64,000 nucleotides of DNA from Bacteroidales bacterium (lineage in GTDB: Bacteria > Bacteroidota > Bacteroidia > Bacteroidales > P3). The stretch is from positions 10,140-74,139 of the forward strand of contig JAFYSZ010000017.1 of assembly GCA_017559135.1 (NCBI GenBank), written 5' to 3'. Of this stretch, positions 1 to 64,000 are shown one piece after another. Below the pieces are notes generated by a model. It was not told where the DNA came from and did no database searches. It saw nothing but the letters and a program-made list of their open reading frames with translations. The stretch's first letter is position 1, and every line of letters begins with the position of its first letter. Both the position numbers and the translations under genes were made by a program.

Positions 1-1
1 A

Positions 2-1279
2 GTTGTTGTAGGTTTCTGTTTGTTATTTCTTGGCCTGTCTTTTATGAAGGAATCTGTGCCTGACTTAAACGAAACGCCACAAGTATTGGAGTTTGTAAAG
101 ACTTGGTCAAGTTATGGATTTACTTCTGTTCTTATCTTCTTGGCTTTTGGTACAGGATTAACACTTGTGCTTCAATCTTCTTCGGCTACAATGGCTCTTA
201 CTTTGATTATGTTAAGCATGGGTTGGATTCCGTTTGATATGGCTTGTGCTATGGTTTTGGGAGAGAACATTGGAACAACTATTACAGCGAATATAGCCGC
301 TTCTATAGGCAATACACAGGCTAAACGTGCAGCTATGTCGCATACAATCTTCAATTTGTTTGGAGTTTGTTGGGCTTTGATTTTCTTTAAACCGTTTCTT
401 TCGCTTGTAACTACAATAATAGATGCTTTTGGAATAACTGACCCGAGCACTTCTGCACTTTACGGACTTTCTATGTTGCATACGCTTTTTAATTTAATCA
501 ATACTTTGATTCTTGTGTGGTTTGTTAAATTTATTGAAAAGGCTGTGATTTGGATTATAAGACCTGCAAAAAATCAAGACAGCGAAGCATTCCGTTTAAA
601 GTACATTTCGGCAGGACCTCTTGCGACACCAGAACTTGCAAGCGAACAAGCATTAGACGAAATCATTCATTTTGCACAAATTTCTCGTAATGGGCTTGGG
701 TATATCAAACAAATAGTAGAAGAAAAAGCATCAGATAAATTTGACGAACTTGATAAAAAATTAGTAAAATACGAAGAAATTTCTGACAGAATAGAATATG
801 AAATAGCATCTTTCTTAAATGATGTATCAAAGGAAAAGGTTAGCGAGACAACTTCTGTAAAAATCAAAGCGATGTATAAGATAATAGGAGAATTGGAGTC
901 GCTTGGTGATTCGGGAAGTGCAATTAGTCGTATTCTTTCAAGAAGAAATGCTCATAAAAAGACATTTGACGAGGACACTATAAAGAAATTGCAAGAAATG
1001 ATAGGACTTGTTGATTGTGCTTATGAGGTTATGATTGAGAATTTAATGAAAGCAAAAAAGAGTAGTGTGGAAGATATTTCTAATGCTTACAATGCGGAAA
1101 ATCATATCAACGCTTTGAGGAACAAACTCAGAGATAGAGAAATTGAATCAATAGAAACAGGTGAAAAGAACTATCAAACGAGCGTTTATTATATGGATAT
1201 AGTAAACGAACTTGAAAGAATGGGAGATTTTATTATCAATATTTCAGAAGACTTATTGAAGTCATTTTCAGACAAATAA
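2..1279 (+). CDS. Na/Pi cotransporter family protein, 5' end truncated by the window edge
   Basis: The frame is open from base 2 with no upstream stop. It has multi-TM hydrophobic repeats with a GENIGTT motif typical of Na/Pi-cotransporter repeats, and a C-terminal PhoU-like helical region (..ELERMGDFIINISEDL). Confidence 0.85.
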   Translation, partial: VVVGFCLLFLGLSFMKESVPDLNETPQVLEFVKTWSSYGFTSVLIFLAFGTGLTLVLQSSSATMALTLIMLSMGWIPFDMACAMVLGENIGTTITANIAASIGNTQAKRAAMSHTIFNLFGVCWALIFFKPFLSLVTTIIDAFGITDPSTSALYGLSMLHTLFNLINTLILVWFVKFIEKAVIWIIRPAKNQDSEAFRLKYISAGPLATPELASEQALDEIIHFAQISRNGLGYIKQIVEEKASDKFDELDKKLVKYEEISDRIEYEIASFLNDVSKEKVSETTSVKIKAMYKIIGELESLGDSGSAISRILSRRNAHKKTFDEDTIKKLQEMIGLVDCAYEVMIENLMKAKKSSVEDISNAYNAENHINALRNKLRDREIESIETGEKNYQTSVYYMDIVNELERMGDFIINISEDLLKSFSDK

Positions 1280-1286
1280 GAAAGCA

Positions 1287-1353
1287 AAAAATAATTCTTA
1301 GATTTTTAAAAATAATTCTTTGTTTTATTTTTAAAAATCTAAGAATTATTTTT
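1287..1353 (+). terminator. 29-bp perfect inverted repeat (arms 1287-1315 and 1325-1353, 9-nt loop) 8 nt after the cotransporter stop. Probably a terminator and/or operator.
   Basis: Read directly: aaaaataattcttagatttttaaaaataa / ttatttttaaaaatctaagaattattttt. A third direct copy of TTTTTAAAAATCTAAGA lies at 1349-1365. Confidence 0.5.
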
Positions 1354-1466
1354 AAAAATCTAAGACTTGGTCAAATATTCCTTTTATTTGTTATTTTTTT
1401 CGCAAAAAGATAGTTTTTTTTGTGCAATAATTCTTGGTTTTTATATTTTTGCATAAAACTATCCTT

Positions 1467-2288
1467 ATGCTTAAAGAAATAGAATTGATAGAAGATGCAC
1501 ATGAATTAAAGAATTTTAGATTTCCTTTGAAGATAGATAAGGTGATTCAAATAGTTGTGCTATCGGGAAGAATGTCTTGTCTTGTCGATTTAAAGTCATA
1601 TTCTGTGCAAGCACCTGCAATGGCTATTATTTTGCCAGGACAAGTCTTAGAATCGTTGGAATATGACGAGGAGTTTAAGACTTTAACAATGATAATGAGT
1701 AAGGGGTTTACCGATTCGTTTAACCTACCGGTTAGTTTGCAAGAAAGATTATTTATTCAAACAAATCATTTTCACCCTATATCGCAAGAAGTATTGGAAG
1801 TTTATGTTTCTTGTTTTGATCAGATAAAAAACGTAATTAAACAAAAGGATAATCCATATAGAAGAGAGATTATAAAATGTTTATTTTCTGCTTACTATTA
1901 TGGTTTAGGTTATTATATTCATAATGCAAACTCTGAAAACAAGCGAACAGTAGTAATGACTTATCAACAAGAGTTGTGTGAGAGATTTATTACACTTGTG
2001 TCGGAAAATTACAAAGAAAAAAGAGAGATAGGTTATTATGCTGATAAATTATGTGTGTCAAATAAATATCTATCATCTTTACTCAAACAAGAAACAGGCT
2101 TAACTGCTTTGCAATGGATTGAAAAATATGTTGTTTTATATGCAAAGAGTTGCTTATCTTCCACCTCTATGACAGTGCAACAAATAAGTTATGAATTATT
2201 TTTTCCTTCTCAATCGGTTTTTGGAAAGTATTTCAAAAGAGTTGAGGGCATAAGCCCAAAACAATATCGTCAATCATTAAACAATTAA
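1467..2288 (+). CDS. AraC family transcriptional regulator
   Basis: The C-terminal double HTH is typical of AraC/XylS (..YYADKLCVSNKYLSSLLKQETGLTALQWIEKYVVLYAKSCL..QQISYELFFPSQSVFGKYFKRVEGISPKQYR). The first ATG is at 1467. The TTG at 1434 in the ORF track is less likely. Confidence 0.85.
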   Translation: MLKEIELIEDAHELKNFRFPLKIDKVIQIVVLSGRMSCLVDLKSYSVQAPAMAIILPGQVLESLEYDEEFKTLTMIMSKGFTDSFNLPVSLQERLFIQTNHFHPISQEVLEVYVSCFDQIKNVIKQKDNPYRREIIKCLFSAYYYGLGYYIHNANSENKRTVVMTYQQELCERFITLVSENYKEKREIGYYADKLCVSNKYLSSLLKQETGLTALQWIEKYVVLYAKSCLSSTSMTVQQISYELFFPSQSVFGKYFKRVEGISPKQYRQSLNN

Positions 2289-2306
2289 AAAATTGACGAT
2301 ATTGTT

Positions 2307-2714
2307 TTAATCTATTTGAGCAATAATATGTCCGCTAAGTGATTCGCAAACCTTGTTTTCTGATATGCTTATTTGCATATAAGGGTGACGAAAGCTCAAA
2401 TAATCATTTATAAGAGTGTTTAAAAAAGCAGAGATTTCATTTTGATTACAAAACTCTTCATTGAACTCAACACTAAGTTTGTTTTTGAAATAAGAAACCT
2501 CAACAATATTGCGATTTTTTCTTTTATCAAGCGATTTTTCAATCTTACGCATCATTGGAGGCAAAGAAACTATGTTGTCAATTAAGCGATTGTTGCCTTT
2601 AATATTTAATATTTTACGATTAAGAAAAGGCATTTTCTCAAAGCTACGTTTCAATCCAAATGTCAAACAAGTGTGATGAAGATTTTCTTCAAAAACAACA
2701 GTTTTTCTAATCAT
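2307..2714 (-). CDS. hypothetical protein (135 aa)
   Basis: Long ORF whose ATG overlaps the stop of the upstream gene by 1 nt (TAATG), suggesting translational coupling. No recognisable motif. Confidence 0.5.
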   Translation of the reverse strand: MIRKTVVFEENLHHTCLTFGLKRSFEKMPFLNRKILNIKGNNRLIDNIVSLPPMMRKIEKSLDKRKNRNIVEVSYFKNKLSVEFNEEFCNQNEISAFLNTLINDYLSFRHPYMQISISENKVCESLSGHIIAQID

Positions 2715-3064
2715 TATTTCTTTTTGCTTTTCGCTTTTTCTATTCTTTCTTTTGCTGCTTCTTGACGAGCTTTTGCCTTTTGCATTTGTTCTTGATATTC
2801 TTTTTCTTGAATACCTTTTCTTGTCTCAGGATTGTTTTTTGCTTTTTGTTCTTGATAGAAAGCTTTTGTTTCTAATTTTTGAGCTTTAAAATTCGCTTTA
2901 TCAATTTCTCGCTGTCTTTTAGCACTCTCTTTCATATCGATAAACGCTTGTTTGAAAAAACCAGGTTTATCTTCATCTTTTTTTGTTTGCTCTTGTGCAA
3001 AAACATTGCTTGTCATAGCACTCATAAGCGTTGCAATGCTCACAATTTTTAAAAACTTTTTCAT
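2714..3064 (-). CDS. secreted Lys/Glu/Gln-rich hypothetical protein (116 aa)
   Basis: N-terminal signal peptide (MKKFLKIVSIATLMSAMTSNVFAQE) followed by a highly charged, helix-prone sequence. Confidence 0.6.
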   Translation of the reverse strand: MKKFLKIVSIATLMSAMTSNVFAQEQTKKDEDKPGFFKQAFIDMKESAKRQREIDKANFKAQKLETKAFYQEQKAKNNPETRKGIQEKEYQEQMQKAKARQEAAKERIEKAKSKKK

Positions 3065-3070
3065 CTCTTT

Positions 3071-3277
3071 TTAATTTTGTTTATTGTCATTTTCTTCTAT
3101 GCTTTCTTCATCTTCTTCGAGAAACTTATCAACGAAAGCATCTTCTATTTTTTGATAAGTACCTACTACTGCATCTTCAATAGATTGATAGGTTTTTACA
3201 ACTCCGTTTTCAATTGCTTTATAGGTATCGGTTACCTTCTTTTCTACCTTTGTAGATTTTAATTTTAAATTGCTCAT
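3071..3277 (-). CDS. small acidic repeat protein (68 aa from the ATG at 3277)
   Basis: Three tandem decapeptide repeats: TYKAIENGVV / TYQSIEDAVV / TYQKIEDAFV. A minus-strand TAatTTTG box (plus-strand CAAAATTA at 3317-3324) argues for the internal ATG rather than the one at 3319. Confidence 0.5.
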   Translation of the reverse strand: MSNLKLKSTKVEKKVTDTYKAIENGVVKTYQSIEDAVVGTYQKIEDAFVDKFLEEDEESIEENDNKQN

Positions 3278-3504
3278 AAATACTTTGGTTTTTGTTATTA
3301 TTTTCTTTTTACGTTGCAAAATTATATCAAAAAAGCAAAGTAAATTATCCTAAAAAACCAATGAATTGGGCAGATTTGCCTAAGGTAAATTTTGCTTGAA
3401 AATAGAAAAGGAAAATCATGCCAAAAGATAAGAAAAACGTAAAAATCTAATTCACAAAATGAAAATACTTTTGCAAAGTCAAAAATAATTAACAAATAAA
3501 AGAG

Positions 3505-4029
3505 ATGAACAGAGTAAAGAAAAAAATGATGTTATTGGGCTTATTTGCCTTGGCTTCGATGAATGTTTTTGCTTCAAACGAAGAAGAAAATAAAAATATT
3601 CATTATAAACAATCCTATAAAGGAAATGTAGAACTGTCTTGTGGAGTAAAAGATACTTGGTCTTTTCTTACTTCTCACGGATATAGCTTTGGAAATGGAT
3701 TATACTTAGGAGGAGGTTCTGGTTTTAGTGCAGAGTTTTTGCCAGAGTATGATTCTAACCCGAGAGTATTGCTTCCACTTTTTGCAGACTTGAAATATAG
3801 TTTTTGTAATAGCGTTGTAAGTCCATTTGTTGGTGTGAGAGCAGGAGGATATGCTCACGTGAATAGTGAGGAAGTTGAAGGCGTAAGAGTTTTTGTTAAT
3901 CCTGCTGTGGGATTAGAAATAAAGAGATTTTCAATAAGAATAGGCTATGAATATCAACACAATGCTTGGGGCTTTGAACAAGGAAACAATAAGCATCGAT
4001 TAAGATGTGGAATAGCAATTATGTTTTAA
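3505..4029 (+). CDS. small outer-membrane beta-barrel family protein (174 aa)
   Basis: Signal peptide (..LFALASMNVFASNE), alternating Gly/aromatic beta-strand pattern, and a C-terminal aromatic residue (..CGIAIMF). A TActTTTG box lies at 3466-3473. Confidence 0.6.
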   Translation: MNRVKKKMMLLGLFALASMNVFASNEEENKNIHYKQSYKGNVELSCGVKDTWSFLTSHGYSFGNGLYLGGGSGFSAEFLPEYDSNPRVLLPLFADLKYSFCNSVVSPFVGVRAGGYAHVNSEEVEGVRVFVNPAVGLEIKRFSIRIGYEYQHNAWGFEQGNNKHRLRCGIAIMF

Positions 4030-4066
4030 CAAAAAGAGGAATGATTTTTTCATTCCTCTTTTTTAT

Positions 4067-5455
4067 TTATTTTGCAAAGGCGTGTTTGTATCCTTTTTGC
4101 AAGTTCCAATATCCTCGTGTGAAGTCAGGGATTGCAACAGGCATATTGCCATTTTCGATTGAAAGACGTGATAGCTCTATTATAGAACACCACTCTGCAA
4201 GGTCGTAAACGTCCATATCTAATGGTAATCCATTTTGTAGGCAATAGATTAGCCTCCAATCCATAATGAAATCCATACCTCCGTGTCCTCCAACTTGCTT
4301 TGCTTTTGCTTCTAACTCAATATGAATTGGGTGTTTGTACTTTTGCATCAGTTTTTCTTTGATTTCTTTGCTTACTGCTTGATGTGCGTTGAGGTTTTCG
4401 TGGTCTGGAATTATGGTTGTGTCAAAATTAGTTGTTTGAAAGCAGTATTGTTCTATTGGATATTTGTTTGCAAAACCGTTTGTGCCTGTTAGTTGATACA
4501 TTCTGCTGTATGGACGTGGTGTCATTACGTTATGTTGAATGTGAAGTGTCTTTCCGTTTTCGGTTTGTATGAGAGTGAGAGTGTGGTCTGCGTTTTGAAA
4601 TTCTATGTCTTTGTTTTTTACTCCGTATTTCTTTGCAAACTTCTTGCCATTTATGGATTTGGTGTCCATAGAGACCAAAGTTTTCATTCTATCTCCACGA
4701 TGAATGTTGAGAAGTTGGCAAGCAGGTCCTATTCCGTGCGTTGGATAAACATCTCCTCTATGTTCGTTGTTGTAATTCAGTCTCCAATTGTCATAATAGT
4801 AAGGCCAAAATTCTTCTAAATAGTGAATATAAGAACCTTCTACGTGAATAAGTTCTCCGAAAAGTCCTTGTTGTGCCATATTTAGCGTTGTCATTTCAAA
4901 GAAATCATAGACACAATTTTCTAATTGTATGCAATGTTTACGAGTTTGTTCACTTGTGTTGATTAAATCCCATATTTCTTCCAAGGTCATTGCGGCAGGC
5001 ACTTCTATTGCTACGTGTTTACCTTGTTGCATTGCGTAAACTCCAATGTTTGCGTGGTTTTCCCAATCGGTAACAACGTATATTAGGTCTATGTCATCTC
5101 TTTCGCAAACTTTTTTCCAGAGTTTTTCGTCTCCTGAATACGAATCTGCTGGTTTTTTACCTGATGAGATTAGCGTTTTATTGGCATTTTCTACTAATTC
5201 GCCTCTTATGTCGCAAAGAGCTTTGATTTCTACGCCCGGAATATGAATAAAGCGTTCTACTGCACTGATTCCTCGCATTCCTAACCCGATTATGCCTATG
5301 CGAACGGTGTCAATTTTTGGTGCGACAAGGCCAATGACGTGTGTTTGTCCTTTTGGACGAGCGGGTTCTTTGACTTTTATTGGTTGATATGCGGTTTTGC
5401 ATGAGCAAAAGACTATTGTGATTAGCAATAGCATAAAAAAGTGTTTTTTTGCCAT
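4067..5455 (-). CDS. Gfo/Idh/MocA-type NAD-binding oxidoreductase, GH109 (alpha-N-acetylgalactosaminidase)-like lipoprotein
   Basis: Rossmann motif VRIGIIGLGMRG after a lipoprotein-type signal (..ITIVFCSCK). Overall length and C-terminal region match GH109-like proteins from memory. The start was moved to the ATG at 5455 to avoid overlapping the lptD-like gene. Confidence 0.7.
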   Translation of the reverse strand: MAKKHFFMLLLITIVFCSCKTAYQPIKVKEPARPKGQTHVIGLVAPKIDTVRIGIIGLGMRGISAVERFIHIPGVEIKALCDIRGELVENANKTLISSGKKPADSYSGDEKLWKKVCERDDIDLIYVVTDWENHANIGVYAMQQGKHVAIEVPAAMTLEEIWDLINTSEQTRKHCIQLENCVYDFFEMTTLNMAQQGLFGELIHVEGSYIHYLEEFWPYYYDNWRLNYNNEHRGDVYPTHGIGPACQLLNIHRGDRMKTLVSMDTKSINGKKFAKKYGVKNKDIEFQNADHTLTLIQTENGKTLHIQHNVMTPRPYSRMYQLTGTNGFANKYPIEQYCFQTTNFDTTIIPDHENLNAHQAVSKEIKEKLMQKYKHPIHIELEAKAKQVGGHGGMDFIMDWRLIYCLQNGLPLDMDVYDLAEWCSIIELSRLSIENGNMPVAIPDFTRGYWNLQKGYKHAFAK

Positions 5456-5474
5456 AAGTTTTTGATTTTTATTG

Positions 5475-8024
5475 TTAATATGCCATTCTGTTTCTGAAAT
5501 CATTGCGTTTTTCATACTTCAAATCTTGAAGCATAGGTGCTTTTACGGATATGGAAAAGTTCCATCCTTGTCGCGGACCAAAGGGAACCCAATTCATTCT
5601 CATTTCCCAACAATGTAAGTCGCGATAAAAATCTATGGAGGTATAAGTAAAATCTTTGTTTATAAAGTCATAACCTGATGAAAAACCGATTTTCCATTTT
5701 GAAGTAAGGTTTACGTCTCCTCTTGCTGTGAATGTGGCAGATTTATTGGTTTGATAGCCTGCAATACTTACTATATAAGAAGATAAATGAGAGTAACTTA
5801 AACCCAAAGAAAGGTTCCAAGGAATTGAGAAATCAACATAATCGGGTAAAATCTCGTTTGGATTTGCAAAAGGACTATACATTAACTCTGTTGGAGAGTA
5901 ATCTGCTTGCGAAGGTGTGTTTTGATTGTTTTGTTGTGCCTTTTTAGGATTGAATTGCCAACTTACGTTTAGTGTCCATTGTGAATTTTGTTTTTTAAAT
6001 AACTTTCCTTCTTTGTCAAATAAGAATTGATTTGTTAATCTTCCTAAACTATCAAGCACGTATGGGGTATATGAAGCAGAATAGTTAAGTAATAATTTGT
6101 TTAAAAGGGTTGTTCGTGCCGAAAGTCTAAGAGGTTGCCAATTCAAACTATCTTTTGCTAAGTCATATCCTGAGGATAGTGTGAAGTTTTCAAGTAAAAC
6201 GATTTTTCTTTCGCCTGTTATTGTATCGTTTGCGTTCTTTACTTTCATTTCTAAATTGTTGCCAATAGAGAAATTAACTATTCCCGATGCTCCTTGTGCG
6301 GGAGAACCATATATTCCGTTTTCTGTGCGAGAGTAATATATGCGATTGCCTTCTTTGTCGGTATAAAAATCATAGAATCCTAAGGAAGGATCAGAAAAAT
6401 CGGGTGTATAAGTAAAGGAAATATTTGGATTGATAACGTGGCGTATTGCTTTTATAAATCCTTTTTTGAAAATAAACATTCCGTAAAGGCGAGTATTAAG
6501 ACTACTTTTGAAGTTTACGTTTCGGTTTGCAATAAATCCATAAATTGTATCTTTGTCTATAAGGTCTGTTTCGGGATTATAGGTTTTTGATATGCTGTTT
6601 GAATACCAACGTTCTGTGTAATCTATGCTGTTTGTCCAATTTAGGTGTTTGAAAACTTTAACATTGCTTTGAATTGGTAGAGAATGAATGATTCCGTTGC
6701 GGAACGATTTGAATATATCAGGTGATGTAAGTAAGGTATCGTAGGTGTCAATCTTATTTATCATATTTACTCGGTAAGAAAGCGAAATATCTTCGTACCA
6801 TTTGTTCTTTCCTTGTTTTTTCTTTTTGCGTAAAGGATAGATTTGTGTGGTTGAAAGACTCACAGAGGGCAAATCCAAAGATATTGCACCTGTATTTACG
6901 TTGTAACTCTCACCTAAATTTGCTGTCATATTCCAATACGAACCTAATTTGCTTGAAAAAGCGATAGAAGAAGTTGTTGTGTTGTTGAAATAGTCGGAAA
7001 GATTTGTTGTGTATTGATTAAATTTACTACTTACTAAGTTTACGTTTGCAGAAAAGCTACGATTAGGGTGAGATTTGCTGTCTTGACGGTGCGACCAACG
7101 GAATTTGAATGCGTTAGATGAACTGAAACTTGGAGTATTTCTTAGACCTGTGTGATTGTCTTCATAACGAAATTCTATGGAACCAGAGTATTTATAACGT
7201 TTTACGTATGATGAGGTTATGTTTAGGGCGTATGAAAGATTTGTGTAAATGTCTCCTTGTAGGGCAAGGTCCATATAATCATTGATAGCAAAGTACCAAC
7301 CAATGTTTCTTAGGTAATAACCACGGTTTTTTGCATAACCATAAGAGGGCATAAGAAATCCCGATTGTTTTGATTCAGTAAAAGGAAAGTAAGCAAAAGG
7401 TAAACCAACAGGAAGAGGGATTTCCATAATTGAAAACCATGCAGGACCTGTTACTATTTTGTCATCGGTTATTAGTTTTGCTTTTGAGAAATTTATTCCA
7501 AAGTGAGGGTGTTCCGCATTGTCGCATGTGGTGAATATTCCTGAGGAAATAAACATTGTTTCATCATCAACTTTCTTTACTTTCTCTCCATGGAGATACC
7601 CATCGCTTTCTTTGGTGAATACATTGCTGATTACACCTTTTTTTGTGTCAAAATTATATTTTAATTGTTTGGAATTGTATTCTTGATTTCCTTCTCTAAA
7701 TATTGGATATTGTTTTTCTGAGGATAGAGTGTCGTGTATTTCTTTTGCAAAAAGGAGTTTGGTGTCAAAATTTACAGTCATAAAACCACTTTGTAACTTC
7801 ATTTTTTCGTAATCAACCTTTGCTTCATTGTAAATTAAGACATCTTTTGTGTCAAGTATGAATGTAATAGAGTCTTTTGACTGATAATCTACTCTTGCTT
7901 GTAGAGTTGGTTTGTGTTTTTTTGAAGCAGTAATGCTATCTTGTGACATTATATCAATAGGTCTTAGCAACAAAAATGTTACTAAAAGCACTAAAAAAAC
8001 GTATAAGTGTCGCAATTTTGCCAA
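5475..8024 (-). CDS. lptD: LptD-like LPS-assembly outer membrane protein (849 aa)
   Basis: Signal peptide, N-terminal OstA-like region, and a very long Tyr/Asn/Ser-rich beta-barrel region typical of the Bacteroidota putative LPS assembly protein LptD. Confidence 0.7.
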   Translation of the reverse strand: MAKLRHLYVFLVLLVTFLLLRPIDIMSQDSITASKKHKPTLQARVDYQSKDSITFILDTKDVLIYNEAKVDYEKMKLQSGFMTVNFDTKLLFAKEIHDTLSSEKQYPIFREGNQEYNSKQLKYNFDTKKGVISNVFTKESDGYLHGEKVKKVDDETMFISSGIFTTCDNAEHPHFGINFSKAKLITDDKIVTGPAWFSIMEIPLPVGLPFAYFPFTESKQSGFLMPSYGYAKNRGYYLRNIGWYFAINDYMDLALQGDIYTNLSYALNITSSYVKRYKYSGSIEFRYEDNHTGLRNTPSFSSSNAFKFRWSHRQDSKSHPNRSFSANVNLVSSKFNQYTTNLSDYFNNTTTSSIAFSSKLGSYWNMTANLGESYNVNTGAISLDLPSVSLSTTQIYPLRKKKKQGKNKWYEDISLSYRVNMINKIDTYDTLLTSPDIFKSFRNGIIHSLPIQSNVKVFKHLNWTNSIDYTERWYSNSISKTYNPETDLIDKDTIYGFIANRNVNFKSSLNTRLYGMFIFKKGFIKAIRHVINPNISFTYTPDFSDPSLGFYDFYTDKEGNRIYYSRTENGIYGSPAQGASGIVNFSIGNNLEMKVKNANDTITGERKIVLLENFTLSSGYDLAKDSLNWQPLRLSARTTLLNKLLLNYSASYTPYVLDSLGRLTNQFLFDKEGKLFKKQNSQWTLNVSWQFNPKKAQQNNQNTPSQADYSPTELMYSPFANPNEILPDYVDFSIPWNLSLGLSYSHLSSYIVSIAGYQTNKSATFTARGDVNLTSKWKIGFSSGYDFINKDFTYTSIDFYRDLHCWEMRMNWVPFGPRQGWNFSISVKAPMLQDLKYEKRNDFRNRMAY

Positions 8025-8100
8025 TTTTTTAATTTTAATTTGTATTTTTGTAACCGATTTGCAAAAGTAATCTTTTTTTGGATAATTGAAAGCGGAATAA

Positions 8101-9348
8101 ATGAATAAAGAACGAGTTTTTAAAAATATTTTTAATTTATCATTGATTATTCTTTTGAGTACCTTCTTTTGTCAAGCACAAGAAGAGGGCTCTGTCAATA
8201 AGTTTGATAAAATTGTAATAGATGCAGGGCACGGAGGTGATAAACCCGGTGCAGTAGGTGCAAAAAGTAAAGAAAAAGACATTACCTTGGCGGTAAGTTT
8301 GAAGTTGGGAAAAATGATAACTGAGCATTTGAAAGATGTGGAAGTTTATTATACCCGTGTGATTGACAAAGATGTAGAACTTTATAAAAGAAGTCAAATT
8401 GCAAATAAAATAAGTGCCGATTTGTTTATTTCTATCCACTGCAATTCTTCTTCAAATAAAGCACCAAAAGGTAGTGAAACCTTTGCCTTGGGGGTTACGA
8501 AAGCAGCACAAAACCTTGAAGTGGCAAAGAAGGAAAATAAAGATATTTTATTAGAAGCGAATTATGGAGATAATTACGATGGTTTTGACCCTAATGCTCC
8601 GGAAAACGATATTCTTTTCTCTCTTTTCCAAAACGCATATATGGAAGGTAGTCTATGGTTTGCAGATAAAATTCAAAAACATTTAACTACTAATACGCCT
8701 GTTATAAATAGAGGAGTGAAACAAGCTAATTTTGTTGTTTTATTAAAGTCTGCAATGCCTTCTGTCTTGGTTGAAATAGGTTTTATTTCAAATGCAGAGG
8801 AAGAAATTTACTTAATGTCGGAGATTGGACAATATGAAATAGCTGCTTCTATATTTCAAGCTATTTGTGAATACAAAATGCACAAAGATAATGTGAAAAT
8901 GTCAATTCCTTCTGTTGAACAACTCATTCCTAATGATGTTTTAGATAGAGATAAGCAAGTAAAAGAAGCGAAACTCTTAGCAAAACAACAAGAACAAGAA
9001 CGTTTGAAAAAGGAAAGAGAAGAGAAAAAACGACAAGAACAAGAAAGAAACCAAGAAAATGAAAAAGGAACAGGAATAGATATTGTTTATAGAGTGCAAT
9101 TTGCATCTATGAAAAATCAAGTATCGACACAAGATAAATCTTTTACAGGATTAGATGATGTGTGGGCGTATGAATTTGATGGATATTGGAAATATTGTGC
9201 AGGATTATTCGCAACACAAAAAGAAGCTTCTAATTATGTTCAAAAAGTGAGAAGTTTGGGACATAAAGATGCGTTTGTTGTCGTTTTTTATAAAGGAAAA
9301 CGTATAACATTTGAGCAAGTTAGAGCGTTAGAAAAGGAAAAAAGTTAA
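8101..9348 (+). CDS. N-acetylmuramoyl-L-alanine amidase (Amidase_3) with C-terminal SPOR domain
   Basis: VIDAGHGGDKPGAVG and ..SIHCNS.. zinc-amidase motifs, a charged linker, and a C-terminal SPOR-like YRVQFAS...FVVVFYKGKRI. Confidence 0.85.
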   Translation: MNKERVFKNIFNLSLIILLSTFFCQAQEEGSVNKFDKIVIDAGHGGDKPGAVGAKSKEKDITLAVSLKLGKMITEHLKDVEVYYTRVIDKDVELYKRSQIANKISADLFISIHCNSSSNKAPKGSETFALGVTKAAQNLEVAKKENKDILLEANYGDNYDGFDPNAPENDILFSLFQNAYMEGSLWFADKIQKHLTTNTPVINRGVKQANFVVLLKSAMPSVLVEIGFISNAEEEIYLMSEIGQYEIAASIFQAICEYKMHKDNVKMSIPSVEQLIPNDVLDRDKQVKEAKLLAKQQEQERLKKEREEKKRQEQERNQENEKGTGIDIVYRVQFASMKNQVSTQDKSFTGLDDVWAYEFDGYWKYCAGLFATQKEASNYVQKVRSLGHKDAFVVVFYKGKRITFEQVRALEKEKS

Positions 9349-9357
9349 AAATAATAT

Positions 9358-10278
9358 ATGAAAACTGAATTTAAAGTAGGGATTTTTGGGCTTATTGTTT
9401 TAGTAATACTATTTTTTGGTATAAAATTTCTAAAAGGAAGTGATATTTTCCAAAAAGAAAACACCTATTATGCTACTTATAATGATGTAAGTGGAATGCT
9501 TGTAAGTAGCAATGTTTTTGTAAATGGACTGAGGGTAGGATATGTAAAAGATATAGAAGCGACAAATGAAAGAGCAGATAATTTTGTTGTTTCTTTTTCT
9601 GTTCGTAGTGATATAAAAATTCCCGAAGACAGTAAAATCATTTTGTTTTCCTCGGATATGTTAGGTTCAAAAGCACTGAAACTTCAACTTGGTACTTCTT
9701 CAAAAATAATAAATGATAAAGATACGATAGCAAGTGATAGAGAATTAGGTATGCTTGATAACTTAGGAGCAAGCATTATGCCTATGATGACGAATTTAGA
9801 TAGCATTTTAACAAGTTTAAATAATATTTTAGATGCACAAAATAAAAATTCGCTTAAAAATACTATTGCAAACATAGAAATAACTACTGCAAAACTTGGC
9901 AATATCACAACGAATTTAGATAATTTGATGAGTAGCGAAAAAACAAAACTTGCTAAAATAATAGAAAACACCGAAAGTATTACTTCAAACCTAAAAGATA
10001 ATAATGAAAAATTAACAAATATAATTCAAAACGTTGATAATATAGTAGATTCTGCTGCGAAAGCAAATATCGGTTCAACACTCGTAGAAACAGGAAAAAG
10101 CATAGAAAGACTTAACTCTGTTTTAGGTGTGATAGAAAAAGGTAAAGGCAATATAGGACTATTGATTAACGATGAAGACTTGTATAAGAGTTTAGATAAT
10201 AGTGCTAAAAACCTTAATAAATTAATAGAAGACATAAAAGAAAATCCAAAAAAATACATCAACGTTTCAGTTTTTTAA
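9358..10278 (+). CDS. MlaD/MCE family protein
   Basis: Single N-terminal TM helix, an MCE core (..YYATYNDVSGMLVSSNVFVNGLRVGYVKDI..), and a long helical C-terminus. Confidence 0.8.
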   Translation: MKTEFKVGIFGLIVLVILFFGIKFLKGSDIFQKENTYYATYNDVSGMLVSSNVFVNGLRVGYVKDIEATNERADNFVVSFSVRSDIKIPEDSKIILFSSDMLGSKALKLQLGTSSKIINDKDTIASDRELGMLDNLGASIMPMMTNLDSILTSLNNILDAQNKNSLKNTIANIEITTAKLGNITTNLDNLMSSEKTKLAKIIENTESITSNLKDNNEKLTNIIQNVDNIVDSAAKANIGSTLVETGKSIERLNSVLGVIEKGKGNIGLLINDEDLYKSLDNSAKNLNKLIEDIKENPKKYINVSVF

Positions 10279-10291
10279 AAAAGAAAATAAT

Positions 10292-11059
10292 ATGTTATTT
10301 GAAGAAATAGTATTTGGACCAATAAAATCAAGACGTTTAGGAGTAAGTTTAGGAGTAAATGTACTTCCAACTGAAAAAAAATATTGTAGTTTTAATTGCA
10401 TATACTGTGAATGTGGTTGGAATAAAATAGATACCTCAATTTCCGTTCCACTAAACAAAAGAGAAGATATAAAACAAGCACTCTATAAAAAATTATCAGA
10501 AAGTACAGCAGAATTTAATAAAACAATAGACTCAATAACATTTTCAGGCAACGGAGAACCAACTCTTCACCCCGATATATTAGGCATTGTAGAAGACGTA
10601 ATAGAGATAAGAAACGAATTTTGTCCACAGGCAAAAATCACAATTCTCTCCAATTCCACAAATCTTGTAAGACAAGACGTATTCAAAGCACTACAACTCA
10701 TAGATAACCCAATTCTAAAAATAGACGCAGGTACAGAGAGAATGTATAAACTAATAAACGAGCCTGTAAGTTGTAGTTTTGAACAAATAAAACAAAAACT
10801 AATAGAATTTGGAAGCAAGTGCATTGTTCAAACCCTACTGCTTAGAGGAGAACATAACGGAGAAAAAATAGACAATACTTCACAAGAAGAATTTACTGCT
10901 TGGTTAGAAATAGTAAAACAAATAAAACCAAAATCTGTTATGCTATACTCAATTGACAGAGAGACTCCTGAGAAAAATCTTGAAAAACTCCTAATACCCG
11001 AACTTGAACAATACGCTGAGAAAGTAAGAAACCTTGGCATAGAAACTTTCACCTATTAA
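10292..11059 (+). CDS. radical SAM protein (255 aa), function unassigned
   Basis: CX3CX2C motif (CSFNCIYCECG) near the N-terminus, and GNGEPT, which is typical of radical SAM cores. Confidence 0.8.
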   Translation: MLFEEIVFGPIKSRRLGVSLGVNVLPTEKKYCSFNCIYCECGWNKIDTSISVPLNKREDIKQALYKKLSESTAEFNKTIDSITFSGNGEPTLHPDILGIVEDVIEIRNEFCPQAKITILSNSTNLVRQDVFKALQLIDNPILKIDAGTERMYKLINEPVSCSFEQIKQKLIEFGSKCIVQTLLLRGEHNGEKIDNTSQEEFTAWLEIVKQIKPKSVMLYSIDRETPEKNLEKLLIPELEQYAEKVRNLGIETFTY

Positions 11060-11066
11060 AAAAATT

Positions 11067-12296
11067 ATGACGCAAAATCAAACTGAAAAATTAGATAAAA
11101 TACTCCTTCATCCTATTTTAGGATATATTATTTTTCTATTGATAATAGGACTAACTTTCTTTCTCACCTTCTCAATAGGCAACTATCCAATGGAGTTGAT
11201 GGAAAAAGGAGTTGATTATTTAGCAGAATTTGCTCAAAAATCAATTCCACAAGGATTCTTCAACGACTTAGTAGTACAAGGCATAATAGGAGGAGTAGGA
11301 GGTGTAATAGTTTTTTTGCCCAATATATTGATTTTGTTTCTCTGCATCTCCCTAATGGAAGAAAGTGGATATATGTCAAGAGCATCACAATTGATGGATA
11401 AGTTTATGCACGCAATAGGACTACACGGAAAAAGTTTTGCACCACTTATTATGGGATTTGGTTGCAACGTACCCGCAATAATGTCCACACGCTTCATAGA
11501 AGACAAAAGAGATAGATTAGTAACAATGCTAATCATTCCTTTTATGTCATGCTCAGCACGCCTACCCGTATATATCGTAATAGCAGGCACATTCTTTCCT
11601 AAATACTCTACCTTAGTTATGCTTTGTTTATATGTGTTGGGTGTGATTTTAGCAATCCTCTTTGCACTATTATTTAAAAAGACATTCAATAAAAGCAATC
11701 ACGTACCCTACAGCCTCAACCTACAAGAATATAGCATACCAAAAATAAAAGCAGTGTCAAGAACAATATGGGTAAACTGCAAAGACTACCTCTCAAAAAT
11801 GGCAGGAATAGTCCTTATTGCCTCCGTAGTGCTATGGTTATTGATGTATTTCCCACAAAAAGACACCAACAACATAGAAGAAAGTTACATAGCACACGCA
11901 GGAAAAGTAATAGAACCTGTGATGAAACCAATAGGATTTGATTGGAAAATATCAGTCAGTTTAATAACAGGCGTTGCAGCAAAAGAAATCATAATCTCCA
12001 CCCTTGGAGTACTTTATTCAGATAATCCAGAAACAAGTTCAGATATTTTAGAAGAAAAGCTGAAATCAGCAACGTACCCTCCTAATGAAGCAGGTGTTGC
12101 TGAAAAAGTATTTACTCCACCTGTGGCACTGAGTTTCCTTGTCTTCACACTGATTTATTTCCCATGCACAGCAGTCTTTGCAGCAGTAAAAAAAGAATCA
12201 AGACTCAAATGGGCAATATTTGTTGTAACCTATACAACAGTTGTCGCTTGGATACTCTCCTTTGCAACCTATCACATAGCAGGATTGTTTTTCTAA
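11067..12296 (+). CDS. FeoB-like membrane (nucleoside-recognition/gate) domain protein lacking the GTPase domain
   Basis: It starts at ..LDKILLHPILGYIIFLLIIG.., the segment that in full-length FeoB follows the G-domain. It has about 8-10 TM helices and no G1-G4 GTPase motifs. Confidence 0.75.
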   Translation: MTQNQTEKLDKILLHPILGYIIFLLIIGLTFFLTFSIGNYPMELMEKGVDYLAEFAQKSIPQGFFNDLVVQGIIGGVGGVIVFLPNILILFLCISLMEESGYMSRASQLMDKFMHAIGLHGKSFAPLIMGFGCNVPAIMSTRFIEDKRDRLVTMLIIPFMSCSARLPVYIVIAGTFFPKYSTLVMLCLYVLGVILAILFALLFKKTFNKSNHVPYSLNLQEYSIPKIKAVSRTIWVNCKDYLSKMAGIVLIASVVLWLLMYFPQKDTNNIEESYIAHAGKVIEPVMKPIGFDWKISVSLITGVAAKEIIISTLGVLYSDNPETSSDILEEKLKSATYPPNEAGVAEKVFTPPVALSFLVFTLIYFPCTAVFAAVKKESRLKWAIFVVTYTTVVAWILSFATYHIAGLFF

Positions 12297-12442
12297 CGCA
12301 ATAAAGAAAGATTGCGTTCTATTTACGTGTGGTTACCGACAAAGTCTCCGACATTTTGATTGTTGGACGATGCAAAAATGATGGTCTAAGATGGACTTGC
12401 CTGATGAAATGAGACAAAATGAATACTTATCTTGAATAAGCG

Positions 12443-14155
12443 TTAGTAATGCTCTTTAATCTTTTCTATAGTTTTATCCACATCAATCTGTTTATAATAA
12501 TCATCGTATTGCTTTTCATCTGTATTTAAGTAATCTAACCAAAGTGATAAACACGAATGGTAAGCAGGCTCTGCATCGCTAAGAGATGAATTTTGCCCAA
12601 CATAACCCTTACTTGCGCACCAAGTTTCTATGCTTACAGGATACAAATATGTTGGACCAGGAATTGTGATAATACGCGCATAGCCATTTTCATCAATTAC
12701 CAGCTTATTATTTTTCGAGTCATCGGCATTTGCCATTAAATTTTTAATTTCATCAAACGTAAACAGATGAGATGGTTTACTTTTCCTTATAATATCAATA
12801 TCCCACGACAGATATGCTAGCTCTGTATCTAATCCGTTTGCTTCACAGTCAGATTTTACTTTGTTGTTAATGGCTTCGATAAGTGCAATGACATTCTCTT
12901 TACTGTTGACTTCCAGCGCTTCTGACATATCAGTTTCTTTGAGTGCTTTGATATACCCATCTGTACAAAGATAATCTGCATTTTTATTAAAAAAGTCCAT
13001 AATTTTAAAGTCGGTATTTATTCTTAAACGATAGATACAACTACAACTTGAGGTATTATTGACCGTTTGCGTAATAGTATCTTTAAAATTCCATGTTTTT
13101 AGATTTTTATTGATGTAATCTTTTGGAGATGGTTTTGTAGGAACATTTAGTTTGTTATAATATATCATTTGATAAATTTTTTGTTTAAAATCTAAAATAT
13201 AGTACATTAGATTGATATATAATTCCCCTATATCTTCAAATTTAATAGGTAATCCAGTATCATGAGACAAATCATTTGCAATCTGAGCGATTTTATTTAA
13301 ACGTGATTTGTCATCATCCGTATTCGTATATACATTTTGTTTTAGTGGGCTTATCAAATCGCCTAACAGAAGCTTATTGTAATCCTTCTTTTTATTTTTT
13401 AAATTATAAAAACATGTAACCAATTTGAAAAAAGCCTCTGCAACTGTTCTTATTTGATTGCCATACATCTTGATAAAATCATCAATTTCTTCCTTGTCTT
13501 TTGTTTTTCCTATTTGATTAGAAAGTTTATTTAAGCAGTTTTTTAGACGTTCACCTAAAACATCATTATTATATAAATACAAATATTTTTTAGAATCATA
13601 TGCAGAGATAGAAAGTATTTTAGGAATTATCCAAAATGAAGTAATTGGCGTTTTCATTGCTCTTATATACTCAGATAAGTTATTTTTTGTTCTTACCAAA
13701 TTAGATGTAAAGAAACTAGACTTCTCATCATAACTCTTAATGGTATATTTACCTTCTTCTACAAATGACTCTATCATTTTTTGATTCATCGTATATCCAT
13801 TTACTACAATTGCGATACAATTTCCATTGTTAATACGGATAAAATGAATATTTTTAAAACGAATAAGGAAACTATAGGTGTCATAAGGATGTGTCATCTT
13901 GTGCATTTTTCTTATTTTAGGATCATTTTCTGGAACTCGAGTACACAAGCGCATCATACCTTTGTCATGATCGAAATCGACACATTCTATTCGATCGTCA
14001 TTATCTGCATCCAAACAATCAATGTTGACCCAGTCCTTTGTTTTATCCAAGAACTCGCTGAAAAAAGTTTCAGCCGTATGACTATCTTCAATTTTGTTGT
14101 TGTATCTATTGGCAAAATCGGTAAATATTTTTATGCCATCATTTTCTTCATTCAT
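12443..14155 (-). CDS. orphan hypothetical protein (570 aa), soluble, no assignable family
   Basis: Uninterrupted 1.7-kb ORF with an ATG start and a minus-strand TAgaTTTG box (plus-strand CAAATCTA at 14208-14215) about 50 nt upstream. No TM segment or signal peptide. The mid-region (..LNKIAQIANDLSHDTG..) is faintly reminiscent of DUF4145/HEPN-like helical modules. Confidence 0.7.
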   Translation of the reverse strand: MNEENDGIKIFTDFANRYNNKIEDSHTAETFFSEFLDKTKDWVNIDCLDADNDDRIECVDFDHDKGMMRLCTRVPENDPKIRKMHKMTHPYDTYSFLIRFKNIHFIRINNGNCIAIVVNGYTMNQKMIESFVEEGKYTIKSYDEKSSFFTSNLVRTKNNLSEYIRAMKTPITSFWIIPKILSISAYDSKKYLYLYNNDVLGERLKNCLNKLSNQIGKTKDKEEIDDFIKMYGNQIRTVAEAFFKLVTCFYNLKNKKKDYNKLLLGDLISPLKQNVYTNTDDDKSRLNKIAQIANDLSHDTGLPIKFEDIGELYINLMYYILDFKQKIYQMIYYNKLNVPTKPSPKDYINKNLKTWNFKDTITQTVNNTSSCSCIYRLRINTDFKIMDFFNKNADYLCTDGYIKALKETDMSEALEVNSKENVIALIEAINNKVKSDCEANGLDTELAYLSWDIDIIRKSKPSHLFTFDEIKNLMANADDSKNNKLVIDENGYARIITIPGPTYLYPVSIETWCASKGYVGQNSSLSDAEPAYHSCLSLWLDYLNTDEKQYDDYYKQIDVDKTIEKIKEHY

Positions 14156-14410
14156 CTTTGAGACAGGTTTGATTCTTAATTTGATTTTAAAATATTACAC
14201 TACGTTTGCAAATCTACTAATTTCTTTCATGTCAGCAAAATATTTTTGCAACTAACTCATATTTCATTGTTAGCAGTAGAACATCAAAATAAGAATGAGG
14301 ACGTTGAAAGGTTTTTGTCGTTAATTTACAACTTATTTTTCTTTGATTTTTACAATTTTTTCTTTGAAAAATTTTAAAAAAGCATAGATTTTCTTAGCGT
14401 ACAAAAATAA

Positions 14411-14446
14411 AACTCAATTAAAAAACGACAGTTTTTTAATTGAGTT
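14411..14446 (-). terminator. 16-bp perfect AT-rich hairpin (aactcaattaaaaaac/gttttttaattgagtt), a possible bidirectional terminator
   Basis: Read directly. It has a 4-nt loop and T-rich tracts on both sides. It sits between the OMP gene stop (14618) and the orphan gene start (14155). Confidence 0.4.
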
Positions 14447-14617
14447 GCTCTTCGCTATAATTTATTACAAGATATCAGTTATTTATTATTATTTATATGT
14501 ATTCATTTTTGGAAGTTTTTTTGTTCTTTTGGAGAATAATTGTAATTACTTTTTGGAAGAATTTTATTCTTTTTTTTCAGGTAATTTCTGCTTTTTTGGA
14601 ATGCTTGTTTTTTTCCC

Positions 14618-15826
14618 TTAACTCTTTATTCTGACTCTTATTCCCCACATGCCTGGATAGGTTTCTTTTTCAAAGGAGAGAGAACGTATGATTTCTACTC
14701 CAAGGGTATTGAAGAGATTGTCTAATCCTATGCCTATTTCATGGTAAGGAAGGTATTGTCCTGTGAGAGATTTGTGATAGAGAAATAGGGTGGTTTTGGT
14801 TTGTTTTAGTGCTAAGTTTAGTTGTGCAAAGGTTTGAAGGTATTGTTTGTGATAGGTTGTGCGTCCGTATTGCAAGAGGTTAAATCCATAAATAGAGCTT
14901 ACTAAGGAGTTTGTCATATTTGGGGTTAGAAGTAGGTATGGATTGGTGCTGCCAAAGATTTTTCCTCCTGTGAGTCTTAGGTCTAAGGCAATGTTTTTGG
15001 TTAGAAAGATTCTTCTTTGTGAGCTTAGGAGTATTTCTTGGTATTTTCTTTCTACGTTGCTAAGTGGTATGTTATAGGAGTAGGTAAAGGAGATTTTTGT
15101 GGGTAGGGAGTAGAGTTTTCCTTGGAAGGTTTCGGGCGTTTTTCTTGCTTTTTTTCTTTCGGGTTGCCATGCGAGGTTTGCTTCTGCTATTATGTATTGT
15201 ATTGGGGTTTGGATTAGTTGGGTTATTTCTTTGTCTTTGTAGTGTAGGCGTGAGTAATAGTTGCGATAGTGTAGGGCAGGGGTGATGCTGATTGCGTTAG
15301 GGAGTTCGTGGAAGTATTTTAGGGTTGCTTTTCTTTGAAAGGCGAGGGAAAAGTTTGTCCAGGTGGAGAGGGAGTATTGTATTTTGTCGTAATCGGCAAG
15401 GTAGGGCATATAGGTGTTGTCATAGTAGGAAAGGGATAGGGTTTTTGCTCCAAAGGAGTAGAGGGAGGTTGCTTTTTTTGCAAAGTTGTATCCTATGCTT
15501 GCTCCGTATTTGAATTTCTTGTCAGCGGTGCCGTATGCTAAGAGCCATTCAAATGAGAAGCGTTTTGAGAGTTTTTGATTGGTTTTCCCACTTACTCTTA
15601 GTCTTACGCCTTCTATGGGGTTGTAACTTAGGAAGTTTTCGCATGGTCCAAGGTCTACTACTCCTAAGGTGAAATAGGTGTTGTTGAGTAGGTTGTCTAT
15701 TTTGTTTTGGAGCAGAAGTCTTCCTACTCTTTCTATTTCTGCTTCGCTTAGGGGCGTGTAAGAATATTGTGCTTTTGTGCTTAGGGTTAGGATTGTAAGG
15801 GTTAGAAGAATGATTATTTTTTTCAT
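14618..15826 (-). CDS. hypothetical outer membrane protein (402 aa)
   Basis: Signal peptide (MKKIIILLTLTILTLSTKAQ) and Tyr/Gly/Ser-rich alternating beta-strand composition. Confidence 0.6.
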   Translation of the reverse strand: MKKIIILLTLTILTLSTKAQYSYTPLSEAEIERVGRLLLQNKIDNLLNNTYFTLGVVDLGPCENFLSYNPIEGVRLRVSGKTNQKLSKRFSFEWLLAYGTADKKFKYGASIGYNFAKKATSLYSFGAKTLSLSYYDNTYMPYLADYDKIQYSLSTWTNFSLAFQRKATLKYFHELPNAISITPALHYRNYYSRLHYKDKEITQLIQTPIQYIIAEANLAWQPERKKARKTPETFQGKLYSLPTKISFTYSYNIPLSNVERKYQEILLSSQRRIFLTKNIALDLRLTGGKIFGSTNPYLLLTPNMTNSLVSSIYGFNLLQYGRTTYHKQYLQTFAQLNLALKQTKTTLFLYHKSLTGQYLPYHEIGIGLDNLFNTLGVEIIRSLSFEKETYPGMWGIRVRIKS

Positions 15827-15837
15827 ATTTTTTTGTT

Positions 15838-17079
15838 TTAAATGTTATCACTTGCAAGTACTGCTGTTGAGAAGGCGATTTGTAGGTTGAATCCTCCTGT
15901 GTCGGCGTCAAGGTCGATTTCTTCTCCAATGAAGTAGAGCCCTTTTATTTTTTTACTTTCCATTGTGTGAGGGTTGATTTCATTTAGTGAGATTCCTCCT
16001 TGTGTTATGATTGCTTCGTCCCAACCCATATCGCCTATTATTTCTTCTTTGTAGTGTTTTAAGTAGGTTAGGATTGCTTGTGGAAGGGGTGTTTTATTGT
16101 TTTGTTTTTCTTCTTTATACCATCGTTTGAAGTCGAAGCATACTTCTTTTGGTAACCATGCTCTTACTATGTTTTCTACGCTCATGCCTTGTCTTTCTTT
16201 GAGTGTGGTGGTGATTTCTTCTAAGAGTGCTTTTTCGTTTATTTTTGGTTTTAGGTCTATTTGTAGATAGAGTTGTTCATTGTAGAGTAGGTGTGCTATT
16301 TTGCGTGAGAGGCGTAGGATTGCTGGTCCTGAAAATCCGTACTGGTCAAGTGTTATGTCTCCGTTTTCTTGTGCTATGATTTGGTTATTGTGAAGGATTT
16401 TTACGTTTGTGTTTTTTATTAGGTAGTTTTGTAGGTTTTCATGGTGTCCTCTTTGGGTGCGTAGTCCTACAAGGGTAGGATAGAGTGGGGTTATTGTGTG
16501 TCCACATTTTTTTGCTAAGTAGTAGGCGTCTCCTTCGCTGCCTGTTTGTGGATAGGTCTTTCCTCCTGTTGCAAGGATTACTTTGTCGCAGTAGTATTCT
16601 TTGTCTTCAAGGGTTCTTACTCCTTTTATTTGATTGTTTTTTATGATGAGTGAACTTATTGTTTGTGAGAAGTAAATATCGGTTAGTGGGGAGTTTTCTA
16701 TTTGTTTTATTAGGGCAAGGAATATGTCAAGACTTTTACCGCTTTTGGGGTATATTCTTCGTCCTCTTTCTTCTATTAATTTTACTCCAAGGTCTTGAAA
16801 AAGTTGTATTGTGTCGTGGTTAGAGAAGCGTTTTAGGGCTGTTGTGAGGAAGTTTTTATCGCTTTTTAGTGAGGAACAATGTGAAAGAAATTCTGTTAAT
16901 GAGAGGGTATTGGTTAGGTTGCAACGTCCTTTTCCTGTAAGGCGTAGTTTTAATCCTGCTTGTTTCTTTTTTTCTAAAAGTAATACTTTTTTATTTCTTT
17001 TTTGCAAGAATAGGGTGGCAAGTAACCCTGAGGCACCTGCTCCTATTACTATGCAATCGTATTTATTTTTTTTGGTCAT
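15838..17079 (-). CDS. NAD(P)/FAD-dependent oxidoreductase, HI0933/BaiN family
   Basis: N-terminal dinucleotide fold DCIVIGAGASGLLATL, and C-terminal ..GEEIDLDADTGGFNLQIAFSTA.. typical of HI0933-like flavoproteins. Confidence 0.85.
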   Translation of the reverse strand: MTKKNKYDCIVIGAGASGLLATLFLQKRNKKVLLLEKKKQAGLKLRLTGKGRCNLTNTLSLTEFLSHCSSLKSDKNFLTTALKRFSNHDTIQLFQDLGVKLIEERGRRIYPKSGKSLDIFLALIKQIENSPLTDIYFSQTISSLIIKNNQIKGVRTLEDKEYYCDKVILATGGKTYPQTGSEGDAYYLAKKCGHTITPLYPTLVGLRTQRGHHENLQNYLIKNTNVKILHNNQIIAQENGDITLDQYGFSGPAILRLSRKIAHLLYNEQLYLQIDLKPKINEKALLEEITTTLKERQGMSVENIVRAWLPKEVCFDFKRWYKEEKQNNKTPLPQAILTYLKHYKEEIIGDMGWDEAIITQGGISLNEINPHTMESKKIKGLYFIGEEIDLDADTGGFNLQIAFSTAVLASDNI

Positions 17080-17947
17080 ATCCGAAATTTTGTAGATCTC
17101 TTTCGCTATTTCTCCAGTCTTTTTTTACTTTAACGAATAATTCTAAGAAACATTTTTTTGAGGTAAATTCTTCTATGTCTTTTCTTGCTTCTATTCCTAT
17201 TTTTTTGATTTGATTGCCGTTGTGTCCTATTATTATTCTTTTTTGTGATTCTCTTTCGGTAAAGATAACTGCTCTTATTTTGTTGAGTTTGTCGCTTTCA
17301 AGGTATTCTTCTACCATAACTTCGGTTGAGTATGGGATTTCTTTTTCGTAACGAAGTAGTATTTTTTCGCGAATGATTTCGCTGACTAAAAATCTCATGC
17401 TTTTGTCTGTTAGCATATCTTTGTCGTAGTAGGCAGGTGAGATGGGGAGTTTTTCTTTTACTAATTCCATTACTCTTTCTACTCCTATTTTGTGAAGTGC
17501 TGAGCATGGTACTACTTCGGCATTTGGTAGGAGTTCTTTCCAGCGATTGATTATTTCAACTACTTTTTCTTGCGTTGCGTTATCTACTTTGTTGATTACT
17601 ACAATTGTTGGTGTGGTACTTCGTGCTATTTTGTTTAGTATATCGCTGTTTTTTAAAGTTTCTCCAAGGTCTGTTACTACAAGATAGACGTCTGCATCGG
17701 TTAATGCTCCTTCTACTTGTTGTAGCATACATTGTTGTAACTTGTAGTGTGGATTTAAAATTCCTGGTGTATCGGAGAATACTATTTGAAAGTCTTCACC
17801 ACTTACTACTCCTAATATCCTATGTCTTGTGGTTTGACTTTTGCGTGTTATTATGCTTATTTTTTCTCCTACTAAGGCGTTCATAAGGGTTGATTTGCCT
17901 ACGTTTGGATTTCCTATTATGTTTACAAAACCTGCTTTATGACTCAT
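17063..17947 (-). CDS. era: GTPase Era
   Basis: G1 GNPNVGKST, G3 DTPG, G4 NKVD, and a C-terminal KH domain (..VIFTERESQKRIIIGHNGNQIKKIG..). Confidence 0.95.
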   Translation of the reverse strand: MSHKAGFVNIIGNPNVGKSTLMNALVGEKISIITRKSQTTRHRILGVVSGEDFQIVFSDTPGILNPHYKLQQCMLQQVEGALTDADVYLVVTDLGETLKNSDILNKIARSTTPTIVVINKVDNATQEKVVEIINRWKELLPNAEVVPCSALHKIGVERVMELVKEKLPISPAYYDKDMLTDKSMRFLVSEIIREKILLRYEKEIPYSTEVMVEEYLESDKLNKIRAVIFTERESQKRIIIGHNGNQIKKIGIEARKDIEEFTSKKCFLELFVKVKKDWRNSERDLQNFGYDQKK

Positions 17948-17960
17948 TGTTATTTTATTT

Positions 17961-18935
17961 TTAAATTATACCTTCAGTTATTAAATCATGGATATGTATT
18001 ATTCCAAGATATTTATTGTTTTCATCGGTTACTATAAGTTGTGTGATGTGATGTTGTTGCATGATAGTGAATGCTTCTACTGCGAATGCTTCTGCTTGAA
18101 TTGTTTTTGGATTTTTTGTCATTATTTGTTCTGCTGTTTGGGTTTGTGTGTCAATAATGCTTTTGTTGTTTAGCATTCGTCTTAAGTCTCCATCAGTTAT
18201 TATTCCTAAGATGTTGTTCTCTTCTGCTACAACGGTACATCCTAAGCGTTTGCTTGTTATTTCCATTAGAGTTTCGGTAAGTGGTGTTGAGCAAGTAACG
18301 ACTGGTTTCTCGTTTTTTATGTATAGGTCGCTCACTTTTAAGTATAGACGTTTGCCTAAACTGCCTCCTGGGTGGTATTTAGCAAAATCTTCTGCCGTAA
18401 AGTTTCTACAATATAGTAAGGCAACAGCAAGTGCATCTCCTATTACGAGTTGTGCAGTAGTAGATGAAGTTGGTGCTAAATTGTTGGGACAAGCTTCTTT
18501 TTCTACGGTGCAATTCAAAATGTAATCGGCACTTTTTGCTAGGTAAGAGTCGGTGTTTCCTACTAAGGCAATGAGTTTGTTGCCTCTTGCTTTGACAAGT
18601 GGTGCTAAAACTTTTATCTCGGGAGTGTTTCCACTTTTTGATATACATATTACTATATCATTTGGTTGAATTATGCCTAAGTCTCCGTGTATTGCTTCTG
18701 CGGCATGCATAAAAATCGAAGGTGTGCCTGTTGAATTGAGTGTTGCAACAATTTTATTGCCAATTATTGCACTTTTTCCTATACCACTTATTATTACTCT
18801 TCCTTTGCTATTAAATATTTCTTTGACTGCTTCTACAAATTCGTTATCAATGTAATTTATAAGACGTTCTATGCAGAGGCATTCTTTCTTGATAGTTTCT
18901 TTTGCTATCTCTAAAATTTCAAAATCACTTTTCAC
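17961..18935 (-). CDS. kdsD: KpsF/GutQ family arabinose-5-phosphate isomerase (SIS plus 2 CBS domains)
   Basis: SIS motif GRVIISGIGKSAIIG and tandem CBS domains at the C-terminus. Confidence 0.9.
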   Translation of the reverse strand: MKSDFEILEIAKETIKKECLCIERLINYIDNEFVEAVKEIFNSKGRVIISGIGKSAIIGNKIVATLNSTGTPSIFMHAAEAIHGDLGIIQPNDIVICISKSGNTPEIKVLAPLVKARGNKLIALVGNTDSYLAKSADYILNCTVEKEACPNNLAPTSSTTAQLVIGDALAVALLYCRNFTAEDFAKYHPGGSLGKRLYLKVSDLYIKNEKPVVTCSTPLTETLMEITSKRLGCTVVAEENNILGIITDGDLRRMLNNKSIIDTQTQTAEQIMTKNPKTIQAEAFAVEAFTIMQQHHITQLIVTDENNKYLGIIHIHDLITEGII

Positions 18936-19090
18936 AATTTTATTTTTTTTAAAAACATTTGTTCAATCTAAAAAAATGTAGTACCTTTACATATTCAAAT
19001 TTATGTTTGTAAAGCGACTAAATTGAACAGCAAAGTTACACATTATTATTGAATAATACTCGTTGTATGGAGAGTTGTGAAAGTAATAAA

Positions 19091-21295
19091 ATGCAAATAG
19101 AAGTAAATTCGGCACTAAAAAATTTGTTCGGATTTGATAAATTTAAAGGAAATCAACAACAAATTATAGAAAAATTGTTGGAGGGTAATGATGTTTTTGT
19201 TATAAAACCAACAGGTGGAGGAAAGAGTTTGTGTTATCAACTTCCTGCATTGATTTCCGAAGGTACGGCAATAGTAATTTCACCTTTGATTTCTTTGATG
19301 AAAAATCAAGTGGATTTCCTTAAAGGTATGTTAATGGATCAGTCTGTTACCCATTTTCTCAATTCAACTTTGAATAAACACGAAACTTTACAGGTTAAAA
19401 ATGATTTGCTTTCGGGAAAGACAAAATTATTGTATGTAGCGCCAGAGTCTTTAACGAAACAAGAAAATATAGATTTGCTAAAAACTATAAAAATTAGTTT
19501 TTATGCAATAGATGAAGCACATTGTATTAGTGAATGGGGACATGATTTTAGACCAGAATATAGAAGAATACGCCCAATTATTGATGCGATTGATGCAAAT
19601 GTACCATTGATTGCTCTTACTGCTACTGCTACCCCAAAGGTTCAGCAAGATATATTGAAAACTTTGGAAATGAATGATGCAAAAGTGTTTATCAGTAGCT
19701 TCAATAGAACAAATCTTTATTATGAAATAAGACTTAAACCAAAAGATGAAAAGCTCCTAAATAAAGAAATTATAAAATTTATTAATCAAAATAAAGGAAA
19801 GAGTGGTATTATCTATTGTTTGAGTAGAAAAAAGGTTGAGGAATTAACAGAAACTTTGGTTATAAATGGAATAAAGGCACTTCCTTATCATGCAGGGTTA
19901 GATTCTAATGTCAGAGCTGCTAACCAGGATATGTTTATCAAAGAAGATATAGATGTGATAGTTGCAACAATTGCCTTTGGTATGGGAATTGATAAACCAG
20001 ATGTGAGGTATGTAATTCATTATGATATGCCAAAGAGTTTAGAGGGTTATTATCAAGAAACAGGACGTGCAGGAAGAGATGAAGGAGAAGGTCAATGTAT
20101 TGCTTTCTATTCTGAAAGGGATATGGAAAAATTGGAAAAATTCTTAAATGATAAACCTGTTTCTGAAAGAGAGATAACACAACAATTGATAGATGAAACT
20201 GTTTCTTATGCCGAAACTTCACAATGTAGAAGAAAACTTTTGTTGAAATATTTTGGAGAAGATTATACGCAAGATAATTGTGGAAATTGCGATAACTGCT
20301 TACACCCAAAACCACAGGTAGATGCAAAAGAAGAAATTGTAGATTTTTTAGAGGTTGTTGAACAAACAAAACAACAATATAAGTCAAATTATTTGATAGA
20401 TGTTGTGATGGGGGAATTAACTCCAAATATTAAAACAAATCGTCATCATAAAATAGAGTGTTTTGGAATAGGAAAAGATAAACCTGCAACATTTTGGAAA
20501 GCGGTTTCAAAAGTTTGTGTGTTAAATAATTTTTTAAGAAAAGATATTGAACGATATGGTGAGTTGAAACTTACTCAATTGGGACTTGAATACAAAGAAA
20601 AACCATATCCAATTAAGATTGCATGTGATAGGGATTTTACGGAAGAAAATGAAGACTTCGCAGAAGAGTTTGTTCCTATGTCTTCGGCAGAATCAACTAC
20701 CGACCCTGAACTTTATAACCTTTTAAAAAGTATTAGAAAACGTATTGCAGAAAAAGAAAAACTTCCTCCATACGTAATTTTTGAAGACCGTTCATTAATA
20801 GATATGTGTATTCAATATCCTATTAAGGAAGAAGAGTTAAAAAATATAATAGGAGTTGGAGCATCGAAAGCAAAAAAATACGGAAATGAGTTTATAGAAG
20901 CAATAAAAGCATACGTAGAAGCAAAAGACATTACTCGTCCACAAGATTTAGTCATAAAATCGTTAATAAACAAATCCTCAGGTTTAAAATACTTTATTAT
21001 AAGAAGTATAGATAAGAAATTGCCGTTGGAAGATATAGCAATTTCAAAAAATATGGAAGTAGATGAACTATTAACCGAAATAGAAAGCATAGTATCTTCG
21101 GGAACAAAGATAGATTTGAGTTATTGCATAGATGAATACATTGACCAATATCGTCAAGATGAGATTTATGATTTATTAAGAGAGATGGAAACAGATGATA
21201 TTGATGAGGTGCTTGAAGAATTAGGGGAAGATGAATACACAAGAGAGGAAGTAAGATTAGCAAGAATACAATTTCTATCTAAATACGGTCATTAA
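19091..21295 (+). CDS. recQ: ATP-dependent DNA helicase RecQ
   Basis: Motifs FGFDKFKGNQQ, PTGGGKSLCYQLPA, DEAHCISEWGHDFRPEY, a Zn-binding CRR..C..C..C cluster, and a C-terminal HRDC-like region. The ATG at 19091 is preferred over the TTG at 19049. Confidence 0.95.
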   Translation: MQIEVNSALKNLFGFDKFKGNQQQIIEKLLEGNDVFVIKPTGGGKSLCYQLPALISEGTAIVISPLISLMKNQVDFLKGMLMDQSVTHFLNSTLNKHETLQVKNDLLSGKTKLLYVAPESLTKQENIDLLKTIKISFYAIDEAHCISEWGHDFRPEYRRIRPIIDAIDANVPLIALTATATPKVQQDILKTLEMNDAKVFISSFNRTNLYYEIRLKPKDEKLLNKEIIKFINQNKGKSGIIYCLSRKKVEELTETLVINGIKALPYHAGLDSNVRAANQDMFIKEDIDVIVATIAFGMGIDKPDVRYVIHYDMPKSLEGYYQETGRAGRDEGEGQCIAFYSERDMEKLEKFLNDKPVSEREITQQLIDETVSYAETSQCRRKLLLKYFGEDYTQDNCGNCDNCLHPKPQVDAKEEIVDFLEVVEQTKQQYKSNYLIDVVMGELTPNIKTNRHHKIECFGIGKDKPATFWKAVSKVCVLNNFLRKDIERYGELKLTQLGLEYKEKPYPIKIACDRDFTEENEDFAEEFVPMSSAESTTDPELYNLLKSIRKRIAEKEKLPPYVIFEDRSLIDMCIQYPIKEEELKNIIGVGASKAKKYGNEFIEAIKAYVEAKDITRPQDLVIKSLINKSSGLKYFIIRSIDKKLPLEDIAISKNMEVDELLTEIESIVSSGTKIDLSYCIDEYIDQYRQDEIYDLLREMETDDIDEVLEELGEDEYTREEVRLARIQFLSKYGH

Positions 21296-21296
21296 A

Positions 21297-22301
21297 ATGG
21301 AGAAAATAATAGATTTCGTAGGATTAAACAACATTTTAAAACGAAAAAAACAATCGCAAAAAGTAATAATATTAGATTCTAATACCTACGATAATTGTTT
21401 GGCGACACTAATAGGCGAAGTAGAAAGTTTATGTGATGCACAAATAATAGAAATAGAACCAGGAGATGAAAACAAAACCCTTGAAACCTACACCTCAGTT
21501 GTGCAAACTCTAATTGAACAGGGTTCTGACAAAAATACACAGTTAATTGCCTTGGGTGGGGGAATGATTACCGATATAACTTCTTTCATTGGAGCAACCT
21601 ATAAGAGAGGAATAGATACTTATTTAGTTCCTACTACTCTTCTTTCAATGGTTGATGCAACAATTGGAGGAAAATGTGGAGTTAATTTTGGAGAAGTAAA
21701 AAATCAAATAGGTTGTTTCTTAAAAAAATCCATAGTTTGCATTGAACCAACTTTTCTTTCAACCCTTTCGGAACGACAAATCCTTAGCGGAGTAGCAGAG
21801 ATGTTAAAAATAGCTCTTGTTTGCGATTTTGAACTATTTGAAAAAATGATTCAACTCTCACCTTTGGAAATAGGACAAAACAAAGAATACATAAATAAAT
21901 GTATAAAACTAAAACAAAGCGTAGTAAAACAAGATCCTTTTGATAAGAATTATCGTCATATTCTTAATTTCGGACACACAATAGGCCATGCCTTAGAAAG
22001 TATTGCAATGAAAAAAGGAGAAGACCTATTGCATGGCGAAGCAGTAGCAAGTGGAATATATTACACACTTGGTTTATGTAAGAATTTATCTTCAAAAACA
22101 ACTAATAGAATCAAAGAATACATAAAACAATACTATAAAATACAACCAATAAATGATGTTCAAGAACTATTTAATTATATGAATAGTGATAAAAAGACAA
22201 TAAATTACGAATATAATTTCGTTTTATTAGAAGAAATAGGCAAAGCATCAATAGGAAATAAAATAAGTAGAGAACAAATAGAATTAATAATTAAAAATTA
22301 A
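21297..22301 (+). CDS. aroB: 3-dehydroquinate synthase
   Basis: GGGMITDITSFIGATYKRGI.., ..NFGHTIGHALE.. and HGEAVA motifs. Confidence 0.9.
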   Translation: MEKIIDFVGLNNILKRKKQSQKVIILDSNTYDNCLATLIGEVESLCDAQIIEIEPGDENKTLETYTSVVQTLIEQGSDKNTQLIALGGGMITDITSFIGATYKRGIDTYLVPTTLLSMVDATIGGKCGVNFGEVKNQIGCFLKKSIVCIEPTFLSTLSERQILSGVAEMLKIALVCDFELFEKMIQLSPLEIGQNKEYINKCIKLKQSVVKQDPFDKNYRHILNFGHTIGHALESIAMKKGEDLLHGEAVASGIYYTLGLCKNLSSKTTNRIKEYIKQYYKIQPINDVQELFNYMNSDKKTINYEYNFVLLEEIGKASIGNKISREQIELIIKN

Positions 22302-22306
22302 ACGAC

Positions 22307-23248
22307 ATGAAAAAATTATTAGTAGTATTAGCAGTATCGCTAATGTGTTTTACAGCAAAAGCACAACAATTTACAAATCCAAGTTTTGAAACATGGGCAG
22401 CAAATATGCCACAAGGTTGGTCAACATTAGGATTTATGGGATTTAATCTTTGCACAATGGAGCAATCAACAGATGCCAACACAGGCAACTATTCAGTTAA
22501 AATTGCACCTAAAATGTTAGATGCAACTATTGCAGCAATGATGCAAATGGAACCTATAGCATTTCCTGGGTTTTTAACAAATGGTAATTTAAATATAGAA
22601 GTTTTGATGCAGTTTATGCAAAATGCGGGATCTGAAATTACCGAAGAAGATTATATGTATATGTTAACAAATCTAATAACAGGAGGATTGCAAATAGAAG
22701 AAAATAATCAACCAACAAGCGTAAGTGGGTATTACAAATTCAATTGGTATAATTACGATTACGATTACTTTGAAATAATGGCAGTACTATTTGGAACAGT
22801 AGAAGGTCAAAGAACAGTAGTAGGAATGGGATTAGCTGATGGTTATCCGGGAGCAAAAACAGAAGGATTTCAATCTTTTGAAATGCCAATACACTATCTT
22901 TCAGAACAACCAGCAAATGAAATAGTTTTAATAACCATAGTAGCAGGTGATGAATTTCAAACAACTGATTTCCCTGAATTATACTTAGATGATATAATGA
23001 TAAACTATTCTTCATCATTAGAAGATGTTGAAACAGAAGTTGCAACTACTATTTTCCCTAACCCAACAAATGGAAAAATCAGAATAAACTGTGAAAACAA
23101 TTCTTATATTCAAATAGTAAATCCATTAGGACAAGTAGTAAAAGAAATAAACAACTACACACCAAATTCTATTATTGAAATAGAACAATCAGGCATTTAT
23201 TTCGTAAAAATAAACGGCGAAAAAACAACAAAAGTTATTGTAAAATAA
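22307..23248 (+). CDS. T9SS-secreted protein with PCMD-like N-terminal domain and type A C-terminal sorting domain
   Basis: Signal peptide, NPSFETW...PQGW, and a C-terminal ..IFPNPTNGKIRI....GIYFVKINGEKTTKVIVK sorting signal. Confidence 0.8.
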   Translation: MKKLLVVLAVSLMCFTAKAQQFTNPSFETWAANMPQGWSTLGFMGFNLCTMEQSTDANTGNYSVKIAPKMLDATIAAMMQMEPIAFPGFLTNGNLNIEVLMQFMQNAGSEITEEDYMYMLTNLITGGLQIEENNQPTSVSGYYKFNWYNYDYDYFEIMAVLFGTVEGQRTVVGMGLADGYPGAKTEGFQSFEMPIHYLSEQPANEIVLITIVAGDEFQTTDFPELYLDDIMINYSSSLEDVETEVATTIFPNPTNGKIRINCENNSYIQIVNPLGQVVKEINNYTPNSIIEIEQSGIYFVKINGEKTTKVIVK

Positions 23249-23252
23249 AAAT

Positions 23253-23759
23253 ATGAAGTTTTACAAAAAAATATTATTCTTAGGATTGATAGGCGCTCTT
23301 GTGAGTTGTGTAGGCGGATACTCATTCACGGGAGCGTCTATTGCCCCTGAGGTAAAAACATATCAAGTAGAACCTTTCGTAAACAGGGCAAGCATTGTAC
23401 AAGCAACCCTTGCAAGTGATTTAACCAATGATTTAGTTTCCAAAATCAACTCTTCTACCTCTTTGCAACAAGTAAATTCCAATGCAGATGTAAGTTTCAG
23501 AGGAACAATTACAGGATATAGCATTACTCCAACGGCGATAGGTGCAAATGACAGAGCAGCAAAAAACCGTTTAACTATAACAATAAGAGTTGTTTTTGAA
23601 AACACAATAAATCCAAAAGACAATTATCAAACTCAATTTAGTCGTTTTAGAGATTATGACAGCAACTTCTCACTTTCAGAAGTAGAAGAAAGTCTCATAA
23701 ACGAAATAAACGAAGAATTAGTAGAAGACATTTTTAATAAATCCTTTGTAAACTGGTAA
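23253..23759 (+). CDS. LptE-like lipoprotein
   Basis: Lipobox LVSC followed by GGYSFTGASI.., as I recall from Bacteroidota LptE-family lipoproteins. The call is from memory only. Confidence 0.5.
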   Translation: MKFYKKILFLGLIGALVSCVGGYSFTGASIAPEVKTYQVEPFVNRASIVQATLASDLTNDLVSKINSSTSLQQVNSNADVSFRGTITGYSITPTAIGANDRAAKNRLTITIRVVFENTINPKDNYQTQFSRFRDYDSNFSLSEVEESLINEINEELVEDIFNKSFVNW

Positions 23760-23761
23760 AA

Positions 23762-26695
23762 ATGCACAACAATAAAGTCGTAAATATTATCGGTTGGATA
23801 ATAGCGATACTAAGTACAGCACTTTATACCCTCACACAATATCCTACAATTTCGTTTTGGGACGGAGCAGAGTTTGTAGCAACTTCCTCAACGCTTCAAA
23901 TCCCTCACCCACCAGGAGCACCATTTTTTCAACTCTTAGGTTCAATCATTCCTCTTACTTATTTAATGCCAATTTTTAGTGGATTAAGTGTAATGATGCT
24001 TTATCATATAAGTGTCTATACATTGTCTCGCTTTTCGCAAATGTATCCCGGAATTATTGTTTCTTCAATTATTGGAGCCTTAACCTTTGCAGTATTGGAT
24101 ACACAATGGTTTTGTGCAAACGAAACAGACGTTTACCCGCTTTCACTCCTTCTAAGTCTTCTTGCAATCTACCTAACAATCAAATGGACTCAAAATCATA
24201 GAGTAAACTATCTAATACTTATTTGTCTAATTTTAGGACTTTCACTTTGCGTTCATCAACTCACGCTACTTTCATTGCCTGCTATTTGTTTAATTATTTA
24301 TTTCGACAAACGAAAAACAACCTTCAAAGGAGCAATGCTTTACTTACTTTTATCCTTACTATTGATTTTTTTCATACAATTTGCATTGCCAACTTTTTTA
24401 ATATGGATATTCTCTTCACACTCAATAATTAAAATCATAATTTTTTTATTTCTTATAGCCTTTCTTATATTTATCTCTTACAAAAAATCAAAACCAATAT
24501 TATTATACACAACCTTAGGACTAATATTTATTCTTGTTGGATTAAGTACCTATATTATTATTCCAATTCGTGCAAATTCGGGAGTGCCAATTAATCAATA
24601 CAATCCAAAAGACGCAAAACAATTTGCAAATTATTATAATAGAGAAAATTTCACAAAACCTCCTCTTATTTACGGACAGTATTTCACAGCACTTCCACCT
24701 GAAAATTTTGAAATTTCAGAAAATGGACAACTCAAACCTATCTTTGCCAAAGAACAAAAAACAATTTTCCCAAGAATGTGGAACTATGAAAGTATTTCAT
24801 ACGAAAATGGTTATATTGAATGGATAGGACAGCCTGAGGAAACAGTGATAATCAACGGAGAAGAAAGACCAAAACCTTCCTTTAAGCAAAATCTACAATT
24901 CTTTTTCTCATATCAACTTAATTATATGTATTTCCGATACCTATTAAATAACTTTTCAGGAAAGGTAAACGATGTTCAAGGATACGGAGACTATAAAAAC
25001 TCGCAATGGACAACAGGTATAAAATATGTAGAGAACAAAATGAATATAAATTCTCAAACAATAAATCCACAAGCAAAGAAAGGACATAATTTATACTATG
25101 CAATACCACTTTTATTAGTAATAATAGGATTATTTTCTCACCTAAGAAAAGATTCAAAGTTTTTTATTGTAAATCTGACACTCTTTTTCTTCACTTCCAT
25201 TGCCCTTGTGCTATATTTAAATCAAGCAGCATATCAACCAAGAGAAAGAGATTACGTTTTTTTACTTTCTTTTGCCTCATTTAGCCTTTGGTTGACTATT
25301 GGAATCTATTCAATTTCTCAAACAATTGCCAATATTATGAGACTAAGACGTCCAATTTATGTAACACCTCTTTTTGTTGCACTTCCAATTTGTGTAGGTA
25401 TTGAAAATTTTGATGATCATAATCACTCAGGACAATATACCGCACGAAATTTTGCAGTTTCCATGTTGGAAAGTTGTGATAAAAATGCAATTCTTTTCGT
25501 AAATGGCGACAATGACACCTTTCCTCTTTGGTACGCACAAGCAGTTGAAGGCATTAGAACAGATGTTCGAGTAATTAACTTGCAATTATTAAATGACGAT
25601 TCAAACATAAAACAACTCAATAAATCACAATACGAATCCGCACCAATAGAAACCTCACTCACTTCAAAACAATATGAAAATCAATATACATATAATCAAA
25701 TCTATCCAAGTTTTGACAGAGAACATTTAGCAAAAGTAATAAAAGATTCCTATACCCTAACCGACACACTCTTTGGAACAACGCTCCATATCCTTAATAC
25801 AAATAAATATTACCTTAAAAAAGACAATGATTCTATTTATTGGCAATACAATGCCTTTGAAATAGGAAAATCAACCATTGTAGCACTTGACATAATCGCT
25901 ACAAACATAGAAAAACGTCCTATTTACTTCTCTTCTTATTCGATTGACGACTATTTTGGATTAGAAAACTATTTGAGTTTAGAAGGATTTGCATACAAGT
26001 TAGAAGGAAAACCAACTCTAAACGTAGGAGGAATAAACGAAGACAAAATGTATGAGAATTTTATTCACAAATTCCAATGGAAAAACTTCAATAAACCAAA
26101 TCTTTACTACAATGAAACCGAGCGAGAGTTTGTAAAACTTTTTTATGACAACACAATAAGTCTTGCATACAAACTATTACAAAACAATAAAGCAGACAAA
26201 GCACTCATAGTTTGTAATCTACTCACAGAAAATCTACCATTCTCTTTACATTATTATCCCGAAGCAGCAGCAGACTTAGCAATAATTTACTCACTCTTAG
26301 GAAAAGAAGAAAAATCCGAAGAATACATACACCTATCTACCGAACAATTCTCAAAAATTATGCAACAATATTTCTCACTCAATATTTCGCAACAAGCACA
26401 AGATAGAATACAAATTCAAACCTTAGAAAACAATTGGTATCGCTTACTATTACAAAGTCAAGATTGGGGATTAGAACACGTGCGTATTACCTTAGCAGAT
26501 CAATACTTCACAATTATAAATCAATACTTAAAAATCACATTCCGACAATTTGAAAAAATGATAGAAATTCCCGATTTCTATTATCAAGAGATACAAAACA
26601 TCGTAGCACAACTGCAAAATATTTACACTCTTGCTCAAGATTACGAAGAAAATCTAATTCCAATTCCCGAAAAACTAATGGAATATTTTCAGTAA
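23762..26695 (+). CDS. DUF2723-type large polytopic membrane protein (glycosyltransferase-like, 977 aa)
   Basis: N-terminal ..SFWDGAEFVATSSTLQIPHPPGAPFF.. motif characteristic of DUF2723, many TM helices, and a C-terminal soluble TPR-like region. Confidence 0.75.
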   Translation: MHNNKVVNIIGWIIAILSTALYTLTQYPTISFWDGAEFVATSSTLQIPHPPGAPFFQLLGSIIPLTYLMPIFSGLSVMMLYHISVYTLSRFSQMYPGIIVSSIIGALTFAVLDTQWFCANETDVYPLSLLLSLLAIYLTIKWTQNHRVNYLILICLILGLSLCVHQLTLLSLPAICLIIYFDKRKTTFKGAMLYLLLSLLLIFFIQFALPTFLIWIFSSHSIIKIIIFLFLIAFLIFISYKKSKPILLYTTLGLIFILVGLSTYIIIPIRANSGVPINQYNPKDAKQFANYYNRENFTKPPLIYGQYFTALPPENFEISENGQLKPIFAKEQKTIFPRMWNYESISYENGYIEWIGQPEETVIINGEERPKPSFKQNLQFFFSYQLNYMYFRYLLNNFSGKVNDVQGYGDYKNSQWTTGIKYVENKMNINSQTINPQAKKGHNLYYAIPLLLVIIGLFSHLRKDSKFFIVNLTLFFFTSIALVLYLNQAAYQPRERDYVFLLSFASFSLWLTIGIYSISQTIANIMRLRRPIYVTPLFVALPICVGIENFDDHNHSGQYTARNFAVSMLESCDKNAILFVNGDNDTFPLWYAQAVEGIRTDVRVINLQLLNDDSNIKQLNKSQYESAPIETSLTSKQYENQYTYNQIYPSFDREHLAKVIKDSYTLTDTLFGTTLHILNTNKYYLKKDNDSIYWQYNAFEIGKSTIVALDIIATNIEKRPIYFSSYSIDDYFGLENYLSLEGFAYKLEGKPTLNVGGINEDKMYENFIHKFQWKNFNKPNLYYNETEREFVKLFYDNTISLAYKLLQNNKADKALIVCNLLTENLPFSLHYYPEAAADLAIIYSLLGKEEKSEEYIHLSTEQFSKIMQQYFSLNISQQAQDRIQIQTLENNWYRLLLQSQDWGLEHVRITLADQYFTIINQYLKITFRQFEKMIEIPDFYYQEIQNIVAQLQNIYTLAQDYEENLIPIPEKLMEYFQ

Positions 26696-26710
26696 TAAAT
26701 ACCCCTAAAA

Positions 26711-26748
26711 ATAAGTCATAGAAATAGAAAATTATTTCTATGATTTAT
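26711..26748. terminator. hairpin between convergent genes (ataagtcatagaaat / atttctatgatttat, one mismatch)
   Basis: Read directly. It is flanked by an A-tract on the left and a T-tract on the right, so it could act as a bidirectional terminator. Confidence 0.5.
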
Positions 26749-26775
26749 TTTTTTATTTCTATGATTTATTTTTTT
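26734..26775. repeat. perfect 21-bp tandem duplication (atttctatgatttattttttt x2)
   Basis: Read directly: 26734-26754 equals 26755-26775. The second copy contains the stop codon of the minus-strand flippase-like gene. Confidence 0.9.
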
Positions 26776-27959
26776 AAAACAAAGAAATAAAATTCGATTG
26801 CAAAAGTTGTGAAATAGGAAAGGGTAGCGGTGAGTGCTGCTCCTTGCAATTGATATTTCGGAATAAGGATTAAACCTGCAATTATAGTAACTACTAAACC
26901 GATTAGCGAGGCAACAGTGCTGATTTTAAAGTTTCCTTTTGCGTAAAAGTACTGAGTGAAATTACTTGCAATGCTTAACGGAAGTATTCCTATGCTTAGG
27001 ATTCTTATTGCAGAGGAAATTTCCTCAAATCCTTCCCCAAAAATAAAAGAATACACGTTTTGAGGCAATAAACACAAGACAAGGAGGGCAAAAGCAGTGA
27101 ATACTCCGTTTATTTTACTCATTTTCCAAGAAAATTGTTTAGAAGTCTTGTCGTTATTGTTGTTTGAGAGTGAAGAATATTGCACTAAGGCGAGCGAAGA
27201 GCCAAAAAGCATAACTGCTTCGCTTAAAGACACTGCATTTGAGTAGATTCCTACAAGGGTTTCACCACAATAAAATCCTAAAATGTAGAAACACAAACGA
27301 TAATTCATACTTTGAGCAATGTAACCTATTTGTTTTGTTACGCCAAGAGAAAAAAGATTTTTGAAAGATGAGGTTAATTCTTTTTTTGATAATAGTTTTA
27401 TGTTTTTATATTCGTCTTTTAGAGCAAAAAGTCCATAGATTAAAGAAATAAAATAGGCAATAAACATTGCAAGAATAAAGTCTTCAACCTTTGTAAAACG
27501 GTCAAATAACCATAAAACAAGGATAAAAGAAAACGAAATCAAGGGGTAGAGAAATTTTAGTGTGTTTGCCTGAGTGATTTTTTGCTTTCCGAGTAGTATG
27601 AATTGATTTATTTCCGATAAAGCGGCAAGAATAGCAATTATTACGCAAATTATGGAGTAGAATACACCTGATTTGAGAACGAAAATAAAGATAATAGCGG
27701 CGAATGTTGCTGAAAATAAAATCCAAATCAATGAAGGAATAATCAAAGAATTGAAATCTTTTCTTGGAACAAGGTAAATGAGTGTAGAATTGCCGATAAG
27801 GGTGAAAAACATCAGCATTAAATTGATATTATACACCATTATTGCTTGTTCTCCTTTTGCTTCTGCTCCAAGGATTTGGCTAATCAAGATAATGGTTAAG
27901 AAACCTAAGGCGGCAGATGAGAACTTTGTAAAAATAGTATGTAGTATATTTTTAATCAT
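26766..27959 (-). CDS. polysaccharide flippase-like (MOP/Wzx superfamily) membrane protein
   Basis: About 12 predicted TM helices and typical size. The start was trimmed to the ATG at 27959 because the longer ORF would run through the tRNA-His promoter. Confidence 0.65.
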   Translation of the reverse strand: MIKNILHTIFTKFSSAALGFLTIILISQILGAEAKGEQAIMVYNINLMLMFFTLIGNSTLIYLVPRKDFNSLIIPSLIWILFSATFAAIIFIFVLKSGVFYSIICVIIAILAALSEINQFILLGKQKITQANTLKFLYPLISFSFILVLWLFDRFTKVEDFILAMFIAYFISLIYGLFALKDEYKNIKLLSKKELTSSFKNLFSLGVTKQIGYIAQSMNYRLCFYILGFYCGETLVGIYSNAVSLSEAVMLFGSSLALVQYSSLSNNNNDKTSKQFSWKMSKINGVFTAFALLVLCLLPQNVYSFIFGEGFEEISSAIRILSIGILPLSIASNFTQYFYAKGNFKISTVASLIGLVVTIIAGLILIPKYQLQGAALTATLSYFTTFAIEFYFFVLKK

Positions 27960-28002
27960 TCTTTGATATTTGAGTGCAAAGATAAGAAAAAATGAAGAAA
28001 AA

Positions 28003-28034
28003 TTTGGTCGTATTAAAATTTTTATATACTTTTG
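28003..28034 (+). promoter_or_regulatory. Bacteroidota-type promoter for tRNA-His (TTTG-N20-TActTTTG)
   Basis: TTTG at 28003-28006 and TACTTTTG at 28027-28034, 13 nt before the tRNA 5' end. Confidence 0.6.
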
Positions 28035-28047
28035 CAAACTCAAACAC

Positions 28048-28122
28048 GGTGCGAGTAGTTCAGTTGGTTAGAATATCAGATTGTGGTCCTGAGGGTCGTG
28101 GGTTCAAATCCCATCTCGCACC
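28048..28122 (+). tRNA. tRNA-His (anticodon GTG) with encoded G-1; CCA not encoded
   Basis: Manual cloverleaf. G-1 (28048) lies opposite discriminator C (28122), the acceptor stem is GTGCGAG/CTCGCAC, the anticodon loop is TTGTGGT, and the T-loop is TTCAAAT. There is one A-C mismatch at 31-39. Confidence 0.9.
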
Positions 28123-28136
28123 CCGAAATACAGAGA

Positions 28137-28170
28137 AAGCTTCTTCAAATTTTGAAGGAGCTTTTTTCTT
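28137..28170 (+). terminator. rho-independent terminator after tRNA-His
   Basis: Stem aagcttcttcaaa/tttgaaggagctt followed by TTTTTCTTTTT. Confidence 0.7.
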
Positions 28171-28232
28171 TTTGTGATTTTGCATATTTTTCTTTATTTT
28201 TGCACCATTGAACAATTAAAATAAAAAATAGA

Positions 28233-31142
28233 ATGAAGAAAATTAGATTATTTATCACGCTTTTGATTTGTGCAGTTGTGAGTTTGAACCTCTCTGCTCA
28301 ATCATTTAAGTACGAAAGTGTTAAGAATGATCCTTTGAATGCAAGGATTTACACTCTTGGAAATGGACTTAAAGTCTATATGTCGGTCAATAAAAGTGAG
28401 CCAAGAATACAAACTTACATTGCAGTAAGGGTTGGTAGCAAGAATGATCCAAGTGCTACAACAGGATTGGCACATTATTTTGAGCACATGATGTTTAAGG
28501 GAACAGAAAAGTTTGGAACAACAAATTGGAAGAAGGAAAAAGAATACATAGAAAAGATAGAAAAACTTTATGAAGTGTATCGTAAGGAGACAGACGCTAC
28601 AAAACGAAAAGGATTGTATGCAGAAATTGACTCTTTGTCTTACATAGCGTCTGGATTTGCGATTGCAAACGAATATGACAAGATGATGAGTTTCATAGGC
28701 AGTCAAGGAACAAATGCTGCGACAAGTAACGATTACACATTCTATCAAGAAGATATTCCAAGCAATCAATTAGAAAATTGGGCAAAGATTCAAGCAGATC
28801 GTTTTGCTAATCCTGTTTTGAGACTTTTCCATACAGAGTTGGAAACTATATATGAAGAAAAAAATATGAGTCTTACAAAGGATTATCGTAAGGTAAATGA
28901 AGCAATGCTTAAAGCTTTATTCCCTTCGCATCCTTACGGACAACAAACAACCTTAGGAGAAGCAGAGCATTTGCGTAATCCAAGTTTGAAAAATATTAAA
29001 GAATTTCACTCTCAATACTATGTGCCAAACAATTATTGTATTGCAATGAGTGGAGACTTTGATCCAGATCAAGCAATCAAAATTATAGATAAATATTTCG
29101 GTGGTTTGAAACAAAGAATTGTACCGGACTTGGAATATAAAGCTGAAAAAGAAATCACAAAAGTTAAGGAAATAGAAGTAAAAGGTTTAGAAAGTGAATA
29201 TATTACAATAGCATATAGAATCAATGCAGGAAGTACTTCAAAGGAAGCAATGATGGCTGAATTGATTGATATGATTCTAAACAATGGATACACAGGTTTG
29301 ATAGATAAAAACATTAATCAAAAACAACTTTGTCAAAGAGCAAACAGCGGAGTGTATGGATTGAACGACTATACTGCTTTTATTTTAAGAGCATATCCTA
29401 CACAAGGACAAAGTCTTGACGAATTAAAGTCAATTCTTTTGAGACAAATTGATATTTTGAAGACAGGAAATTGGGACGAAAGTATTTTGCAAGCAGGAAT
29501 CAATAATATGAAATTCCGTGAAATACGTTCTTTGGAGTCAAACTCTGCAAGAGCAATGAAAATGGCGATGAGTTATCTTTCAAACGTTGAATGGGAAAAC
29601 GAAGTTAATTACTTAAACAACCTTTCTCAAATCACAAAAGATGAAATCGTTGCTTTCGCAAACCAAATCTTTAAATCAAACAACTATGTTGTTATAAAGA
29701 AAATCAAAGACGAGCCAGAATCGGTTGCAAAGGTTGAAAAACCAGCAATAACTCCTATTCAAATCAATCGTAGTGCAGAAAGTGATTTCTTTAAGAAAGT
29801 AAAAGAAGCAAAAGTAGAAGCAATAAAACCTGTTTTTGTTGATTACGACAAAGATATGAGCATAAAGAAAATGCAAAATGGTACAGAAATTCTTTATGTT
29901 AAGAATAACGACAACACACGTTATAGTTTATCATTCCGTTACGCTGTTGGTACTTGGGAAAACAAGTATTTAGGATTGCTTGGTTACTATCAAGATTTCT
30001 TATATACTCCGTTTATGACACAAGAACAAATAAAAGAAAAATTATACAACATAGCTTCTTCATTTAGAATAAGCACAAGCGGAGATGAAACGGTAGTTAC
30101 AATTGAGGGTTTGACAGAAAATCTTTTGGAAGCCTTGGATATAGTTGATGGAATATTGACAAATCCTTGTCTTGACGAGAAAGCGTTGGAAAATATCAAG
30201 CAAAAAATGTTGAAAGAACGTGCAGAAGCAAAGAGTTCGCAACAACAATGTTTCTCAAAACTATCTTCTTATGCTCTTTATGGCAAAAAGAATGCTCATC
30301 GTACACTTTTGAGTGATAAAGAAATCAATAAACTAACTACAAAGCAACTTACAGACCAAATAAAAGGACTTAAAAATTATAAAGAACAGATTACATATTA
30401 TGGAGATTTGAATATAGATGCTATTGAAGACTATTTGTTCCGTCATCACAAGATGAACGATGGCTCAAAAAAGAAAGCAGACACAAAACTTTCAGAAAAA
30501 CAAAAGATAACTAAGAATAAAGTCTATTTTGTGAATTATCCAGCAAATCAGTCTTATTGTAGAATGTTTATTGTTGGCGATAAATATGACGAAAGCCAAA
30601 GAGCAGTTGCTGCAATGTACAATGAATACTTCGGAGGCAGTATGAACAGCATCGTTTTCCAAGAAATGAGAGAAAAACGCTCACTTGCATATCAAGCATC
30701 TTCACGTTACATAATGGGAAGTGATAAGAATGATAGAAATTATAACCTTGCACACATAGCAACTCAAAACGATAAAGTGGTAGAAGCCTTTGATGCCTTC
30801 AATTCTTTATTAGATTATATGCCTGTTGCAGAGAATAATTTTGAACTTGCAAAACAAGCAATCCTTAAATCAATAGCAACAAACCGCACAACAAAGCAAG
30901 GAATTATTTCTTCTTATCTTAACGACAAACAATACGAAAGAAAGAACAATAGTCAAAAGAAAATGTACGAGCAATTACAAAAAATAACCTTTGATGACAT
31001 AAAAGCATTTAGCGAACAAAAACTTAAAGGTCAAAAAAGAGTCTATGTAATTCTCGGAAGCAAAGACCAAATCAATTTTGACGAAGTTAAAAAATTCGGA
31101 GACATAGAAGAATTAACCTTAGAAGAAATCTTCGGATACTAA
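28233..31142 (+). CDS. M16 (insulinase/pitrilysin) family zinc peptidase, 969 aa
   Basis: Signal peptide, inverted zinc motif HYFEHMMFKG (HxxEH), and duplicated M16 halves. Confidence 0.9.
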   Translation: MKKIRLFITLLICAVVSLNLSAQSFKYESVKNDPLNARIYTLGNGLKVYMSVNKSEPRIQTYIAVRVGSKNDPSATTGLAHYFEHMMFKGTEKFGTTNWKKEKEYIEKIEKLYEVYRKETDATKRKGLYAEIDSLSYIASGFAIANEYDKMMSFIGSQGTNAATSNDYTFYQEDIPSNQLENWAKIQADRFANPVLRLFHTELETIYEEKNMSLTKDYRKVNEAMLKALFPSHPYGQQTTLGEAEHLRNPSLKNIKEFHSQYYVPNNYCIAMSGDFDPDQAIKIIDKYFGGLKQRIVPDLEYKAEKEITKVKEIEVKGLESEYITIAYRINAGSTSKEAMMAELIDMILNNGYTGLIDKNINQKQLCQRANSGVYGLNDYTAFILRAYPTQGQSLDELKSILLRQIDILKTGNWDESILQAGINNMKFREIRSLESNSARAMKMAMSYLSNVEWENEVNYLNNLSQITKDEIVAFANQIFKSNNYVVIKKIKDEPESVAKVEKPAITPIQINRSAESDFFKKVKEAKVEAIKPVFVDYDKDMSIKKMQNGTEILYVKNNDNTRYSLSFRYAVGTWENKYLGLLGYYQDFLYTPFMTQEQIKEKLYNIASSFRISTSGDETVVTIEGLTENLLEALDIVDGILTNPCLDEKALENIKQKMLKERAEAKSSQQQCFSKLSSYALYGKKNAHRTLLSDKEINKLTTKQLTDQIKGLKNYKEQITYYGDLNIDAIEDYLFRHHKMNDGSKKKADTKLSEKQKITKNKVYFVNYPANQSYCRMFIVGDKYDESQRAVAAMYNEYFGGSMNSIVFQEMREKRSLAYQASSRYIMGSDKNDRNYNLAHIATQNDKVVEAFDAFNSLLDYMPVAENNFELAKQAILKSIATNRTTKQGIISSYLNDKQYERKNNSQKKMYEQLQKITFDDIKAFSEQKLKGQKRVYVILGSKDQINFDEVKKFGDIEELTLEEIFGY

Positions 31143-31150
31143 AAATAAAA

Positions 31151-31186
31151 AAGGAGAGAATTTAATTCTCTCCTTTTTCTTTTTTA
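31151..31186. terminator. bidirectional terminator between the M16 peptidase gene and korB
   Basis: Stem aaggagagaa/ttctctcctt (10 bp), with an A-tract upstream and a T-tract downstream. Confidence 0.75.
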
Positions 31187-31197
31187 TCTTACAACAA

Positions 31198-32223
31198 CTA
31201 TTCTATTTCCCAAGTTTCTCCACTGTTTAACAAATCATCTACACATTTAATCTTAGGATTTTCTTGTGCTTCTATCATTTGTTTTTCAAAGAGTTGGTTA
31301 TATGTTGGTTGTTTGTAGGCTCTGATTACTCCGAACGCCATTGGGAATTGTGGTGGACGCATTTGTGCAAGCATCATGTGGATTCCTGTGTTTTCTGTCG
31401 TTTCATCGTGAACTAAAATATCGTCTTCTGTTATTCCGTTCTCGCCTATTGTTACTACTTCAAGGTTTGTGCCTCTTAAAACGATACCTTTGTCTTTGTT
31501 TTTGCCGAAAATCATTGGTTTTCCGTGCTCTAACCACAATTGACGGTCGTCTCTTACTTCTTTATCGGTAACTTCTTTGTGCGCACCATCGTTAAAGATT
31601 ACGCAGTTTTGCAATACTTCAACCACAGCTGCACCATCGTGTTCTGCCATGTGCATACAAACTTTTTGAAGTTGAGCTGGTTGATTATCTATCGCTCTTG
31701 CGAAGAAAGTTCCTCTTGCTCCAATTACTAATTCACCTGGATTGAAAGGATAATCTATAACTCCGAAAGGAGAAGTTTTAGTTATTTGTCCTTGTTTGGT
31801 TGTTGGTGAATATTGTCCTTTTGTTAGTCCATAAATACGATTGTTAAATAATATGTAATTAACGTCCATATTTCTTCTAACAAAGTGTATGAAATGGTTT
31901 CCTCCGATTGCAGTTGCATCACCATCGCCTGAGTTAATCCAAACTGAAAGTTTAGGATTTGCTATTTTAACTCCTGTTGCGATTGCGGCTGCTCTTCCGT
32001 GAATAGAATGGAATCCGTATGTGTTTACATAGTATGGGAAACGGCTTGAACAGCCTATTCCTGATACCATACAGAAACTTTCTTTTTTATATCCTATTTT
32101 AGGAAATACATTTAATACTGATGCTAATATTCCGTGGTCTCCACAACCTGGACACCATTTAACCATTTGATCACTGGCGAAATCCGCTTTTGTTAATTCG
32201 ACAGCTGAATGTTCTATAGCCAT
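31198..32223 (-). CDS. korB: 2-oxoglutarate:ferredoxin oxidoreductase, beta (TPP-binding) subunit
   Basis: ..KWCPGCGDHGIL.. and ..SGDGDATAIGGNHFIH.. TPP-binding motifs. Paired with the alpha subunit 3 nt upstream. Confidence 0.9.
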   Translation of the reverse strand: MAIEHSAVELTKADFASDQMVKWCPGCGDHGILASVLNVFPKIGYKKESFCMVSGIGCSSRFPYYVNTYGFHSIHGRAAAIATGVKIANPKLSVWINSGDGDATAIGGNHFIHFVRRNMDVNYILFNNRIYGLTKGQYSPTTKQGQITKTSPFGVIDYPFNPGELVIGARGTFFARAIDNQPAQLQKVCMHMAEHDGAAVVEVLQNCVIFNDGAHKEVTDKEVRDDRQLWLEHGKPMIFGKNKDKGIVLRGTNLEVVTIGENGITEDDILVHDETTENTGIHMMLAQMRPPQFPMAFGVIRAYKQPTYNQLFEKQMIEAQENPKIKCVDDLLNSGETWEIE

Positions 32224-32226
32224 TTC

Positions 32227-34065
32227 TTATTCTCCTAAAATTTGATTAAACACTTCTTTTAATTCACTTACTTCAAAAGGTAGGCCTTGTACTTTATTAT
32301 ATTGATGGAACATCATTCCTTGGAAGTTCATTCTCAAATAATTTACAAATTGTCCCATATTCAATTCACAAACCACAACCTTTTTATATCTCTTCAACAT
32401 TTCTTCTGTGTTCTTTGGAAGAGGCATTATGTAGTTAAATTGAGTAAATGCAATGCTTTTTCCTTCTGCTTGTAATTCTTGAACAGCACAACGCAAAGCT
32501 CCTTCTGTTCCTCCCCAACCAACAACTAATAAATCTGCTGATTCTGCTCCTTCTACTTCTTGGTTAGGAATACGATTTGCTACTCTTTCAACTTTTTCTT
32601 TTCTATATTTAACCATTTGTTCGTGGTTAGCACTGTCGGTTGAAACACTTCCTTTTCCAGAAAGTTTTTCCAAACCTCCAATTCTATGACGCAATCCGTC
32701 CATTCCAGGAACTGCCCATTGTCTTACAAGAGTTTCTGGGTCTCTGTTGTAAGGTGCGTAATTAGGATCGTTAGGTGTTGCAAAAGGTGGGTTGATTTTT
32801 GGAAGATCTGCCATCTTTGGAATTCTGAAAAGTTGAGAACCGTTTCCTAAATATCCATCTGTTAAAAGTATTGTTGGAGTCATCGTTTCCAAAGCTAAAC
32901 GTGCTGCTTCAAATGCCCAATAGAAACAATTTGCTGATGAAGATGCTGCAACTACTATACAAGGTGCTTCTCCATTTCTTCCAAATAATGCTTGTGTAAG
33001 GTCAGATTGTTCTGTTTTTGTAGGCAATCCTGTTGATGGACCTCCTCTTTGAACATCTACAATCACAAGTGGCAATTCTGTCATAACGGCTAATCCAATT
33101 GCTTCGCTCTTTAAAGACAATCCTGGGCCAGAAGTTGAAGTACAAGCCATTGCTCCTGCGAATGAAGCTCCGATTGCAGAACAAATACCTGCGATTTCGT
33201 CTTCTGCTTGGAATACTCTTGCTCCTAATGATTTGTGTTTTGCTAATTCTATCAAAATATCAGTTGCAGGAGTAATAGGATAAGAACCTAAGAATAAAGG
33301 AAGTCCTGCTTTTTCTGCTGCTGCAAGCAATCCCCATGCAGTTGCGATGTTTCCTGTAATGTTTCTGTATTTTCCTTTTGGCATTACAGCTTGCTCAACT
33401 ATCATTTGGCTTTCTAAAATGTCTGTGTTTTCACAGAAATTGAAGCCTGCTCTAACTACTGCTTTGTTTGCTTGAACAAGTTCAGGCTTTTTAGCAAATT
33501 TCTTTTCCAAATATGAATCGGTATGCTCTAATCCTTTTCCAAATATAAAGAAAATCATACCTAAGGCGAACATATTTCTACATTTTAATGCTGATTTTCT
33601 ATCTGCAAAAATGTCTTTTACTGTTTCTATTGTGAAACTTGTGATAGGGGCTTTAATTAATCTGTAATTTGAAAGCGAATCATCTTCAAGCGGATTAGAA
33701 GAATAACCTGCTTTTTCTATTGCTTCGTCTTCAAAAGTATCAGCATCAACAATTATAATACCTCCTATCTTAGCCCATTTCAAATTAGCCTTTAACGAAG
33801 CAGGGTTCATTGCTACTAATACGTCAGCTTTATCGCCTGAACTATAAATCTTCTTTCCGATATGTACTTGGAAACCTGATACACCTGCCACTGTATTGTG
33901 TGGAGCTCTGATTTCTGCTGGATAATCTGGGAATGTCGCAATGTCATTACCGTCCAAAGCAGAAGTATCTGAGAAAAGTGTACCTGTAAGTTGCATTCCA
34001 TCGCCGGAATCTCCGACAAATTTGATTACAACGTCTTCTCTTTTAATAACTTCTTTTGCTGTCAT
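32227..34065 (-). CDS. korA: 2-oxoglutarate:ferredoxin oxidoreductase, alpha subunit
   Basis: 612 aa with fused gamma-like N-terminal domain (GDSGDGMQ..) and alpha core (..GSYPITPATDI.., ..QAEDEIAG..). Confidence 0.9.
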   Translation of the reverse strand: MTAKEVIKREDVVIKFVGDSGDGMQLTGTLFSDTSALDGNDIATFPDYPAEIRAPHNTVAGVSGFQVHIGKKIYSSGDKADVLVAMNPASLKANLKWAKIGGIIIVDADTFEDEAIEKAGYSSNPLEDDSLSNYRLIKAPITSFTIETVKDIFADRKSALKCRNMFALGMIFFIFGKGLEHTDSYLEKKFAKKPELVQANKAVVRAGFNFCENTDILESQMIVEQAVMPKGKYRNITGNIATAWGLLAAAEKAGLPLFLGSYPITPATDILIELAKHKSLGARVFQAEDEIAGICSAIGASFAGAMACTSTSGPGLSLKSEAIGLAVMTELPLVIVDVQRGGPSTGLPTKTEQSDLTQALFGRNGEAPCIVVAASSSANCFYWAFEAARLALETMTPTILLTDGYLGNGSQLFRIPKMADLPKINPPFATPNDPNYAPYNRDPETLVRQWAVPGMDGLRHRIGGLEKLSGKGSVSTDSANHEQMVKYRKEKVERVANRIPNQEVEGAESADLLVVGWGGTEGALRCAVQELQAEGKSIAFTQFNYIMPLPKNTEEMLKRYKKVVVCELNMGQFVNYLRMNFQGMMFHQYNKVQGLPFEVSELKEVFNQILGE

Positions 34066-34223
34066 TACTTTGAGTTTTATATTATTTTTTATTTTTACGC
34101 TAAATAATCTGCAAATTTAGTAAGTTTATTCCATTTGAAGAAAAAAAAACACGCTTTTATTCGGTTATTCTACGTATTTATAGATAACTTTGCACTCGAA
34201 TTTAAGAATAAAATTAGAAATTG

Positions 34224-35213
34224 ATGAATAATAATACCTTTGGAAAGAGTTTTCGTTTGACAACTTTCGGAGAAAGTCATAGCACTTGCCTTGGTGGAAT
34301 TATAGAAGGCTTTCCTGCTAATCTGAAAATAGATTACCCTCTGATTAAAAGTGAATTAGAAAAAAGAAAATCAACATCTCCATTCTCTACTCCAAGGATT
34401 GAAGAAGATAAAGTTGTTTTTATTTCAGGAATTGAAAACAATATTTCCTTAGGTACACCGATTGCATTTTTGATAGAAAATAAAAATGTGAAAAAACAAG
34501 ACTATGAAAATCTAAAAACTCTTTTTCGTCCTTCGCATGCCGATTACACATATTTTTGTAAGTACGGCATAAATGCGAGTTCAGGAGGAGGAAGATCATC
34601 TGCAAGAGAAACTGTTTGCAGAGTTGTTGGAGGAAGTTTGGCTAAACAATTTCTTTCTCTATATCAAATAAATATTGAATCGGAAATAACACAAATAGGA
34701 CAATTTGACTACATTGCACAACGCAATCAGGCAGAAGAAGCACTAAAACAAGCAAAAGAAAATGGCGATAGTTTAGGAGGAGTAATAAAATGTATAATTC
34801 ACAACGTGCCAAAAGGACTTGGAGAGCCAATCTTTGACAAATTTTCAGCAACTCTTGCACAAGCAATGATAAGCATTCCCGCAGCAAAAAGCTTTGAAAT
34901 AGGAGACGGATTAGAATCTTGCAAACGTTTAGGCAGTGAAGATATAGACCATTGGAATCAAGACTTCACAACAAAAACCAATCATAGCGGAGGAGTGCAA
35001 GGAGGAATAACAAACGGAATGGACGTTGTTTTCAGCGTAGGATTTAAACCTATTGCATCAATTCGCACAATTCGAGCAATAAATCCACAAGGAGAAATCA
35101 CCGAAATAGAAAATAATGGCAGACATGACTGTTGCAATCTTTTCAGAGCAAGAGTTGTAGTAGAATCAATGGCAGCCCTTACAATAGCAGACTTTATTAA
35201 ACGAGCAAAATAA
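34224..35213 (+). CDS. aroC: chorismate synthase
   Basis: ..FGKSFRLTTFGESHS..LGGIIEGFPA.., ..RPSHADYTY.. and ..GGGRSSARET.. signatures. A TAacTTTG box lies about 40 nt upstream. Confidence 0.9.
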   Translation: MNNNTFGKSFRLTTFGESHSTCLGGIIEGFPANLKIDYPLIKSELEKRKSTSPFSTPRIEEDKVVFISGIENNISLGTPIAFLIENKNVKKQDYENLKTLFRPSHADYTYFCKYGINASSGGGRSSARETVCRVVGGSLAKQFLSLYQINIESEITQIGQFDYIAQRNQAEEALKQAKENGDSLGGVIKCIIHNVPKGLGEPIFDKFSATLAQAMISIPAAKSFEIGDGLESCKRLGSEDIDHWNQDFTTKTNHSGGVQGGITNGMDVVFSVGFKPIASIRTIRAINPQGEITEIENNGRHDCCNLFRARVVVESMAALTIADFIKRAK

Positions 35214-35223
35214 AAGAATAGAA

Positions 35224-35973
35224 ATGAATATGAAAATAAGCAGAAAAATTTTCTTTGTTTTATTTATTTTTTTAGCCGTTTCGTGCAAAGAAAACAAAGA
35301 ACTAAAAAAAGATTTCTTTACTTTATCGGGAGTAGTCTCCAATTCAACAGAACAATACTTGGTTTTAAGCGAAGTAGGTAAAAGCGGATTTACTCAAAAC
35401 GATACAATACCTATTGATGAAAAAGGAAATTTTTCAAAAAGCATAAAAATGCAAGAACCGACCCTTTACAGCTTATCTTATGGCAAAGAGTACATTATTA
35501 TATGTCCTGCAATAGAAGAAGAAATAAAAATAAAAGCTGTTGCAAATAACTTTTCAGGAACTTATATGGTAGAAGGCTCAAAAGAATCTGAACTTTTGAA
35601 GAAATTAAACAAAGAAAACTATAATGTACGCTTATCCTTAAAAAGTATGAGTGAAGAATTAAAGAAAACAGATGTTGAAAAATTAGACTCTGTACGTGCA
35701 AGCATGTTAGAAAAATACATCTCAACAAAACAATATCAAGAAAAAATAACCAAAGACTTTATAAATGAAAACTTAGGTTCGCTTACAACACTCATAGCAC
35801 TTCATCGTACTTTTGATGGAATCCCTTTATTTGATTTTCGTCAAGACTTAGAAATTCATAAACGCGTTCTTAAAGCCTTAGAGCAAACCTTCCCAAACAA
35901 TCAACACACATTAACGCTCAAAAACTTTATTGCAGAAAAAGAAAAAGCACAAAAGGAAAATGGAATTAAGTAG
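35224..35973 (+). CDS. hypothetical lipoprotein (DUF4369-like N-terminal region)
   Basis: Lipobox LAVSC. The N-terminal ..FTLSGVVSNSTEQYLVLSEV.. resembles the DUF4369 beta-sandwich seen in Bacteroidota. No thioredoxin CxxC. Confidence 0.5.
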   Translation: MNMKISRKIFFVLFIFLAVSCKENKELKKDFFTLSGVVSNSTEQYLVLSEVGKSGFTQNDTIPIDEKGNFSKSIKMQEPTLYSLSYGKEYIIICPAIEEEIKIKAVANNFSGTYMVEGSKESELLKKLNKENYNVRLSLKSMSEELKKTDVEKLDSVRASMLEKYISTKQYQEKITKDFINENLGSLTTLIALHRTFDGIPLFDFRQDLEIHKRVLKALEQTFPNNQHTLTLKNFIAEKEKAQKENGIK

Positions 35974-36709
35974 AAAAAAAATATATTTCGCCTCAGACTT
36001 TCACTTAGGTAATAGTACGAGAAAAAACAATCTAAGAAAAGAAAAATTAGTTGTGCGATGGCTTAATGCTATTTCAAAAGATGCAGAAGAAATCTACCTT
36101 TTAGGAGATGTATTTGACTTTTGGTTTGAATACAAAAACGTTGTTCCCAAAGGATTTGTGCGATTTCTTGGGACTCTTGCTCATTTAGCAGATTCAGGAA
36201 TAAGAATCCATCTTTTTTGTGGCAATCACGATTTATGGATAAGAGATTATTTTCAAGAAGAATTAGGAATAATTGTTCACAAACAAAATGAAATCCTTAC
36301 CCTTAAAGGTAAAACATTTATGCTTGGACACGGAGATGGATTAGATCCAAAAGATAAAAAATACAAATTTATAAACACAATATTTAAAAACAAATTTTGC
36401 ATATCTGCTTTTGCAAGTCTTCACCCCCGTTGGGCGATTGCCATAGCACAAAAGTGGAGTAAAAGTTCACGTGCCTCACATTCCGAAACCGACAAAATAG
36501 ACTTAGAAGAAAAAGAACCTATTTATAAATTTTGTCTCAAAACAATAGAAACACAAAAAATAGATTACTTTGTTTTTGGCCATCGACATTTGGTTTGTAG
36601 CAAGAAAATAAAAGACAAAACTTACTATATGAATCTTGGCTATTGGAACATATACGGACACTATGCAGTTTGGGACGGAAGAAAACTTATAATTAAAAAA
36701 TTTGATTAA
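35960..36709 (+). CDS. lpxH: UDP-2,3-diacylglucosamine diphosphatase (LpxH-type metallophosphoesterase)
   Basis: Calcineurin-like motifs in order: SDFHLG, GDVFDFW, GNHDLW, GHGD, GHRH. The start was set at the ATG at 35960 (MELSRKKIYF..). Confidence 0.8.
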   Translation: MELSRKKIYFASDFHLGNSTRKNNLRKEKLVVRWLNAISKDAEEIYLLGDVFDFWFEYKNVVPKGFVRFLGTLAHLADSGIRIHLFCGNHDLWIRDYFQEELGIIVHKQNEILTLKGKTFMLGHGDGLDPKDKKYKFINTIFKNKFCISAFASLHPRWAIAIAQKWSKSSRASHSETDKIDLEEKEPIYKFCLKTIETQKIDYFVFGHRHLVCSKKIKDKTYYMNLGYWNIYGHYAVWDGRKLIIKKFD

Positions 36710-36781
36710 GAAAAAACTTTTTTTACCTTTGCACACAGATTTTTCTGTAAAAGATTATTCATAATTAAATAAAATATAGAG

Positions 36782-37885
36782 ATGAAAAACACACCATTTA
36801 CACAAAAACACATCGAATTAGGAGCCAAAATGGCTGAATTCGCTGGTTACAATATGCCAATTTCATACGAAGGATTGGTAGTAGAACACAATAATGTAAG
36901 AAATGCAGTTGGAGTATTTGACGTTTCTCACATGGGAGAGTTTAGAGCAAAAGGCCCAAAGGCATTTGAATTTGTTCAACGTTGCACTTCAAACGATATA
37001 GCAACATTATTTGACGGTAAAGTATTATATACAGTTCTTCCAAACGGCAAAGGCGGAATCGTAGACGATATGTTGGTTTACCAAGTCTCAAAAGAAGAAT
37101 ATTTTATGGTGCCAAACGCAGCAAATATTGACAAAGATTGGGCTTGGATGAGCAAAATAGCAGAAGAAATGGGCTTAGTATTAGGTCAAGACTTCACAAA
37201 CGAAAGCGAAAGCTATGGACAATTAGCAGTACAAGGTCCTTTGGCATTAAAAGCAATGCAAAAACTTACAGAAACTCCTATTGAAGATATGGAATACTAC
37301 ACATTCAAATTCTTGACTTTTGCAGGAATTGAAAACGTTCTTTTATCTACAACAGGATATACAGGAGCAGGTGGATGCGAAATCTACTTTGACAAAAAAT
37401 ATGCAGACAAAATTTGGGACGCAGTCTTTGAAGCAGGAAAAGAATTCGGAATAATGCCTGCTGGATTAGGATGTAGAGATACACTTCGTTTAGAAATGGG
37501 ATTCTGTTTATACGGACACGAAATTGATGACGAAACATCTCCAATTGAAGCAGGATTAAATTGGCTTACAAAGTTTGTTGACGGAAACGATTTCATAGAC
37601 AGAGAACGTCTTGAACAACAAAAAGCAAACGGAGTTAGCAAAAAATTAGTAGGATTCCAAATGATAGACAAAGGAATCCCACGTCAAGGATACGAAGTGT
37701 GCGATGCAGAAGGCAATGTAATAGGAAAAGTTTGTTCAGGAACACAATCACCTTCTTGCGGTGTAGCAATCGGAACAGCACACGTAGCAACAGCATTCAG
37801 CAAAAAAGACACAGAAATCTTTATCAAAGTAAGAGAAAAACTATTAAAAGCAATAGTTGTAAAAATGCCTTTCTACAAAGGATAA
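36782..37885 (+). CDS. gcvT: glycine cleavage system aminomethyltransferase T
   Basis: ..FAGYNMPISYEG..HNNVRNAVGVFDVSHMGEF.. and ..GYTGAGGCEIY.. A TAccTTTG box lies upstream. Confidence 0.95.
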   Translation: MKNTPFTQKHIELGAKMAEFAGYNMPISYEGLVVEHNNVRNAVGVFDVSHMGEFRAKGPKAFEFVQRCTSNDIATLFDGKVLYTVLPNGKGGIVDDMLVYQVSKEEYFMVPNAANIDKDWAWMSKIAEEMGLVLGQDFTNESESYGQLAVQGPLALKAMQKLTETPIEDMEYYTFKFLTFAGIENVLLSTTGYTGAGGCEIYFDKKYADKIWDAVFEAGKEFGIMPAGLGCRDTLRLEMGFCLYGHEIDDETSPIEAGLNWLTKFVDGNDFIDRERLEQQKANGVSKKLVGFQMIDKGIPRQGYEVCDAEGNVIGKVCSGTQSPSCGVAIGTAHVATAFSKKDTEIFIKVREKLLKAIVVKMPFYKG

Positions 37886-37901
37886 TTCAAAGATAAAACA
37901 C

Positions 37902-37939
37902 AAGCCCACAAGACAAAAAAAAGTTTTGTGGGCTTTTTT
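37902..37939 (+). terminator. rho-independent terminator after gcvT
   Basis: Stem aagcccacaa/ttgtgggctt followed by TTTT. Confidence 0.75.
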
Positions 37940-37957
37940 ACAAAACAAAATCAAGAA

Positions 37958-38968
37958 ATGAAATACAAAACTCCTACATCAAAACGCACAAAACAACTTG
38001 CAATGATACTAAGTCTAATACCTAATATAGTATTAGCACAACAAGGAGTAATTGTATTCCACAATTGTGAAAATTTTTTCTATCCTACCAAAGACAGCAT
38101 AGCACTTGACGATGATTTTACCGCAGAAGGCAAAAAACGATGGAACTTTTCGCGATACAATACTAAGAAAAACCTACTAGCCAAGACCTATATAGCAGCA
38201 GGAAAAAGCAATATGCCCGCAATAATAGGCTTGTGCGAGATAGAAAACGACAAAGTGTTATACGATTTATGCAAAGACTCTCCCTTACGCAAAGGAAAAT
38301 ACAAATATATTCACTATCCATCAGAAGACATCAGAGGAATAGACGTAGCATTACTATACAACGAACAATTTACACCTCTTTCGCATAAAAAAATAGTAAT
38401 TCCCACAGAAGAAAACGAAGAAAAAACACGAGACGTTCTTTATGTACAAGGAATAATGCAAGATATAAAACTAAATATCTATGTAATTCACGCCCCCTCA
38501 CGCCGAGAACACAACATAAAAAAGGCTTTGCGCACAAAAATGTTTGCGATAGTCAATAGTCATATTGAAGAACTAAGACAAAAAGGAGAAGAAAACTTTA
38601 TCATAATGGGCGATATGAACGACAACCCTTGGGATTCTTCAATCAAAGACGGTTTCAAAACCATTGCACACCGCAATAACCCCGATCCATTTCTTGTAAA
38701 CCTAATGCGAAACAACAAAAACAAACGAGGCTCTTACGTTTACAGCGGAGATTATTGCAATTTCGATCAATTTATAGTATCAAAACCCCTCTTGAATCAC
38801 TTAGAAACAGAAGGAAAAGAAGAAGAAATGATTTTCCGCCCCGATTTCCTAATAGATAAAGACAAAAGCAATCGCTTAATTCAGCCACTTTCCACCTACA
38901 AAGGAATGCACTACCAAGGCGGAGCAAGCGATCATTTCCCAATAAGACTGTTTTTAAAAGAAAAATAA
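37958..38968 (+). CDS. endonuclease/exonuclease/phosphatase (EEP) family protein
   Basis: Signal-like N-terminus. EEP motifs ..IGLCEIEN.., ..VIHAPSR.., ..GDMNDNP.. and the terminal ..SDHFPI. The ATG at 37958 is preferred because the GTG at 37928 lies inside the gcvT terminator stem. Confidence 0.8.
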   Translation: MKYKTPTSKRTKQLAMILSLIPNIVLAQQGVIVFHNCENFFYPTKDSIALDDDFTAEGKKRWNFSRYNTKKNLLAKTYIAAGKSNMPAIIGLCEIENDKVLYDLCKDSPLRKGKYKYIHYPSEDIRGIDVALLYNEQFTPLSHKKIVIPTEENEEKTRDVLYVQGIMQDIKLNIYVIHAPSRREHNIKKALRTKMFAIVNSHIEELRQKGEENFIIMGDMNDNPWDSSIKDGFKTIAHRNNPDPFLVNLMRNNKNKRGSYVYSGDYCNFDQFIVSKPLLNHLETEGKEEEMIFRPDFLIDKDKSNRLIQPLSTYKGMHYQGGASDHFPIRLFLKEK

Positions 38969-39004
38969 AAAATTCCCCCCTTGACTTAACGCCAAATGCG
39001 TGCG

Positions 39005-39059
39005 ATATCACGCCGAGATACGACAAATATCATCAAGAGATACACTCCGTATCACGCTG
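39005..39059. repeat. about 2.5 degenerate 22-bp tandem repeats (ATATCAyNNNGAGATAC), locally GC-richer than the surroundings
   Basis: Read directly: atatcacgccgagatac (39005-39021), atatcatcaagagatac (39027-39043), and tatcacgc again at 39050-39057. Confidence 0.6.
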
Positions 39060-39112
39060 TTAAATTTTTTCAAAAGCAAGGTTGATTTCCAAAAGACTTT
39101 ATTCGCAAGATT

Positions 39113-39143
39113 TTTGTGCTTTAAGAAATTTGTTATAACTTTG
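39113..39143 (+). promoter_or_regulatory. full consensus Bacteroidota promoter (TTTG-N19-TAacTTTG) for the WD40 mini-gene
   Basis: TTTG at 39113-39116 and TAACTTTG at 39136-39143, 36 nt before the ATG at 39180. Confidence 0.6.
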
Positions 39144-39179
39144 TGAATAGAAATTAAAACTCACAATAAGGCAAATAAA

Positions 39180-39416
39180 ATGAACATAGATAAAGAAAAA
39201 TTAGAGAGTATTGAAGCAAAACTCTATGCAATATTAGATGAAATCAAAGAATACAAAAAAGCATTTGAAAAGAAAATAGACGTAACCAAGTTTAAATGCC
39301 TTAAAAACTTGGAGGGACATATAAAACTTGTCTGGTCCGTAGCATTTAGTCCCGATGGTATAAAAATAATCAGCGGTTCAGATGATGAAACCATTCAGAT
39401 ATGGGGAGAGGAATAG
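39180..39416 (+). CDS. 78-aa protein: predicted coiled-coil N-terminus plus a single WD40 repeat
   Basis: The C-terminal LEGHIKLVWSVAFSPDGIKIISGSDDETIQIWG is a textbook single WD40 blade (GH...SPDG...SGSxDxTIxIW). It has its own promoter and terminator. Confidence 0.6.
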   Translation: MNIDKEKLESIEAKLYAILDEIKEYKKAFEKKIDVTKFKCLKNLEGHIKLVWSVAFSPDGIKIISGSDDETIQIWGEE

Positions 39417-39439
39417 GGATTGATTTTATAATATAAAGA

Positions 39440-39498
39440 AAAACGCTCGTGAGTCTTAGTTTTCTTTTGACAAGCGAGCGTTTTTCGTTTTTTTTCTC
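39440..39498 (+). terminator. rho-independent-type terminator after the WD40 mini-gene
   Basis: Stem aaaacgctcg/cgagcgtttt with a long (about 25 nt) loop, followed by TTTTTCGTTTTTTTT. Confidence 0.6.
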
Positions 39499-39564
39499 TT
39501 AATTTTTAAAAATTATTTTTGAAATATATCTCTGTTAATAAGTAATAATAATTAAATTTGCATT

Positions 39565-40608
39565 ATGAAAGATTTGTATAATTGTAATAGTGGAGATTTT
39601 ATTGCTGATATAAAACAGATAATAGAGCAATCAAGAAAGCAAGCGTACGTTTCTGTTAATGCAATTATGATTCGATTGTATTGGTTGCTTGGGAAACGTA
39701 TTGTAGAAGAAGAACAAGGCGGAGATTCTCGTGCAGAATATGGAAAATTCTTACTTACGAATCTTGCAAATGAACTAACAGCGATTTATGGCAATGCTTA
39801 CAGTGTTCGTCGCTTACGAGAATATAGACAATTCTATGTGTATTTCAGTGATTTAGAAATGTGGCAGTCGCGAGTGCCGAATTTAACTTGGACACATTAT
39901 AGAGAGCTTATAACCGTTCACGAAAAAGAAGCACGTAATTGGTACATGCAAGAAGCATCAAACGAAATGTGGAGTGTAAGAACGTTGCATCGCAATATTT
40001 CTTCGCAATATTATTATCGTTTATTGCAAGCGCAATCAAAGGAAGTGGTGATTGATGAAATGAAACAAATCACTGCACCTTTGCAAACAGACAAATTAGA
40101 ATTTATTAAAAACCCTGTGGTTGCAGAATTTTTGGGATTGGTAAATAATCCTCAATTTTCCGAGACTGAATTGGAGAATGCTATTATTACTCATTTACAA
40201 AAATTCATTATGGAGTTAGGTAAAGGATACGCATTCGTTGCTCGCCAACAGCATATTCGTACTGATATGGGAGATTTCTTTATTGATCTTGTTTTTTATA
40301 ACTATATCTTAAAATGTTTCTTGCTTATTGATTTAAAAACCGAACAAATAAGTCATCAAGATGTAGGACAAATGGATATGTACATTAGAATGTATGATGA
40401 ACTTAAAAGAACAGAGGGAGATAATGCAACAATAGGACTTATTCTCTGCTCTAAAACAAGTGAAGATATGGCAAGATATTCTATGTTAAAAGACAACGAA
40501 AGATTATTTCAAGCAAAATATCTTACTTTTTTGCCAACAAAAGAAGAATTGACGAATGAAATTGAACAACAAAAGATAATATTCCAATTACAGCAAGAGA
40601 ATAAATAA
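39565..40608 (+). CDS. YhcG/DUF1016 family PD-(D/E)XK nuclease-domain protein
   Basis: N-terminal YhcG-like helical domain (..NAIMIRLYWLLGKRIVEEEQGG..RAEYGKFLL..L) and a C-terminal PD-(D/E)XK core (..GDFFIDLVFYNYILKCFLLIDLKTEQ..). Confidence 0.8.
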   Translation: MKDLYNCNSGDFIADIKQIIEQSRKQAYVSVNAIMIRLYWLLGKRIVEEEQGGDSRAEYGKFLLTNLANELTAIYGNAYSVRRLREYRQFYVYFSDLEMWQSRVPNLTWTHYRELITVHEKEARNWYMQEASNEMWSVRTLHRNISSQYYYRLLQAQSKEVVIDEMKQITAPLQTDKLEFIKNPVVAEFLGLVNNPQFSETELENAIITHLQKFIMELGKGYAFVARQQHIRTDMGDFFIDLVFYNYILKCFLLIDLKTEQISHQDVGQMDMYIRMYDELKRTEGDNATIGLILCSKTSEDMARYSMLKDNERLFQAKYLTFLPTKEELTNEIEQQKIIFQLQQENK

Positions 40609-40661
40609 CAATAATCGTGCTAAAATCTTGTTAAATTAAGACTTCGTTTTTTTCCCTTGAA

Positions 40662-40727
40662 TTTTGTGTAGCGATTACTTTTCTTTATCTTTGCAAAATG
40701 GATTTAAAGGAAAGAAAAAAGGAACTT
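40662..40727 (+). repeat. left copy of a perfect 66-bp direct repeat (identical to 44038-44103)
   Basis: Base-by-base comparison: ttttgtgtagcgattacttttctttatctttgcaaaatggatttaaaggaaagaaaaaaggaactt. The flanking bases differ on both sides. Confidence 0.95.
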
Positions 40728-40760
40728 TCTTTTAAAATTAGTTTAATGGTTTTAAGTTAG
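40698..40760 (+). pseudogene. duplicated 5' stub of the 5-formyl-THF cyclo-ligase gene (MDLKERKKEL plus 10 unrelated codons, then a stop)
   Basis: The first 10 codons are identical to the intact gene at 44074. The frame leaves the repeat at 40728 and terminates at 40758-40760. Confidence 0.8.
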
Positions 40761-40825
40761 TGCTATAATTGATAATGAAAATGGGGTAACGGATAAAGCA
40801 TCAAAATTAATTACTAAGTCAAAAT

Positions 40826-42112
40826 ATGGAAATAAATACTAAACATACACTTGTTATAGGAGATAGCAGAAATTTATCTTTGATACCAGATAAATCTGTT
40901 CATCTTATTATTACATCACCGCCCTATTGGCAACTAAAGGATTATGGTAATGATAATCAGATAGGGTTTCATGATAGTTATGAGGGTTATATAAATAATC
41001 TTAATATGGTTTGGTCTGAGTGTAATCGCATATTACATGATGGTTGCCGTTTGTGCATTAATATTGGTGATCAATTTGCTCGCTCCGTATATTATGGTCG
41101 TTATAAGGTTATTCCTATCAGAACAGAAATAATTCGTTTTTGTGAAACATTAGGTATGGATTATATGGGAGCTATTATCTGGCAAAAACAGACAACAATG
41201 AATACGACTGGAGGAGGTGCTGTTATGGGGAGCTTTCCGTATCCAAGAAATGGTATTCTGAAAATAGATTATGAGTTTATTCTCATTTTTAAGAAACAAG
41301 GTAAAGCACCTGTTCCTTCATTAGAACAAAAGAAATCTTCCGAAATGACAAAAGAAGAGTGGAATACATATTTCTCTTCTCATTGGACTTTTGGAGGTGC
41401 AAAACAAGATGGTCATATTGCTGTATTCCCGGAAGAACTACCTTATCGTTTGATTAAGATGTTTTCTTTTGCTGGAGAAACTGTTTTTGATCCTTTTATG
41501 GGCAGTGGAACAACCGCATTAGCAGCACGAAACCTTCAGAGGAATTCCTTTGGATATGAAATAAATCCTGATTTCGTGGATTACTATAAGCAAAAAGTTG
41601 ATAATGCTCATCTGTTTAACAATTCAACGTGTCTGTATAAAGTAGATTCTTCTATGGTTAACAAAGAAGAAAAACTAAATACATTACCTTATGTGTTTAA
41701 TGACCCACATAAAATGGAAAGTAAAATTGATATAAAGAAACTCCAATTTGGTTCAAAAATAGATAAGGATAGCAAGGAACGTGAAGAGTATTATTTTGTA
41801 AAGAGTGTTCTTTCCCCAAATACTGTTATACTTAGTAATGGGTTAACAATTAAGTTGATTGGAATAAAAGAGAAACCTTCTGTAAATGGAAGTGCTACAA
41901 GATTTCTTATAGAGAAAACAAAGGGTAGAAAGGTTTTTCTAAAATATGATTCAGTGAAGTATGATTCTGACAACACGTTGTTGTGCTATTTATATTTAGA
42001 TAATAAGACATTTATAAATGCACATATGCTAAAGAATGGTTTGGCAGAGGTAGATATGGCTGCCGATTTTAAATATAAGTCAAAATTTATAACCTACAGT
42101 TATGGCAAATAA
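40826..42112 (+). CDS. beta-class N4/N6 DNA methyltransferase (SPPY motif, likely m4C) fused to a C-terminal catalytically degenerate SNase/thermonuclease-like domain
   Basis: Motif IV ITSPPYW near the N-terminus precedes motif I VFDPFMGSGTTALAA, which is the beta-class order. The C-terminal ~110 aa align by eye to staphylococcal nuclease (..LLCYLYLDNKTFINAHMLKNGLAEV vs ..[24 protein letters not shown]). The Ca-binding and catalytic residues (DGDT, D40/E43, R35, R87) are replaced. Confidence 0.8.
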   Translation: MEINTKHTLVIGDSRNLSLIPDKSVHLIITSPPYWQLKDYGNDNQIGFHDSYEGYINNLNMVWSECNRILHDGCRLCINIGDQFARSVYYGRYKVIPIRTEIIRFCETLGMDYMGAIIWQKQTTMNTTGGGAVMGSFPYPRNGILKIDYEFILIFKKQGKAPVPSLEQKKSSEMTKEEWNTYFSSHWTFGGAKQDGHIAVFPEELPYRLIKMFSFAGETVFDPFMGSGTTALAARNLQRNSFGYEINPDFVDYYKQKVDNAHLFNNSTCLYKVDSSMVNKEEKLNTLPYVFNDPHKMESKIDIKKLQFGSKIDKDSKEREEYYFVKSVLSPNTVILSNGLTIKLIGIKEKPSVNGSATRFLIEKTKGRKVFLKYDSVKYDSDNTLLCYLYLDNKTFINAHMLKNGLAEVDMAADFKYKSKFITYSYGK

Positions 42113-42431
42113 TATACAAGAAGTGCAACGCTTGCTTGGATACATTCCTTATGGAAAGTCCAATGCAATACATGCAGAAGATATAGCATTACAGTTAGGA
42201 TATTCGACTGGTGGAAATCAAGTTGAAACGCGTCAGTTAATACGTTACGCTATTCAACAGGGCAATATTATTCTAAGTACACCTGCGAATGGGTACTGGC
42301 GTTCTAATAACAAACAGGAAGTGATAGATTATATAAATGCATTATTAAGTAGGGCCGATGATATACTAACAAGAAGTAACGAAATTAAGAATGCATGGAA
42401 TAGTGTAAATCCTAATAATTTAATACCATAA
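42102..42431 (+). CDS. small (109 aa) winged-helix-like protein between M and R genes; possible controller/DNA-binding component
   Basis: Overlaps the M gene by 11 nt and ends 2 nt before the next ATG. The pattern ..AEDIALQLGYSTGGNQVETRQLIRYAIQQGNIILS..GYW.. looks like helix-turn-helix plus wing. This is inference only. Confidence 0.45.
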   Translation: MANNIQEVQRLLGYIPYGKSNAIHAEDIALQLGYSTGGNQVETRQLIRYAIQQGNIILSTPANGYWRSNNKQEVIDYINALLSRADDILTRSNEIKNAWNSVNPNNLIP

Positions 42432-42433
42432 TA

Positions 42434-43114
42434 ATGAAAAAACATTCGCTTGATTTTGGGAAGAAAGAACGCGTATTAAATTACGCTTGTCAAACATATC
42501 AGTTATCTCGCCCTAATAAAGTTGGAGCTGTTATGGCATTGATTAGAGAGTGTCAACCGAATTCTTTTGAAGAATGGGAGCAGTGGTATTTCTTAAATGC
42601 TCATACATCAGGGAAGAAACCTACCAAAATAACCAATGAAAGTTTACGAGAATTGGGTGAACGTTTGTATGTCAAGATTACGGAGATAGTTATTCCTGAG
42701 TGGGAAAGTGCTTTTAGAGAACTGACGGAGCAAGATTGCATCGATTATATCTATAATCTTACAATCAATAGAACTTACGATGGATATTTGCGTGAAAAAT
42801 CTGTTATAAACGATGGATTAGCCAAACTCTTCCCAGATGTGGTATTTGAAGAAAGTGATCCAGAATTAGATCATGCTGGTGATATCGATTATGTAGCTAA
42901 AATTGGGAATGCATCTATTGGAATCCAGATTAAACCAATTACTGCAAGCGCTAATTTTGGCAGCTATTCATTAACTGAAAGAATGAAAGCAAGCTTTGAA
43001 TCTTTCAAAGAACAATATGGTGGAAATGTCTTTGTCGTTTTTAGTTTAGATGGAGAAATTGCAAACAAAGAAGTGATTGAACAAATGAAATTAGAAATTG
43101 AACGTTTATCATAA
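42434..43114 (+). CDS. putative type II restriction endonuclease (226 aa), PD-(D/E)XK-like
   Basis: Position directly downstream of a methyltransferase in the same operon. Candidate nuclease core ..DPELDHAGDIDYVAKIGNASIGIQIKP.. (D..D-x13-QxK). My unverified recollection is that proteins like this are annotated MjaI-family (CTAG). Confidence 0.5.
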   Translation: MKKHSLDFGKKERVLNYACQTYQLSRPNKVGAVMALIRECQPNSFEEWEQWYFLNAHTSGKKPTKITNESLRELGERLYVKITEIVIPEWESAFRELTEQDCIDYIYNLTINRTYDGYLREKSVINDGLAKLFPDVVFEESDPELDHAGDIDYVAKIGNASIGIQIKPITASANFGSYSLTERMKASFESFKEQYGGNVFVVFSLDGEIANKEVIEQMKLEIERLS

Positions 43115-43226
43115 ATACATGTAATTATGATTCTACAATAGGAATAAAAGTTTAAAACTCTTTGTTTGATGTTATACAATATGGCATAGAATTTAAATTT
43201 AGTAGTATATTTATATTCTTGGAAAA

Positions 43227-43670
43227 ATGAAAGATTTTGATATTAAATTTGTAATACTAATAGCTTTTTTATTAGGGCTATTATCGGGAATCTGTATTAC
43301 TTGTTTGTGTAAAAATAAAATTTCTTTTAGGAAAATGCTAGGTAATATTGCATCTTTTCTACAAAATAACTGGTATATTGTAATTTTAATTACATCTATA
43401 AGTTATGTTGTTATTAAATATCCCGATTGTGCAGATTTTACTTTATTTTCAAACTTTAATGGTGACAATCTTGTTTTTGTGTTATGTTTGATAATACTAA
43501 TACTCCCCTTATTTGATAAATTTGAATTGTTTGGAGTTAATTTAATATTACGAAGGCAAAATGAAAAGTCTGATGAGGCAGCGGAAGAAGCTATGAATAA
43601 TGAAATTCCTAAAAAAGATGAATTTTTAAAAGAATTAACTTCTAAAAGGAAAGGAGAAAACAATGAGTAA
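43227..43670 (+). CDS. hypothetical membrane protein (147 aa, about 3 TM helices, charged C-terminal tail)
   Basis: Hydrophobic stretches FVILIAFLLGLLSGICITCL, WYIVILITSISYVVI and LVFVLCLIILILPLF, and an acidic/basic tail. No known motif. Confidence 0.55.
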   Translation: MKDFDIKFVILIAFLLGLLSGICITCLCKNKISFRKMLGNIASFLQNNWYIVILITSISYVVIKYPDCADFTLFSNFNGDNLVFVLCLIILILPLFDKFELFGVNLILRRQNEKSDEAAEEAMNNEIPKKDEFLKELTSKRKGENNE

Positions 43671-43911
43671 TGTTGGAATAAAAAAAGTTATTGAGGTGGG
43701 ATTAGAGTTGATGCAATCATCTTTAACAGAACAACAATATAATATATGGCTTGAATATTCAAAGTCAATGCTTGAATTGGTGTCCAAGAATAAATATATA
43801 ATGATGAATTATATGAAAGTTATTTTAAAGGCGTCAGATCCTAATTTAGAACCATATCAACGCATTGGTATGTGTTTAAGGTATTTAATAAGTATTCAAT
43901 CTATATTGTAA
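43663..43911 (+). CDS. hypothetical small helical protein (82 aa)
   Basis: The start overlaps the preceding stop (ATGAGTAA, 8-nt overlap), indicating translational coupling. No known motif. A weak hairpin lies at 43939-43955 downstream. Confidence 0.5.
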   Translation: MSNVGIKKVIEVGLELMQSSLTEQQYNIWLEYSKSMLELVSKNKYIMMNYMKVILKASDPNLEPYQRIGMCLRYLISIQSIL

Positions 43912-44037
43912 GGGGAAATAGCCAAATTTTTTATCGATAAGGATATTTATTCCTTTGTATTATAATGGCAAGAAGTATTGTGAGATAAACGATATTTAAT
44001 AATTATACTTTAATAGTAGCTTGTTTTTTTCGTTTTG

Positions 44038-44103
44038 TTTTGTGTAGCGATTACTTTTCTTTATCTTTGCAAAATGGATTTAAAGGAAAGAAAAAAGGAA
44101 CTT
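44038..44103 (+). repeat. right copy of the perfect 66-bp direct repeat; contains the functional promoter (TTTG 44039-44042, TATCTTTG 44062-44069) and the start of the cyclo-ligase gene
   Basis: Identical to 40662-40727 (offset 3376 bp). Confidence 0.95.
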
Positions 44104-44637
44104 AGAAAGCTGATTCGTGAGAGAAAGAAATTGCTTTCTATGGATAATAAGAATTTACAATCGGAAAGGATTTTCTCTTCGGTTGTAAATTCTTCTGTTT
44201 ATAAGAATGCTAATACCATTCTTTTGTATTGGTCAATGGACGATGAGGTTCCGACTCATGATTTCATACTTGCAAACTATGAAACTAAGACAATTCTTTT
44301 GCCTTGTGTGGTTGGAGATGATTTAGTGCTTAGAAAATTCTCTGGAATGCACACAATGAAGGCGGGAGAGCAGTTTGGAATACTTGAACCTACGGGAGAA
44401 ATCTTTTCAGACTATGAAAAAATAGATTTAATGATAATTCCGGGAGTTGCTTTCGATAGAGAAAAAAGACGCATCGGTAGAGGTCGTGGATTTTATGATA
44501 GATTGCTTTCGGTAAATCAAAACAAGAAAATGGGAATTTGTTTCAATTGTCAATTGGTTGAGCAGGTTCCTGTTGAGGAATTCGATGTTAAAATGGACTA
44601 TGTTATAAGTCCTGATGAGTTTGTGGGAGATGAGTAA
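44074..44637 (+). CDS. 5-formyltetrahydrofolate cyclo-ligase
   Basis: ..LLYWSMDDEVPT.., ..GILEP.. and ..IDLMIIPGVAFDREKRRIGRGRGFYDRLL.. signatures. The ATG at 44074 is used because the TTG at 44035 would overlap the promoter boxes. Confidence 0.85.
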   Translation: MDLKERKKELRKLIRERKKLLSMDNKNLQSERIFSSVVNSSVYKNANTILLYWSMDDEVPTHDFILANYETKTILLPCVVGDDLVLRKFSGMHTMKAGEQFGILEPTGEIFSDYEKIDLMIIPGVAFDREKRRIGRGRGFYDRLLSVNQNKKMGICFNCQLVEQVPVEEFDVKMDYVISPDEFVGDE

Positions 44638-46255
44638 GAGAAAACTAATATTGATTTCCTGCCTTTCGGGAGTGCTTCTCAGCCTTGCATGGTTGGATTT
44701 GCTTTTCGCACCGCTTATGCTTGTGGCTTTTGTTCCTATGCTTTGGGTTGAGCAATATATTTCAAAAAACAATGAAGACAAACGCTTTTCTGCTTGTGCT
44801 GGTTTTGCATACTCTTATTTGCCTTTCTTGATTTGGAATGCTACTACAATTTTTTGGGTATCTTTTTCAACGCCTGCTGCTTTGGTTTTGCCTTTCTTTC
44901 AAGCCGCTTTAATGTCTCTTGCTTTCCAACTTTTTCATTGGGCAAAGCGTGTGTTTGGAGTAGAAAAGAAAATCAATTATGTGTTTTTCATTATTTTCTT
45001 TCTTGCTTTTGAGTTTGTAGAATTGCATTGGGATTTCAATTTTCCTTGGTTAAACTTAGGTAATAGTTTTGCAAAATATCCTGCTTTGGTGCAATGGTAC
45101 GAGTTTACAGGCGTTGCGGGTGGTAGTCTTTGGATATTGATTTCAAATGTCTTTGTTTTATTTTTTTTAAACGGCGTTTTAGAAAAATATTTCAGCCAAA
45201 AAATAAATTATTTCTTAGGAATAATTCTCGCTTTGCCTATAATAATTTCTTTAACAATTTTCTTTACTTTCAAAGAAGAGAAAACGCAAGGTTCAGACGT
45301 TGTTGTAGTGCAACCAAATCTTGATCCGTATGAAGAACAATATAGTTTGTCGCCACAAGATGTTTGTTTGATAATAGAAAACCTTGCTTTGCAAAAGGCA
45401 GATAAGGAAACAGATTTTGTTCTCTGTCCTGAGAGTTGCATACAAGAATATGCGTGGGAAGAATACTTAGAAGAAACTCCGAGTATTGAGTATTTAAGAA
45501 ATCTTTCTAATCGTTTTCCACGCTTGGAGTTTATTGCAGGAATGTCTTCTCGCAAACAAATTGATGAAAGTCAAAAAACTATTGCTTCAAGACTGCACAA
45601 GAGATATGGTTTTTGGTATGAAAACTACAATACTGCAATAAAAATTGATAGAGATACGCTTTCTCCTCAAAGTCAAATAAGACATAAATCTGTTCTTACG
45701 CCTGCTGTGGAGAAAATGCCTTTGCAAAAATATCTTGGATTTATGGAAAACTTTATTCTTGACTTAGGTGGCACGGTTGGAAGTTTGGGAACGGATAAGG
45801 ATTTCAAGGTATTTTCTTCTGAAAACAAGCCTAAGACTGCTACTGCAATATGTTATGAAAGTGTTGATGGGCAATATGTGGCAAATCTTGTGAAATCGGG
45901 AGCAGAACTCTTGTTTATAATCACTAATGACGGCTGGTGGAAAAATACTCCTGGACATCGTCAGCACGCATCTTTTGCTTCTTTGCGTGCAATTGAGAAT
46001 AGACGCTATATTGCAAGGAGTGCCAATACGGGAATTTCTTCTTTTGTTTCTCCAAAAGGGAATGTGTTGCAAAAGACAAAGTATTGGGAAGAAGATGTAA
46101 TAAAACAAACTTTATATCCTCAGACAAAAATTACTTTCTACACCAAACACGGAGATTATATTTACAGAACGTCTTCGTTTTTGGCAGTTTTGAGTATTTT
46201 GTTGGCGTTTGTATATGGAGTTTTAAGAAAAAAGAAAAATTTAACAATAAATTAA
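44630..46255 (+). CDS. lnt: apolipoprotein N-acyltransferase
   Basis: N-terminal multi-TM domain and a C-terminal CN-hydrolase domain with catalytic Cys in ..TATAICYESVDG.. The alternative ATG at 44615 is possible. The ATG at 44630 gives an ATGAGTAA overlap with the upstream stop. Confidence 0.85.
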   Translation: MSKRKLILISCLSGVLLSLAWLDLLFAPLMLVAFVPMLWVEQYISKNNEDKRFSACAGFAYSYLPFLIWNATTIFWVSFSTPAALVLPFFQAALMSLAFQLFHWAKRVFGVEKKINYVFFIIFFLAFEFVELHWDFNFPWLNLGNSFAKYPALVQWYEFTGVAGGSLWILISNVFVLFFLNGVLEKYFSQKINYFLGIILALPIIISLTIFFTFKEEKTQGSDVVVVQPNLDPYEEQYSLSPQDVCLIIENLALQKADKETDFVLCPESCIQEYAWEEYLEETPSIEYLRNLSNRFPRLEFIAGMSSRKQIDESQKTIASRLHKRYGFWYENYNTAIKIDRDTLSPQSQIRHKSVLTPAVEKMPLQKYLGFMENFILDLGGTVGSLGTDKDFKVFSSENKPKTATAICYESVDGQYVANLVKSGAELLFIITNDGWWKNTPGHRQHASFASLRAIENRRYIARSANTGISSFVSPKGNVLQKTKYWEEDVIKQTLYPQTKITFYTKHGDYIYRTSSFLAVLSILLAFVYGVLRKKKNLTIN

Positions 46256-46258
46256 AAT

Positions 46259-47821
46259 ATGTTTAAGAAAGTACCACACACTTATGTGATAATATTCTTT
46301 TTGATTGCTTTGGCTGCGGTTGCTACTTGGGTGGTTCCTGCTGGCGAATTTGAGCGTCAAGAAGTGGTTACAGAATCTGGAAAAATTGTTAATCAGATTG
46401 TGCCAGGCTCTTTTGAGAGTCAAGAACAGAATCCTCAGACTTGGGAGATTATGTCTGCTTTCTTCAAAGGGTTTCAACGTGCTCCGGGGATTATTGCTTT
46501 CCTTTTGATTTTGGGAGGGGCGTTTTGGATTCTTAATGAAACGAAAGCGATTGATATGGGAGTGCAAACCTTCCTTAAAAAGTCGTCTTCTTTGGAGAGA
46601 TACGCATTGTTTAGGAAGATAGGCGTGAATAATCTTATCATTGTGGTGATAATGGTTATGTTCTCTTTGTTTGGTGCGATTTTTGGAATGAGTGAGGAAA
46701 CGATTGCTTTCGTTGCGATATTCGTTCCCTTAGCAATATCTATGGGATATGACTCTATTACGGGGGTGTGTCTTTGTTTCCTTGCAGCAGGTCTTGGTTT
46801 TGCTGGGTGTATTCTTAACCCTTTCACTTTGGGAATTGCACAAGATATTGCTGGAATTAAGATGTTTTCGGGTATTGAATACAGATTGATTGTTTGGTTT
46901 GTGATTACGTTTGTCGGAATCGCATTTGTGTTGTACTATGCAAACAAAGTGAAAAAGAATCCTAAGAAATCAATTATGTATGAGGAGGATGCTTATTGGA
47001 GAGAACATCAAGCATCGGCTAATGACATAGTTGCAATTAAGGCTTCAAAGACTTGTTGGATTGCTTATTTGGCTGTGCTTCTTATTCAAGTGATTTTCTG
47101 TGTGCAAACTCAGAGCCTACCTCTTATTATAACAACTGCTCTTTATGCTATCATAGGTTATTTTGGTATAAAGAAGTCTATGCAAATGTTTTCCTTAGCA
47201 ATATTGATTTTTACTATTGTTTACTTGGTTATAGGTGTAATGATTTTTGAATGGGGCTTTGAACAAATTGCTGCATTGTTCTTCTTTATGGCAATAATTA
47301 CGGGAATGGCTCTTGGAAAATCGGCAAGTGATATTGCTAAACTTTTCATTGCGGGTGCTAAGGACATGCTTTCGGCTGCCTTAGTCGTAGGTTTGGCTTC
47401 TGGAATTATTATAATATTGGAAGATGGTAAAATAATCGATACGTTTTTATCGGGTTTGGCAAGTGCGATTTCGGGCAGTGGACAAGTTGGTGCTTTGAGT
47501 ATTATGTATGCTTTCCAATCTGTGTTGAACGCAATCATTACCTCAGGCACAGCAAAGGCAGCAATGCTTATGCCGATGTTTGCAGAAATTGCAAATATGA
47601 CAGGAATGTCCTTGCAAGCCGCTGTTACTGCATTTCATATCGGAGACGGATTCACAAATCTTATTACTCCAACCTCAGGAGTGTTGATTGCAGTTTTAGG
47701 ACTTGCCAAAATACCATACGCAAAATGGGTGAAATTCTCTTGGAAGTTTATCTTGGCAATGGTCGTTCTTGGTTGGTTGCTTTTAATTCCAACAGTGGTT
47801 ATGCAATTACCTGGATTTTAA
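46259..47821 (+). CDS. YfcC/DcuC-like anaerobic C4-dicarboxylate/basic amino acid carrier family membrane protein
   Basis: 520 aa, more than 10 TM helices. The N-terminal ..VPHTYVIIFFLIALAAVATWVVPAGEFER.. is characteristic of the YfcC family. Confidence 0.75.
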   Translation: MFKKVPHTYVIIFFLIALAAVATWVVPAGEFERQEVVTESGKIVNQIVPGSFESQEQNPQTWEIMSAFFKGFQRAPGIIAFLLILGGAFWILNETKAIDMGVQTFLKKSSSLERYALFRKIGVNNLIIVVIMVMFSLFGAIFGMSEETIAFVAIFVPLAISMGYDSITGVCLCFLAAGLGFAGCILNPFTLGIAQDIAGIKMFSGIEYRLIVWFVITFVGIAFVLYYANKVKKNPKKSIMYEEDAYWREHQASANDIVAIKASKTCWIAYLAVLLIQVIFCVQTQSLPLIITTALYAIIGYFGIKKSMQMFSLAILIFTIVYLVIGVMIFEWGFEQIAALFFFMAIITGMALGKSASDIAKLFIAGAKDMLSAALVVGLASGIIIILEDGKIIDTFLSGLASAISGSGQVGALSIMYAFQSVLNAIITSGTAKAAMLMPMFAEIANMTGMSLQAAVTAFHIGDGFTNLITPTSGVLIAVLGLAKIPYAKWVKFSWKFILAMVVLGWLLLIPTVVMQLPGF

Positions 47822-47838
47822 AATAAGAAACAAAGATT

Positions 47839-48192
47839 ATGAAAAGAATTTATTTGATATTCACATTAGCAATCCTTGCTTTGTTTAGTAGTTGTGAGGC
47901 ATTTGATGATACAACTTATCAAATCTATTATGATGGTTACTCACAGTCAAATTCTATCAAAAGAATAGAATTAAGAGAGTTTAACGAAAAAGAAGGAAAT
48001 TTTGAGAATCAAAGAACAATTCAGTTGAAAAAAGGTGATAAATCTGAGATTTATTGTGTTGATTCTGACATTGCTTATGTGGAAGTAATGATAGCGATTC
48101 AATATACGCAAACACAAGAGCAATATCACATAAATATTTGTCATTTAAACAAAGGAGAAGATAATCTAATAAGGTTATCTACGTTAAAATAA
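47839..48192 (+). CDS. hypothetical lipoprotein (117 aa)
   Basis: Lipobox LFSSC. No other motif. Confidence 0.5.
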   Translation: MKRIYLIFTLAILALFSSCEAFDDTTYQIYYDGYSQSNSIKRIELREFNEKEGNFENQRTIQLKKGDKSEIYCVDSDIAYVEVMIAIQYTQTQEQYHINICHLNKGEDNLIRLSTLK

Positions 48193-48250
48193 TAGAAATT
48201 GACTTTTTTTTCGTAATATTGCAAATTCTCAAAACTAAATAAATATAATA

Positions 48251-49015
48251 ATGGCACTATTAGAAATAAAGGATTTACACGCAAAAATAAAAGATAAAGA
48301 GATTTTAAAAGGGGTAAATCTTACAATAAATAAAGGAGAAGTACACGCAATTATGGGACCTAACGGAAACGGAAAAAGTACCTTGGCTTCTGTGATTGCA
48401 GGTAAAGATACATTTGAGGTAACAAAAGGTGAAGTTTTGTTTAATAATAAAAACCTTTTGGATTTGCCGATTGAGGCAAGAGCAGCCGAAGGAATATTTC
48501 TTGGATTCCAATATCCGGTAGAAATTCCGGGCGTTAGCATCAGCAATTTTATGCGAACAGCAATCAATGAGCAAAGAAAATATCGTGGATTAGACCCAAT
48601 GTCGGCAAAAGATTTTCTTTCGCTAATGGAAGAGAAGAAAAAAATAGTAGAACTCACAAGCAAACTTGCTAATCGCTCGGTAAACGAAGGCTTTTCTGGT
48701 GGAGAAAAAAAGAAAAACGAAATCTTCCAAATGGCAATGTTGAATCCAACTTTGGCAATCTTAGACGAAACTGATTCAGGTTTAGATATAGACGCATTAA
48801 GAATAGTTGCAAACGGAGTAAACGCTCTTCGCAGTCCTGATAATGCCACTGTTGTAATCACACACTATCAAAGATTGTTGGATTACATTGTTCCGGATTA
48901 TGTACACGTGCTTTATGAAGGAAGAATAGTTAAGACAGGAGACAAAACTCTTGCTTTAACTTTGGAAGAAAAAGGTTACGATTGGATTAGAAAGGAATTA
49001 GAGCAAGGAAAGTAA
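48251..49015 (+). CDS. sufC: Fe-S cluster assembly ATPase SufC
   Basis: Walker A GPNGNGKST, ABC signature FSGGEKKK, Walker B LAILDETDSGLD, and the typical SufC C-terminus. Confidence 0.95.
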   Translation: MALLEIKDLHAKIKDKEILKGVNLTINKGEVHAIMGPNGNGKSTLASVIAGKDTFEVTKGEVLFNNKNLLDLPIEARAAEGIFLGFQYPVEIPGVSISNFMRTAINEQRKYRGLDPMSAKDFLSLMEEKKKIVELTSKLANRSVNEGFSGGEKKKNEIFQMAMLNPTLAILDETDSGLDIDALRIVANGVNALRSPDNATVVITHYQRLLDYIVPDYVHVLYEGRIVKTGDKTLALTLEEKGYDWIRKELEQGK

Positions 49016-50061
49016 TGGAAGAAAATCTTAAAAACATAAATTTCAGTTGTAATATTCCGCAGTTAAATACTATTCGGTTGATACAATTGAATGGAAAGTT
49101 ATATGAAGATGTTGAATTAGAAGAAAAATACAACGATAGCATAAAGATAGAAAGAACAGACGAGGGTATTTTTATTCAAATTAAAGAAAACACAACAATA
49201 GATGTTCCTTTGCAAATCATAAACGTAATAGGAGATAATCAAAACCTTAAAACATCTTCATTCAGTACTGTCAGGTTAGGCAGAAACAGCAAACTAAGAC
49301 TAATACATTGCGATGATTCTCTTTCACAAGAGGCTTGTGATTTGACAAACAAACTAAATATAGAAATAGAAGACGGTGCGAGTTTAGATTATTACAAAAT
49401 GGAAAACATAAATGACTATTCTGTAATAAGCACTGAGGTTTGTTTTGAAATGGGAAGAGAATCAAAACTCACAACCTTTGGTCTTAGTCTTAACGGAAAA
49501 TTGATTCGCAACAAAATAATGGTTAATTTTAACGATGAATATGCGGTTGCAGATCTTAATGGTTTGTATCTAATGGACAAACAACAAGAGTCTGAAACCG
49601 AAATCAATGTTTATCACAACAAACCAAATTGTTCTTCAAATCAATTGTTCAAAGGAATACTTGATGATGTAGCGAAATCAAGTTTTGTCGGTCATGTATA
49701 TGTGGATTACGGAGCAAGAGGTACAACAGCAATGCAAAACAACAAAAATATGCTTCTTACCGACAAGGCAAAGGTAAATACACGTCCATTTTTGGAAATC
49801 TATAACGATGATGTTAAGTGTTCGCACGGAGCAACAATAGGACAGTTGAATGCAGATGCTCTTTTCTATCTTAGAACACGTTGTATAAGCGAAAGAAGTG
49901 CGAAGATGCTTTTGATGTATGCCTTTTGCGAAGATGTACTCTCAAAAAGCGACATAGAAGAGTTGAAAGAAAGTTTGGGAGATTTGATAAAGAAAAGACT
50001 ACAAGGCGAATTAACCGCTTGTGGCAATTGTGTGTTTCAATGTTCTAAACCATGCAAATAG
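49015..50061 (+). CDS. sufD: SufD-like Fe-S cluster assembly protein (short, 348 aa) with a Cys-rich C-terminal tail
   Basis: SufB/D beta-helix core (..RPFLEIYNDDVKCSHGATIGQLNADALFYLRTRCISERSAKMLLMYAF..). The terminal residues are CGNCVFQCSKPC. Confidence 0.8.
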   Translation: MEENLKNINFSCNIPQLNTIRLIQLNGKLYEDVELEEKYNDSIKIERTDEGIFIQIKENTTIDVPLQIINVIGDNQNLKTSSFSTVRLGRNSKLRLIHCDDSLSQEACDLTNKLNIEIEDGASLDYYKMENINDYSVISTEVCFEMGRESKLTTFGLSLNGKLIRNKIMVNFNDEYAVADLNGLYLMDKQQESETEINVYHNKPNCSSNQLFKGILDDVAKSSFVGHVYVDYGARGTTAMQNNKNMLLTDKAKVNTRPFLEIYNDDVKCSHGATIGQLNADALFYLRTRCISERSAKMLLMYAFCEDVLSKSDIEELKESLGDLIKKRLQGELTACGNCVFQCSKPCK

Positions 50062-50948
50062 CAATCTTTGGTAAAAATTGTAAGCAAGAGGATTTGTGTT
50101 ATATAGAAGACTTGTTTTCTCAAATAAGTCAGCACTCAAAAGAAATTCTTATCTCAAAAGATTTCTTTCTTTTCTTGCAAGACAAAATAACTTTGCCAAA
50201 TGATTGCAATATTTCAACCTTTGAAGAAAATAATATAAAGGATAAGAAAATAGATATACTCTTTTCCTTAGGAGGAGATGGCACTTTATTAGATACACTT
50301 TCTGTTGTTAAAAATACAACTCTGCCTGTTTTGGGAATAAATCTTGGACATTTAGGATTTCTTACAAGTGTTGGTAGAAAGGAAATAAAGAATCTTTTAT
50401 CCGAAATAGAGAAAGGAAACTATAAAGTAGAAAAACATAGTGTATTAAAAGCCTCTTGCAAATCTTCAAAGGAAGAACGCTTTGCTATAAATGAGGTTTG
50501 TGTGCGTTCACTCTCACCGGGAGAATTATTAGAAATAGATGCCTATATAGGAAATGAATATTTGACAACATATACCTCAGACGGATTGATAGCAACGACC
50601 CCAACAGGCTCAACAGCCTATTCAATGAGTTGTGGCGGACCTATTATATCTCCAAATTCTCGTTGTTTATGTATCACACCTATTTCTCCGCATAACTTAA
50701 CTCTTAGACCGCTGATAATTCCCGATGATTCTCTGATACGATTTGTTATAAACGATTCAAGAAAAGGTATCTCGCTACATTTAGACTCGCAAATCTATCC
50801 ATTAGAAACTCCAATCTCAATAGAAATTTCCAAAGCAGATATGGAATTGAATGTTATTAGAATGCAGAATCAAACATTCTTTTCGGCAATTAGAAACAAA
50901 CTAATGTGGGGAACAAATTTAAGACAAAGAAAAAGTAATGATGAATAA
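50052..50948 (+). CDS. nadK: NAD kinase
   Basis: GGDGTLL motif, ..NLGHLGFLT.. and ..TPTGSTAYSMSCGGPI.. Confidence 0.9.
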   Translation: MQIAIFGKNCKQEDLCYIEDLFSQISQHSKEILISKDFFLFLQDKITLPNDCNISTFEENNIKDKKIDILFSLGGDGTLLDTLSVVKNTTLPVLGINLGHLGFLTSVGRKEIKNLLSEIEKGNYKVEKHSVLKASCKSSKEERFAINEVCVRSLSPGELLEIDAYIGNEYLTTYTSDGLIATTPTGSTAYSMSCGGPIISPNSRCLCITPISPHNLTLRPLIIPDDSLIRFVINDSRKGISLHLDSQIYPLETPISIEISKADMELNVIRMQNQTFFSAIRNKLMWGTNLRQRKSNDE

Positions 50949-52101
50949 AAAATCTGTTGCAGTAATCGGTTCAACAGGCTCTATCGGCAGACAAGCCTTA
51001 GACATAATTGCTCAACACCCTGATATATTTTCAGCAGAAGTATTAACTGCAAACACACAAGCGGATTTACTTATTGAACAAGCCTTGAAATTCAATCCAA
51101 ATGTGGTGGTTATTGCAGACAAAACACAATATCAAAAAGTAAAAGACGCATTATCTCAAACAGACATCAAGGTTTTTGCAGGTAAAGAAAGCATTGATGA
51201 GGTTGTGCAAATGGATTGTGTTGATATTGTCCTTATGGCACTTGTAGGATTTGCAGGTCTATCGCCTACAATCAAAGCAATAGAAAAAGGAAAACTCATA
51301 GCCCTTGCAAATAAAGAAACACTTGTTGTGGGAGGGGAGTATGTTATGAGATTAGCAAAGCAAAACAATACAGCAATTCTTCCTGTTGATTCGGAGCATT
51401 CAGCAATTTTTCAATGTCTAATAGGAGAAATAAACAACGAAGTAAATAAAATATATCTTACTGCTTCGGGTGGGCCGTTTAGAACCTTCAATGCAGAAGA
51501 ACTTTCAAAGGTTAGTGTGGCACAAGCCTTGAATCACCCAAATTGGGCAATGGGTAAAAAAGTTACAATCGACTCTGCAACTCTTATGAATAAGGGTTTT
51601 GAAATGATTGAAGCGAGATGGTTGTTCGATATAAAGCCTTCAAAAATAGAAGCAGTCATTCACCCTCAAAGTATAATACATTCTATGGTGGAATTTGAAG
51701 ATGGAAGCATTAAAGCACAGTTAGGAGTTGCCGATATGCGTCTTCCGATTCAATATGCACTCAATTTTCCAGAAAGACTGCCAAATACATCTGAGAAATT
51801 AGATATATTCAAATATTCTACCCTTACTTTTGAAAAACCAAACATAGAATTATTCCCTTGTTTGTCTTTGGCATATCACGCAATCGAACAAGGCGGCAAC
51901 CTTCCTGCAATAATGAATGCAGCAAATGAAGTTGCGGTAGAGGCTTTTTTGAAAGAAAAAATACAATTTATTCAAATTCCGAATATAATAGAAGAGGCGT
52001 TTAATACGTTTGCCTTTGTGAAAAATCCATCGTTGGAGGATTATTTCAAAACAGATGAGTTAGTAAAAGATAAATTAAGAAGAGAAATATTAAACAATTA
52101 A
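50938..52101 (+). CDS. dxr: 1-deoxy-D-xylulose 5-phosphate reductoisomerase
   Basis: ..VAVIGSTGSIGRQALDI.., ..LANKETLV.., ..PVDSEHSAIFQCL.. and ..NHPNWAMGKKVTIDSATLMNKG.. Confidence 0.95.
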   Translation: MMNKKSVAVIGSTGSIGRQALDIIAQHPDIFSAEVLTANTQADLLIEQALKFNPNVVVIADKTQYQKVKDALSQTDIKVFAGKESIDEVVQMDCVDIVLMALVGFAGLSPTIKAIEKGKLIALANKETLVVGGEYVMRLAKQNNTAILPVDSEHSAIFQCLIGEINNEVNKIYLTASGGPFRTFNAEELSKVSVAQALNHPNWAMGKKVTIDSATLMNKGFEMIEARWLFDIKPSKIEAVIHPQSIIHSMVEFEDGSIKAQLGVADMRLPIQYALNFPERLPNTSEKLDIFKYSTLTFEKPNIELFPCLSLAYHAIEQGGNLPAIMNAANEVAVEAFLKEKIQFIQIPNIIEEAFNTFAFVKNPSLEDYFKTDELVKDKLRREILNN

Positions 52102-52107
52102 GAAAAT

Positions 52108-53490
52108 ATGAAATTTTTAGCATTAGTATTAAGTTTATCGTTATTGGTATTCATTCATGAGCTTGGGCATTATTTGTTTGCAAGATTATTTAAAACAAGA
52201 GTAGAACAATTCTATTTGTTTTTTAATCCTGGATTATCAATCCTAAGAGCAAAGAAATGTAATGGTAAATGGCGTTTTAGTTGGTTCTCAAAAAAATCTC
52301 CCGAAGAGTTTGCACAATATCCCGATAAAACAGAATGGGGAATAGGTTGGTTGCCTTTTGGTGGCTATTGCTCAATTGCAGGAATGATTGATGAGAGTAA
52401 TACCTCAGCAGACTCGCTTTCAGCAGAACCACAAGAGTGGGAATATCGCTCAAAGAAAGCATGGCAAAGGCTTCTTATTGTCTTAGGAGGGGTATTGATG
52501 AATTTCGTTGGAGCAATCGTTATTTTCTCTGCTATGCTCTTTGTTTGGGGAAAAGAAACCTTGCCAATTCAAAATGCAACACTTGGATATGATTACACAG
52601 AAGTAGCATTGAAAAACGGATTTCAAAACGGTGATATAGTACAAAGTATAGATGGAAAGAAAGTTGTAAATTTGTCGCAAGTAGTTGAACAAGTTCTTTT
52701 AGAATCTCCAAAAGATATTACTGTTAAAAGGGGAGATTCTTTGGTGACATTCTCCTTGCCAAAAGATTTTGCAAAACAAATGTTGGTTGCTAATCCAAAA
52801 GAATTTGCAACTGTAAGAGTTCCTTTTGTAATTGATAATTTTGCAATAGGTTCTGTGGCACAAAATGCAGGAATGCAAATAGGCGATAGCATAGTAGCAT
52901 TAAATGGTGTAGTAACTCCTACATTTAGCGATTTTGTTAAAGAAATTGCTGATAAAAAAGGAAAAGAAATCACAATAACTTATTATAGAAACAATCAAAA
53001 ACAAGATATTTCTTTCGCACTTGGCTCAGATGCTAAGATAGGAGCAATGGCAAAAAATCCTGCAAACATATTTAAAACCGAAAAAATAGAATATAATTTA
53101 TTTGAATCCATACCTGCCGGAATACAAGTAGGAACTGAAACTTTGGTTAATTACGTTAAACAATTCAAATTAGTCTTTACCAAAGAAGGAGTTTCACAAT
53201 TAGGCGGTTTTGGAGCGATTGGTTCAATGTTTCCTGCTGAATGGAATTGGGCAATCTTCTGGAATATGACTGCATTCTTGTCTATAATCTTGGCATTTAT
53301 GAATATTTTGCCTATACCTGCCTTAGACGGAGGTCATGTGATGTTTACGCTTTGGGAAATGGTAACAGGAAAGAAGCCAGGCGACAAATTTATGGAGCGA
53401 GCACAACTAATTGGTATGATAATCTTGTTCGGATTGCTGATTTTTGCTAATGGAAACGATTTATATCGCTGGATTATTAGTAAATTTTAG
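52108..53490 (+). CDS. rseP: RIP metalloprotease RseP (site-2 protease, M50)
   Basis: HELGHY zinc motif in TM1, PDZ domains, and the C-terminal ..NILPIPALDGGH.. motif. Confidence 0.9.
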   Translation: MKFLALVLSLSLLVFIHELGHYLFARLFKTRVEQFYLFFNPGLSILRAKKCNGKWRFSWFSKKSPEEFAQYPDKTEWGIGWLPFGGYCSIAGMIDESNTSADSLSAEPQEWEYRSKKAWQRLLIVLGGVLMNFVGAIVIFSAMLFVWGKETLPIQNATLGYDYTEVALKNGFQNGDIVQSIDGKKVVNLSQVVEQVLLESPKDITVKRGDSLVTFSLPKDFAKQMLVANPKEFATVRVPFVIDNFAIGSVAQNAGMQIGDSIVALNGVVTPTFSDFVKEIADKKGKEITITYYRNNQKQDISFALGSDAKIGAMAKNPANIFKTEKIEYNLFESIPAGIQVGTETLVNYVKQFKLVFTKEGVSQLGGFGAIGSMFPAEWNWAIFWNMTAFLSIILAFMNILPIPALDGGHVMFTLWEMVTGKKPGDKFMERAQLIGMIILFGLLIFANGNDLYRWIISKF

Positions 53491-53543
53491 TAATTGATTA
53501 TCAGTAAGTTTAAAAAAACTTTGAAAAAAAAGTAAAGAAAAAA

Positions 53544-53574
53544 TTTGGTAGTAATAAAAAAGCTTGTATCTTTG
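53544..53574 (+). promoter_or_regulatory. Bacteroidota promoter for tRNA-Asn (TTTG-N19-TAtcTTTG)
   Basis: TTTG at 53544-53547 and TATCTTTG at 53567-53574. Confidence 0.6.
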
Positions 53575-53600
53575 CACTCGCTTTAAGGGAATAAAGGAAT

Positions 53601-53674
53601 GCCTCCTTAGCTCAGCTGGTTAGAGCACATGACTGTTAATCATGGGGTCCTAGGTTCAAGTCCTAGAGGGGGCG
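53601..53674 (+). tRNA. tRNA-Asn (anticodon GTT)
   Basis: Manual cloverleaf. The acceptor stem is GCCTCCT/AGGGGGC (one G-U), the D-arm is GCTCAGCTGGTTAGAGC, the anticodon loop is CTGTTAA, and the T-arm is CTAGG-TTCAAGT-CCTAG. Confidence 0.9.
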
Positions 53675-53686
53675 CTCAAAGATAAA

Positions 53687-53720
53687 AGAGAGAAATCAAA
53701 AAGGTTTCTCTCTTTTTTTT
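53687..53720 (+). terminator. rho-independent terminator after tRNA-Asn
   Basis: Stem agagagaaa/tttctctct followed by T8. Confidence 0.75.
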
Positions 53721-53988
53721 ATCCCTCAAAAACTCAATTCCAAAAAGGCATATAAAAAATGCGAAAAGGCAGAAAGTATATGCTAAAAAAGCACATAGAA
53801 TATACCATTTTGGTAAGCATATATATAACGTATATCTAATTTATATTTTCGGAATTATTATATTAAATGTCTTAGCCGATTTTTTTTTCTTTTTTTAAAG
53901 AGAAAGAATATGAATTTTAACTTCTGTTTTTTTAACAGCAAAAAATAGGCGGCGAGTTTTTTTAGAAAAATTGCAGAACTATTTTTCT

Positions 53989-54062
53989 AAAACAAAGAAA
54001 TAAAAAAATAAGTCTATGAATTAAAAAATTATTTCATAGACTTATTTTTTTAAAACAAAGAG
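53989..54062. repeat. composite intergenic element: AAAACAAAGAAATAAAA, then a 14-bp hairpin (54007-54046), then AAAACAAAGAG
   Basis: Read directly. The hairpin is aataagtctatgaa/ttcatagacttatt. The same motif and a related hairpin occur at 26706-26792, and the motif occurs 3x at 63575-63637. Confidence 0.7.
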
Positions 54063-54066
54063 TTTT

Positions 54067-54495
54067 TTATTTCAAAAGCACTTCTTGAATAAATTTATCA
54101 AGTTCTTCTTCGCTTTTTGCACCAACCATTATTTGTGGCTCGCCATCTTTTGGAACAAAAATCAAGGTTGGAATGCTGTTTATGCCGATTTCTTTTGCTA
54201 AAACTTTTTCTTTATCTACGTTTACTTTGTAAACTATTATTTTATCAGCATATTTTTCTGCCATTTTGTCTAAAATTGGAGAAATCATCTTACATGGTTT
54301 GCACCAGTTAGCGTAAAAATCCACTATAATAGGCTTTTCGGCTAATGAAACCCATTTGTCTGGTGATTTTTCATAATCTGCAACTTTTGTTAAAAAGTCT
54401 GCTTTTGTTATTTCTATTGGTTTGCTTTGTGAATATGCGAATGAAAGAGAGAATATCGCAAATACAAAGACGAAAAGTTTAATAATTTTTTGCAT
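54067..54495 (-). CDS. secreted thioredoxin-family protein
   Basis: Signal peptide (MQKIIKLFVFVFAIFSLSFAYSQ) and active site WCKPC. A minus-strand TAcaTTTG box lies upstream (plus-strand CAAATGTA at 54520-54527). Confidence 0.85.
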   Translation of the reverse strand: MQKIIKLFVFVFAIFSLSFAYSQSKPIEITKADFLTKVADYEKSPDKWVSLAEKPIIVDFYANWCKPCKMISPILDKMAEKYADKIIVYKVNVDKEKVLAKEIGINSIPTLIFVPKDGEPQIMVGAKSEEELDKFIQEVLLK

Positions 54496-54637
54496 GATTT
54501 TTGAAGTTTTTAATTTTTTGCAAATGTACAAAAAATAAATAAAACAAATATATTGTTAAAAAAGAGATAAAAAATATTGTATCTCTGTGTTTTTTTTGTA
54601 AATTTGCCGATAATTTGAGTAATTATAAGTAATAGCT

Positions 54638-56158
54638 ATGAAAAAATTACATTATTTATTTATAGGATTGTTGTTGGTGTTTGTTGGTTTTGAGCAAATT
54701 AACGCTCAACCTGTTATGACAATGACAAGTGCAACAGCTACAAGTTATAATTCGGCAGACGTTGCAGCAGATTATACATCAACAGGTGGTTGGACAGTGT
54801 CTAAAAAAGGATTTATTTATGGAACAGACCCCGTTCCAACAAAAGCAAATGGTGCAACTTTGAAACAAAAAACAGGTTCATCAGTTGCTCCTTTTACATC
54901 TAGTTTGACAGGTCTTGCTCCGAATACTACTTATTATGTTAGAACTTATGCTACGAAGACTAGTCCTGCCGATACAGTGTATTCAAGTAATATTTTGTCT
55001 TTTACTACTCCGCAGGCTGTTCCTCCTACTTTGGATACTCCTACTTCTTCGGATATTACCTTGTTTACTGCGACTTTAAATAGTGTAATCTCGGCAAAGG
55101 GAGATGCAACGCAGTTTACAAGTAAGGGTTTTGTTTATTCTTCTACTCCAAATCCTGATTGCAACACGGGTGCAAAGGTTACCGTTTCGGGAACGGTGAA
55201 TGCGAGTTCGATTCCTTTCCCTTTGACAAAGGAAATAACAGATTTGGTTTCGGGTGCAACATATTATGCAAGGGCTTTTGCGATTGTTAAATATGGTTCA
55301 GCAGTTACTGATACTATTTATTCTGATGAAATTTCTTTTACTACTGCTCACTCTTGTCAGTCTGTGCCTACAAATGTTAATGTGTCAGAAATTGGAATTA
55401 CAGAGGCAAAAGTAGATTTTAATCCGGGTTTGGGACAAACTCAGTGGCAAATAAAATGTGGAATAGTAGGACAACCCGATGATCAAGCAAGTTTATATGT
55501 TTCAAATGATACTACTTATGTCGTTACAGGCTTAGAGGGAGGTCGTTCTTATTCGGTTTATGTGAGAGCTATTTGCGGAAATATTTATAGCGAATGGAGC
55601 CTAATGCGTAATTTTGTTACACTTCCTCCTTTGTGTGCAAATGTTAGTGCAGTGCGTACAACAGAAGTTCAACACTCTTCTGTAAAAATTACTTGGAATC
55701 CAGGAAGTATGAGTCAAAATAGGTGGGAGGTGGTATTCTGTCAAAGCAATCAAACTTTACCTGCCTCAGGTGTGATTGTATATGATAATCCTATATTCTC
55801 TCCAATAGGACTTACCCCTCAAACTGAGTATAAAATGAAGGTAAGAGCAGTTTGTGCAGATGGTGAAGTGAGCTCTTGGAGTGATGAATTTGTGTTTAAT
55901 ACAATTCAACAAGGAATTGAAGAAGCGGAAAATATCGAAAGTGTAGATATATATCCTATTCCTACTGATGGAAAAATAGTTTTTAAAGCAAATAATTTAA
56001 GAGTAGATAGAATAGAAATCTTAAATATGTTAGGAGAAGTGCTGTATTCTTCTGATAAACTTCCAAAGGAATTTGATTTTGAAAATAAAAAAGGTGTGTT
56101 TTTCGTTAATATTTACACTGAAAAAGGAATTCAATCAAGAAAAGTAGTAGTTAAATAA
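54638..56158 (+). CDS. T9SS-secreted protein with repeated Ig/FN3-like domains and a type A C-terminal sorting domain
   Basis: Signal peptide, repeated ..TTYYVRTYA../..ATYYARAFA../..RSYSVYVRAIC../..TEYKMKVRAVC.. FN3-like strands, and a C-terminal ..IYPIPTDGKIVF...GVFFVNIYTEKGIQSRKVVVK. Confidence 0.8.
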   Translation: MKKLHYLFIGLLLVFVGFEQINAQPVMTMTSATATSYNSADVAADYTSTGGWTVSKKGFIYGTDPVPTKANGATLKQKTGSSVAPFTSSLTGLAPNTTYYVRTYATKTSPADTVYSSNILSFTTPQAVPPTLDTPTSSDITLFTATLNSVISAKGDATQFTSKGFVYSSTPNPDCNTGAKVTVSGTVNASSIPFPLTKEITDLVSGATYYARAFAIVKYGSAVTDTIYSDEISFTTAHSCQSVPTNVNVSEIGITEAKVDFNPGLGQTQWQIKCGIVGQPDDQASLYVSNDTTYVVTGLEGGRSYSVYVRAICGNIYSEWSLMRNFVTLPPLCANVSAVRTTEVQHSSVKITWNPGSMSQNRWEVVFCQSNQTLPASGVIVYDNPIFSPIGLTPQTEYKMKVRAVCADGEVSSWSDEFVFNTIQQGIEEAENIESVDIYPIPTDGKIVFKANNLRVDRIEILNMLGEVLYSSDKLPKEFDFENKKGVFFVNIYTEKGIQSRKVVVK

Positions 56159-56176
56159 TAAAAAAATAAACAATCG

Positions 56177-56872
56177 ATGTTATCAAACATTTTTTTACAA
56201 ATATCACAAACTGCAACAGAAGTTGTTTCTGAGGCAGCATCAACACAAGCAGAATTAAATATTTTTGAATTGGCAACAAAGGGTGGTTGGATTATGATAG
56301 TATTGGCAATTTTGTTGATAGTTGCCATTTATCTCTTTGTTGAAAGATTTTTAGCCCTAAGAAAAGCTCTTAAAGAAGATGTTAATTTTATGGAAAATGT
56401 TAAAAACTGCATTCATAGTGGAGATTTAGAAGGAGCAAAAAATCTTACAAGAAATAATCCTACGCCAATAGGAAGAATGGTTGATAAAGGACTTTCAAGA
56501 TTGGGCAGACCGCTAAACGATATTAATCAAGCAGTTGAAAATGTTGGTAAGTTAGAAGTCGCACAGTTGGAGAGTGGTGTATCAATGGTTGGAACAATTG
56601 CGGCAATAGGTCCTTCACTTGGTTTTCTTGGTACTGTAACAGGTATGGTCAAAGCTTTCTTTGATATGAGTACTGCTGGAAATAACATAGACATACAATT
56701 ACTTTCAGGAGGTATTTATGAAGCGATGGTAACTACGGTTGGAGGTTTGATTGTTGGTATTATCGCAAACTTTCTTTATAGTATTCTTGTCGGACAAATA
56801 AATAAAGTGATTTTTATGTTAGAGGCAAGAACAATGGAGTTTATGGACCTTTTGCACGAACCTGCAAAATAA
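56177..56872 (+). CDS. exbB: MotA/TolQ/ExbB proton channel family protein
   Basis: Three TM helices with the conserved ..AAIGPSLGFLGTVTGMVKAF.. and ..GGIYEAMVTTVGGLIVGI.. segments. Confidence 0.9.
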   Translation: MLSNIFLQISQTATEVVSEAASTQAELNIFELATKGGWIMIVLAILLIVAIYLFVERFLALRKALKEDVNFMENVKNCIHSGDLEGAKNLTRNNPTPIGRMVDKGLSRLGRPLNDINQAVENVGKLEVAQLESGVSMVGTIAAIGPSLGFLGTVTGMVKAFFDMSTAGNNIDIQLLSGGIYEAMVTTVGGLIVGIIANFLYSILVGQINKVIFMLEARTMEFMDLLHEPAK

Positions 56873-56888
56873 AAATTCTTTCTTTGTT

Positions 56889-57302
56889 ATGATTCAAACA
56901 AGAAACAAGATAGATTCTAATTTTAATTCTGCATCAATGTCGGATTTGGTGTTTTTGTTGCTAATTTTCTTTATGCTGACATCAACCCTTATTAGTCCGA
57001 ATGCAATCAAGCTTTTGTTACCTCAAAGTTCGAGTGGACAAACCTTGGCAAAGCAAAATGTAGTTGTTGCGATAGATTCAAATTATAAATTCTATGTTGA
57101 GAATATAGAAACAAGCGAAGAAGAATTGTCGCAAGTCTTAGCAGGATTTTTAAATGAAGTTTCGGACGGTACAGTCAAACTACACTCTGATAAAACCGTA
57201 CCGGTGCAATACGTAGTTACAGTAATTGATGCGGTAAACAAAGTAAATGCACAACAAGGTAAGAAACACAAAGTTATTTTAGCAACAGAGGCAACTAAAT
57301 AA
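56889..57302 (+). CDS. exbD: ExbD/TolR biopolymer transport protein
   Basis: ..MSDLVFLLLIFFMLTST.. single TM helix plus a periplasmic domain. Confidence 0.85.
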   Translation: MIQTRNKIDSNFNSASMSDLVFLLLIFFMLTSTLISPNAIKLLLPQSSSGQTLAKQNVVVAIDSNYKFYVENIETSEEELSQVLAGFLNEVSDGTVKLHSDKTVPVQYVVTVIDAVNKVNAQQGKKHKVILATEATK

Positions 57303-58012
57303 TGAACGAAAAAAATAAAAGAAGACTAATTAGTGCATCTATTACGCTGCTTTTATCTTTGATGGGAGTAGGTCTGTTGTTTGTTATAGCCTTACCTTAT
57401 CCCGATCCGCCACCTCCTGAATTTGGAGTAGAGATGAATATGGAGGAACTCTCTGATATTGGAAATGATTTTGACAATGCAGCAGAGGGAGGCGAAGATG
57501 TGTCAAACAATGAGGCTACAACTAAAAGTGAAGAAAAGATTGTAACCCAAGATACAGAAGAAGCACCTATTTCAAGCAAGAATACAAAGGTTGAAAAGCC
57601 AAAAAAAGAAGAAGAAAAGCCGACTGAGCCTACGATTAACCAAAATGCGTTGTTCGCAAAAGGGAAAGTAAAAAAAGGAAATGGTTCTAATCAAGGAATT
57701 TCCAACGGAGAAGGTAGTGGAGCAGGCGGAAACGGTGAAGGAAAGGGTGTGGATTTTAATTTAGGTGGTCGTGGAGCGAAAGAACTCATACCTCCGTCAT
57801 CTTCAAATTCAACACCAGGAAAAATTGTGGTAGAAATTGTTGTTGATAAAGAAGGAAATGTAGTTAGAGCGAAGGCAGGAGTGAGAGGAACGACTATTTC
57901 AAATTCAAATCTTTATAGAAAATGTGAGCAAGCAGCAAGAAAATGTAAATTTGCTCGCGATCTAAATGCACCAGAAGAACAAAAAGGAACGATTACTTAT
58001 CGTTTCGTTTAG
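57302..58012 (+). CDS. TonB-like energy transducer
   Basis: N-terminal TM helix, Pro/Glu/Lys-rich linker, Gly-rich segment, and a C-terminal TonB-type domain (..GKIVVEIVVDKEGNVVRAK...GTITYRF). It is the third gene of the exbB-exbD operon. Confidence 0.7.
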   Translation: MNEKNKRRLISASITLLLSLMGVGLLFVIALPYPDPPPPEFGVEMNMEELSDIGNDFDNAAEGGEDVSNNEATTKSEEKIVTQDTEEAPISSKNTKVEKPKKEEEKPTEPTINQNALFAKGKVKKGNGSNQGISNGEGSGAGGNGEGKGVDFNLGGRGAKELIPPSSSNSTPGKIVVEIVVDKEGNVVRAKAGVRGTTISNSNLYRKCEQAARKCKFARDLNAPEEQKGTITYRFV

Positions 58013-59042
58013 CATCTCCTCTGCTTATAACAATTTCATAACCTAAGGATTTGACTTGTGCTTTTAATTCTTCAAGCCCTTCAATGGCTTCTTTTCCCAC
58101 AAAGGCTTTATTGTTATATAAATTATAGAGTTTTCTGACATTTGTCGGAGAAAGGTTAGGCATAACTACATTTGCACCGACTTGAAGTCCTAATTCTCTG
58201 CCGTTTTCTGCAATAGAACCAAGTGCAGTTGTAGAAGGAATAAGAGAATAAGGGAACATTAAACGAAGAATTGCCACTAATCTAAGAGTTTTATGTAAAT
58301 CTCCTTGTGCTTTGTCGCGGAACGGTGTGTCAATATGAGGAATAAAAGGACCTATTCCAATCATATCGGGTTGCAATTCTTGTAAAAATCTTAAATCAGC
58401 AATGATATTTTCGCTTGTTTGAAAAGGTGAGCCTACCATAAAGCCAGAGCCTACTTGAAAACCTATCTCTTTTAAATCAAATAAGCATTGTTTTCTTTTT
58501 TCAATCTTCATTGCCGAAGGGTGAAGCAGTTTATAATGCTCCTCAATTGCGGTTTCGTGTCTTAGAAGATAACGATCTGCTCCCGCATTGAAAAAATCCT
58601 GATAAGTTTGTTTGTCTTTTTCACCTATTGATAAGGTTACAGCACAATCAGGATAAGATTTTTTGATTTTAGAAACTATTTGACAAATATCTTTGTCCGA
58701 AAAATGCAAGTCTTCTCCTCCTTGCATCACAAAAGTGCGAAATCCCAAAGAATATCCGTAAGAAACACAATCCAAAATATTCTTTTCGCTAAGGCGGTAT
58801 CTTTCAATATTAAGATTTCCGCACCTAATTCCACAATACAAACAATTGTTTTTGCAATAATTACTTATTTCTATCAATCCACGTATGTAGATTTCGTTTC
58901 CGTATGTTTGTCTGCGTTTTTTGTCGGCTTGTTTAAATAGATACTCTTCTTGAATAGAATTATCTTCACATTCAATTAGAGTTTTTAACTCCTCGTTTGT
59001 TAAATTATTTCCTTCAAAAAGAGTATCTATTAAGCCTTTCAT
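57993..59042 (-). CDS. hydE: [FeFe]-hydrogenase H-cluster radical SAM maturase HydE
   Basis: Near-colinear match from memory to T. maritima HydE: ..IEISNYCKNNCLYCGIRCGN.., ..GADRYLLRHETA.. and ..MIGIGPFIPHIDTPF.. Confidence 0.8.
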   Translation of the reverse strand: MKGLIDTLFEGNNLTNEELKTLIECEDNSIQEEYLFKQADKKRRQTYGNEIYIRGLIEISNYCKNNCLYCGIRCGNLNIERYRLSEKNILDCVSYGYSLGFRTFVMQGGEDLHFSDKDICQIVSKIKKSYPDCAVTLSIGEKDKQTYQDFFNAGADRYLLRHETAIEEHYKLLHPSAMKIEKRKQCLFDLKEIGFQVGSGFMVGSPFQTSENIIADLRFLQELQPDMIGIGPFIPHIDTPFRDKAQGDLHKTLRLVAILRLMFPYSLIPSTTALGSIAENGRELGLQVGANVVMPNLSPTNVRKLYNLYNNKAFVGKEAIEGLEELKAQVKSLGYEIVISRGDAKRNDK

Positions 59043-59051
59043 ATTTTATTT

Positions 59052-61460
59052 TTATTTATCTATTGTCATTTTGTAGAATGAACGATACACAAAATAGCAT
59101 GCTATCACAAAGAAAGCGATACCTACGTATGGTGCAATGTCTTTAAATGATTCGCTAATTGCTATTTCCATTGCCAAAAGTCCAAATAAAGTTGTGAACT
59201 TAATAATTGGGTTAAGAGCAACAGAAGAAGTGTCTTTGAAAGGGTCGCCTACTGTGTCTCCAACTACGGAAGCATCGTGTAAAGCAGAGCCTTTTTCTTT
59301 CATATCTACCTCTACAATTTTTTTTGCATTGTCCCAACTTCCTCCTGCGTTAGCCATAAAGACTGCTTGAAACAATCCGAATAACGCAATAGAAAGTAAA
59401 TAACTAACAAATAAAGAAACTGCATTGTTTCCGCCGATTGAGGCAGGTGAAGAAAGACATGCAATTCCTAAGGCAAAGCAGAAGATTGCAATAAAGATAT
59501 TATACATACCTTTTTGAGCATAAACAGTACAGATTTTAACAACTTCAACCGAAGAGGCTTCGTCTGCTTTCTTAGGAGCGTTTGCATCAAGTTTTATATT
59601 ACGCTTTATGTATTCCACAGCACGATAAGCACCTGTTGTAACGGCTTGTGTGCTTGCTCCTGTAAACCAATAAATCACTGCACCTCCAAGAATAAATCCT
59701 AAAATAGAGTAAGGGTTCAATAAATTAAGCAAACTTGCAGGCTCAACACCAAGTGCTTTTTGAATAACAAGAATTAAAGAGAATATCATAGTAGTTGCAC
59801 CAACAACAGCAGTACCAATCAAAACAGGCTTCGCAGTTGCCTTAAACGTATTACCTGCTCCGTCATTTGCTTCAAGATAATACTTTGATTTTTCCCAATC
59901 AGGCTTAAATCCAAAATCCTTTTCTATTTCCGAATCAATGTTTTCTTGTTCTTCAATCAAAGAAAGTTCATACACAGATTGAGCATTGTCTGTTACAGGT
60001 CCATAACTATCAACCGCAATCGTTACAGGACCCATGCCAAGCATACCAAACGCCACCAAACCAAAAGCAAAAATTGAAGGATACACCATTCCGATTGCTT
60101 CTAAGTTGCCAGAGAAGATATAAGCAATAAACATAAGAATCACAAAGACTAATCCTGTCCAAAATCCTGAAAAGTTACCCGATACAAATCCTGATAAAAT
60201 ATTTAAAGACGCACCTCCTTGTTGAGAAGCCTTTACTACCTCTTTCACATGAGTAGATTTAGGAGAAGTAAATATCTTTGTAATTTCTGGAATCAAAGCA
60301 GCACCCAATGTACCACAAGAAATAATAATAGAAAGTATCCACCATAAATCACTGCTTCCTCCAATATTTCCAATAAGTAGATAAGAAGTAACAAAAGTTC
60401 CAATAATAGAAAGAATAGAACTAATCCATACCAAATTAGTTAGCGGTGCTTCAAAGTCCAAATCATCTTTCTTTCCATAAAGTTTTTTACTCAATCCCAT
60501 ATTTAAGTAGTAAGCAATAATAGAGGTAATAACTCCAAGTATTCTCATTGTAAATATCCAAACAAGTAAATCTTTTTGAATGCTTACATCACTAATCGCA
60601 AGAAGAATAAAAGAAACCAAAGCAACACCTGTTACTCCGTATGTTTCAAAACCATCAGCAGTCGGTCCAACTGAATCTCCTGCATTATCACCTGTACAAT
60701 CGGCAATAACGCCAGGATTTCTTGGATCGTCTTCTCCTATTTTGAAAACAACCTTCATAAGATCCGATGCAATATCTGCAATTTTTGTAAATATACCTCC
60801 GGCAATTCTAAGAGCCGATGCACCTAAACTTTCACCAATTGCAAAACCTATAAAGCAAGCACCAGCAAGATGAGCAGGCATTAGAAGTAAAATCACAAGC
60901 ATTAGCAGAAGTTCAACGCAGATTAGCACAACGCCAATACTCATTCCTGCACTTAAAGGAATGTTTAAAAGGTTTAAGGGATTACGTTTTAAAGATGCAA
61001 AAGCCATTCGTGAATTTGCAAAAGTATTTATACGTATTCCGTATTTAGCAACAATATACGAACCTAATATTCCAAACACTGTCCAAAGTAGTATTAGAAG
61101 CACTGCTCCAAGTCCAAAACTTTCTCCACTTTCTCCCTTTGCAAGAAAACCAAAGTAAAGACTTACTGCCAAACCTACGAAAACAAATAAGATAGCAAGG
61201 AACTTTGCTTGTTGTTTTAGGTAAGTTGAGCACGTTTTGTAAATAACGTGTGCTATATCAAGCATACTTTTGTGAGCGGGAAGTTTTTTTATTTTCAAGA
61301 ATTGGTAAATCCCGAAAATAATCCCGAGTATAGAAACAAAAAATCCCCAATGTAATATTCCAAACTCGTGAATTTCCATGGGGACTTTTAAATCTGCCTC
61401 ACTTGCCTTTAATAGTGTAGGCAGGAAGGCGGCTAAAAATAATACAATTCGTTTTTTCAT
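59052..61460 (-). CDS. hppA: membrane-bound cation-translocating pyrophosphatase (M-PPase), long divergent form (802 aa)
   Basis: About 16 TM helices and the motifs ..GVIADCTGDNAGDSVGPTADGFETY.., ..DSYGPVTDNA.., ..GNTFKATAKP.. and ..VGDTVGDPFKDTSSVALNPIIKF.. Confidence 0.85.
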   Translation of the reverse strand: MKKRIVLFLAAFLPTLLKASEADLKVPMEIHEFGILHWGFFVSILGIIFGIYQFLKIKKLPAHKSMLDIAHVIYKTCSTYLKQQAKFLAILFVFVGLAVSLYFGFLAKGESGESFGLGAVLLILLWTVFGILGSYIVAKYGIRINTFANSRMAFASLKRNPLNLLNIPLSAGMSIGVVLICVELLLMLVILLLMPAHLAGACFIGFAIGESLGASALRIAGGIFTKIADIASDLMKVVFKIGEDDPRNPGVIADCTGDNAGDSVGPTADGFETYGVTGVALVSFILLAISDVSIQKDLLVWIFTMRILGVITSIIAYYLNMGLSKKLYGKKDDLDFEAPLTNLVWISSILSIIGTFVTSYLLIGNIGGSSDLWWILSIIISCGTLGAALIPEITKIFTSPKSTHVKEVVKASQQGGASLNILSGFVSGNFSGFWTGLVFVILMFIAYIFSGNLEAIGMVYPSIFAFGLVAFGMLGMGPVTIAVDSYGPVTDNAQSVYELSLIEEQENIDSEIEKDFGFKPDWEKSKYYLEANDGAGNTFKATAKPVLIGTAVVGATTMIFSLILVIQKALGVEPASLLNLLNPYSILGFILGGAVIYWFTGASTQAVTTGAYRAVEYIKRNIKLDANAPKKADEASSVEVVKICTVYAQKGMYNIFIAIFCFALGIACLSSPASIGGNNAVSLFVSYLLSIALFGLFQAVFMANAGGSWDNAKKIVEVDMKEKGSALHDASVVGDTVGDPFKDTSSVALNPIIKFTTLFGLLAMEIAISESFKDIAPYVGIAFFVIACYFVYRSFYKMTIDK

Positions 61461-61610
61461 TTTGTTATTTTGTGTATTTGGTTTATGCTTTTTAAGAGTT
61501 GCAAAAATACAAATAAATATTACATATCAACGATATTGTAATAAAAATATTATTTTTTTAAAACATTTTTATTGAATCTTCGTTTTATTACTATAACAAA
61601 AAGAGTTTTT

Positions 61611-62165
61611 ATGGCTGTATTAGTAGAATTGGTTTCTGTTACGCTTTCTCCGATTGAGAAATACTACGATGTGTTGTTGATTGAAAAGAATGGTAACAGA
61701 GCCTTGTCGATTCCTATCGGCGAACACGAGGGAGAAAACCTTGGTTTGGCAATAGACAAAGTCGCTTTACCACGTCCGCTTACTTTTGATTTGTTTTGTG
61801 AAATTCTTTCAAAAACAAATATCAAAATGCAATATGTTGTTCTAAACAAATTCTATGATGGAACTTTCTATTCCAATATTTGTTGCGAACAAAATCAAAA
61901 AACACTCTGTTTTGATTCGCGTTGTTCCGATGCTTTTATTTTTGCAAAAAAACTTTCCTTGCCAATCTATGTTGAAGAAAAGGTATTTGAAAATGCAGGC
62001 TTTGAAATACTTTCTCCAACCGAGATTAGTTCTCCAACTTACAATGAAGAAGATTGGACAATAGAAGAGTTGGAAACTATTTTGAAAGAAGTAGAAAAAG
62101 AAGGAGATGAATCAATAGTAAATATGCTCAGAGAAAAAATCAAAGACTTAGAAAAAAATAACTAA
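61611..62165 (+). CDS. bifunctional nuclease (BFN/DUF151) family protein with an acidic UVR-like C-terminus
   Basis: ..YDVLLIEKNGNRALSIPIGEHEGENLGLAIDKVALPRPLTFDLF.. is typical of the BFN domain. The ATG at 61611 is preferred over the TTG at 61572. Confidence 0.8.
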   Translation: MAVLVELVSVTLSPIEKYYDVLLIEKNGNRALSIPIGEHEGENLGLAIDKVALPRPLTFDLFCEILSKTNIKMQYVVLNKFYDGTFYSNICCEQNQKTLCFDSRCSDAFIFAKKLSLPIYVEEKVFENAGFEILSPTEISSPTYNEEDWTIEELETILKEVEKEGDESIVNMLREKIKDLEKNN

Positions 62166-62166
62166 A

Positions 62167-62667
62167 TTACTTCTTCTCAGGGTGTCGTCCGCCACAACGA
62201 AAACGTTCTGCCCAATAAGTTTCGGAAAATCTGCCTATTGTTACTCCCTTTGAAGTAGAGGTGTGAATGAATTTGTCTTTATCCAAAAATATTCCTACGT
62301 GATTGATTGTGCCGCCTTTCTTATTGTTGAAGAAAACTAAATCCCCTTCTTTCAAATCGTTCTTATTGTTGATTATCTTGCAGACTTTTGCCATATCTTG
62401 ACTTCTTCTTGGAAGTGTAATGCCGTAAATCTCTTTGTAAACAATGCTTACAAATCCCGAACAATCAACTCCTTGTTTTGTTGTGCCACCCATACGATGC
62501 GGAGTGCCTAACCAATCTAAGCAATAGGCTCTTAAATCACTCACTTTATGCGTTCCTCTTGGCTTTTCTTTAACAGGCTTTTCTGTTTCAACAACTACGT
62601 TTTGTTTTGCTACCTTACAAGAGGTAAATCCTGCAACTACCAATAATAATATTAATATTTTTTTCAT
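62167..62667 (-). CDS. NlpC/P60 (C40) family peptidoglycan peptidase lipoprotein
   Basis: Lipobox GFTSC, catalytic ..GVDCSGFV.. and ..INHVGIFL...FIHTS.. Confidence 0.9.
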   Translation of the reverse strand: MKKILILLLVVAGFTSCKVAKQNVVVETEKPVKEKPRGTHKVSDLRAYCLDWLGTPHRMGGTTKQGVDCSGFVSIVYKEIYGITLPRRSQDMAKVCKIINNKNDLKEGDLVFFNNKKGGTINHVGIFLDKDKFIHTSTSKGVTIGRFSETYWAERFRCGGRHPEKK

Positions 62668-62669
62668 TT

Positions 62670-63539
62670 TTATTGTGCTTTTAGTTCTTTAATACATTCT
62701 TTTAAACTCTCTTCCCAATGAGGTATTTTAATATCTAAGAGTTTTTCCGATTCGCTTTTGTCAAATACACTGAATTTTGGGCGAGTTGCCTTTGCAGGAT
62801 ATTGGCTTGTAAGGATAGGGTTGATTCTTATTTGTTTTTCTCCCCATAATTCTATTGCCTTTCTCGCAAAATCATACCAAGAGCAAACTCCTTGATTGCT
62901 AAAATGAAGAATACGATTAGAGTTTATGTGTTCTATCACTCTAATTGAAAACTCTGCTAAATCCCTTGCGTAAGTAGGACTTCCAATTTGGTCATATATA
63001 ACATTTAACTCCTCTTTTGTTTGAGAAAGGTTAATCATTGTCTTTACAAAATTTGACTTAAATTCGCTATAAAGCCAACTTGTTCTAATCACAAAGGTCA
63101 AAGGATTATTTTTTAAGCAGTTTTCTTCTCCTTTAAGTTTAGTTTTCCCATACACAGATAGGGGATTAGTCATATCTTGCGGAGAGTGAGGCTTGCAATC
63201 CTTTCCCTCAAAAACATAATCCGTAGAAATATAAACTAATCTTGCCTTATGTTTGGCACAAATCTTTGCTATATTCAAAGAAGCCTCAGAGTTGATTTTT
63301 TCTGCCAAAGACTCTTCCTCCTCTGCCTTATCAACAGCGGTGTAGGCAGCAAAGTGTAAAACACAATATAGACTATTGTTTTCAAAAAATGTCTTTAACT
63401 CTTGCTCATTGCAAATATCTAAATTGTCTTTGTCGGTATAGATAAAATTATATTGAGGAAAATTTCCTGCAATCTTTTTTAAAGATGAGCCAAGTTGTCC
63501 TTCTGCTCCTGTAACTAATACATTTTTCATTTGCTTCAA
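62670..63539 (-). CDS. rfbD: dTDP-4-dehydrorhamnose reductase
   Basis: ..VLVTGAEGQLG.., ..AAYTAVDKAE.., ..STDYVFEG.. and ..YGKTKLKGE.. A minus-strand TAttTTTG box lies at 63550-63557. Confidence 0.9.
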   Translation of the reverse strand: MKQMKNVLVTGAEGQLGSSLKKIAGNFPQYNFIYTDKDNLDICNEQELKTFFENNSLYCVLHFAAYTAVDKAEEEESLAEKINSEASLNIAKICAKHKARLVYISTDYVFEGKDCKPHSPQDMTNPLSVYGKTKLKGEENCLKNNPLTFVIRTSWLYSEFKSNFVKTMINLSQTKEELNVIYDQIGSPTYARDLAEFSIRVIEHINSNRILHFSNQGVCSWYDFARKAIELWGEKQIRINPILTSQYPAKATRPKFSVFDKSESEKLLDIKIPHWEESLKECIKELKAQ

Positions 63540-63574
63540 TTTAATAGCACAAAAATACTAAGAAAAAAGAAAAT

Positions 63575-63637
63575 AAAACAAAGAAATAAAAAAATAAAAC
63601 AAAGAAATATTTTTCTAAAACAAAGAAAAAAAATAAA
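63575..63637. repeat. three tandem 21-bp units, each beginning AAAACAAAGAAA
   Basis: Unit starts are at 63575, 63596 and 63617, exactly 21 bp apart. They lie between the divergent promoter boxes of rfbD (63550-63557) and the downstream + strand gene (TATCTTTG at 63644-63651). Confidence 0.85.
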
Positions 63638-63673
63638 TAGTTGTATCTTTGTATTTTTAAAGCAAAGATAATT

Positions 63674-64000
63674 ATGAAAAAATGGATAAGAATACTTTTG
63701 TGCTTCTTTATTTGCTTGCAGATGTTTCCTCCAATGTTGGTTTTAGACATCACTTCCTTGCGACATTTCTTGATTGCTTTGTTTGATATTGTTGCAATAG
63801 GAGTTGTAATCTACTATTCGTTTTGGCAAAAGAAAGACATATTATCCTCTTCCATATTTACGAAAAATCCTCTCATACCCCTTTGGCTCTTACTCATTGC
63901 TTATATGGGCGTATCTATTGTTTGGGCAATCAATTGCGTAGAAGGATTTTCAATTTGGAACCGTTGGATTTTGATTTTTATTGCAATGATTCTCTCAATA
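63674..64000 (+). CDS. polytopic membrane protein, 3' end truncated by the window (possibly O-antigen ligase/polymerase-like)
   Basis: This ORF is not in the supplied track. I read ATG at 63674 and then 109 codons without a stop to the window end. It is strongly hydrophobic (..PLIPLWLLLIAYMGVSIVWAINCVEGFSIWNRWILIFIAMILSI). The family call is a guess from context next to rfbD. Confidence 0.5.
   Translation, partial: MKKWIRILLCFFICLQMFPPMLVLDITSLRHFLIALFDIVAIGVVIYYSFWQKKDILSSSIFTKNPLIPLWLLLIAYMGVSIVWAINCVEGFSIWNRWILIFIAMILSI

Follow-up and report, generated by a model that had tools for sequence, protein, structure and literature searches.

An uncultured Bacteroidales bacterium from the gut, assigned to Candidatus Onthomorpha, carries a type II restriction-modification (R-M) islet of the MjaI family in a defence hot spot just upstream of its cyclo-ligase-lnt operon. 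The islet probably arrived there by insertion with long target duplication and represents a clear new instance of a mode, already known, by which R-M genes insert without a recombinase of their own. Throughout, "the window" refers to the whole 64-kb stretch of DNA that was analyzed.

A host promoter and ten codons are present on both sides of the islet

An earlier note on this DNA had described a direct repeat of 66 bp, and base comparison of positions 40662-40727 and 44038-44103 confirmed that 66/66 nucleotides are identical. When up to 3 mismatches are allowed, the sequence occurs in 2 copies in the window, whereas shuffles expect 0. The features of the repeat region are as follows.

40643..40661, + strand: imperfect leftward extension of the left copy; T-tail "allele B" (…TTCCCTTGAA), as found natively upstream in L007, L010, and L011
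40662..40727, + strand: left repeat copy, 66 bp, with -33 TTTG, -7 TATCTTTG, CAAA, ATG, and 10 codons; putative promoter of the R-M operon
40698..40760, + strand: stub ORF of 20 codons (10 host and 10 island codons, then a stop), read from the sequence
44024..44037, + strand: imperfect leftward extension of the right copy; T-tail "allele A" (…TTTTCGTTTTG), identical to what L009, L005, L006, and L008 natively have upstream
44038..44103, + strand: right repeat copy, 66 bp; provides the cyclo-ligase gene with its working promoter and 5' end
44074..44637, + strand: 5-formyltetrahydrofolate cyclo-ligase gene (PF01812, 2e-37), intact and overlapping the downstream lnt

All elements that had been claimed for the repeat are present: TTTG at 40663-40666, a spacer of 19 nt, TATCTTTG at 40686-40693, the 4-nt leader CAAA, and an ATG, located at 40698 in the left copy, where it is followed by 10 cyclo-ligase codons (MDLKERKKEL). 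The arrangement TTTG-N19-TATCTTTG fits the published Bacteroidetes promoter consensus, which consists of a -33 TTTG and a -7 TAnnTTTG (PMC7366714), and the two repeat copies contain the sole full promoter motifs on the + strand from yhcG to the cyclo-ligase gene. The stub ORF and the methyltransferase ATG (40826), 98 nt past the repeat, were also found as described, and the right copy does leave the host gene whole.

The abrupt divergence claimed for both repeat ends was seen at the right end only. On the left, similarity goes on for 14 nt more (75/80 nt, i.e., 94%). In relatives, the native upstream sequence exists as two natural alleles, to which the 5 mismatched bases in this extension correspond; L010, for example, is 98.8% identical to the window at 40643-40727. 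A duplication length of 66 bp is an underestimate, as island variants at the same site have perfect repeats of 89 bp (L090, L091) or 88 bp (L182), which gives an original length of about 88-89 bp. That perfect identity is confined to 66 bp here is probably due to a recombination breakpoint at the left edge of the repeat, which would be tied either to import of the neighboring yhcG cassette or to integration in which the donor carried "allele A". The alignment at the left junction is ambiguous, and a GGAACT microhomology is possible at this point.

The islet encodes an R-M system that has lost its controller gene

The insert between the repeat copies is 3310 bp long and contains five genes on one strand, comprising a type II R-M unit and two accessory genes, p147 and p82.

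40756..40842, + strand: remnant of an HTH_3 controller (C) gene, last 28 codons (…VSAIIDNENGVTDKASKLITKSKYGNKY*), alignable to the C genes that L190, L191, and L094 retain intact
40826..42112, + strand: type II DNA methyltransferase (M; N6_N4_Mtase, PF01555, 4e-44) with a C-terminal SNase-like domain (PF00565)
42102..42431, + strand: p109, a protein of 109 aa encoded between M and R; matches phrog_2113, annotated as of unknown function
42434..43114, + strand: MjaI-family type II restriction endonuclease (R; PF09568, 2.9e-27; PADLOC REase_II PDLC03450, 1.8e-95)
43227..43670, + strand: p147, predicted multi-pass membrane protein; no family match
43663..43911, + strand: p82, small protein paired with p147; no family match
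43912..44023, + strand: non-coding islet tail, 75-82% conserved in island variants with other accessory genes

The methyltransferase also matches the PADLOC MTase_II model PDLC03259 over its full length (1.7e-169). For p109, Pfam, NCBIfam, and PADLOC gave no match; its AF2 single-sequence model has a pLDDT of 52 and the topology H-H-H-E-E-long-H, which weakly suggests that it may be a winged-helix regulator. This gene is confined to part of the R-M family and is missing in L090 and L094. The claim that the five same-strand genes come without an integrase, transposase, or tRNA site was borne out: searches of Pfam, NCBIfam, PADLOC, and PHROGs revealed no recombinase or transposase among the islet genes, there is no recombinase within the islet or the surrounding ±8 kb, where the genes are housekeeping genes, and ARAGORN detected no tRNA or tmRNA from 30 to 52 kb of the window. 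Because the endonuclease belongs to the MjaI family, and MjaI recognizes CTAG, the islet is probably a CTAG-specific R-M islet. No 4-bp palindrome is avoided as strongly in the window as CTAG (9 observed vs. 129 expected; O/E 0.07).

Upstream of M and R, an intact C gene as kept by L190, L191, and L094 is absent and only the last 28 codons are left; the L190 ORF aligned to this remnant is an HTH_3 protein gene. The remnant overlaps the methyltransferase start by 17 nt, and its 5' two-thirds and promoter are gone. The 98-nt leader in front of the methyltransferase gene thus consists of a truncated C gene and carries no promoter motif of its own, and therefore the duplicated host promoter is probably the only one that the operon has. 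These findings lend support to the proposal that the left copy drives the methyltransferase gene, as it would be the sole recognizable promoter of the R-M operon.

Related genomes contain empty and occupied versions of the site

The empty site predicted by the earlier note, i.e., yhcG, one copy of the repeat, and the cyclo-ligase gene, is present in L007. L005, L006, and L008-L011 have single-copy sites without the island and without yhcG. These relatives belong to Candidatus Onthomorpha. The repeat's 29-mer core is present once per empty and twice per occupied locus, and in L009-L011 the single copy matches both window copies at 66/66 positions. Orthologues of the cyclo-ligase (79-97% identity) come after the single-copy site in the relatives. 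None of the outcomes that had been named in advance as arguments against an insertion was observed: no single 66-mer with unrelated sequence was found at the junctions, the 66-mer was confined to its two copies in the 64-kb window and to one in each empty locus, and empty sites exist.

Seven species-level relatives are empty at the site. The closest of these show 86-89% identity to the window flank, and L007, L009, L010, and L011 are congeneric rather than conspecific with the window. No empty site was found in the window's own species, in which 4 or 5 assemblies with identical flanking proteins all carry the island. Near-conspecific pairs are available in a sister clade, where L182 and L090 are occupied and L005, L006, L008, and L013 are empty; across the right flank, L182 is 95.5-97.3% and L090 98.5-98.9% identical to the empty-site genomes. 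The island variants in L090, L091, and L182 share the island-side junction (…CTT|TCTTTTAAAATTAG) and differ in their left neighbors.

The R-M core has been exchanged separately from the accessory genes

Comparison of the window with L182 revealed sharp discontinuities in identity. From the leader through the R gene the two are 97-100% identical, whereas the repeat copies are 87% and cyclo-ligase, lnt, and dcuC 82-87% identical, and p147, p82, and the tail 74-83% at the nucleotide level. Relative to the counterparts in L182 and L092, p147 shows 61% amino acid and 74% nucleotide identity and p82 77% amino acid identity, compared to 97-99% for the R-M core. Recent exchange thus spans only 40728 to ~43226 and not the entire element. 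The earlier note had treated the five genes as one unit, which does not hold: as judged from these identities, the islet is composite, with an R-M core that was exchanged recently and p147 and p82 as older residents. Since p147, p82, and the tail have diverged to the same degree as the flanks, the frame of the islet may be an ancient feature of the genus, and many "empty" sites could have arisen by precise deletion instead of never having been occupied.

The search for the unit elsewhere, which the earlier note had proposed, was successful for the R-M core. A core of ~90% identity is found in unrelated contexts, including IMG/VR contigs and positions beside an integrase; in L190 it adjoins a tyrosine integrase. 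Most loci with this core have no flanking repeat. Unrelated repeats flank the same R-M family elsewhere (73 bp in L124, 77 bp in L084), and altogether 7 of ~68 R-M loci, representing 4 distinct contexts, have flanking repeats, compared to 0 of 141 random pseudo-inserts.

Other defence cassettes insert in the same intergenic region

The region between the upstream gene and the islet contains two further features.

39442..39485, + strand: terminator hairpin of the upstream WD40-repeat gene; native, marking the left boundary of the hot spot's ~150-bp intergenic target region
39491..40661, + strand: yhcG cassette, which has a -7 box of its own (TAAATTTG); gene at 39565-40608 (Pfam, PADLOC)

In the window, the terminator hairpin is single-copy. 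L006 and L008-L011 conserve it directly 5' of the cyclo-ligase promoter, and in L008 and L182 other cassettes are flanked by duplicates of it. The yhcG product is a DUF1016/YhcG PD-(D/E)XK nuclease, listed by PADLOC as the candidate defence gene PDC-S02; the only recombinase-like signal detected was a sub-threshold match of its N-terminal domain to XerC (14.7 bits vs. a cutoff of 335). The yhcG cassette is a separate insertion at the same hot spot that took place earlier or later than that of the islet. It is missing from L005, L006, and L008-L011 and shows 99.3% nucleotide identity to L007, compared to 86% in the flanks; this high identity ends ~12 nt inside the 66-mer.

Across strains, the cassettes of the hot spot include R-M systems, an AbiLi-like ATPase pair, PDC-S02 (YhcG), the PDC-S09 nucleotidyltransferase, and AAA_21 with RloB. 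Other cassettes in the 150-bp region have target duplications of 47 bp and 66 bp that differ in the duplicated segment and in their end points. Considering the R-M, ATPase-pair, and nucleotidyltransferase cassettes, and possibly YhcG, we tentatively suggest, while regarding it as rather doubtful, that target duplications of 47-89 bp reflect a general, recombinase-independent stacking of small defence cassettes at terminator-proximal hot spots of Bacteroidales. Candidate routes would be microhomology-mediated template switching at the hairpin or cycles of repeat-mediated excision and Campbell-type re-integration. Such duplications would be selected because they preserve the host gene and allow its promoter to pass to the incoming genes. 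If this were true, long target duplication would not be peculiar to restriction enzymes.

Proposed origin of the islet and alternative explanations

In the scenario that we consider probable, a foreign C-M-(p109)-R unit was broken within its controller gene and fused to the cyclo-ligase gene at codon 10, and ~88 bp of the target, consisting of the terminator T-tail, promoter, leader, and 10 codons, were duplicated. The right copy would preserve the housekeeping gene, while the left copy would serve as promoter for an R-M operon without a promoter and controller of its own. With no recombinase encoded, the repeats and the internal homology would act as substrates for host homologous recombination. 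The sequence patterns suggest that the R-M core was swapped between species recently, and that the whole unit can be lost via repeat-by-repeat recombination and regained via Campbell-type integration of the resulting circle or via flank-mediated exchange. De novo duplication would fit the locus as well as Campbell-type integration does; for present-day spread, we favor the latter.

Alternatively, there may have been no recent insertion. An old, vertically inherited frame bounded by repeats could have formed once, perhaps by local tandem duplication; polymorphism would then reflect repeat-mediated deletions and allelic replacement of the core through ordinary homology of the flanks, and gene conversion would keep the copies identical. 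Junctions that are identical across clades, and the divergence of p147, p82, and the tail, which resembles that of the flanks, speak for such a history, as does the pattern of copies that are identical within genomes but differ between species (87%), which requires conversion or re-integration. However, the C-gene remnant indicates that a foreign unit was once joined to codon 10, the R-M core clearly moves horizontally, and the seven empty relatives would demand many independent precise losses. We consider this history unlikely; it overlaps with insertion and does not exclude it.

We deem it quite improbable that the islet is a non-autonomous integrative element which is moved by a site-specific recombinase encoded elsewhere in the genome or by a helper element, with the 66-89-bp repeats being attL and attR that supply a replacement promoter and 5' end. 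That at least three genome backgrounds share one site and the same left junction on the island side would fit this explanation, as would the local allele carried by both copies of each pair, which att recombination predicts, and the tyrosine integrase next to the same core in L190. But the islet and its ±8 kb are free of recombinases, the left end is a broken gene and not a defined att arm, and recent exchange is limited to 40728-~43226. Moreover, neighboring cassettes duplicate other segments (47 and 66 bp) with other end points, and the repeats around the same R-M family elsewhere (73 and 77 bp) are unrelated. A repeat-induced chimera, in which metagenome assembly fused an islet from another organism to this locus, has a negligible probability. 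The window is indeed a metagenome-assembled scaffold, and Logan unitigs (L002, L004, L181) end precisely where the repeat lies, but such breaks are expected of a k=31 graph. The arrangement recurs in independent samples and with different assemblers, and it is also present in k141 contigs, in which one k-mer covers the entire repeat; it is therefore not an assembly artefact. In addition, occupied loci carry species-specific repeat alleles on both sides.

Comparison with known systems

R-M insertion with long target duplication is a known class, for which Furuta, Abe, and Kobayashi (2010; PMC2853133) required R and M genes in an insert of <20 kb, a repeat of >30 bp, no mobility genes, and an alignable empty site. 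The recombinase-less islet proposed by the earlier note has this structure: R and M genes lie in a 3.3-kb insert, the repeat of host sequence, at 66-89 bp, greatly exceeds the length of a transposase duplication and comes without a mobility gene or tRNA, and the empty site of relatives congeneric to the window aligns to both copies. The repeat also overlaps one end of a host gene, which is true of some published R-M cases as well. In contrast to that class, the host belongs to the Bacteroidales, whereas no Bacteroidetes are among the taxa of PMC2853133; the duplicated segment is a full promoter plus 5' coding end and the R-M unit lacks its own controller and promoter; the insert is composite, with a core younger than the two accessory genes; and neighboring non-R-M defence cassettes show similar duplications.

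Campbell-type integration likewise predicts host homology on both sides, a reconstituted host gene, and hybrid copies like the B/A alleles found here. However, 66-89 bp is short for RecA, and the model leaves unexplained how the first circle gained its host segment. Pan-genomes of Pseudomonas and E. coli contain recombinase-free defence hot spots in the core genome that are exchanged by flanking homology. The present site resembles these in being a fixed intergenic position with differing defence genes per strain and no hallmarks of mobile elements, but differs in that long duplications of the local target surround each individual cassette, an outcome that simple replacement via the flanks does not generate.

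There is also a resemblance to integrons, in that small cassettes are arranged in tandem at a fixed site, some of them separated by hairpin copies, and that a resident promoter would read into a promoter-less cassette. Inspection of the inter-cassette hairpin by eye showed a GC stem and T-tail and none of the attC R''/L''/L'/R' boxes (GTTRRRY/RYYYAAC). Unlike in an integron, there is no IntI, the hairpin is a terminator with a T-tail, most cassettes have their own promoters, and the duplicated segments vary between cassettes.

The Islet Lies Between Two Copies of a Host Promoter

The segments 40662-40727 and 44038-44103 match at every one of their 66 positions, confirming the perfect duplication claimed in the earlier note. 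Between them lie 3310 bp with five genes on one strand, of which the first three form the restriction-modification (R-M) core:

40826-42112, N6/N4 DNA methyltransferase (M) with a C-terminal SNase-like domain (PF01555, PF00565; full-length PADLOC MTase_II model)
42102-42431, p109, 109-aa protein, no family; only phrog_2113 (unknown function)
42434-43114, MjaI-family endonuclease (R) (PF09568; PADLOC REase_II)
43227-43670, p147, 147-aa membrane protein, no family
43663-43911, p82, 82-aa protein, no family

Four HMM libraries gave no recombinase match for any of the five genes, and no tRNA or tmRNA was found between 30 and 52 kb, in agreement with the claim that the islet comes without integrase, transposase or tRNA site. 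A recombinase hidden in the three family-less ORFs was rejected after the same libraries and a PDB sequence search gave no match, as was a tRNA or tmRNA attachment site, none being detected at the locus. The single-sequence AlphaFold model of p109 (pLDDT 52) was too poor for fold comparison. Within ±8 kb the surrounding genes are of housekeeping type: gcvT, aroC, lnt, dcuC, sufCD, NAD kinase, and dxr. The C-terminal SNase/thermonuclease-like domain is conserved on the methyltransferase across the whole family, which NCBI labels 'thermonuclease family protein'.

As the earlier note had described, the repeat holds a promoter, a leader, and the first 10 codons of the 5-formyl-THF cyclo-ligase gene: TTTG (40663), 19 nt, TATCTTTG (40686-40693), CAAA, and ATG (40698) with nine further codons (MDLKERKKEL). 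The two boxes match the Bacteroidetes primary-sigma consensus, which has TTTG near -33 and TAnnTTTG at -7 (PMC7366714). Complete promoter motifs occur only twice on the + strand between yhcG, left of the islet, and the cyclo-ligase gene, once per repeat copy. A 20-codon stub ORF (40698-40760) starts in the left copy, and the methyltransferase ATG follows 98 nt past the repeat, both as claimed. Immediate divergence, also claimed for both sides, holds on the right; on the left 14 more similar bases with five mismatches follow (80 nt at 94%). The original duplicated segment was about 88 bp long and comprised terminator T-tail, promoter, leader, and 10 codons.

With up to 3 mismatches allowed, the 66-bp repeat occurs twice in the 64 kb, where shuffled sequences would be expected to hold none, and once per empty locus. 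Within the window and these loci, we therefore rejected the possibility, raised in the earlier note, that it is a dispersed multi-copy repeat. The terminator hairpin near the islet is likewise single-copy within the window.

Occupied and Empty Sites Coexist in Related Genomes

Using the downstream Lnt protein as scan query, we assigned the organism to Candidatus Onthomorpha (uncultured gut Bacteroidales) and obtained nine congeneric loci. One of these comparison loci, L007, has yhcG (99.4% aa identity), one repeat copy, and then the cyclo-ligase gene, exactly the empty site that had been predicted. L005, L006, and L008-L011 also have a single-copy cyclo-ligase promoter, with a terminator hairpin and further genes upstream of it. 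A 29-mer of the repeat core is found once in every empty and twice in every occupied locus, and the 66-mer of L009-L011 is identical to both window copies.

The island is present in all four or five public contigs whose flanking proteins are identical to the window's, and among these no empty site of the window's very species was seen. The right flank of the occupied locus L182 is 95.5-97.3% identical to those of the empty-site loci L005, L006, L008, and L013, and that of the occupied L090 is 98.5-98.9% identical to those of empty-site genomes; thus, occupied and empty states coexist at roughly the species level. Logan unitig ends were rejected as a sign of circles or empty sites, since the k=31 graph breaks 30 nt into any repeat longer than k.

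Relatives of the methyltransferase with 85-100% identity are numerous, and some occupy the same site. L090 and L091 carry M and R with two different small genes between perfect 89-bp flanking repeats, their left neighbor being an OMP-like gene, not yhcG. L182 carries the same five genes as the window in a perfect 88-bp repeat directly abutting the native hairpin. All share the island-side junction …CTT|TCTTTTAAAATTAG, and in L090, L091, and L182 both repeat copies have their own species' allele.

In the window, the 14 nt that extend the left copy (…TTCCCTTGAA) match the allele seen in L007, L010, and L011, and those that extend the right copy (…TTTTCGTTTTG) match the one seen in L009, L005, L006, and L008. 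Nucleotide identity between the window and L007 is 99.3% from 39491 to the end of the yhcG cassette; it decays some 12 nt inside the 66-mer and is only 86% in the right flank. This decay, together with the allele switch, marks the left edge of the perfect repeat as a recombination breakpoint. Two histories would fit equally well: the yhcG cassette together with its allele-B flank may have been imported beside a pre-existing island, or an allele-A circle may have entered an allele-B chromosome by crossover inside the 66 bp.

The yhcG cassette itself (DUF1016, PADLOC PDC-S02; 39491-40672 in the window, 8253-9434 in L007, 99.3% nt identity) appears to be a single-gene defence cassette that was exchanged recently and on its own; its next-nearest YhcG relatives in the protein database fall to 83%. 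A direct repeat around it (39484-39506 versus 40643-40665, 83%) was discounted as too short and T-rich, with 11 nt exact.

A Truncated Controller Gene and a Putatively Captured Promoter

In most relatives, an HTH_3 controller (C) gene overlaps the start of M. The window retains just the last 28 residues of this gene (VSAIIDNENGVTDKASKLITKSKYGNKY*) at 40756-40842, with stops upstream. Because only the C-gene end remains, the Onthomorpha island is without its own controller and promoter. No TAnnTTTG box is present in 40728-40825, which leaves the duplicated host promoter as the only recognisable candidate to drive M-p109-R. The hexamer GGAACT, common to host codons 8-10 and the C gene and found in the closest intact C genes, could be a microhomology junction on the left side; an alternative alignment is equally possible and would place the junction at TCTTTTAA.

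The Islet Is Composite in Age

Nucleotide identity to L182 changes in steps along the islet:

Nucleotide identity between the window and L182
Left repeat copy: 87%
Leader: 98%
M gene: 99.4%
p109: 97.2%
R gene: 97.4%
Intergenic region after R: 100%
p147: 74%
p82: 83%
Tail: 75%
Cyclo-ligase, lnt, dcuC: 82-87%

From these values, the R-M core (40728 to ~43226) was recently exchanged between species, with one crossover at or within the left repeat and the second close to where p147 begins. Divergence of the distal genes p147 and p82 has kept pace with that of the host or outrun it. By itself, the core (40754/40793 to 43113/43124) is also found at about 90% identity in unrelated contexts: in L193 between purH and obg-side genes, in L190 next to a tyrosine integrase, and elsewhere with different accessory genes (DUF4747, S49-type protease, D12 methylase). 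Gut metagenomes yielded 80 loci with the core, and IMG/VR yielded 6 contigs.

Genes after the endonuclease vary by context (L084, L085, L090, L092, L193): a membrane and a small protein; DUF4747 and a membrane protein; an S49-type protease and a small protein; a Lar-like zinc-ribbon and a membrane protein; or two large unknowns and a D12 methylase. They form a variable add-on module. The right flank (44104-47821) is itself a mosaic relative to L005-L013, Lnt being closest to the L006/L008 clade (88-89% aa) and cyclo-ligase and DcuC to the L007/L009 clade (92-98% aa), a pattern indicative of inter-species recombination in the region.

Long Duplications Also Flank Other Insertions

In relatives, 1.3-5 kb separate an M16 peptidase gene from the cyclo-ligase gene downstream of it, and this interval is a hot spot whose cargo differs per genome: lipoprotein genes, a variable WD40-repeat gene, AAA_21 with RloB, a SocA/Panacea gene, a nucleotidyltransferase (PDC-S09), an AbiLi-like AAA ATPase with a DUF3226 protein, or YhcG (PDC-S02). 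The AbiLi-like ATPase and DUF3226 cassette of L008 lies within a 66-bp repeat (7538-7603 and 9359-9424, 97%; hairpin and T-tail), and the PDC-S09 nucleotidyltransferase cassette of L182 within a 47-bp repeat (6328-6374 and 6772-6818, 98%; hairpin). Both repeats are duplications of the native target, the same kind of signature as that of the R-M islet.

The window's M16 peptidase gene (28344-31190) lies 12.9 kb upstream of the cyclo-ligase gene; the ~8 kb between (31190-39100) hold POR, aroC, a metallophosphatase, gcvT, and an EEP nuclease. This displacement suggests that the region was rearranged, one breakpoint lying at the hot spot. At 39180-39416, a 78-aa ORF with a single WD40 repeat corresponds to the C-terminal end of the variable WD40-repeat lipoprotein, which is 544 aa long in L007, 237 in L008, and 71 in L009; the ORF was apparently shortened by recombination among repeats.

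Outside the genus, L124 has the R-M core, p109 included, between the copies of an unrelated 73-bp repeat (6124-6196 and 9275-9347, 94.5%). Here the duplicated sequence is the 3' end of a gene for a 630-aa protein in GC-rich DNA, and the insertion replaced the protein's C-terminal tail. This is an independent long-target-duplication event of the same R-M family. In L084, the repeat flanking the family measures 77 bp and belongs to a more complex structure of nested, non-colinear direct repeats at 5862-15116 (77 bp, 94%; 135 bp, 98%; ~730 bp, 87%, two HisKA paralogues). Applying a threshold of at least 45 bp at ≥89% identity, we detected flanking repeats in 7 of ~68 R-M loci, representing four distinct contexts, versus 0 of 141 random 2.3-kb pseudo-inserts in Bacteroidota loci. 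Flanking long repeats are thus not background. That they are universal for the R-M family was rejected, most of the 86 metagenomic/viral loci having none.

Origin and Movement of the Unit

Judged by the criteria of the class, with repeat uniqueness seen in the 64 kb and the empty loci, the locus is an 'R-M insertion with long target duplication' (PMC2853133), and the earlier note's outline reading of a recombinase-less islet with a long target duplication is correct and the finding real. It is a well-documented new case of a known, mechanistically unexplained class, to which it adds putative promoter capture after controller loss, composite age, and a hot spot with several long-duplication insertions. 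The pattern was reportedly described in 2000-2010, and our literature search returned no paper linking it to Bacteroidetes; the present case extends it to gut Bacteroidales.

A dedicated att site served by a trans-acting integrase is argued against by the variable segment ends, by the truncated gene found at the junction, and by repeats of unrelated sequence at other loci. That host homologous recombination now moves and replaces the unit, and probably also deletes it, is indicated by repeat copies that differ between species yet are identical within a locus, by the hybrid window alleles, and by the sharp identity steps. The first duplication may have arisen through staggered breaks with fill-in, through template switching, or from a circle that had picked up a host segment. 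Breakage by the restriction enzyme has been suggested as its cause (discussion in PMC2853133), an idea weakened by the neighbouring non-R-M cassettes that share the signature. The natural series found here (empty sites, several island variants, traceable repeat alleles, a broken controller at the junction, and non-R-M duplications) argues against the restriction enzyme itself as the cause of the duplication, and suggests a selective rationale in that the host gene is preserved and its promoter is donated to the incoming genes. To our knowledge, the mechanism by which R-M or defence genes enter chromosomes free of a recombinase has never been shown.

Palindrome Avoidance in the Window

No 4-bp palindrome in the window is avoided more strongly than CTAG, which we take to be the MjaI site: 9 occurrences were observed and 129 expected (O/E 0.07). 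This is consistent with, though not proof of, long exposure of the lineage to a MjaI-like enzyme. Over the whole window, GCGC (O/E 0.21), GATC (0.23), GGCC (0.24), and TCGA (0.33) are also strongly avoided, which suggests past exposure to several restriction systems.

What the first reader, a model, noticed from the sequence alone, without database searches (positions are those of the whole stretch)
43227..43911. Translationally coupled membrane-protein and small-protein pair of unknown function riding in the same islet
These two ORFs lie downstream of the putative endonuclease, but still inside the 66-bp repeat boundaries. One is a 147-aa protein with three hydrophobic helices and a highly charged tail. 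The other is an 82-aa all-helical-looking protein whose ATG overlaps the first gene's stop (ATGAGTAA).

I recognise no motif in either. A small membrane protein plus a small soluble partner, co-mobilised with an R-M unit, is the kind of layout seen in abortive-infection, toxin-antitoxin or superinfection-exclusion modules. If the pair is functional, the islet would be a composite two-layer defence cassette. This is the best candidate in the window for something undescribed, but the evidence is purely contextual.
Basis: inference. Interest (0 to 1): 0.65.

Follow-up and report, generated by a model that had tools for sequence, protein, structure and literature searches.

The report
Conserved membrane/small-protein pair in defence islands
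The two small overlapping genes are real and belong to a previously unnamed, strictly paired gene family that sits among anti-phage defence genes in gut Bacteroidales, most likely a membrane-toxin/partner (abortive-infection or addiction) module, but its function is still untested.

Summary
Both ORFs exist exactly as described: A at 43227-43670 (147 aa) and B at 43663-43911 (82 aa), sharing the 8-nt overlap ATGAGTAA.

A has three TM segments (predicted N-out/C-in) and a charged tail. B folds confidently as a soluble four-helix bundle (pLDDT 92).

Neither matches Pfam, NCBIfam, PHROGs, PADLOC or PDB. Both are nevertheless conserved:
- A's profile finds 204 representative clusters.
- In 105 of 106 loci a B homologue follows A, nearly always with the same ATGA[AG]TAA junction.
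- An SD-like AAGGAG precedes B's start in 28 of 30 distinct junctions.
- dN/dS is 0.18 for A and 0.11 for B.

Genes on both sides of the pair vary combinatorially and are mostly defence systems: MjaI R-M, bSEFIR, PDC-S33, PLD nuclease, Hachiman, ABC-3C, PARIS-like, SIR2 and STAND. The pair is therefore an autonomous module, not an R-M accessory. It is absent from the phage and plasmid collections searched.

In this window it is the surviving tail of a block ordered ClpP-like SDH protease, 76-aa gene, A, B. A 90-nt protease remnant lies at 43127-43216.

Best reading (about 0.45): a membrane-acting toxin or effector with a cytosolic partner. Function and transcription are untested.

The parts
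43127..43216 (+). Decayed 5' remnant (with stop codons) of an SDH-type ClpP-like serine protease gene. It fills most of the gap between the endonuclease gene and A.
   Evidence: blastn shows window 42453-43216 collinear with L003 5600-6363 at 92.6%. That stretch runs 90 nt into the L003 PF01972 protease gene, which starts at 6274. Homology then jumps to L003 7558, near the start of A.
43227..43670 (+). Gene A: a 147-aa inner-membrane protein. TM1 is residues 8-28 (variable in the family). The conserved TM2-loop-TM3 hairpin is residues 48-96. It is followed by the juxtamembrane motif PLFDKFELFG and a charged helical tail.
   Evidence: ORF. Hydropathy and charge. The family profile finds 204 representative clusters at E<=1e-3. 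The alignment shows invariant P94 and near-invariant W49, Y50, F77, G79, F84, E100 and G103. dN/dS is 0.18.
43653..43656 (+). SD-like GGAG (inside AAAGGAG), 6 nt upstream of B's ATG and lying within A's last codons.
   Evidence: GGAG or GAGG is present in 28 of 30 distinct junction sequences, in different codon registers. Only 2 of 42 long ORFs of this window have it.
43663..43670 (+). The start/stop overlap ATGAGTAA (translational coupling junction).
   Evidence: The junction ATGA[AG]TAA recurs in nearly all of the 105 pairs tallied.
43663..43911 (+). Gene B: an 82-aa soluble four-helix-bundle protein (helices 2-17, 23-40, 44-57, 64-81). Conserved residues include W29, Y32, Y50, C71 and L75.
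   Evidence: ORF. AF2 gives pLDDT 92.3. Alignment. B follows A in 105 of 106 loci. dN/dS is 0.11.
40826..43114 (+). Context: a type II R-M unit. It comprises an N4/N6 methyltransferase with an SNase-like C-terminus (40826-42112), a 109-aa inserted gene (42102-42431) and an MjaI-family endonuclease (42434-43114).
   Evidence: Pfam and PADLOC hits. blastn to L003/L013 gives 92-93% identity, except that the 109-aa gene is absent there.
40648..40727 (+). Context: left copy of the direct repeat bounding the islet. It carries a Bacteroidetes-type promoter (TTTG...TAnnTTTG) that faces the islet genes.
44024..44103 (+). Context: right copy of the direct repeat, covering the promoter and first codons of the 5-formyltetrahydrofolate cyclo-ligase gene.

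Best explanation
A and B form an autonomous, translationally coupled two-gene module of a previously undescribed family. It resides in defence islands of Bacteroidales.

**Proposed mechanism (inferred, not shown)**
- A is a small inner-membrane protein. Its conserved TM2-loop-TM3 hairpin and long charged cytoplasmic helix would let it oligomerise and damage or depolarise the membrane, in a holin-, SpoIISA- or RexB-like way.
- B is a cytosolic four-helix bundle made in fixed ratio from the overlapping, SD-led start.
- B would bind A's tail and keep it inactive until infection or loss of the locus removes or displaces B.
- The module would then act as an abortive-infection and/or addiction (toxin-antitoxin-like) unit.

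**In this window**
- The pair is the surviving 3' end of a cargo block ordered SDH-type ClpP-like protease, 76-aa gene, A, B. That block belongs to an R-M-carrying integrative element.
- The protease and 76-aa genes have been deleted.
- A-B was acquired from a different lineage than the R-M genes.

**What is shown:** existence, conservation, strict pairing, the coupling junction, topology and fold predictions, defence-island context, and the mosaic history.

**What is inferred:** toxicity of A, the A-B interaction, and the trigger.
For: 1. **Strict pairing and coupling.** B follows A in 105 of 106 loci. The junction ATGA[AG]TAA and an SD-like AAGGAG are conserved across subfamilies sharing about 30-35% identity.
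2. **Purifying selection on both genes.** dN/dS is 0.18 for A and 0.11 for B.
3. **Autonomy.**
   - Neighbours vary combinatorially on both sides.
   - Upstream neighbours include self-contained systems: bSEFIR, the single-gene candidate PDC-S33, and a PLD nuclease.
   - Downstream neighbours include ABC-3C, Hachiman, HK-Rec-HNH, GMT-wHTH/DUF5131 and Metallophos/DO-GTPase.
   - Other contexts are a ResIII/RE_endonuc plus N6_N4 methylase R-M with DUF4062, AAA_15+DUF4276, putAbiC, SIR2 and nSTAND3.
   - 73 of 103 loci have a recognised defence gene within three genes.
4. **Retention while neighbours decay.** The adjacent protease was lost or broken at least four independent ways: the window deletion, the L011 deletion, the L001 split, and the L005/L006 IS insertion. 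A-B stayed intact each time. This is typical of an addictive or independently useful module.
5. **Topology.** A is predicted N-out/C-in with three TMs and a charged C-terminal tail. B is a soluble helical bundle. Toxin-first order with a small downstream partner resembles SpoIISA/SpoIISB (my own knowledge).
6. **Fused relatives.** In these, the A-type TM domain is joined through a coiled coil to a weak DUF4145 match plus a Zn ribbon. DUF4145 is a HEPN RNase domain used in abortive infection (PMC3710099, PMC13017515). The TM domain is thus recurrently combined with conflict-type cytosolic modules.
7. **Decay pattern.** Two loci have a broken A with an intact B. None has a clearly intact A with a broken B; L012 has a W29 nonsense in B, but its A is cut by the contig end.
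Against: - No experiment or expression data are available.
- Neither protein has homology to any known toxin, antitoxin, holin or defence protein.
- The A model has low confidence (pLDDT 62), so pore or oligomer formation is conjecture.
- The A-B interaction was not modelled.
- B has no recognisable DNA-binding or sensor domain.
- In the human-gut subfamily A-B lies 18-70 nt upstream of varied defence operons, and cargo diverges right at B's stop codon. This fits a regulatory or platform role equally well.
- Recurrent adjacency to three divergent SDH-type proteases suggests a possible functional tie that the simple toxin-partner model does not explain.
- The defence-neighbour fraction has no matched background control.
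- Many of the 103 loci are near-identical metagenomic copies.
Confidence: 0.45

Rival explanations
1. A-B is a regulatory or sensor 'front end', or a recombination platform, for neighbouring defence operons. A would be a membrane sensor with a conserved outward loop, and B a small adaptor that controls or licenses the downstream variable systems. The conserved promoter-A-B block would act as the anchor at which cassettes are exchanged.
For: - In the human-gut subfamily about 100 nt upstream of A are conserved whatever gene lies upstream, including a palindrome TCTTTCTA..TAGAAAGA.
- Sequence diverges immediately after B's stop codon according to the downstream system. Gaps there are only 18-70 nt and no conserved 3' segment is present.
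- 81 of 99 downstream genes are on the same strand, with a median gap of 49 nt.
- One cluster member of B is labelled 'predicted RNA polymerase sigma factor' by IMG.
Against: - In the window, and in the L003-type elements, the pair is the last cargo gene pair with no defence operon after it.
- The downstream systems (Hachiman, ABC-3C and others) are known as complete without such a pair.
- No sigma or HTH family matched any of 18 B sequences, even at E<=5.
- No sigma structure is among the 50 Foldseek PDB hits listed, none of which is significant. The IMG label is therefore unsupported.
Confidence: 0.2
2. A-B is a non-suicidal membrane-level exclusion system, like the superinfection-exclusion proteins Imm/Sp or SieA. 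A would block phage DNA entry or the assembly of injection machinery at the inner membrane, and B would stabilise or regulate it. No toxicity would be involved.
For: - A is a small inner-membrane protein with a strongly conserved extracytoplasmic loop (C68, F71, F77, G79, N81).
- The pair sits in defence islands.
Against: - Classical exclusion genes are prophage-borne. No relative was found in IMG/VR (by pattern scan) or in 50,697 phage records.
- A conserved cytosolic partner and a long charged cytosolic tail are not expected for a simple entry block.
Confidence: 0.12
3. A-B is the membrane-anchor, substrate or regulatory part of a protease-based system: an SDH-type ClpP-like or proteasome-beta-like protease plus A-B. 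This would be analogous to NfeD-stomatin pairs or to protease-activated pore formers. On this reading the window copy, having lost its protease, is a non-functional leftover.
For: - PF01972-type proteases lie directly upstream of A-B in two divergent A-B subfamilies and come from three protease lineages. L098 and L103 have 95% identical A-B but only 25% identical proteases.
- In 18 further loci the upstream gene (415 aa) gives two collinear weak matches to archaeal proteasome beta subunits, including the N-terminal Thr region (E 0.14, not significant).
- The window retains a protease-gene remnant.
Against: - A-B stays intact and under purifying selection after at least four independent protease losses.
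- Many contexts have no protease at all.
- The 415-aa gene is separated from A by about 170 nt. That gap includes the conserved block which is also present when the gene is absent.
Confidence: 0.1
4. The pair has no conflict-related role. It would be an accessory envelope or capsule-locus function, or a neutral hitch-hiker.
For: Capsule-type genes (DegT, glycosyltransferases, NTP_transferase, UDP-glucose dehydrogenase, FdtA) are frequent in the wider neighbourhood.
Against: - The immediate neighbours are overwhelmingly defence genes.
- Distribution is patchy: 0 of 100 relatives, 1 of 400 genomes sampled from the phylum and 3 of 400 from the order, not counting the window's own genome.
- Strong purifying selection and the conserved coupling argue against neutrality.
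Confidence: 0.08

Closest known systems
SpoIISA/SpoIISB toxin-antitoxin of Bacillus subtilis (recalled from own knowledge)
   Same: A three-TM membrane toxin with a cytoplasmic extension is encoded first. A small soluble antitoxin that binds that extension is encoded immediately downstream in the same operon.
   Different: No sequence relationship: no Pfam hit to the SpoIISA or SpoIISB families at E<=1. A's cytosolic part is a single charged helix rather than a folded domain. B is an 82-aa four-helix bundle, not a ~56-aa peptide. The phylum and genomic context (defence islands) also differ.
CptA/CptB (YgfX/SdhE) type IV TA (own knowledge)
   Same: A ~135-aa inner-membrane protein is paired with a ~88-aa all-helical soluble protein.
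   Different: The gene order is reversed. CptB/SdhE is a conserved housekeeping flavinylation factor. No homology was detected.
RexA/RexB of phage lambda, and Kiwa (KwaA/KwaB)
   Same: These are two-gene defence modules in which a small multi-TM protein works with a cytosolic partner at the membrane.
   Different: In those systems the partners are much larger sensors or effectors (279 aa RexA; DUF4868 KwaB). No PADLOC match was found for A or B. The pair is not phage-borne.
Class I holins (lambda S105 type)
   Same: About 100-150 aa, three TMs, predicted N-out/C-in topology, and a highly charged C-terminal tail.
   Different: No endolysin, spanin or phage context. There is no match to any family in Pfam (which includes holin families) and none in phage collections. 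Here the partner is a separate four-helix protein, not a dual-start antiholin.
Membrane-associated DUF4145/HEPN proteins and RAZR (PMC3710099, PMC13017515)
   Same: Longer relatives of A (230-300 aa) carry A's TM hairpin (hhalign probability 99.6%). This is followed by a coiled coil, a weak DUF4145-like region with a conserved NRG[VI]HGE motif, and a C-terminal Zn ribbon.
   Different: The window's A lacks that domain. B is not homologous to it (hhalign probability 0.15%). The DUF4145 hits are below Pfam's threshold. The TM domain described in PMC3710099 for DUF4145 proteins is a single helix with a WP signature, which is not this hairpin.

Membership tests
Known anti-phage defence systems (PADLOC-DB v2) | Sequence match of a component to a system model | tested here: not met
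   A and B matched no PADLOC family at E<=1. The neighbouring methyltransferase, endonuclease and YhcG protein matched strongly.
SpoIISA/SpoIISB-type membrane toxin-antitoxin | Homology to the SpoIISA toxin and SpoIISB antitoxin families | tested here: not met
   Pfam scans of A (E<=1) and of 18 B homologues (E<=5) list only sub-threshold unrelated families.
SpoIISA/SpoIISB-type membrane toxin-antitoxin | A multi-TM protein followed by a small soluble partner gene in one operon | tested here: met
   A has three TMs and a tail, B is soluble, and the two share an 8-nt overlap. Pairing holds in 105 of 106 loci.
SpoIISA/SpoIISB-type membrane toxin-antitoxin | Toxicity of the membrane protein that is neutralised by direct binding of the partner | not testable with these tools
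   This needs expression and interaction assays. No multimer modelling was available.
Class I holin | Three TMs, N-out/C-in topology, charged C-terminus | tested here: met
   Hydropathy and the positive-inside rule give loop 1 at +4, loop 2 at -3 and a tail with 10 K/R and 13 D/E. This is a prediction only.
Class I holin | Location in a phage lysis cassette next to an endolysin | tested here: not met
   No endolysin or phage genes are in any of about 110 loci. There were no hits in IMG/VR or in phage records.
DUF4145/HEPN membrane-associated RNases | Presence of a HEPN (DUF4145) domain with its catalytic motif | tested here: not met
   A ends in a 51-residue charged tail with no such domain. 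B does not align to the C-terminal domain of the fused relatives. Only the fused relatives show weak DUF4145 hits (E about 5e-4, below threshold).
RNA polymerase sigma factor (IMG label on one B cluster member) | Sigma-70 region 2 or region 4 domains | tested here: not met
   No sigma family appears among the Pfam hits of 18 B sequences at E<=5. NCBIfam gave no hit at E<=1. No sigma structure is among the 50 Foldseek hits listed.
New A-B family defined here | A-type core (WY..L..S..YV, then FNGxN, then PxFxxxExFG), followed by an ~82-aa B with W29/Y32/C71/L75, overlapping at ATGA[AG]TAA | tested here: met
   The window proteins carry all of these features.

The most novel reading that the evidence does not exclude
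A-B is a new anti-phage abortive-infection family. In it, a holin-like membrane effector is held in check by a four-helix-bundle partner. In its full form it would be licensed by a dedicated self-compartmentalising protease (SDH/ClpP-like or proteasome-beta-like) that removes B or trims A's tail. That is a protease-gated membrane killer, analogous in logic to bacterial gasdermins but built from unrelated parts. The conserved promoter-A-B block would also serve as the anchor at which Bacteroidales swap defence cassettes.
Probability: 0.15. Interest if true: 0.85.

Novelty: new variant of a known kind. Interest (0 to 1): 0.62.

Why it matters
Gut Bacteroidales are major phage hosts, yet their defence repertoire is poorly charted. 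This pair defines an unnamed family: 255 clusters at 90% identity, none with a Pfam domain or a functional name. It is embedded in defence islands of human and animal gut bacteria.

Features that make it more than one more hypothetical pair:
- strict pairing of A with B;
- a conserved overlap junction;
- an SD-like site that is unusual for this phylum;
- fused HEPN-type relatives of A;
- recurrent protease neighbours.

If it proves to be a membrane toxin-partner module, it would add a new small effector family to abortive-infection and TA biology. It would also give a compact marker for locating defence islands in Bacteroidales. If it is a regulatory platform, it would bear on how defence cassettes are exchanged.

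Tried and rejected
**Family and structure searches that found nothing**
- Pfam, PADLOC, PHROGs and NCBIfam scans of A and B gave nothing significant.
- Sequence searches of PDB with the A, B and fused-form profiles gave nothing.
- Foldseek of the confident B model against PDB and BFVD gave no hit below E 0.6. The top hits are generic four-helix domains: NTase helical domains and the SRP54 N domain.

**Ideas tested and dropped**
- B as a split-off copy of the DUF4145-like domain of the fused relatives: rejected by hhalign (probability 0.15%).
- B as a sigma factor (the IMG label): unsupported.

**Low-value or empty results**
- The A structure model is low confidence (pLDDT 62), so it was not used for fold search.
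- The pattern scan of IMG/VR and tblastn of the phage and plasmid records gave no match.
- The first metagenome scan, with the 44-sequence alignment, failed because no stretch was conserved enough. It was repeated with a narrower alignment.
- The sigma-70 promoter and terminator scan gave counts at background.
- No exact Bacteroidetes promoter motif lies directly upstream of A.
- No stable hairpin follows B.
- Rfam gave only a sub-threshold group II intron hit inside the endonuclease gene, judged to be chance.
- The contexts of two fused-form genes were uninformative or only loosely defence-like.
- Literature searches for PF01972 in defence found nothing relevant.

**Not possible**

Full report
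**1. The observation**

A is 43227..43670 (+, 147 aa) and B is 43663..43911 (+, 82 aa). B's ATG and A's TAA share the octamer ATGAGTAA at 43663-43670.

A has three hydrophobic segments at residues 8-28, 48-64 and 82-96.
- Loop 1 has 4 K/R and no acidic residue.
- Loop 2 has 3 D and no basic residue.
- The 51-residue tail has 10 K/R and 13 D/E.
- By the positive-inside rule this predicts an N-out/C-in topology.

B has no hydrophobic segment. AlphaFold2 on an 18-sequence alignment gives a confident four-helix bundle: pLDDT 92.3, pTM 0.81, helices 2-17, 23-40, 44-57 and 64-81.

The pair lies inside the direct repeat 40648-40727 / 44024-44103. That repeat duplicates the promoter and first codons of the 5-formyltetrahydrofolate cyclo-ligase gene. 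Five same-genus genomes carry the uninterrupted site, and the pair is absent from 100 relatives. The islet is therefore a recent insertion.

**2. Are they genes?**

Yes, on several lines of evidence.
- Word-based searches found A homologues at 59% and 44% identity and B homologues at 76-78%.
- A profile of A against 1.84 billion cluster representatives found 204 proteins at E<=1e-3 and 56 at E<=1e-10.
- A profile search of the 5.8-billion-protein set found 255 clusters. None has a Pfam domain or a functional name.
- The family core is A residues ~45-105. It runs WY..L..S..YV, then a short outward loop with C..F.F...FNG.N, then TM3 ending in an invariant proline, then F..FE.FG.
- TM1 is variable and missing in some members.
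- In pairwise comparisons within subfamilies, median dN/dS is 0.18 for A and 0.11 for B.

**3. Strict pairing and coupling**

I collected about 110 loci.
- Every short A but one is followed by an overlapping ORF (105 of 106). The B proteins align with the window's B and are almost always exactly 82 aa.
- The junction is ATGA[AG]TAA in nearly all of them. A few have 11- or 14-nt overlaps.
- An SD-like AAGGAG(G) lies 5-7 nt before B's ATG in 28 of 30 distinct junction sequences. It occurs in different codon registers of A (KGE, EGG, KEA).
- Only 2 of 42 long ORFs of this window have such a motif.
- From general knowledge, Bacteroidota rarely use SD sequences, so this looks like nucleotide-level selection for B's initiation.

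**4. Context**

The pair is not tied to R-M. Genes on both sides change combinatorially.

Immediately upstream:
- MjaI-type R-M (this window and L011);
- SDH-type ClpP-like protease (PF01972), with or without a 76-aa gene;
- bSEFIR;
- the single-gene candidate PDC-S33 (RelA/SpoT-like);
- an NgoFVII/PLD nuclease;
- AAA_15+DUF4276;
- DUF4062;
- NTP_transf_5;
- a 415-aa unknown protein.

Immediately downstream:
- ABC-3C (MC3, DUF3732/AAA_23);
- HATPase_c, Rec-like and HNH genes;
- GMT-wHTH/DUF5131;
- Hachiman (HamA plus helicase);
- Metallophos/DO-GTPase;
- nSTAND3;
- DUF4062, with SIR2_2 further downstream.

With only partial annotation, 73 of 103 loci have a recognised defence gene within three genes. 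Several upstream neighbours are complete single-gene systems, so A-B is not a missing subunit of them.

Distribution:
- Close relatives of A (pattern scan with the window-type alignment) are in 3 of 185,579 species genomes: a Bacteroidaceae, a Muribaculaceae and a Barnesiella.
- With the broad family profile, and not counting the window's own genome, it occurs in 1 of 400 sampled genomes of the phylum and 3 of 400 of the order.
- It is common in gut metagenomes.
- No relative was found in IMG/VR (pattern scan), in 50,697 phage records or in 72,556 plasmids.

**5. History in this window**

blastn against the integrase-bearing elements L003 and L013 shows a mosaic. Those elements run integrase, HTH, methyltransferase, MjaI endonuclease, SDH protease, 76-aa gene, A, B.
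- The methyltransferase and endonuclease are 92-93% identical to their counterparts.
- The 109-aa gene (42102-42431) is an insertion absent from those relatives.
- Window 43127-43216 is a decayed remnant of the first 90 nt of the protease gene.
- Homology then jumps to the start of A, and A-B is only 76% identical.
- The protease and 76-aa genes were therefore deleted, and A-B comes from another lineage.

The protease was lost or broken in several other ways. L011 has a different, complete deletion. In L001 the protease is split in two. In L005 and L006 it is interrupted by IS elements. A-B is intact in all of these.

No exact Bacteroidetes promoter motif lies directly before A. The left repeat copy carries one that faces the islet genes, which are all on the + strand. 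Co-transcription with the R-M genes is therefore plausible but untested.

**6. Other clues**

- *Fused relatives.* Proteins of 230-300 aa share A's TM hairpin (hhalign 99.6%). They continue into a coiled coil, then a helical domain with weak DUF4145 hits and a conserved NRG[VI]HGE motif, and often a Zn ribbon. DUF4145 is a HEPN RNase domain used in abortive infection (PMC3710099; RAZR, PMC13017515). B is not homologous to that domain. No B-like ORF follows the one fused gene examined for it (L030).
- *Proteases.* Three divergent SDH-type protease lineages precede A-B. Two of them sit next to 95% identical A-B pairs yet are only 25% identical to each other. The 415-aa upstream protein of 18 loci gives two collinear but non-significant matches to proteasome beta subunits.
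- *Flanks in the human-gut subfamily.* About 100 nt upstream of A are conserved irrespective of the upstream gene and contain the palindrome TCTTTCTA..TAGAAAGA. Sequence diverges right after B's stop codon according to the downstream system.
- *Decay.* Two loci have a disrupted A with an intact B. One has a W29 nonsense in B, but its A is cut by the contig end.

**7. Interpretation**

The best-supported reading is an autonomous membrane-protein/partner module of the toxin-antitoxin or abortive-infection kind (confidence about 0.45).
- A would be a holin/SpoIISA/RexB-like membrane effector.
- B would be a stoichiometrically produced cytosolic partner that restrains or triggers it.

The supporting observations are the strict coupling, the toxin-first architecture, the defence-island context, the fused HEPN relatives, and retention while neighbours decay.

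The rivals are:
- a regulatory or platform role for adjacent operons (0.2);
- a non-suicidal exclusion system (0.12);
- a part of a protease-based system, so that the window copy is a leftover (0.1);
- a non-conflict role (0.08).

Nothing here tests toxicity, interaction, protection or transcription.

**8. Novelty and verdict**

No known family matches either protein. The logic resembles known two-gene membrane systems, so I rate it a new variant of a known kind.

Its interpretation is partly supported: the defence context is real, but the tie to R-M is incidental and the pair is a remnant of a larger block. Interest is 0.62.

Noticed in passing
window 42089-42452 (ORF 42102-42431): The 109-aa gene between the methyltransferase and the endonuclease is an insertion. 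Relatives that are 92-93% identical on both sides (L003, L013, L011) lack it. Its only family hit is phrog_2113, of unknown function.
   Followed up: partly
L048-type loci, e.g. L048 5840-5937, L078 5620-5716: About 100 nt upstream of A are conserved whatever gene lies upstream. They contain the palindrome TCTTTCTA(N0-10)TAGAAAGA about 55 nt before the start codon. This could be an operator or promoter element of the module.
   Followed up: partly
L074, L078, L020, L041 and others, just after the B stop codon: Sequence identity between loci ends within a few bases of B's stop codon. What follows depends on the downstream defence system. The pair therefore marks a sharp cassette-exchange breakpoint.
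   Followed up: partly
L064 2416-3663 (415-aa protein, upstream of A in 18 loci): It has no Pfam or PADLOC hit. phmmer gives two collinear weak matches to archaeal proteasome beta subunits (N-terminal Thr region and the C-terminal GG.IDVA motif; E 0.14). It may be a divergent Ntn-hydrolase with a large insert.
   Followed up: partly
L098 4122-5171 vs L103 5022-5918: Two SDH-type (PF01972-like) proteases that are only 25% identical sit upstream of A-B pairs that are 95% identical. The protease gene appears to have been swapped next to the same module.
   Followed up: partly
window, whole; 40663-40693 and 44039-44069: The Bacteroidetes promoter pattern TTTG-N17-23-TAnnTTTG occurs 28 times in the window against 7 expected. 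It is present in both copies of the islet's direct repeat. The left copy would therefore drive the islet genes.
   Followed up: partly
window 39491-40727 vs G018 (L123): The YhcG/DUF1016 nuclease gene just left of the islet is 99.3% identical in one same-genus genome whose neighbouring core gene is only about 87% identical. It is absent from two other relatives. This suggests it is itself recently exchanged cargo.
   Followed up: no
L012 312-560; L083 ~3900-4304; L093 ~3700-4106: Rare disrupted copies exist. One has a TGG-to-TAG nonsense at the invariant W29 of B, and its A is cut by the contig end. Two have a nonsense or a frameshift in A with B intact. These are low-coverage metagenome contigs, so errors are possible.
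   Followed up: partly
protein P0272 (B cluster member): JGI/IMG labels one 82-aa B homologue 'predicted RNA polymerase sigma factor'. No sigma family or structure supports this label.
   Followed up: yes
L023 3513-4946: A bSEFIR-type defence gene appears as two adjacent ORFs (191 + 282 aa). They match consecutive parts of one PADLOC model. The gene is either split or frameshifted.
   Followed up: no
window 42717-42901: There is a sub-threshold Rfam hit to group-II-D1D4-5 (21 bits against a gathering score of 34.5, E 0.14) inside the endonuclease gene. It is probably chance.
   Followed up: no
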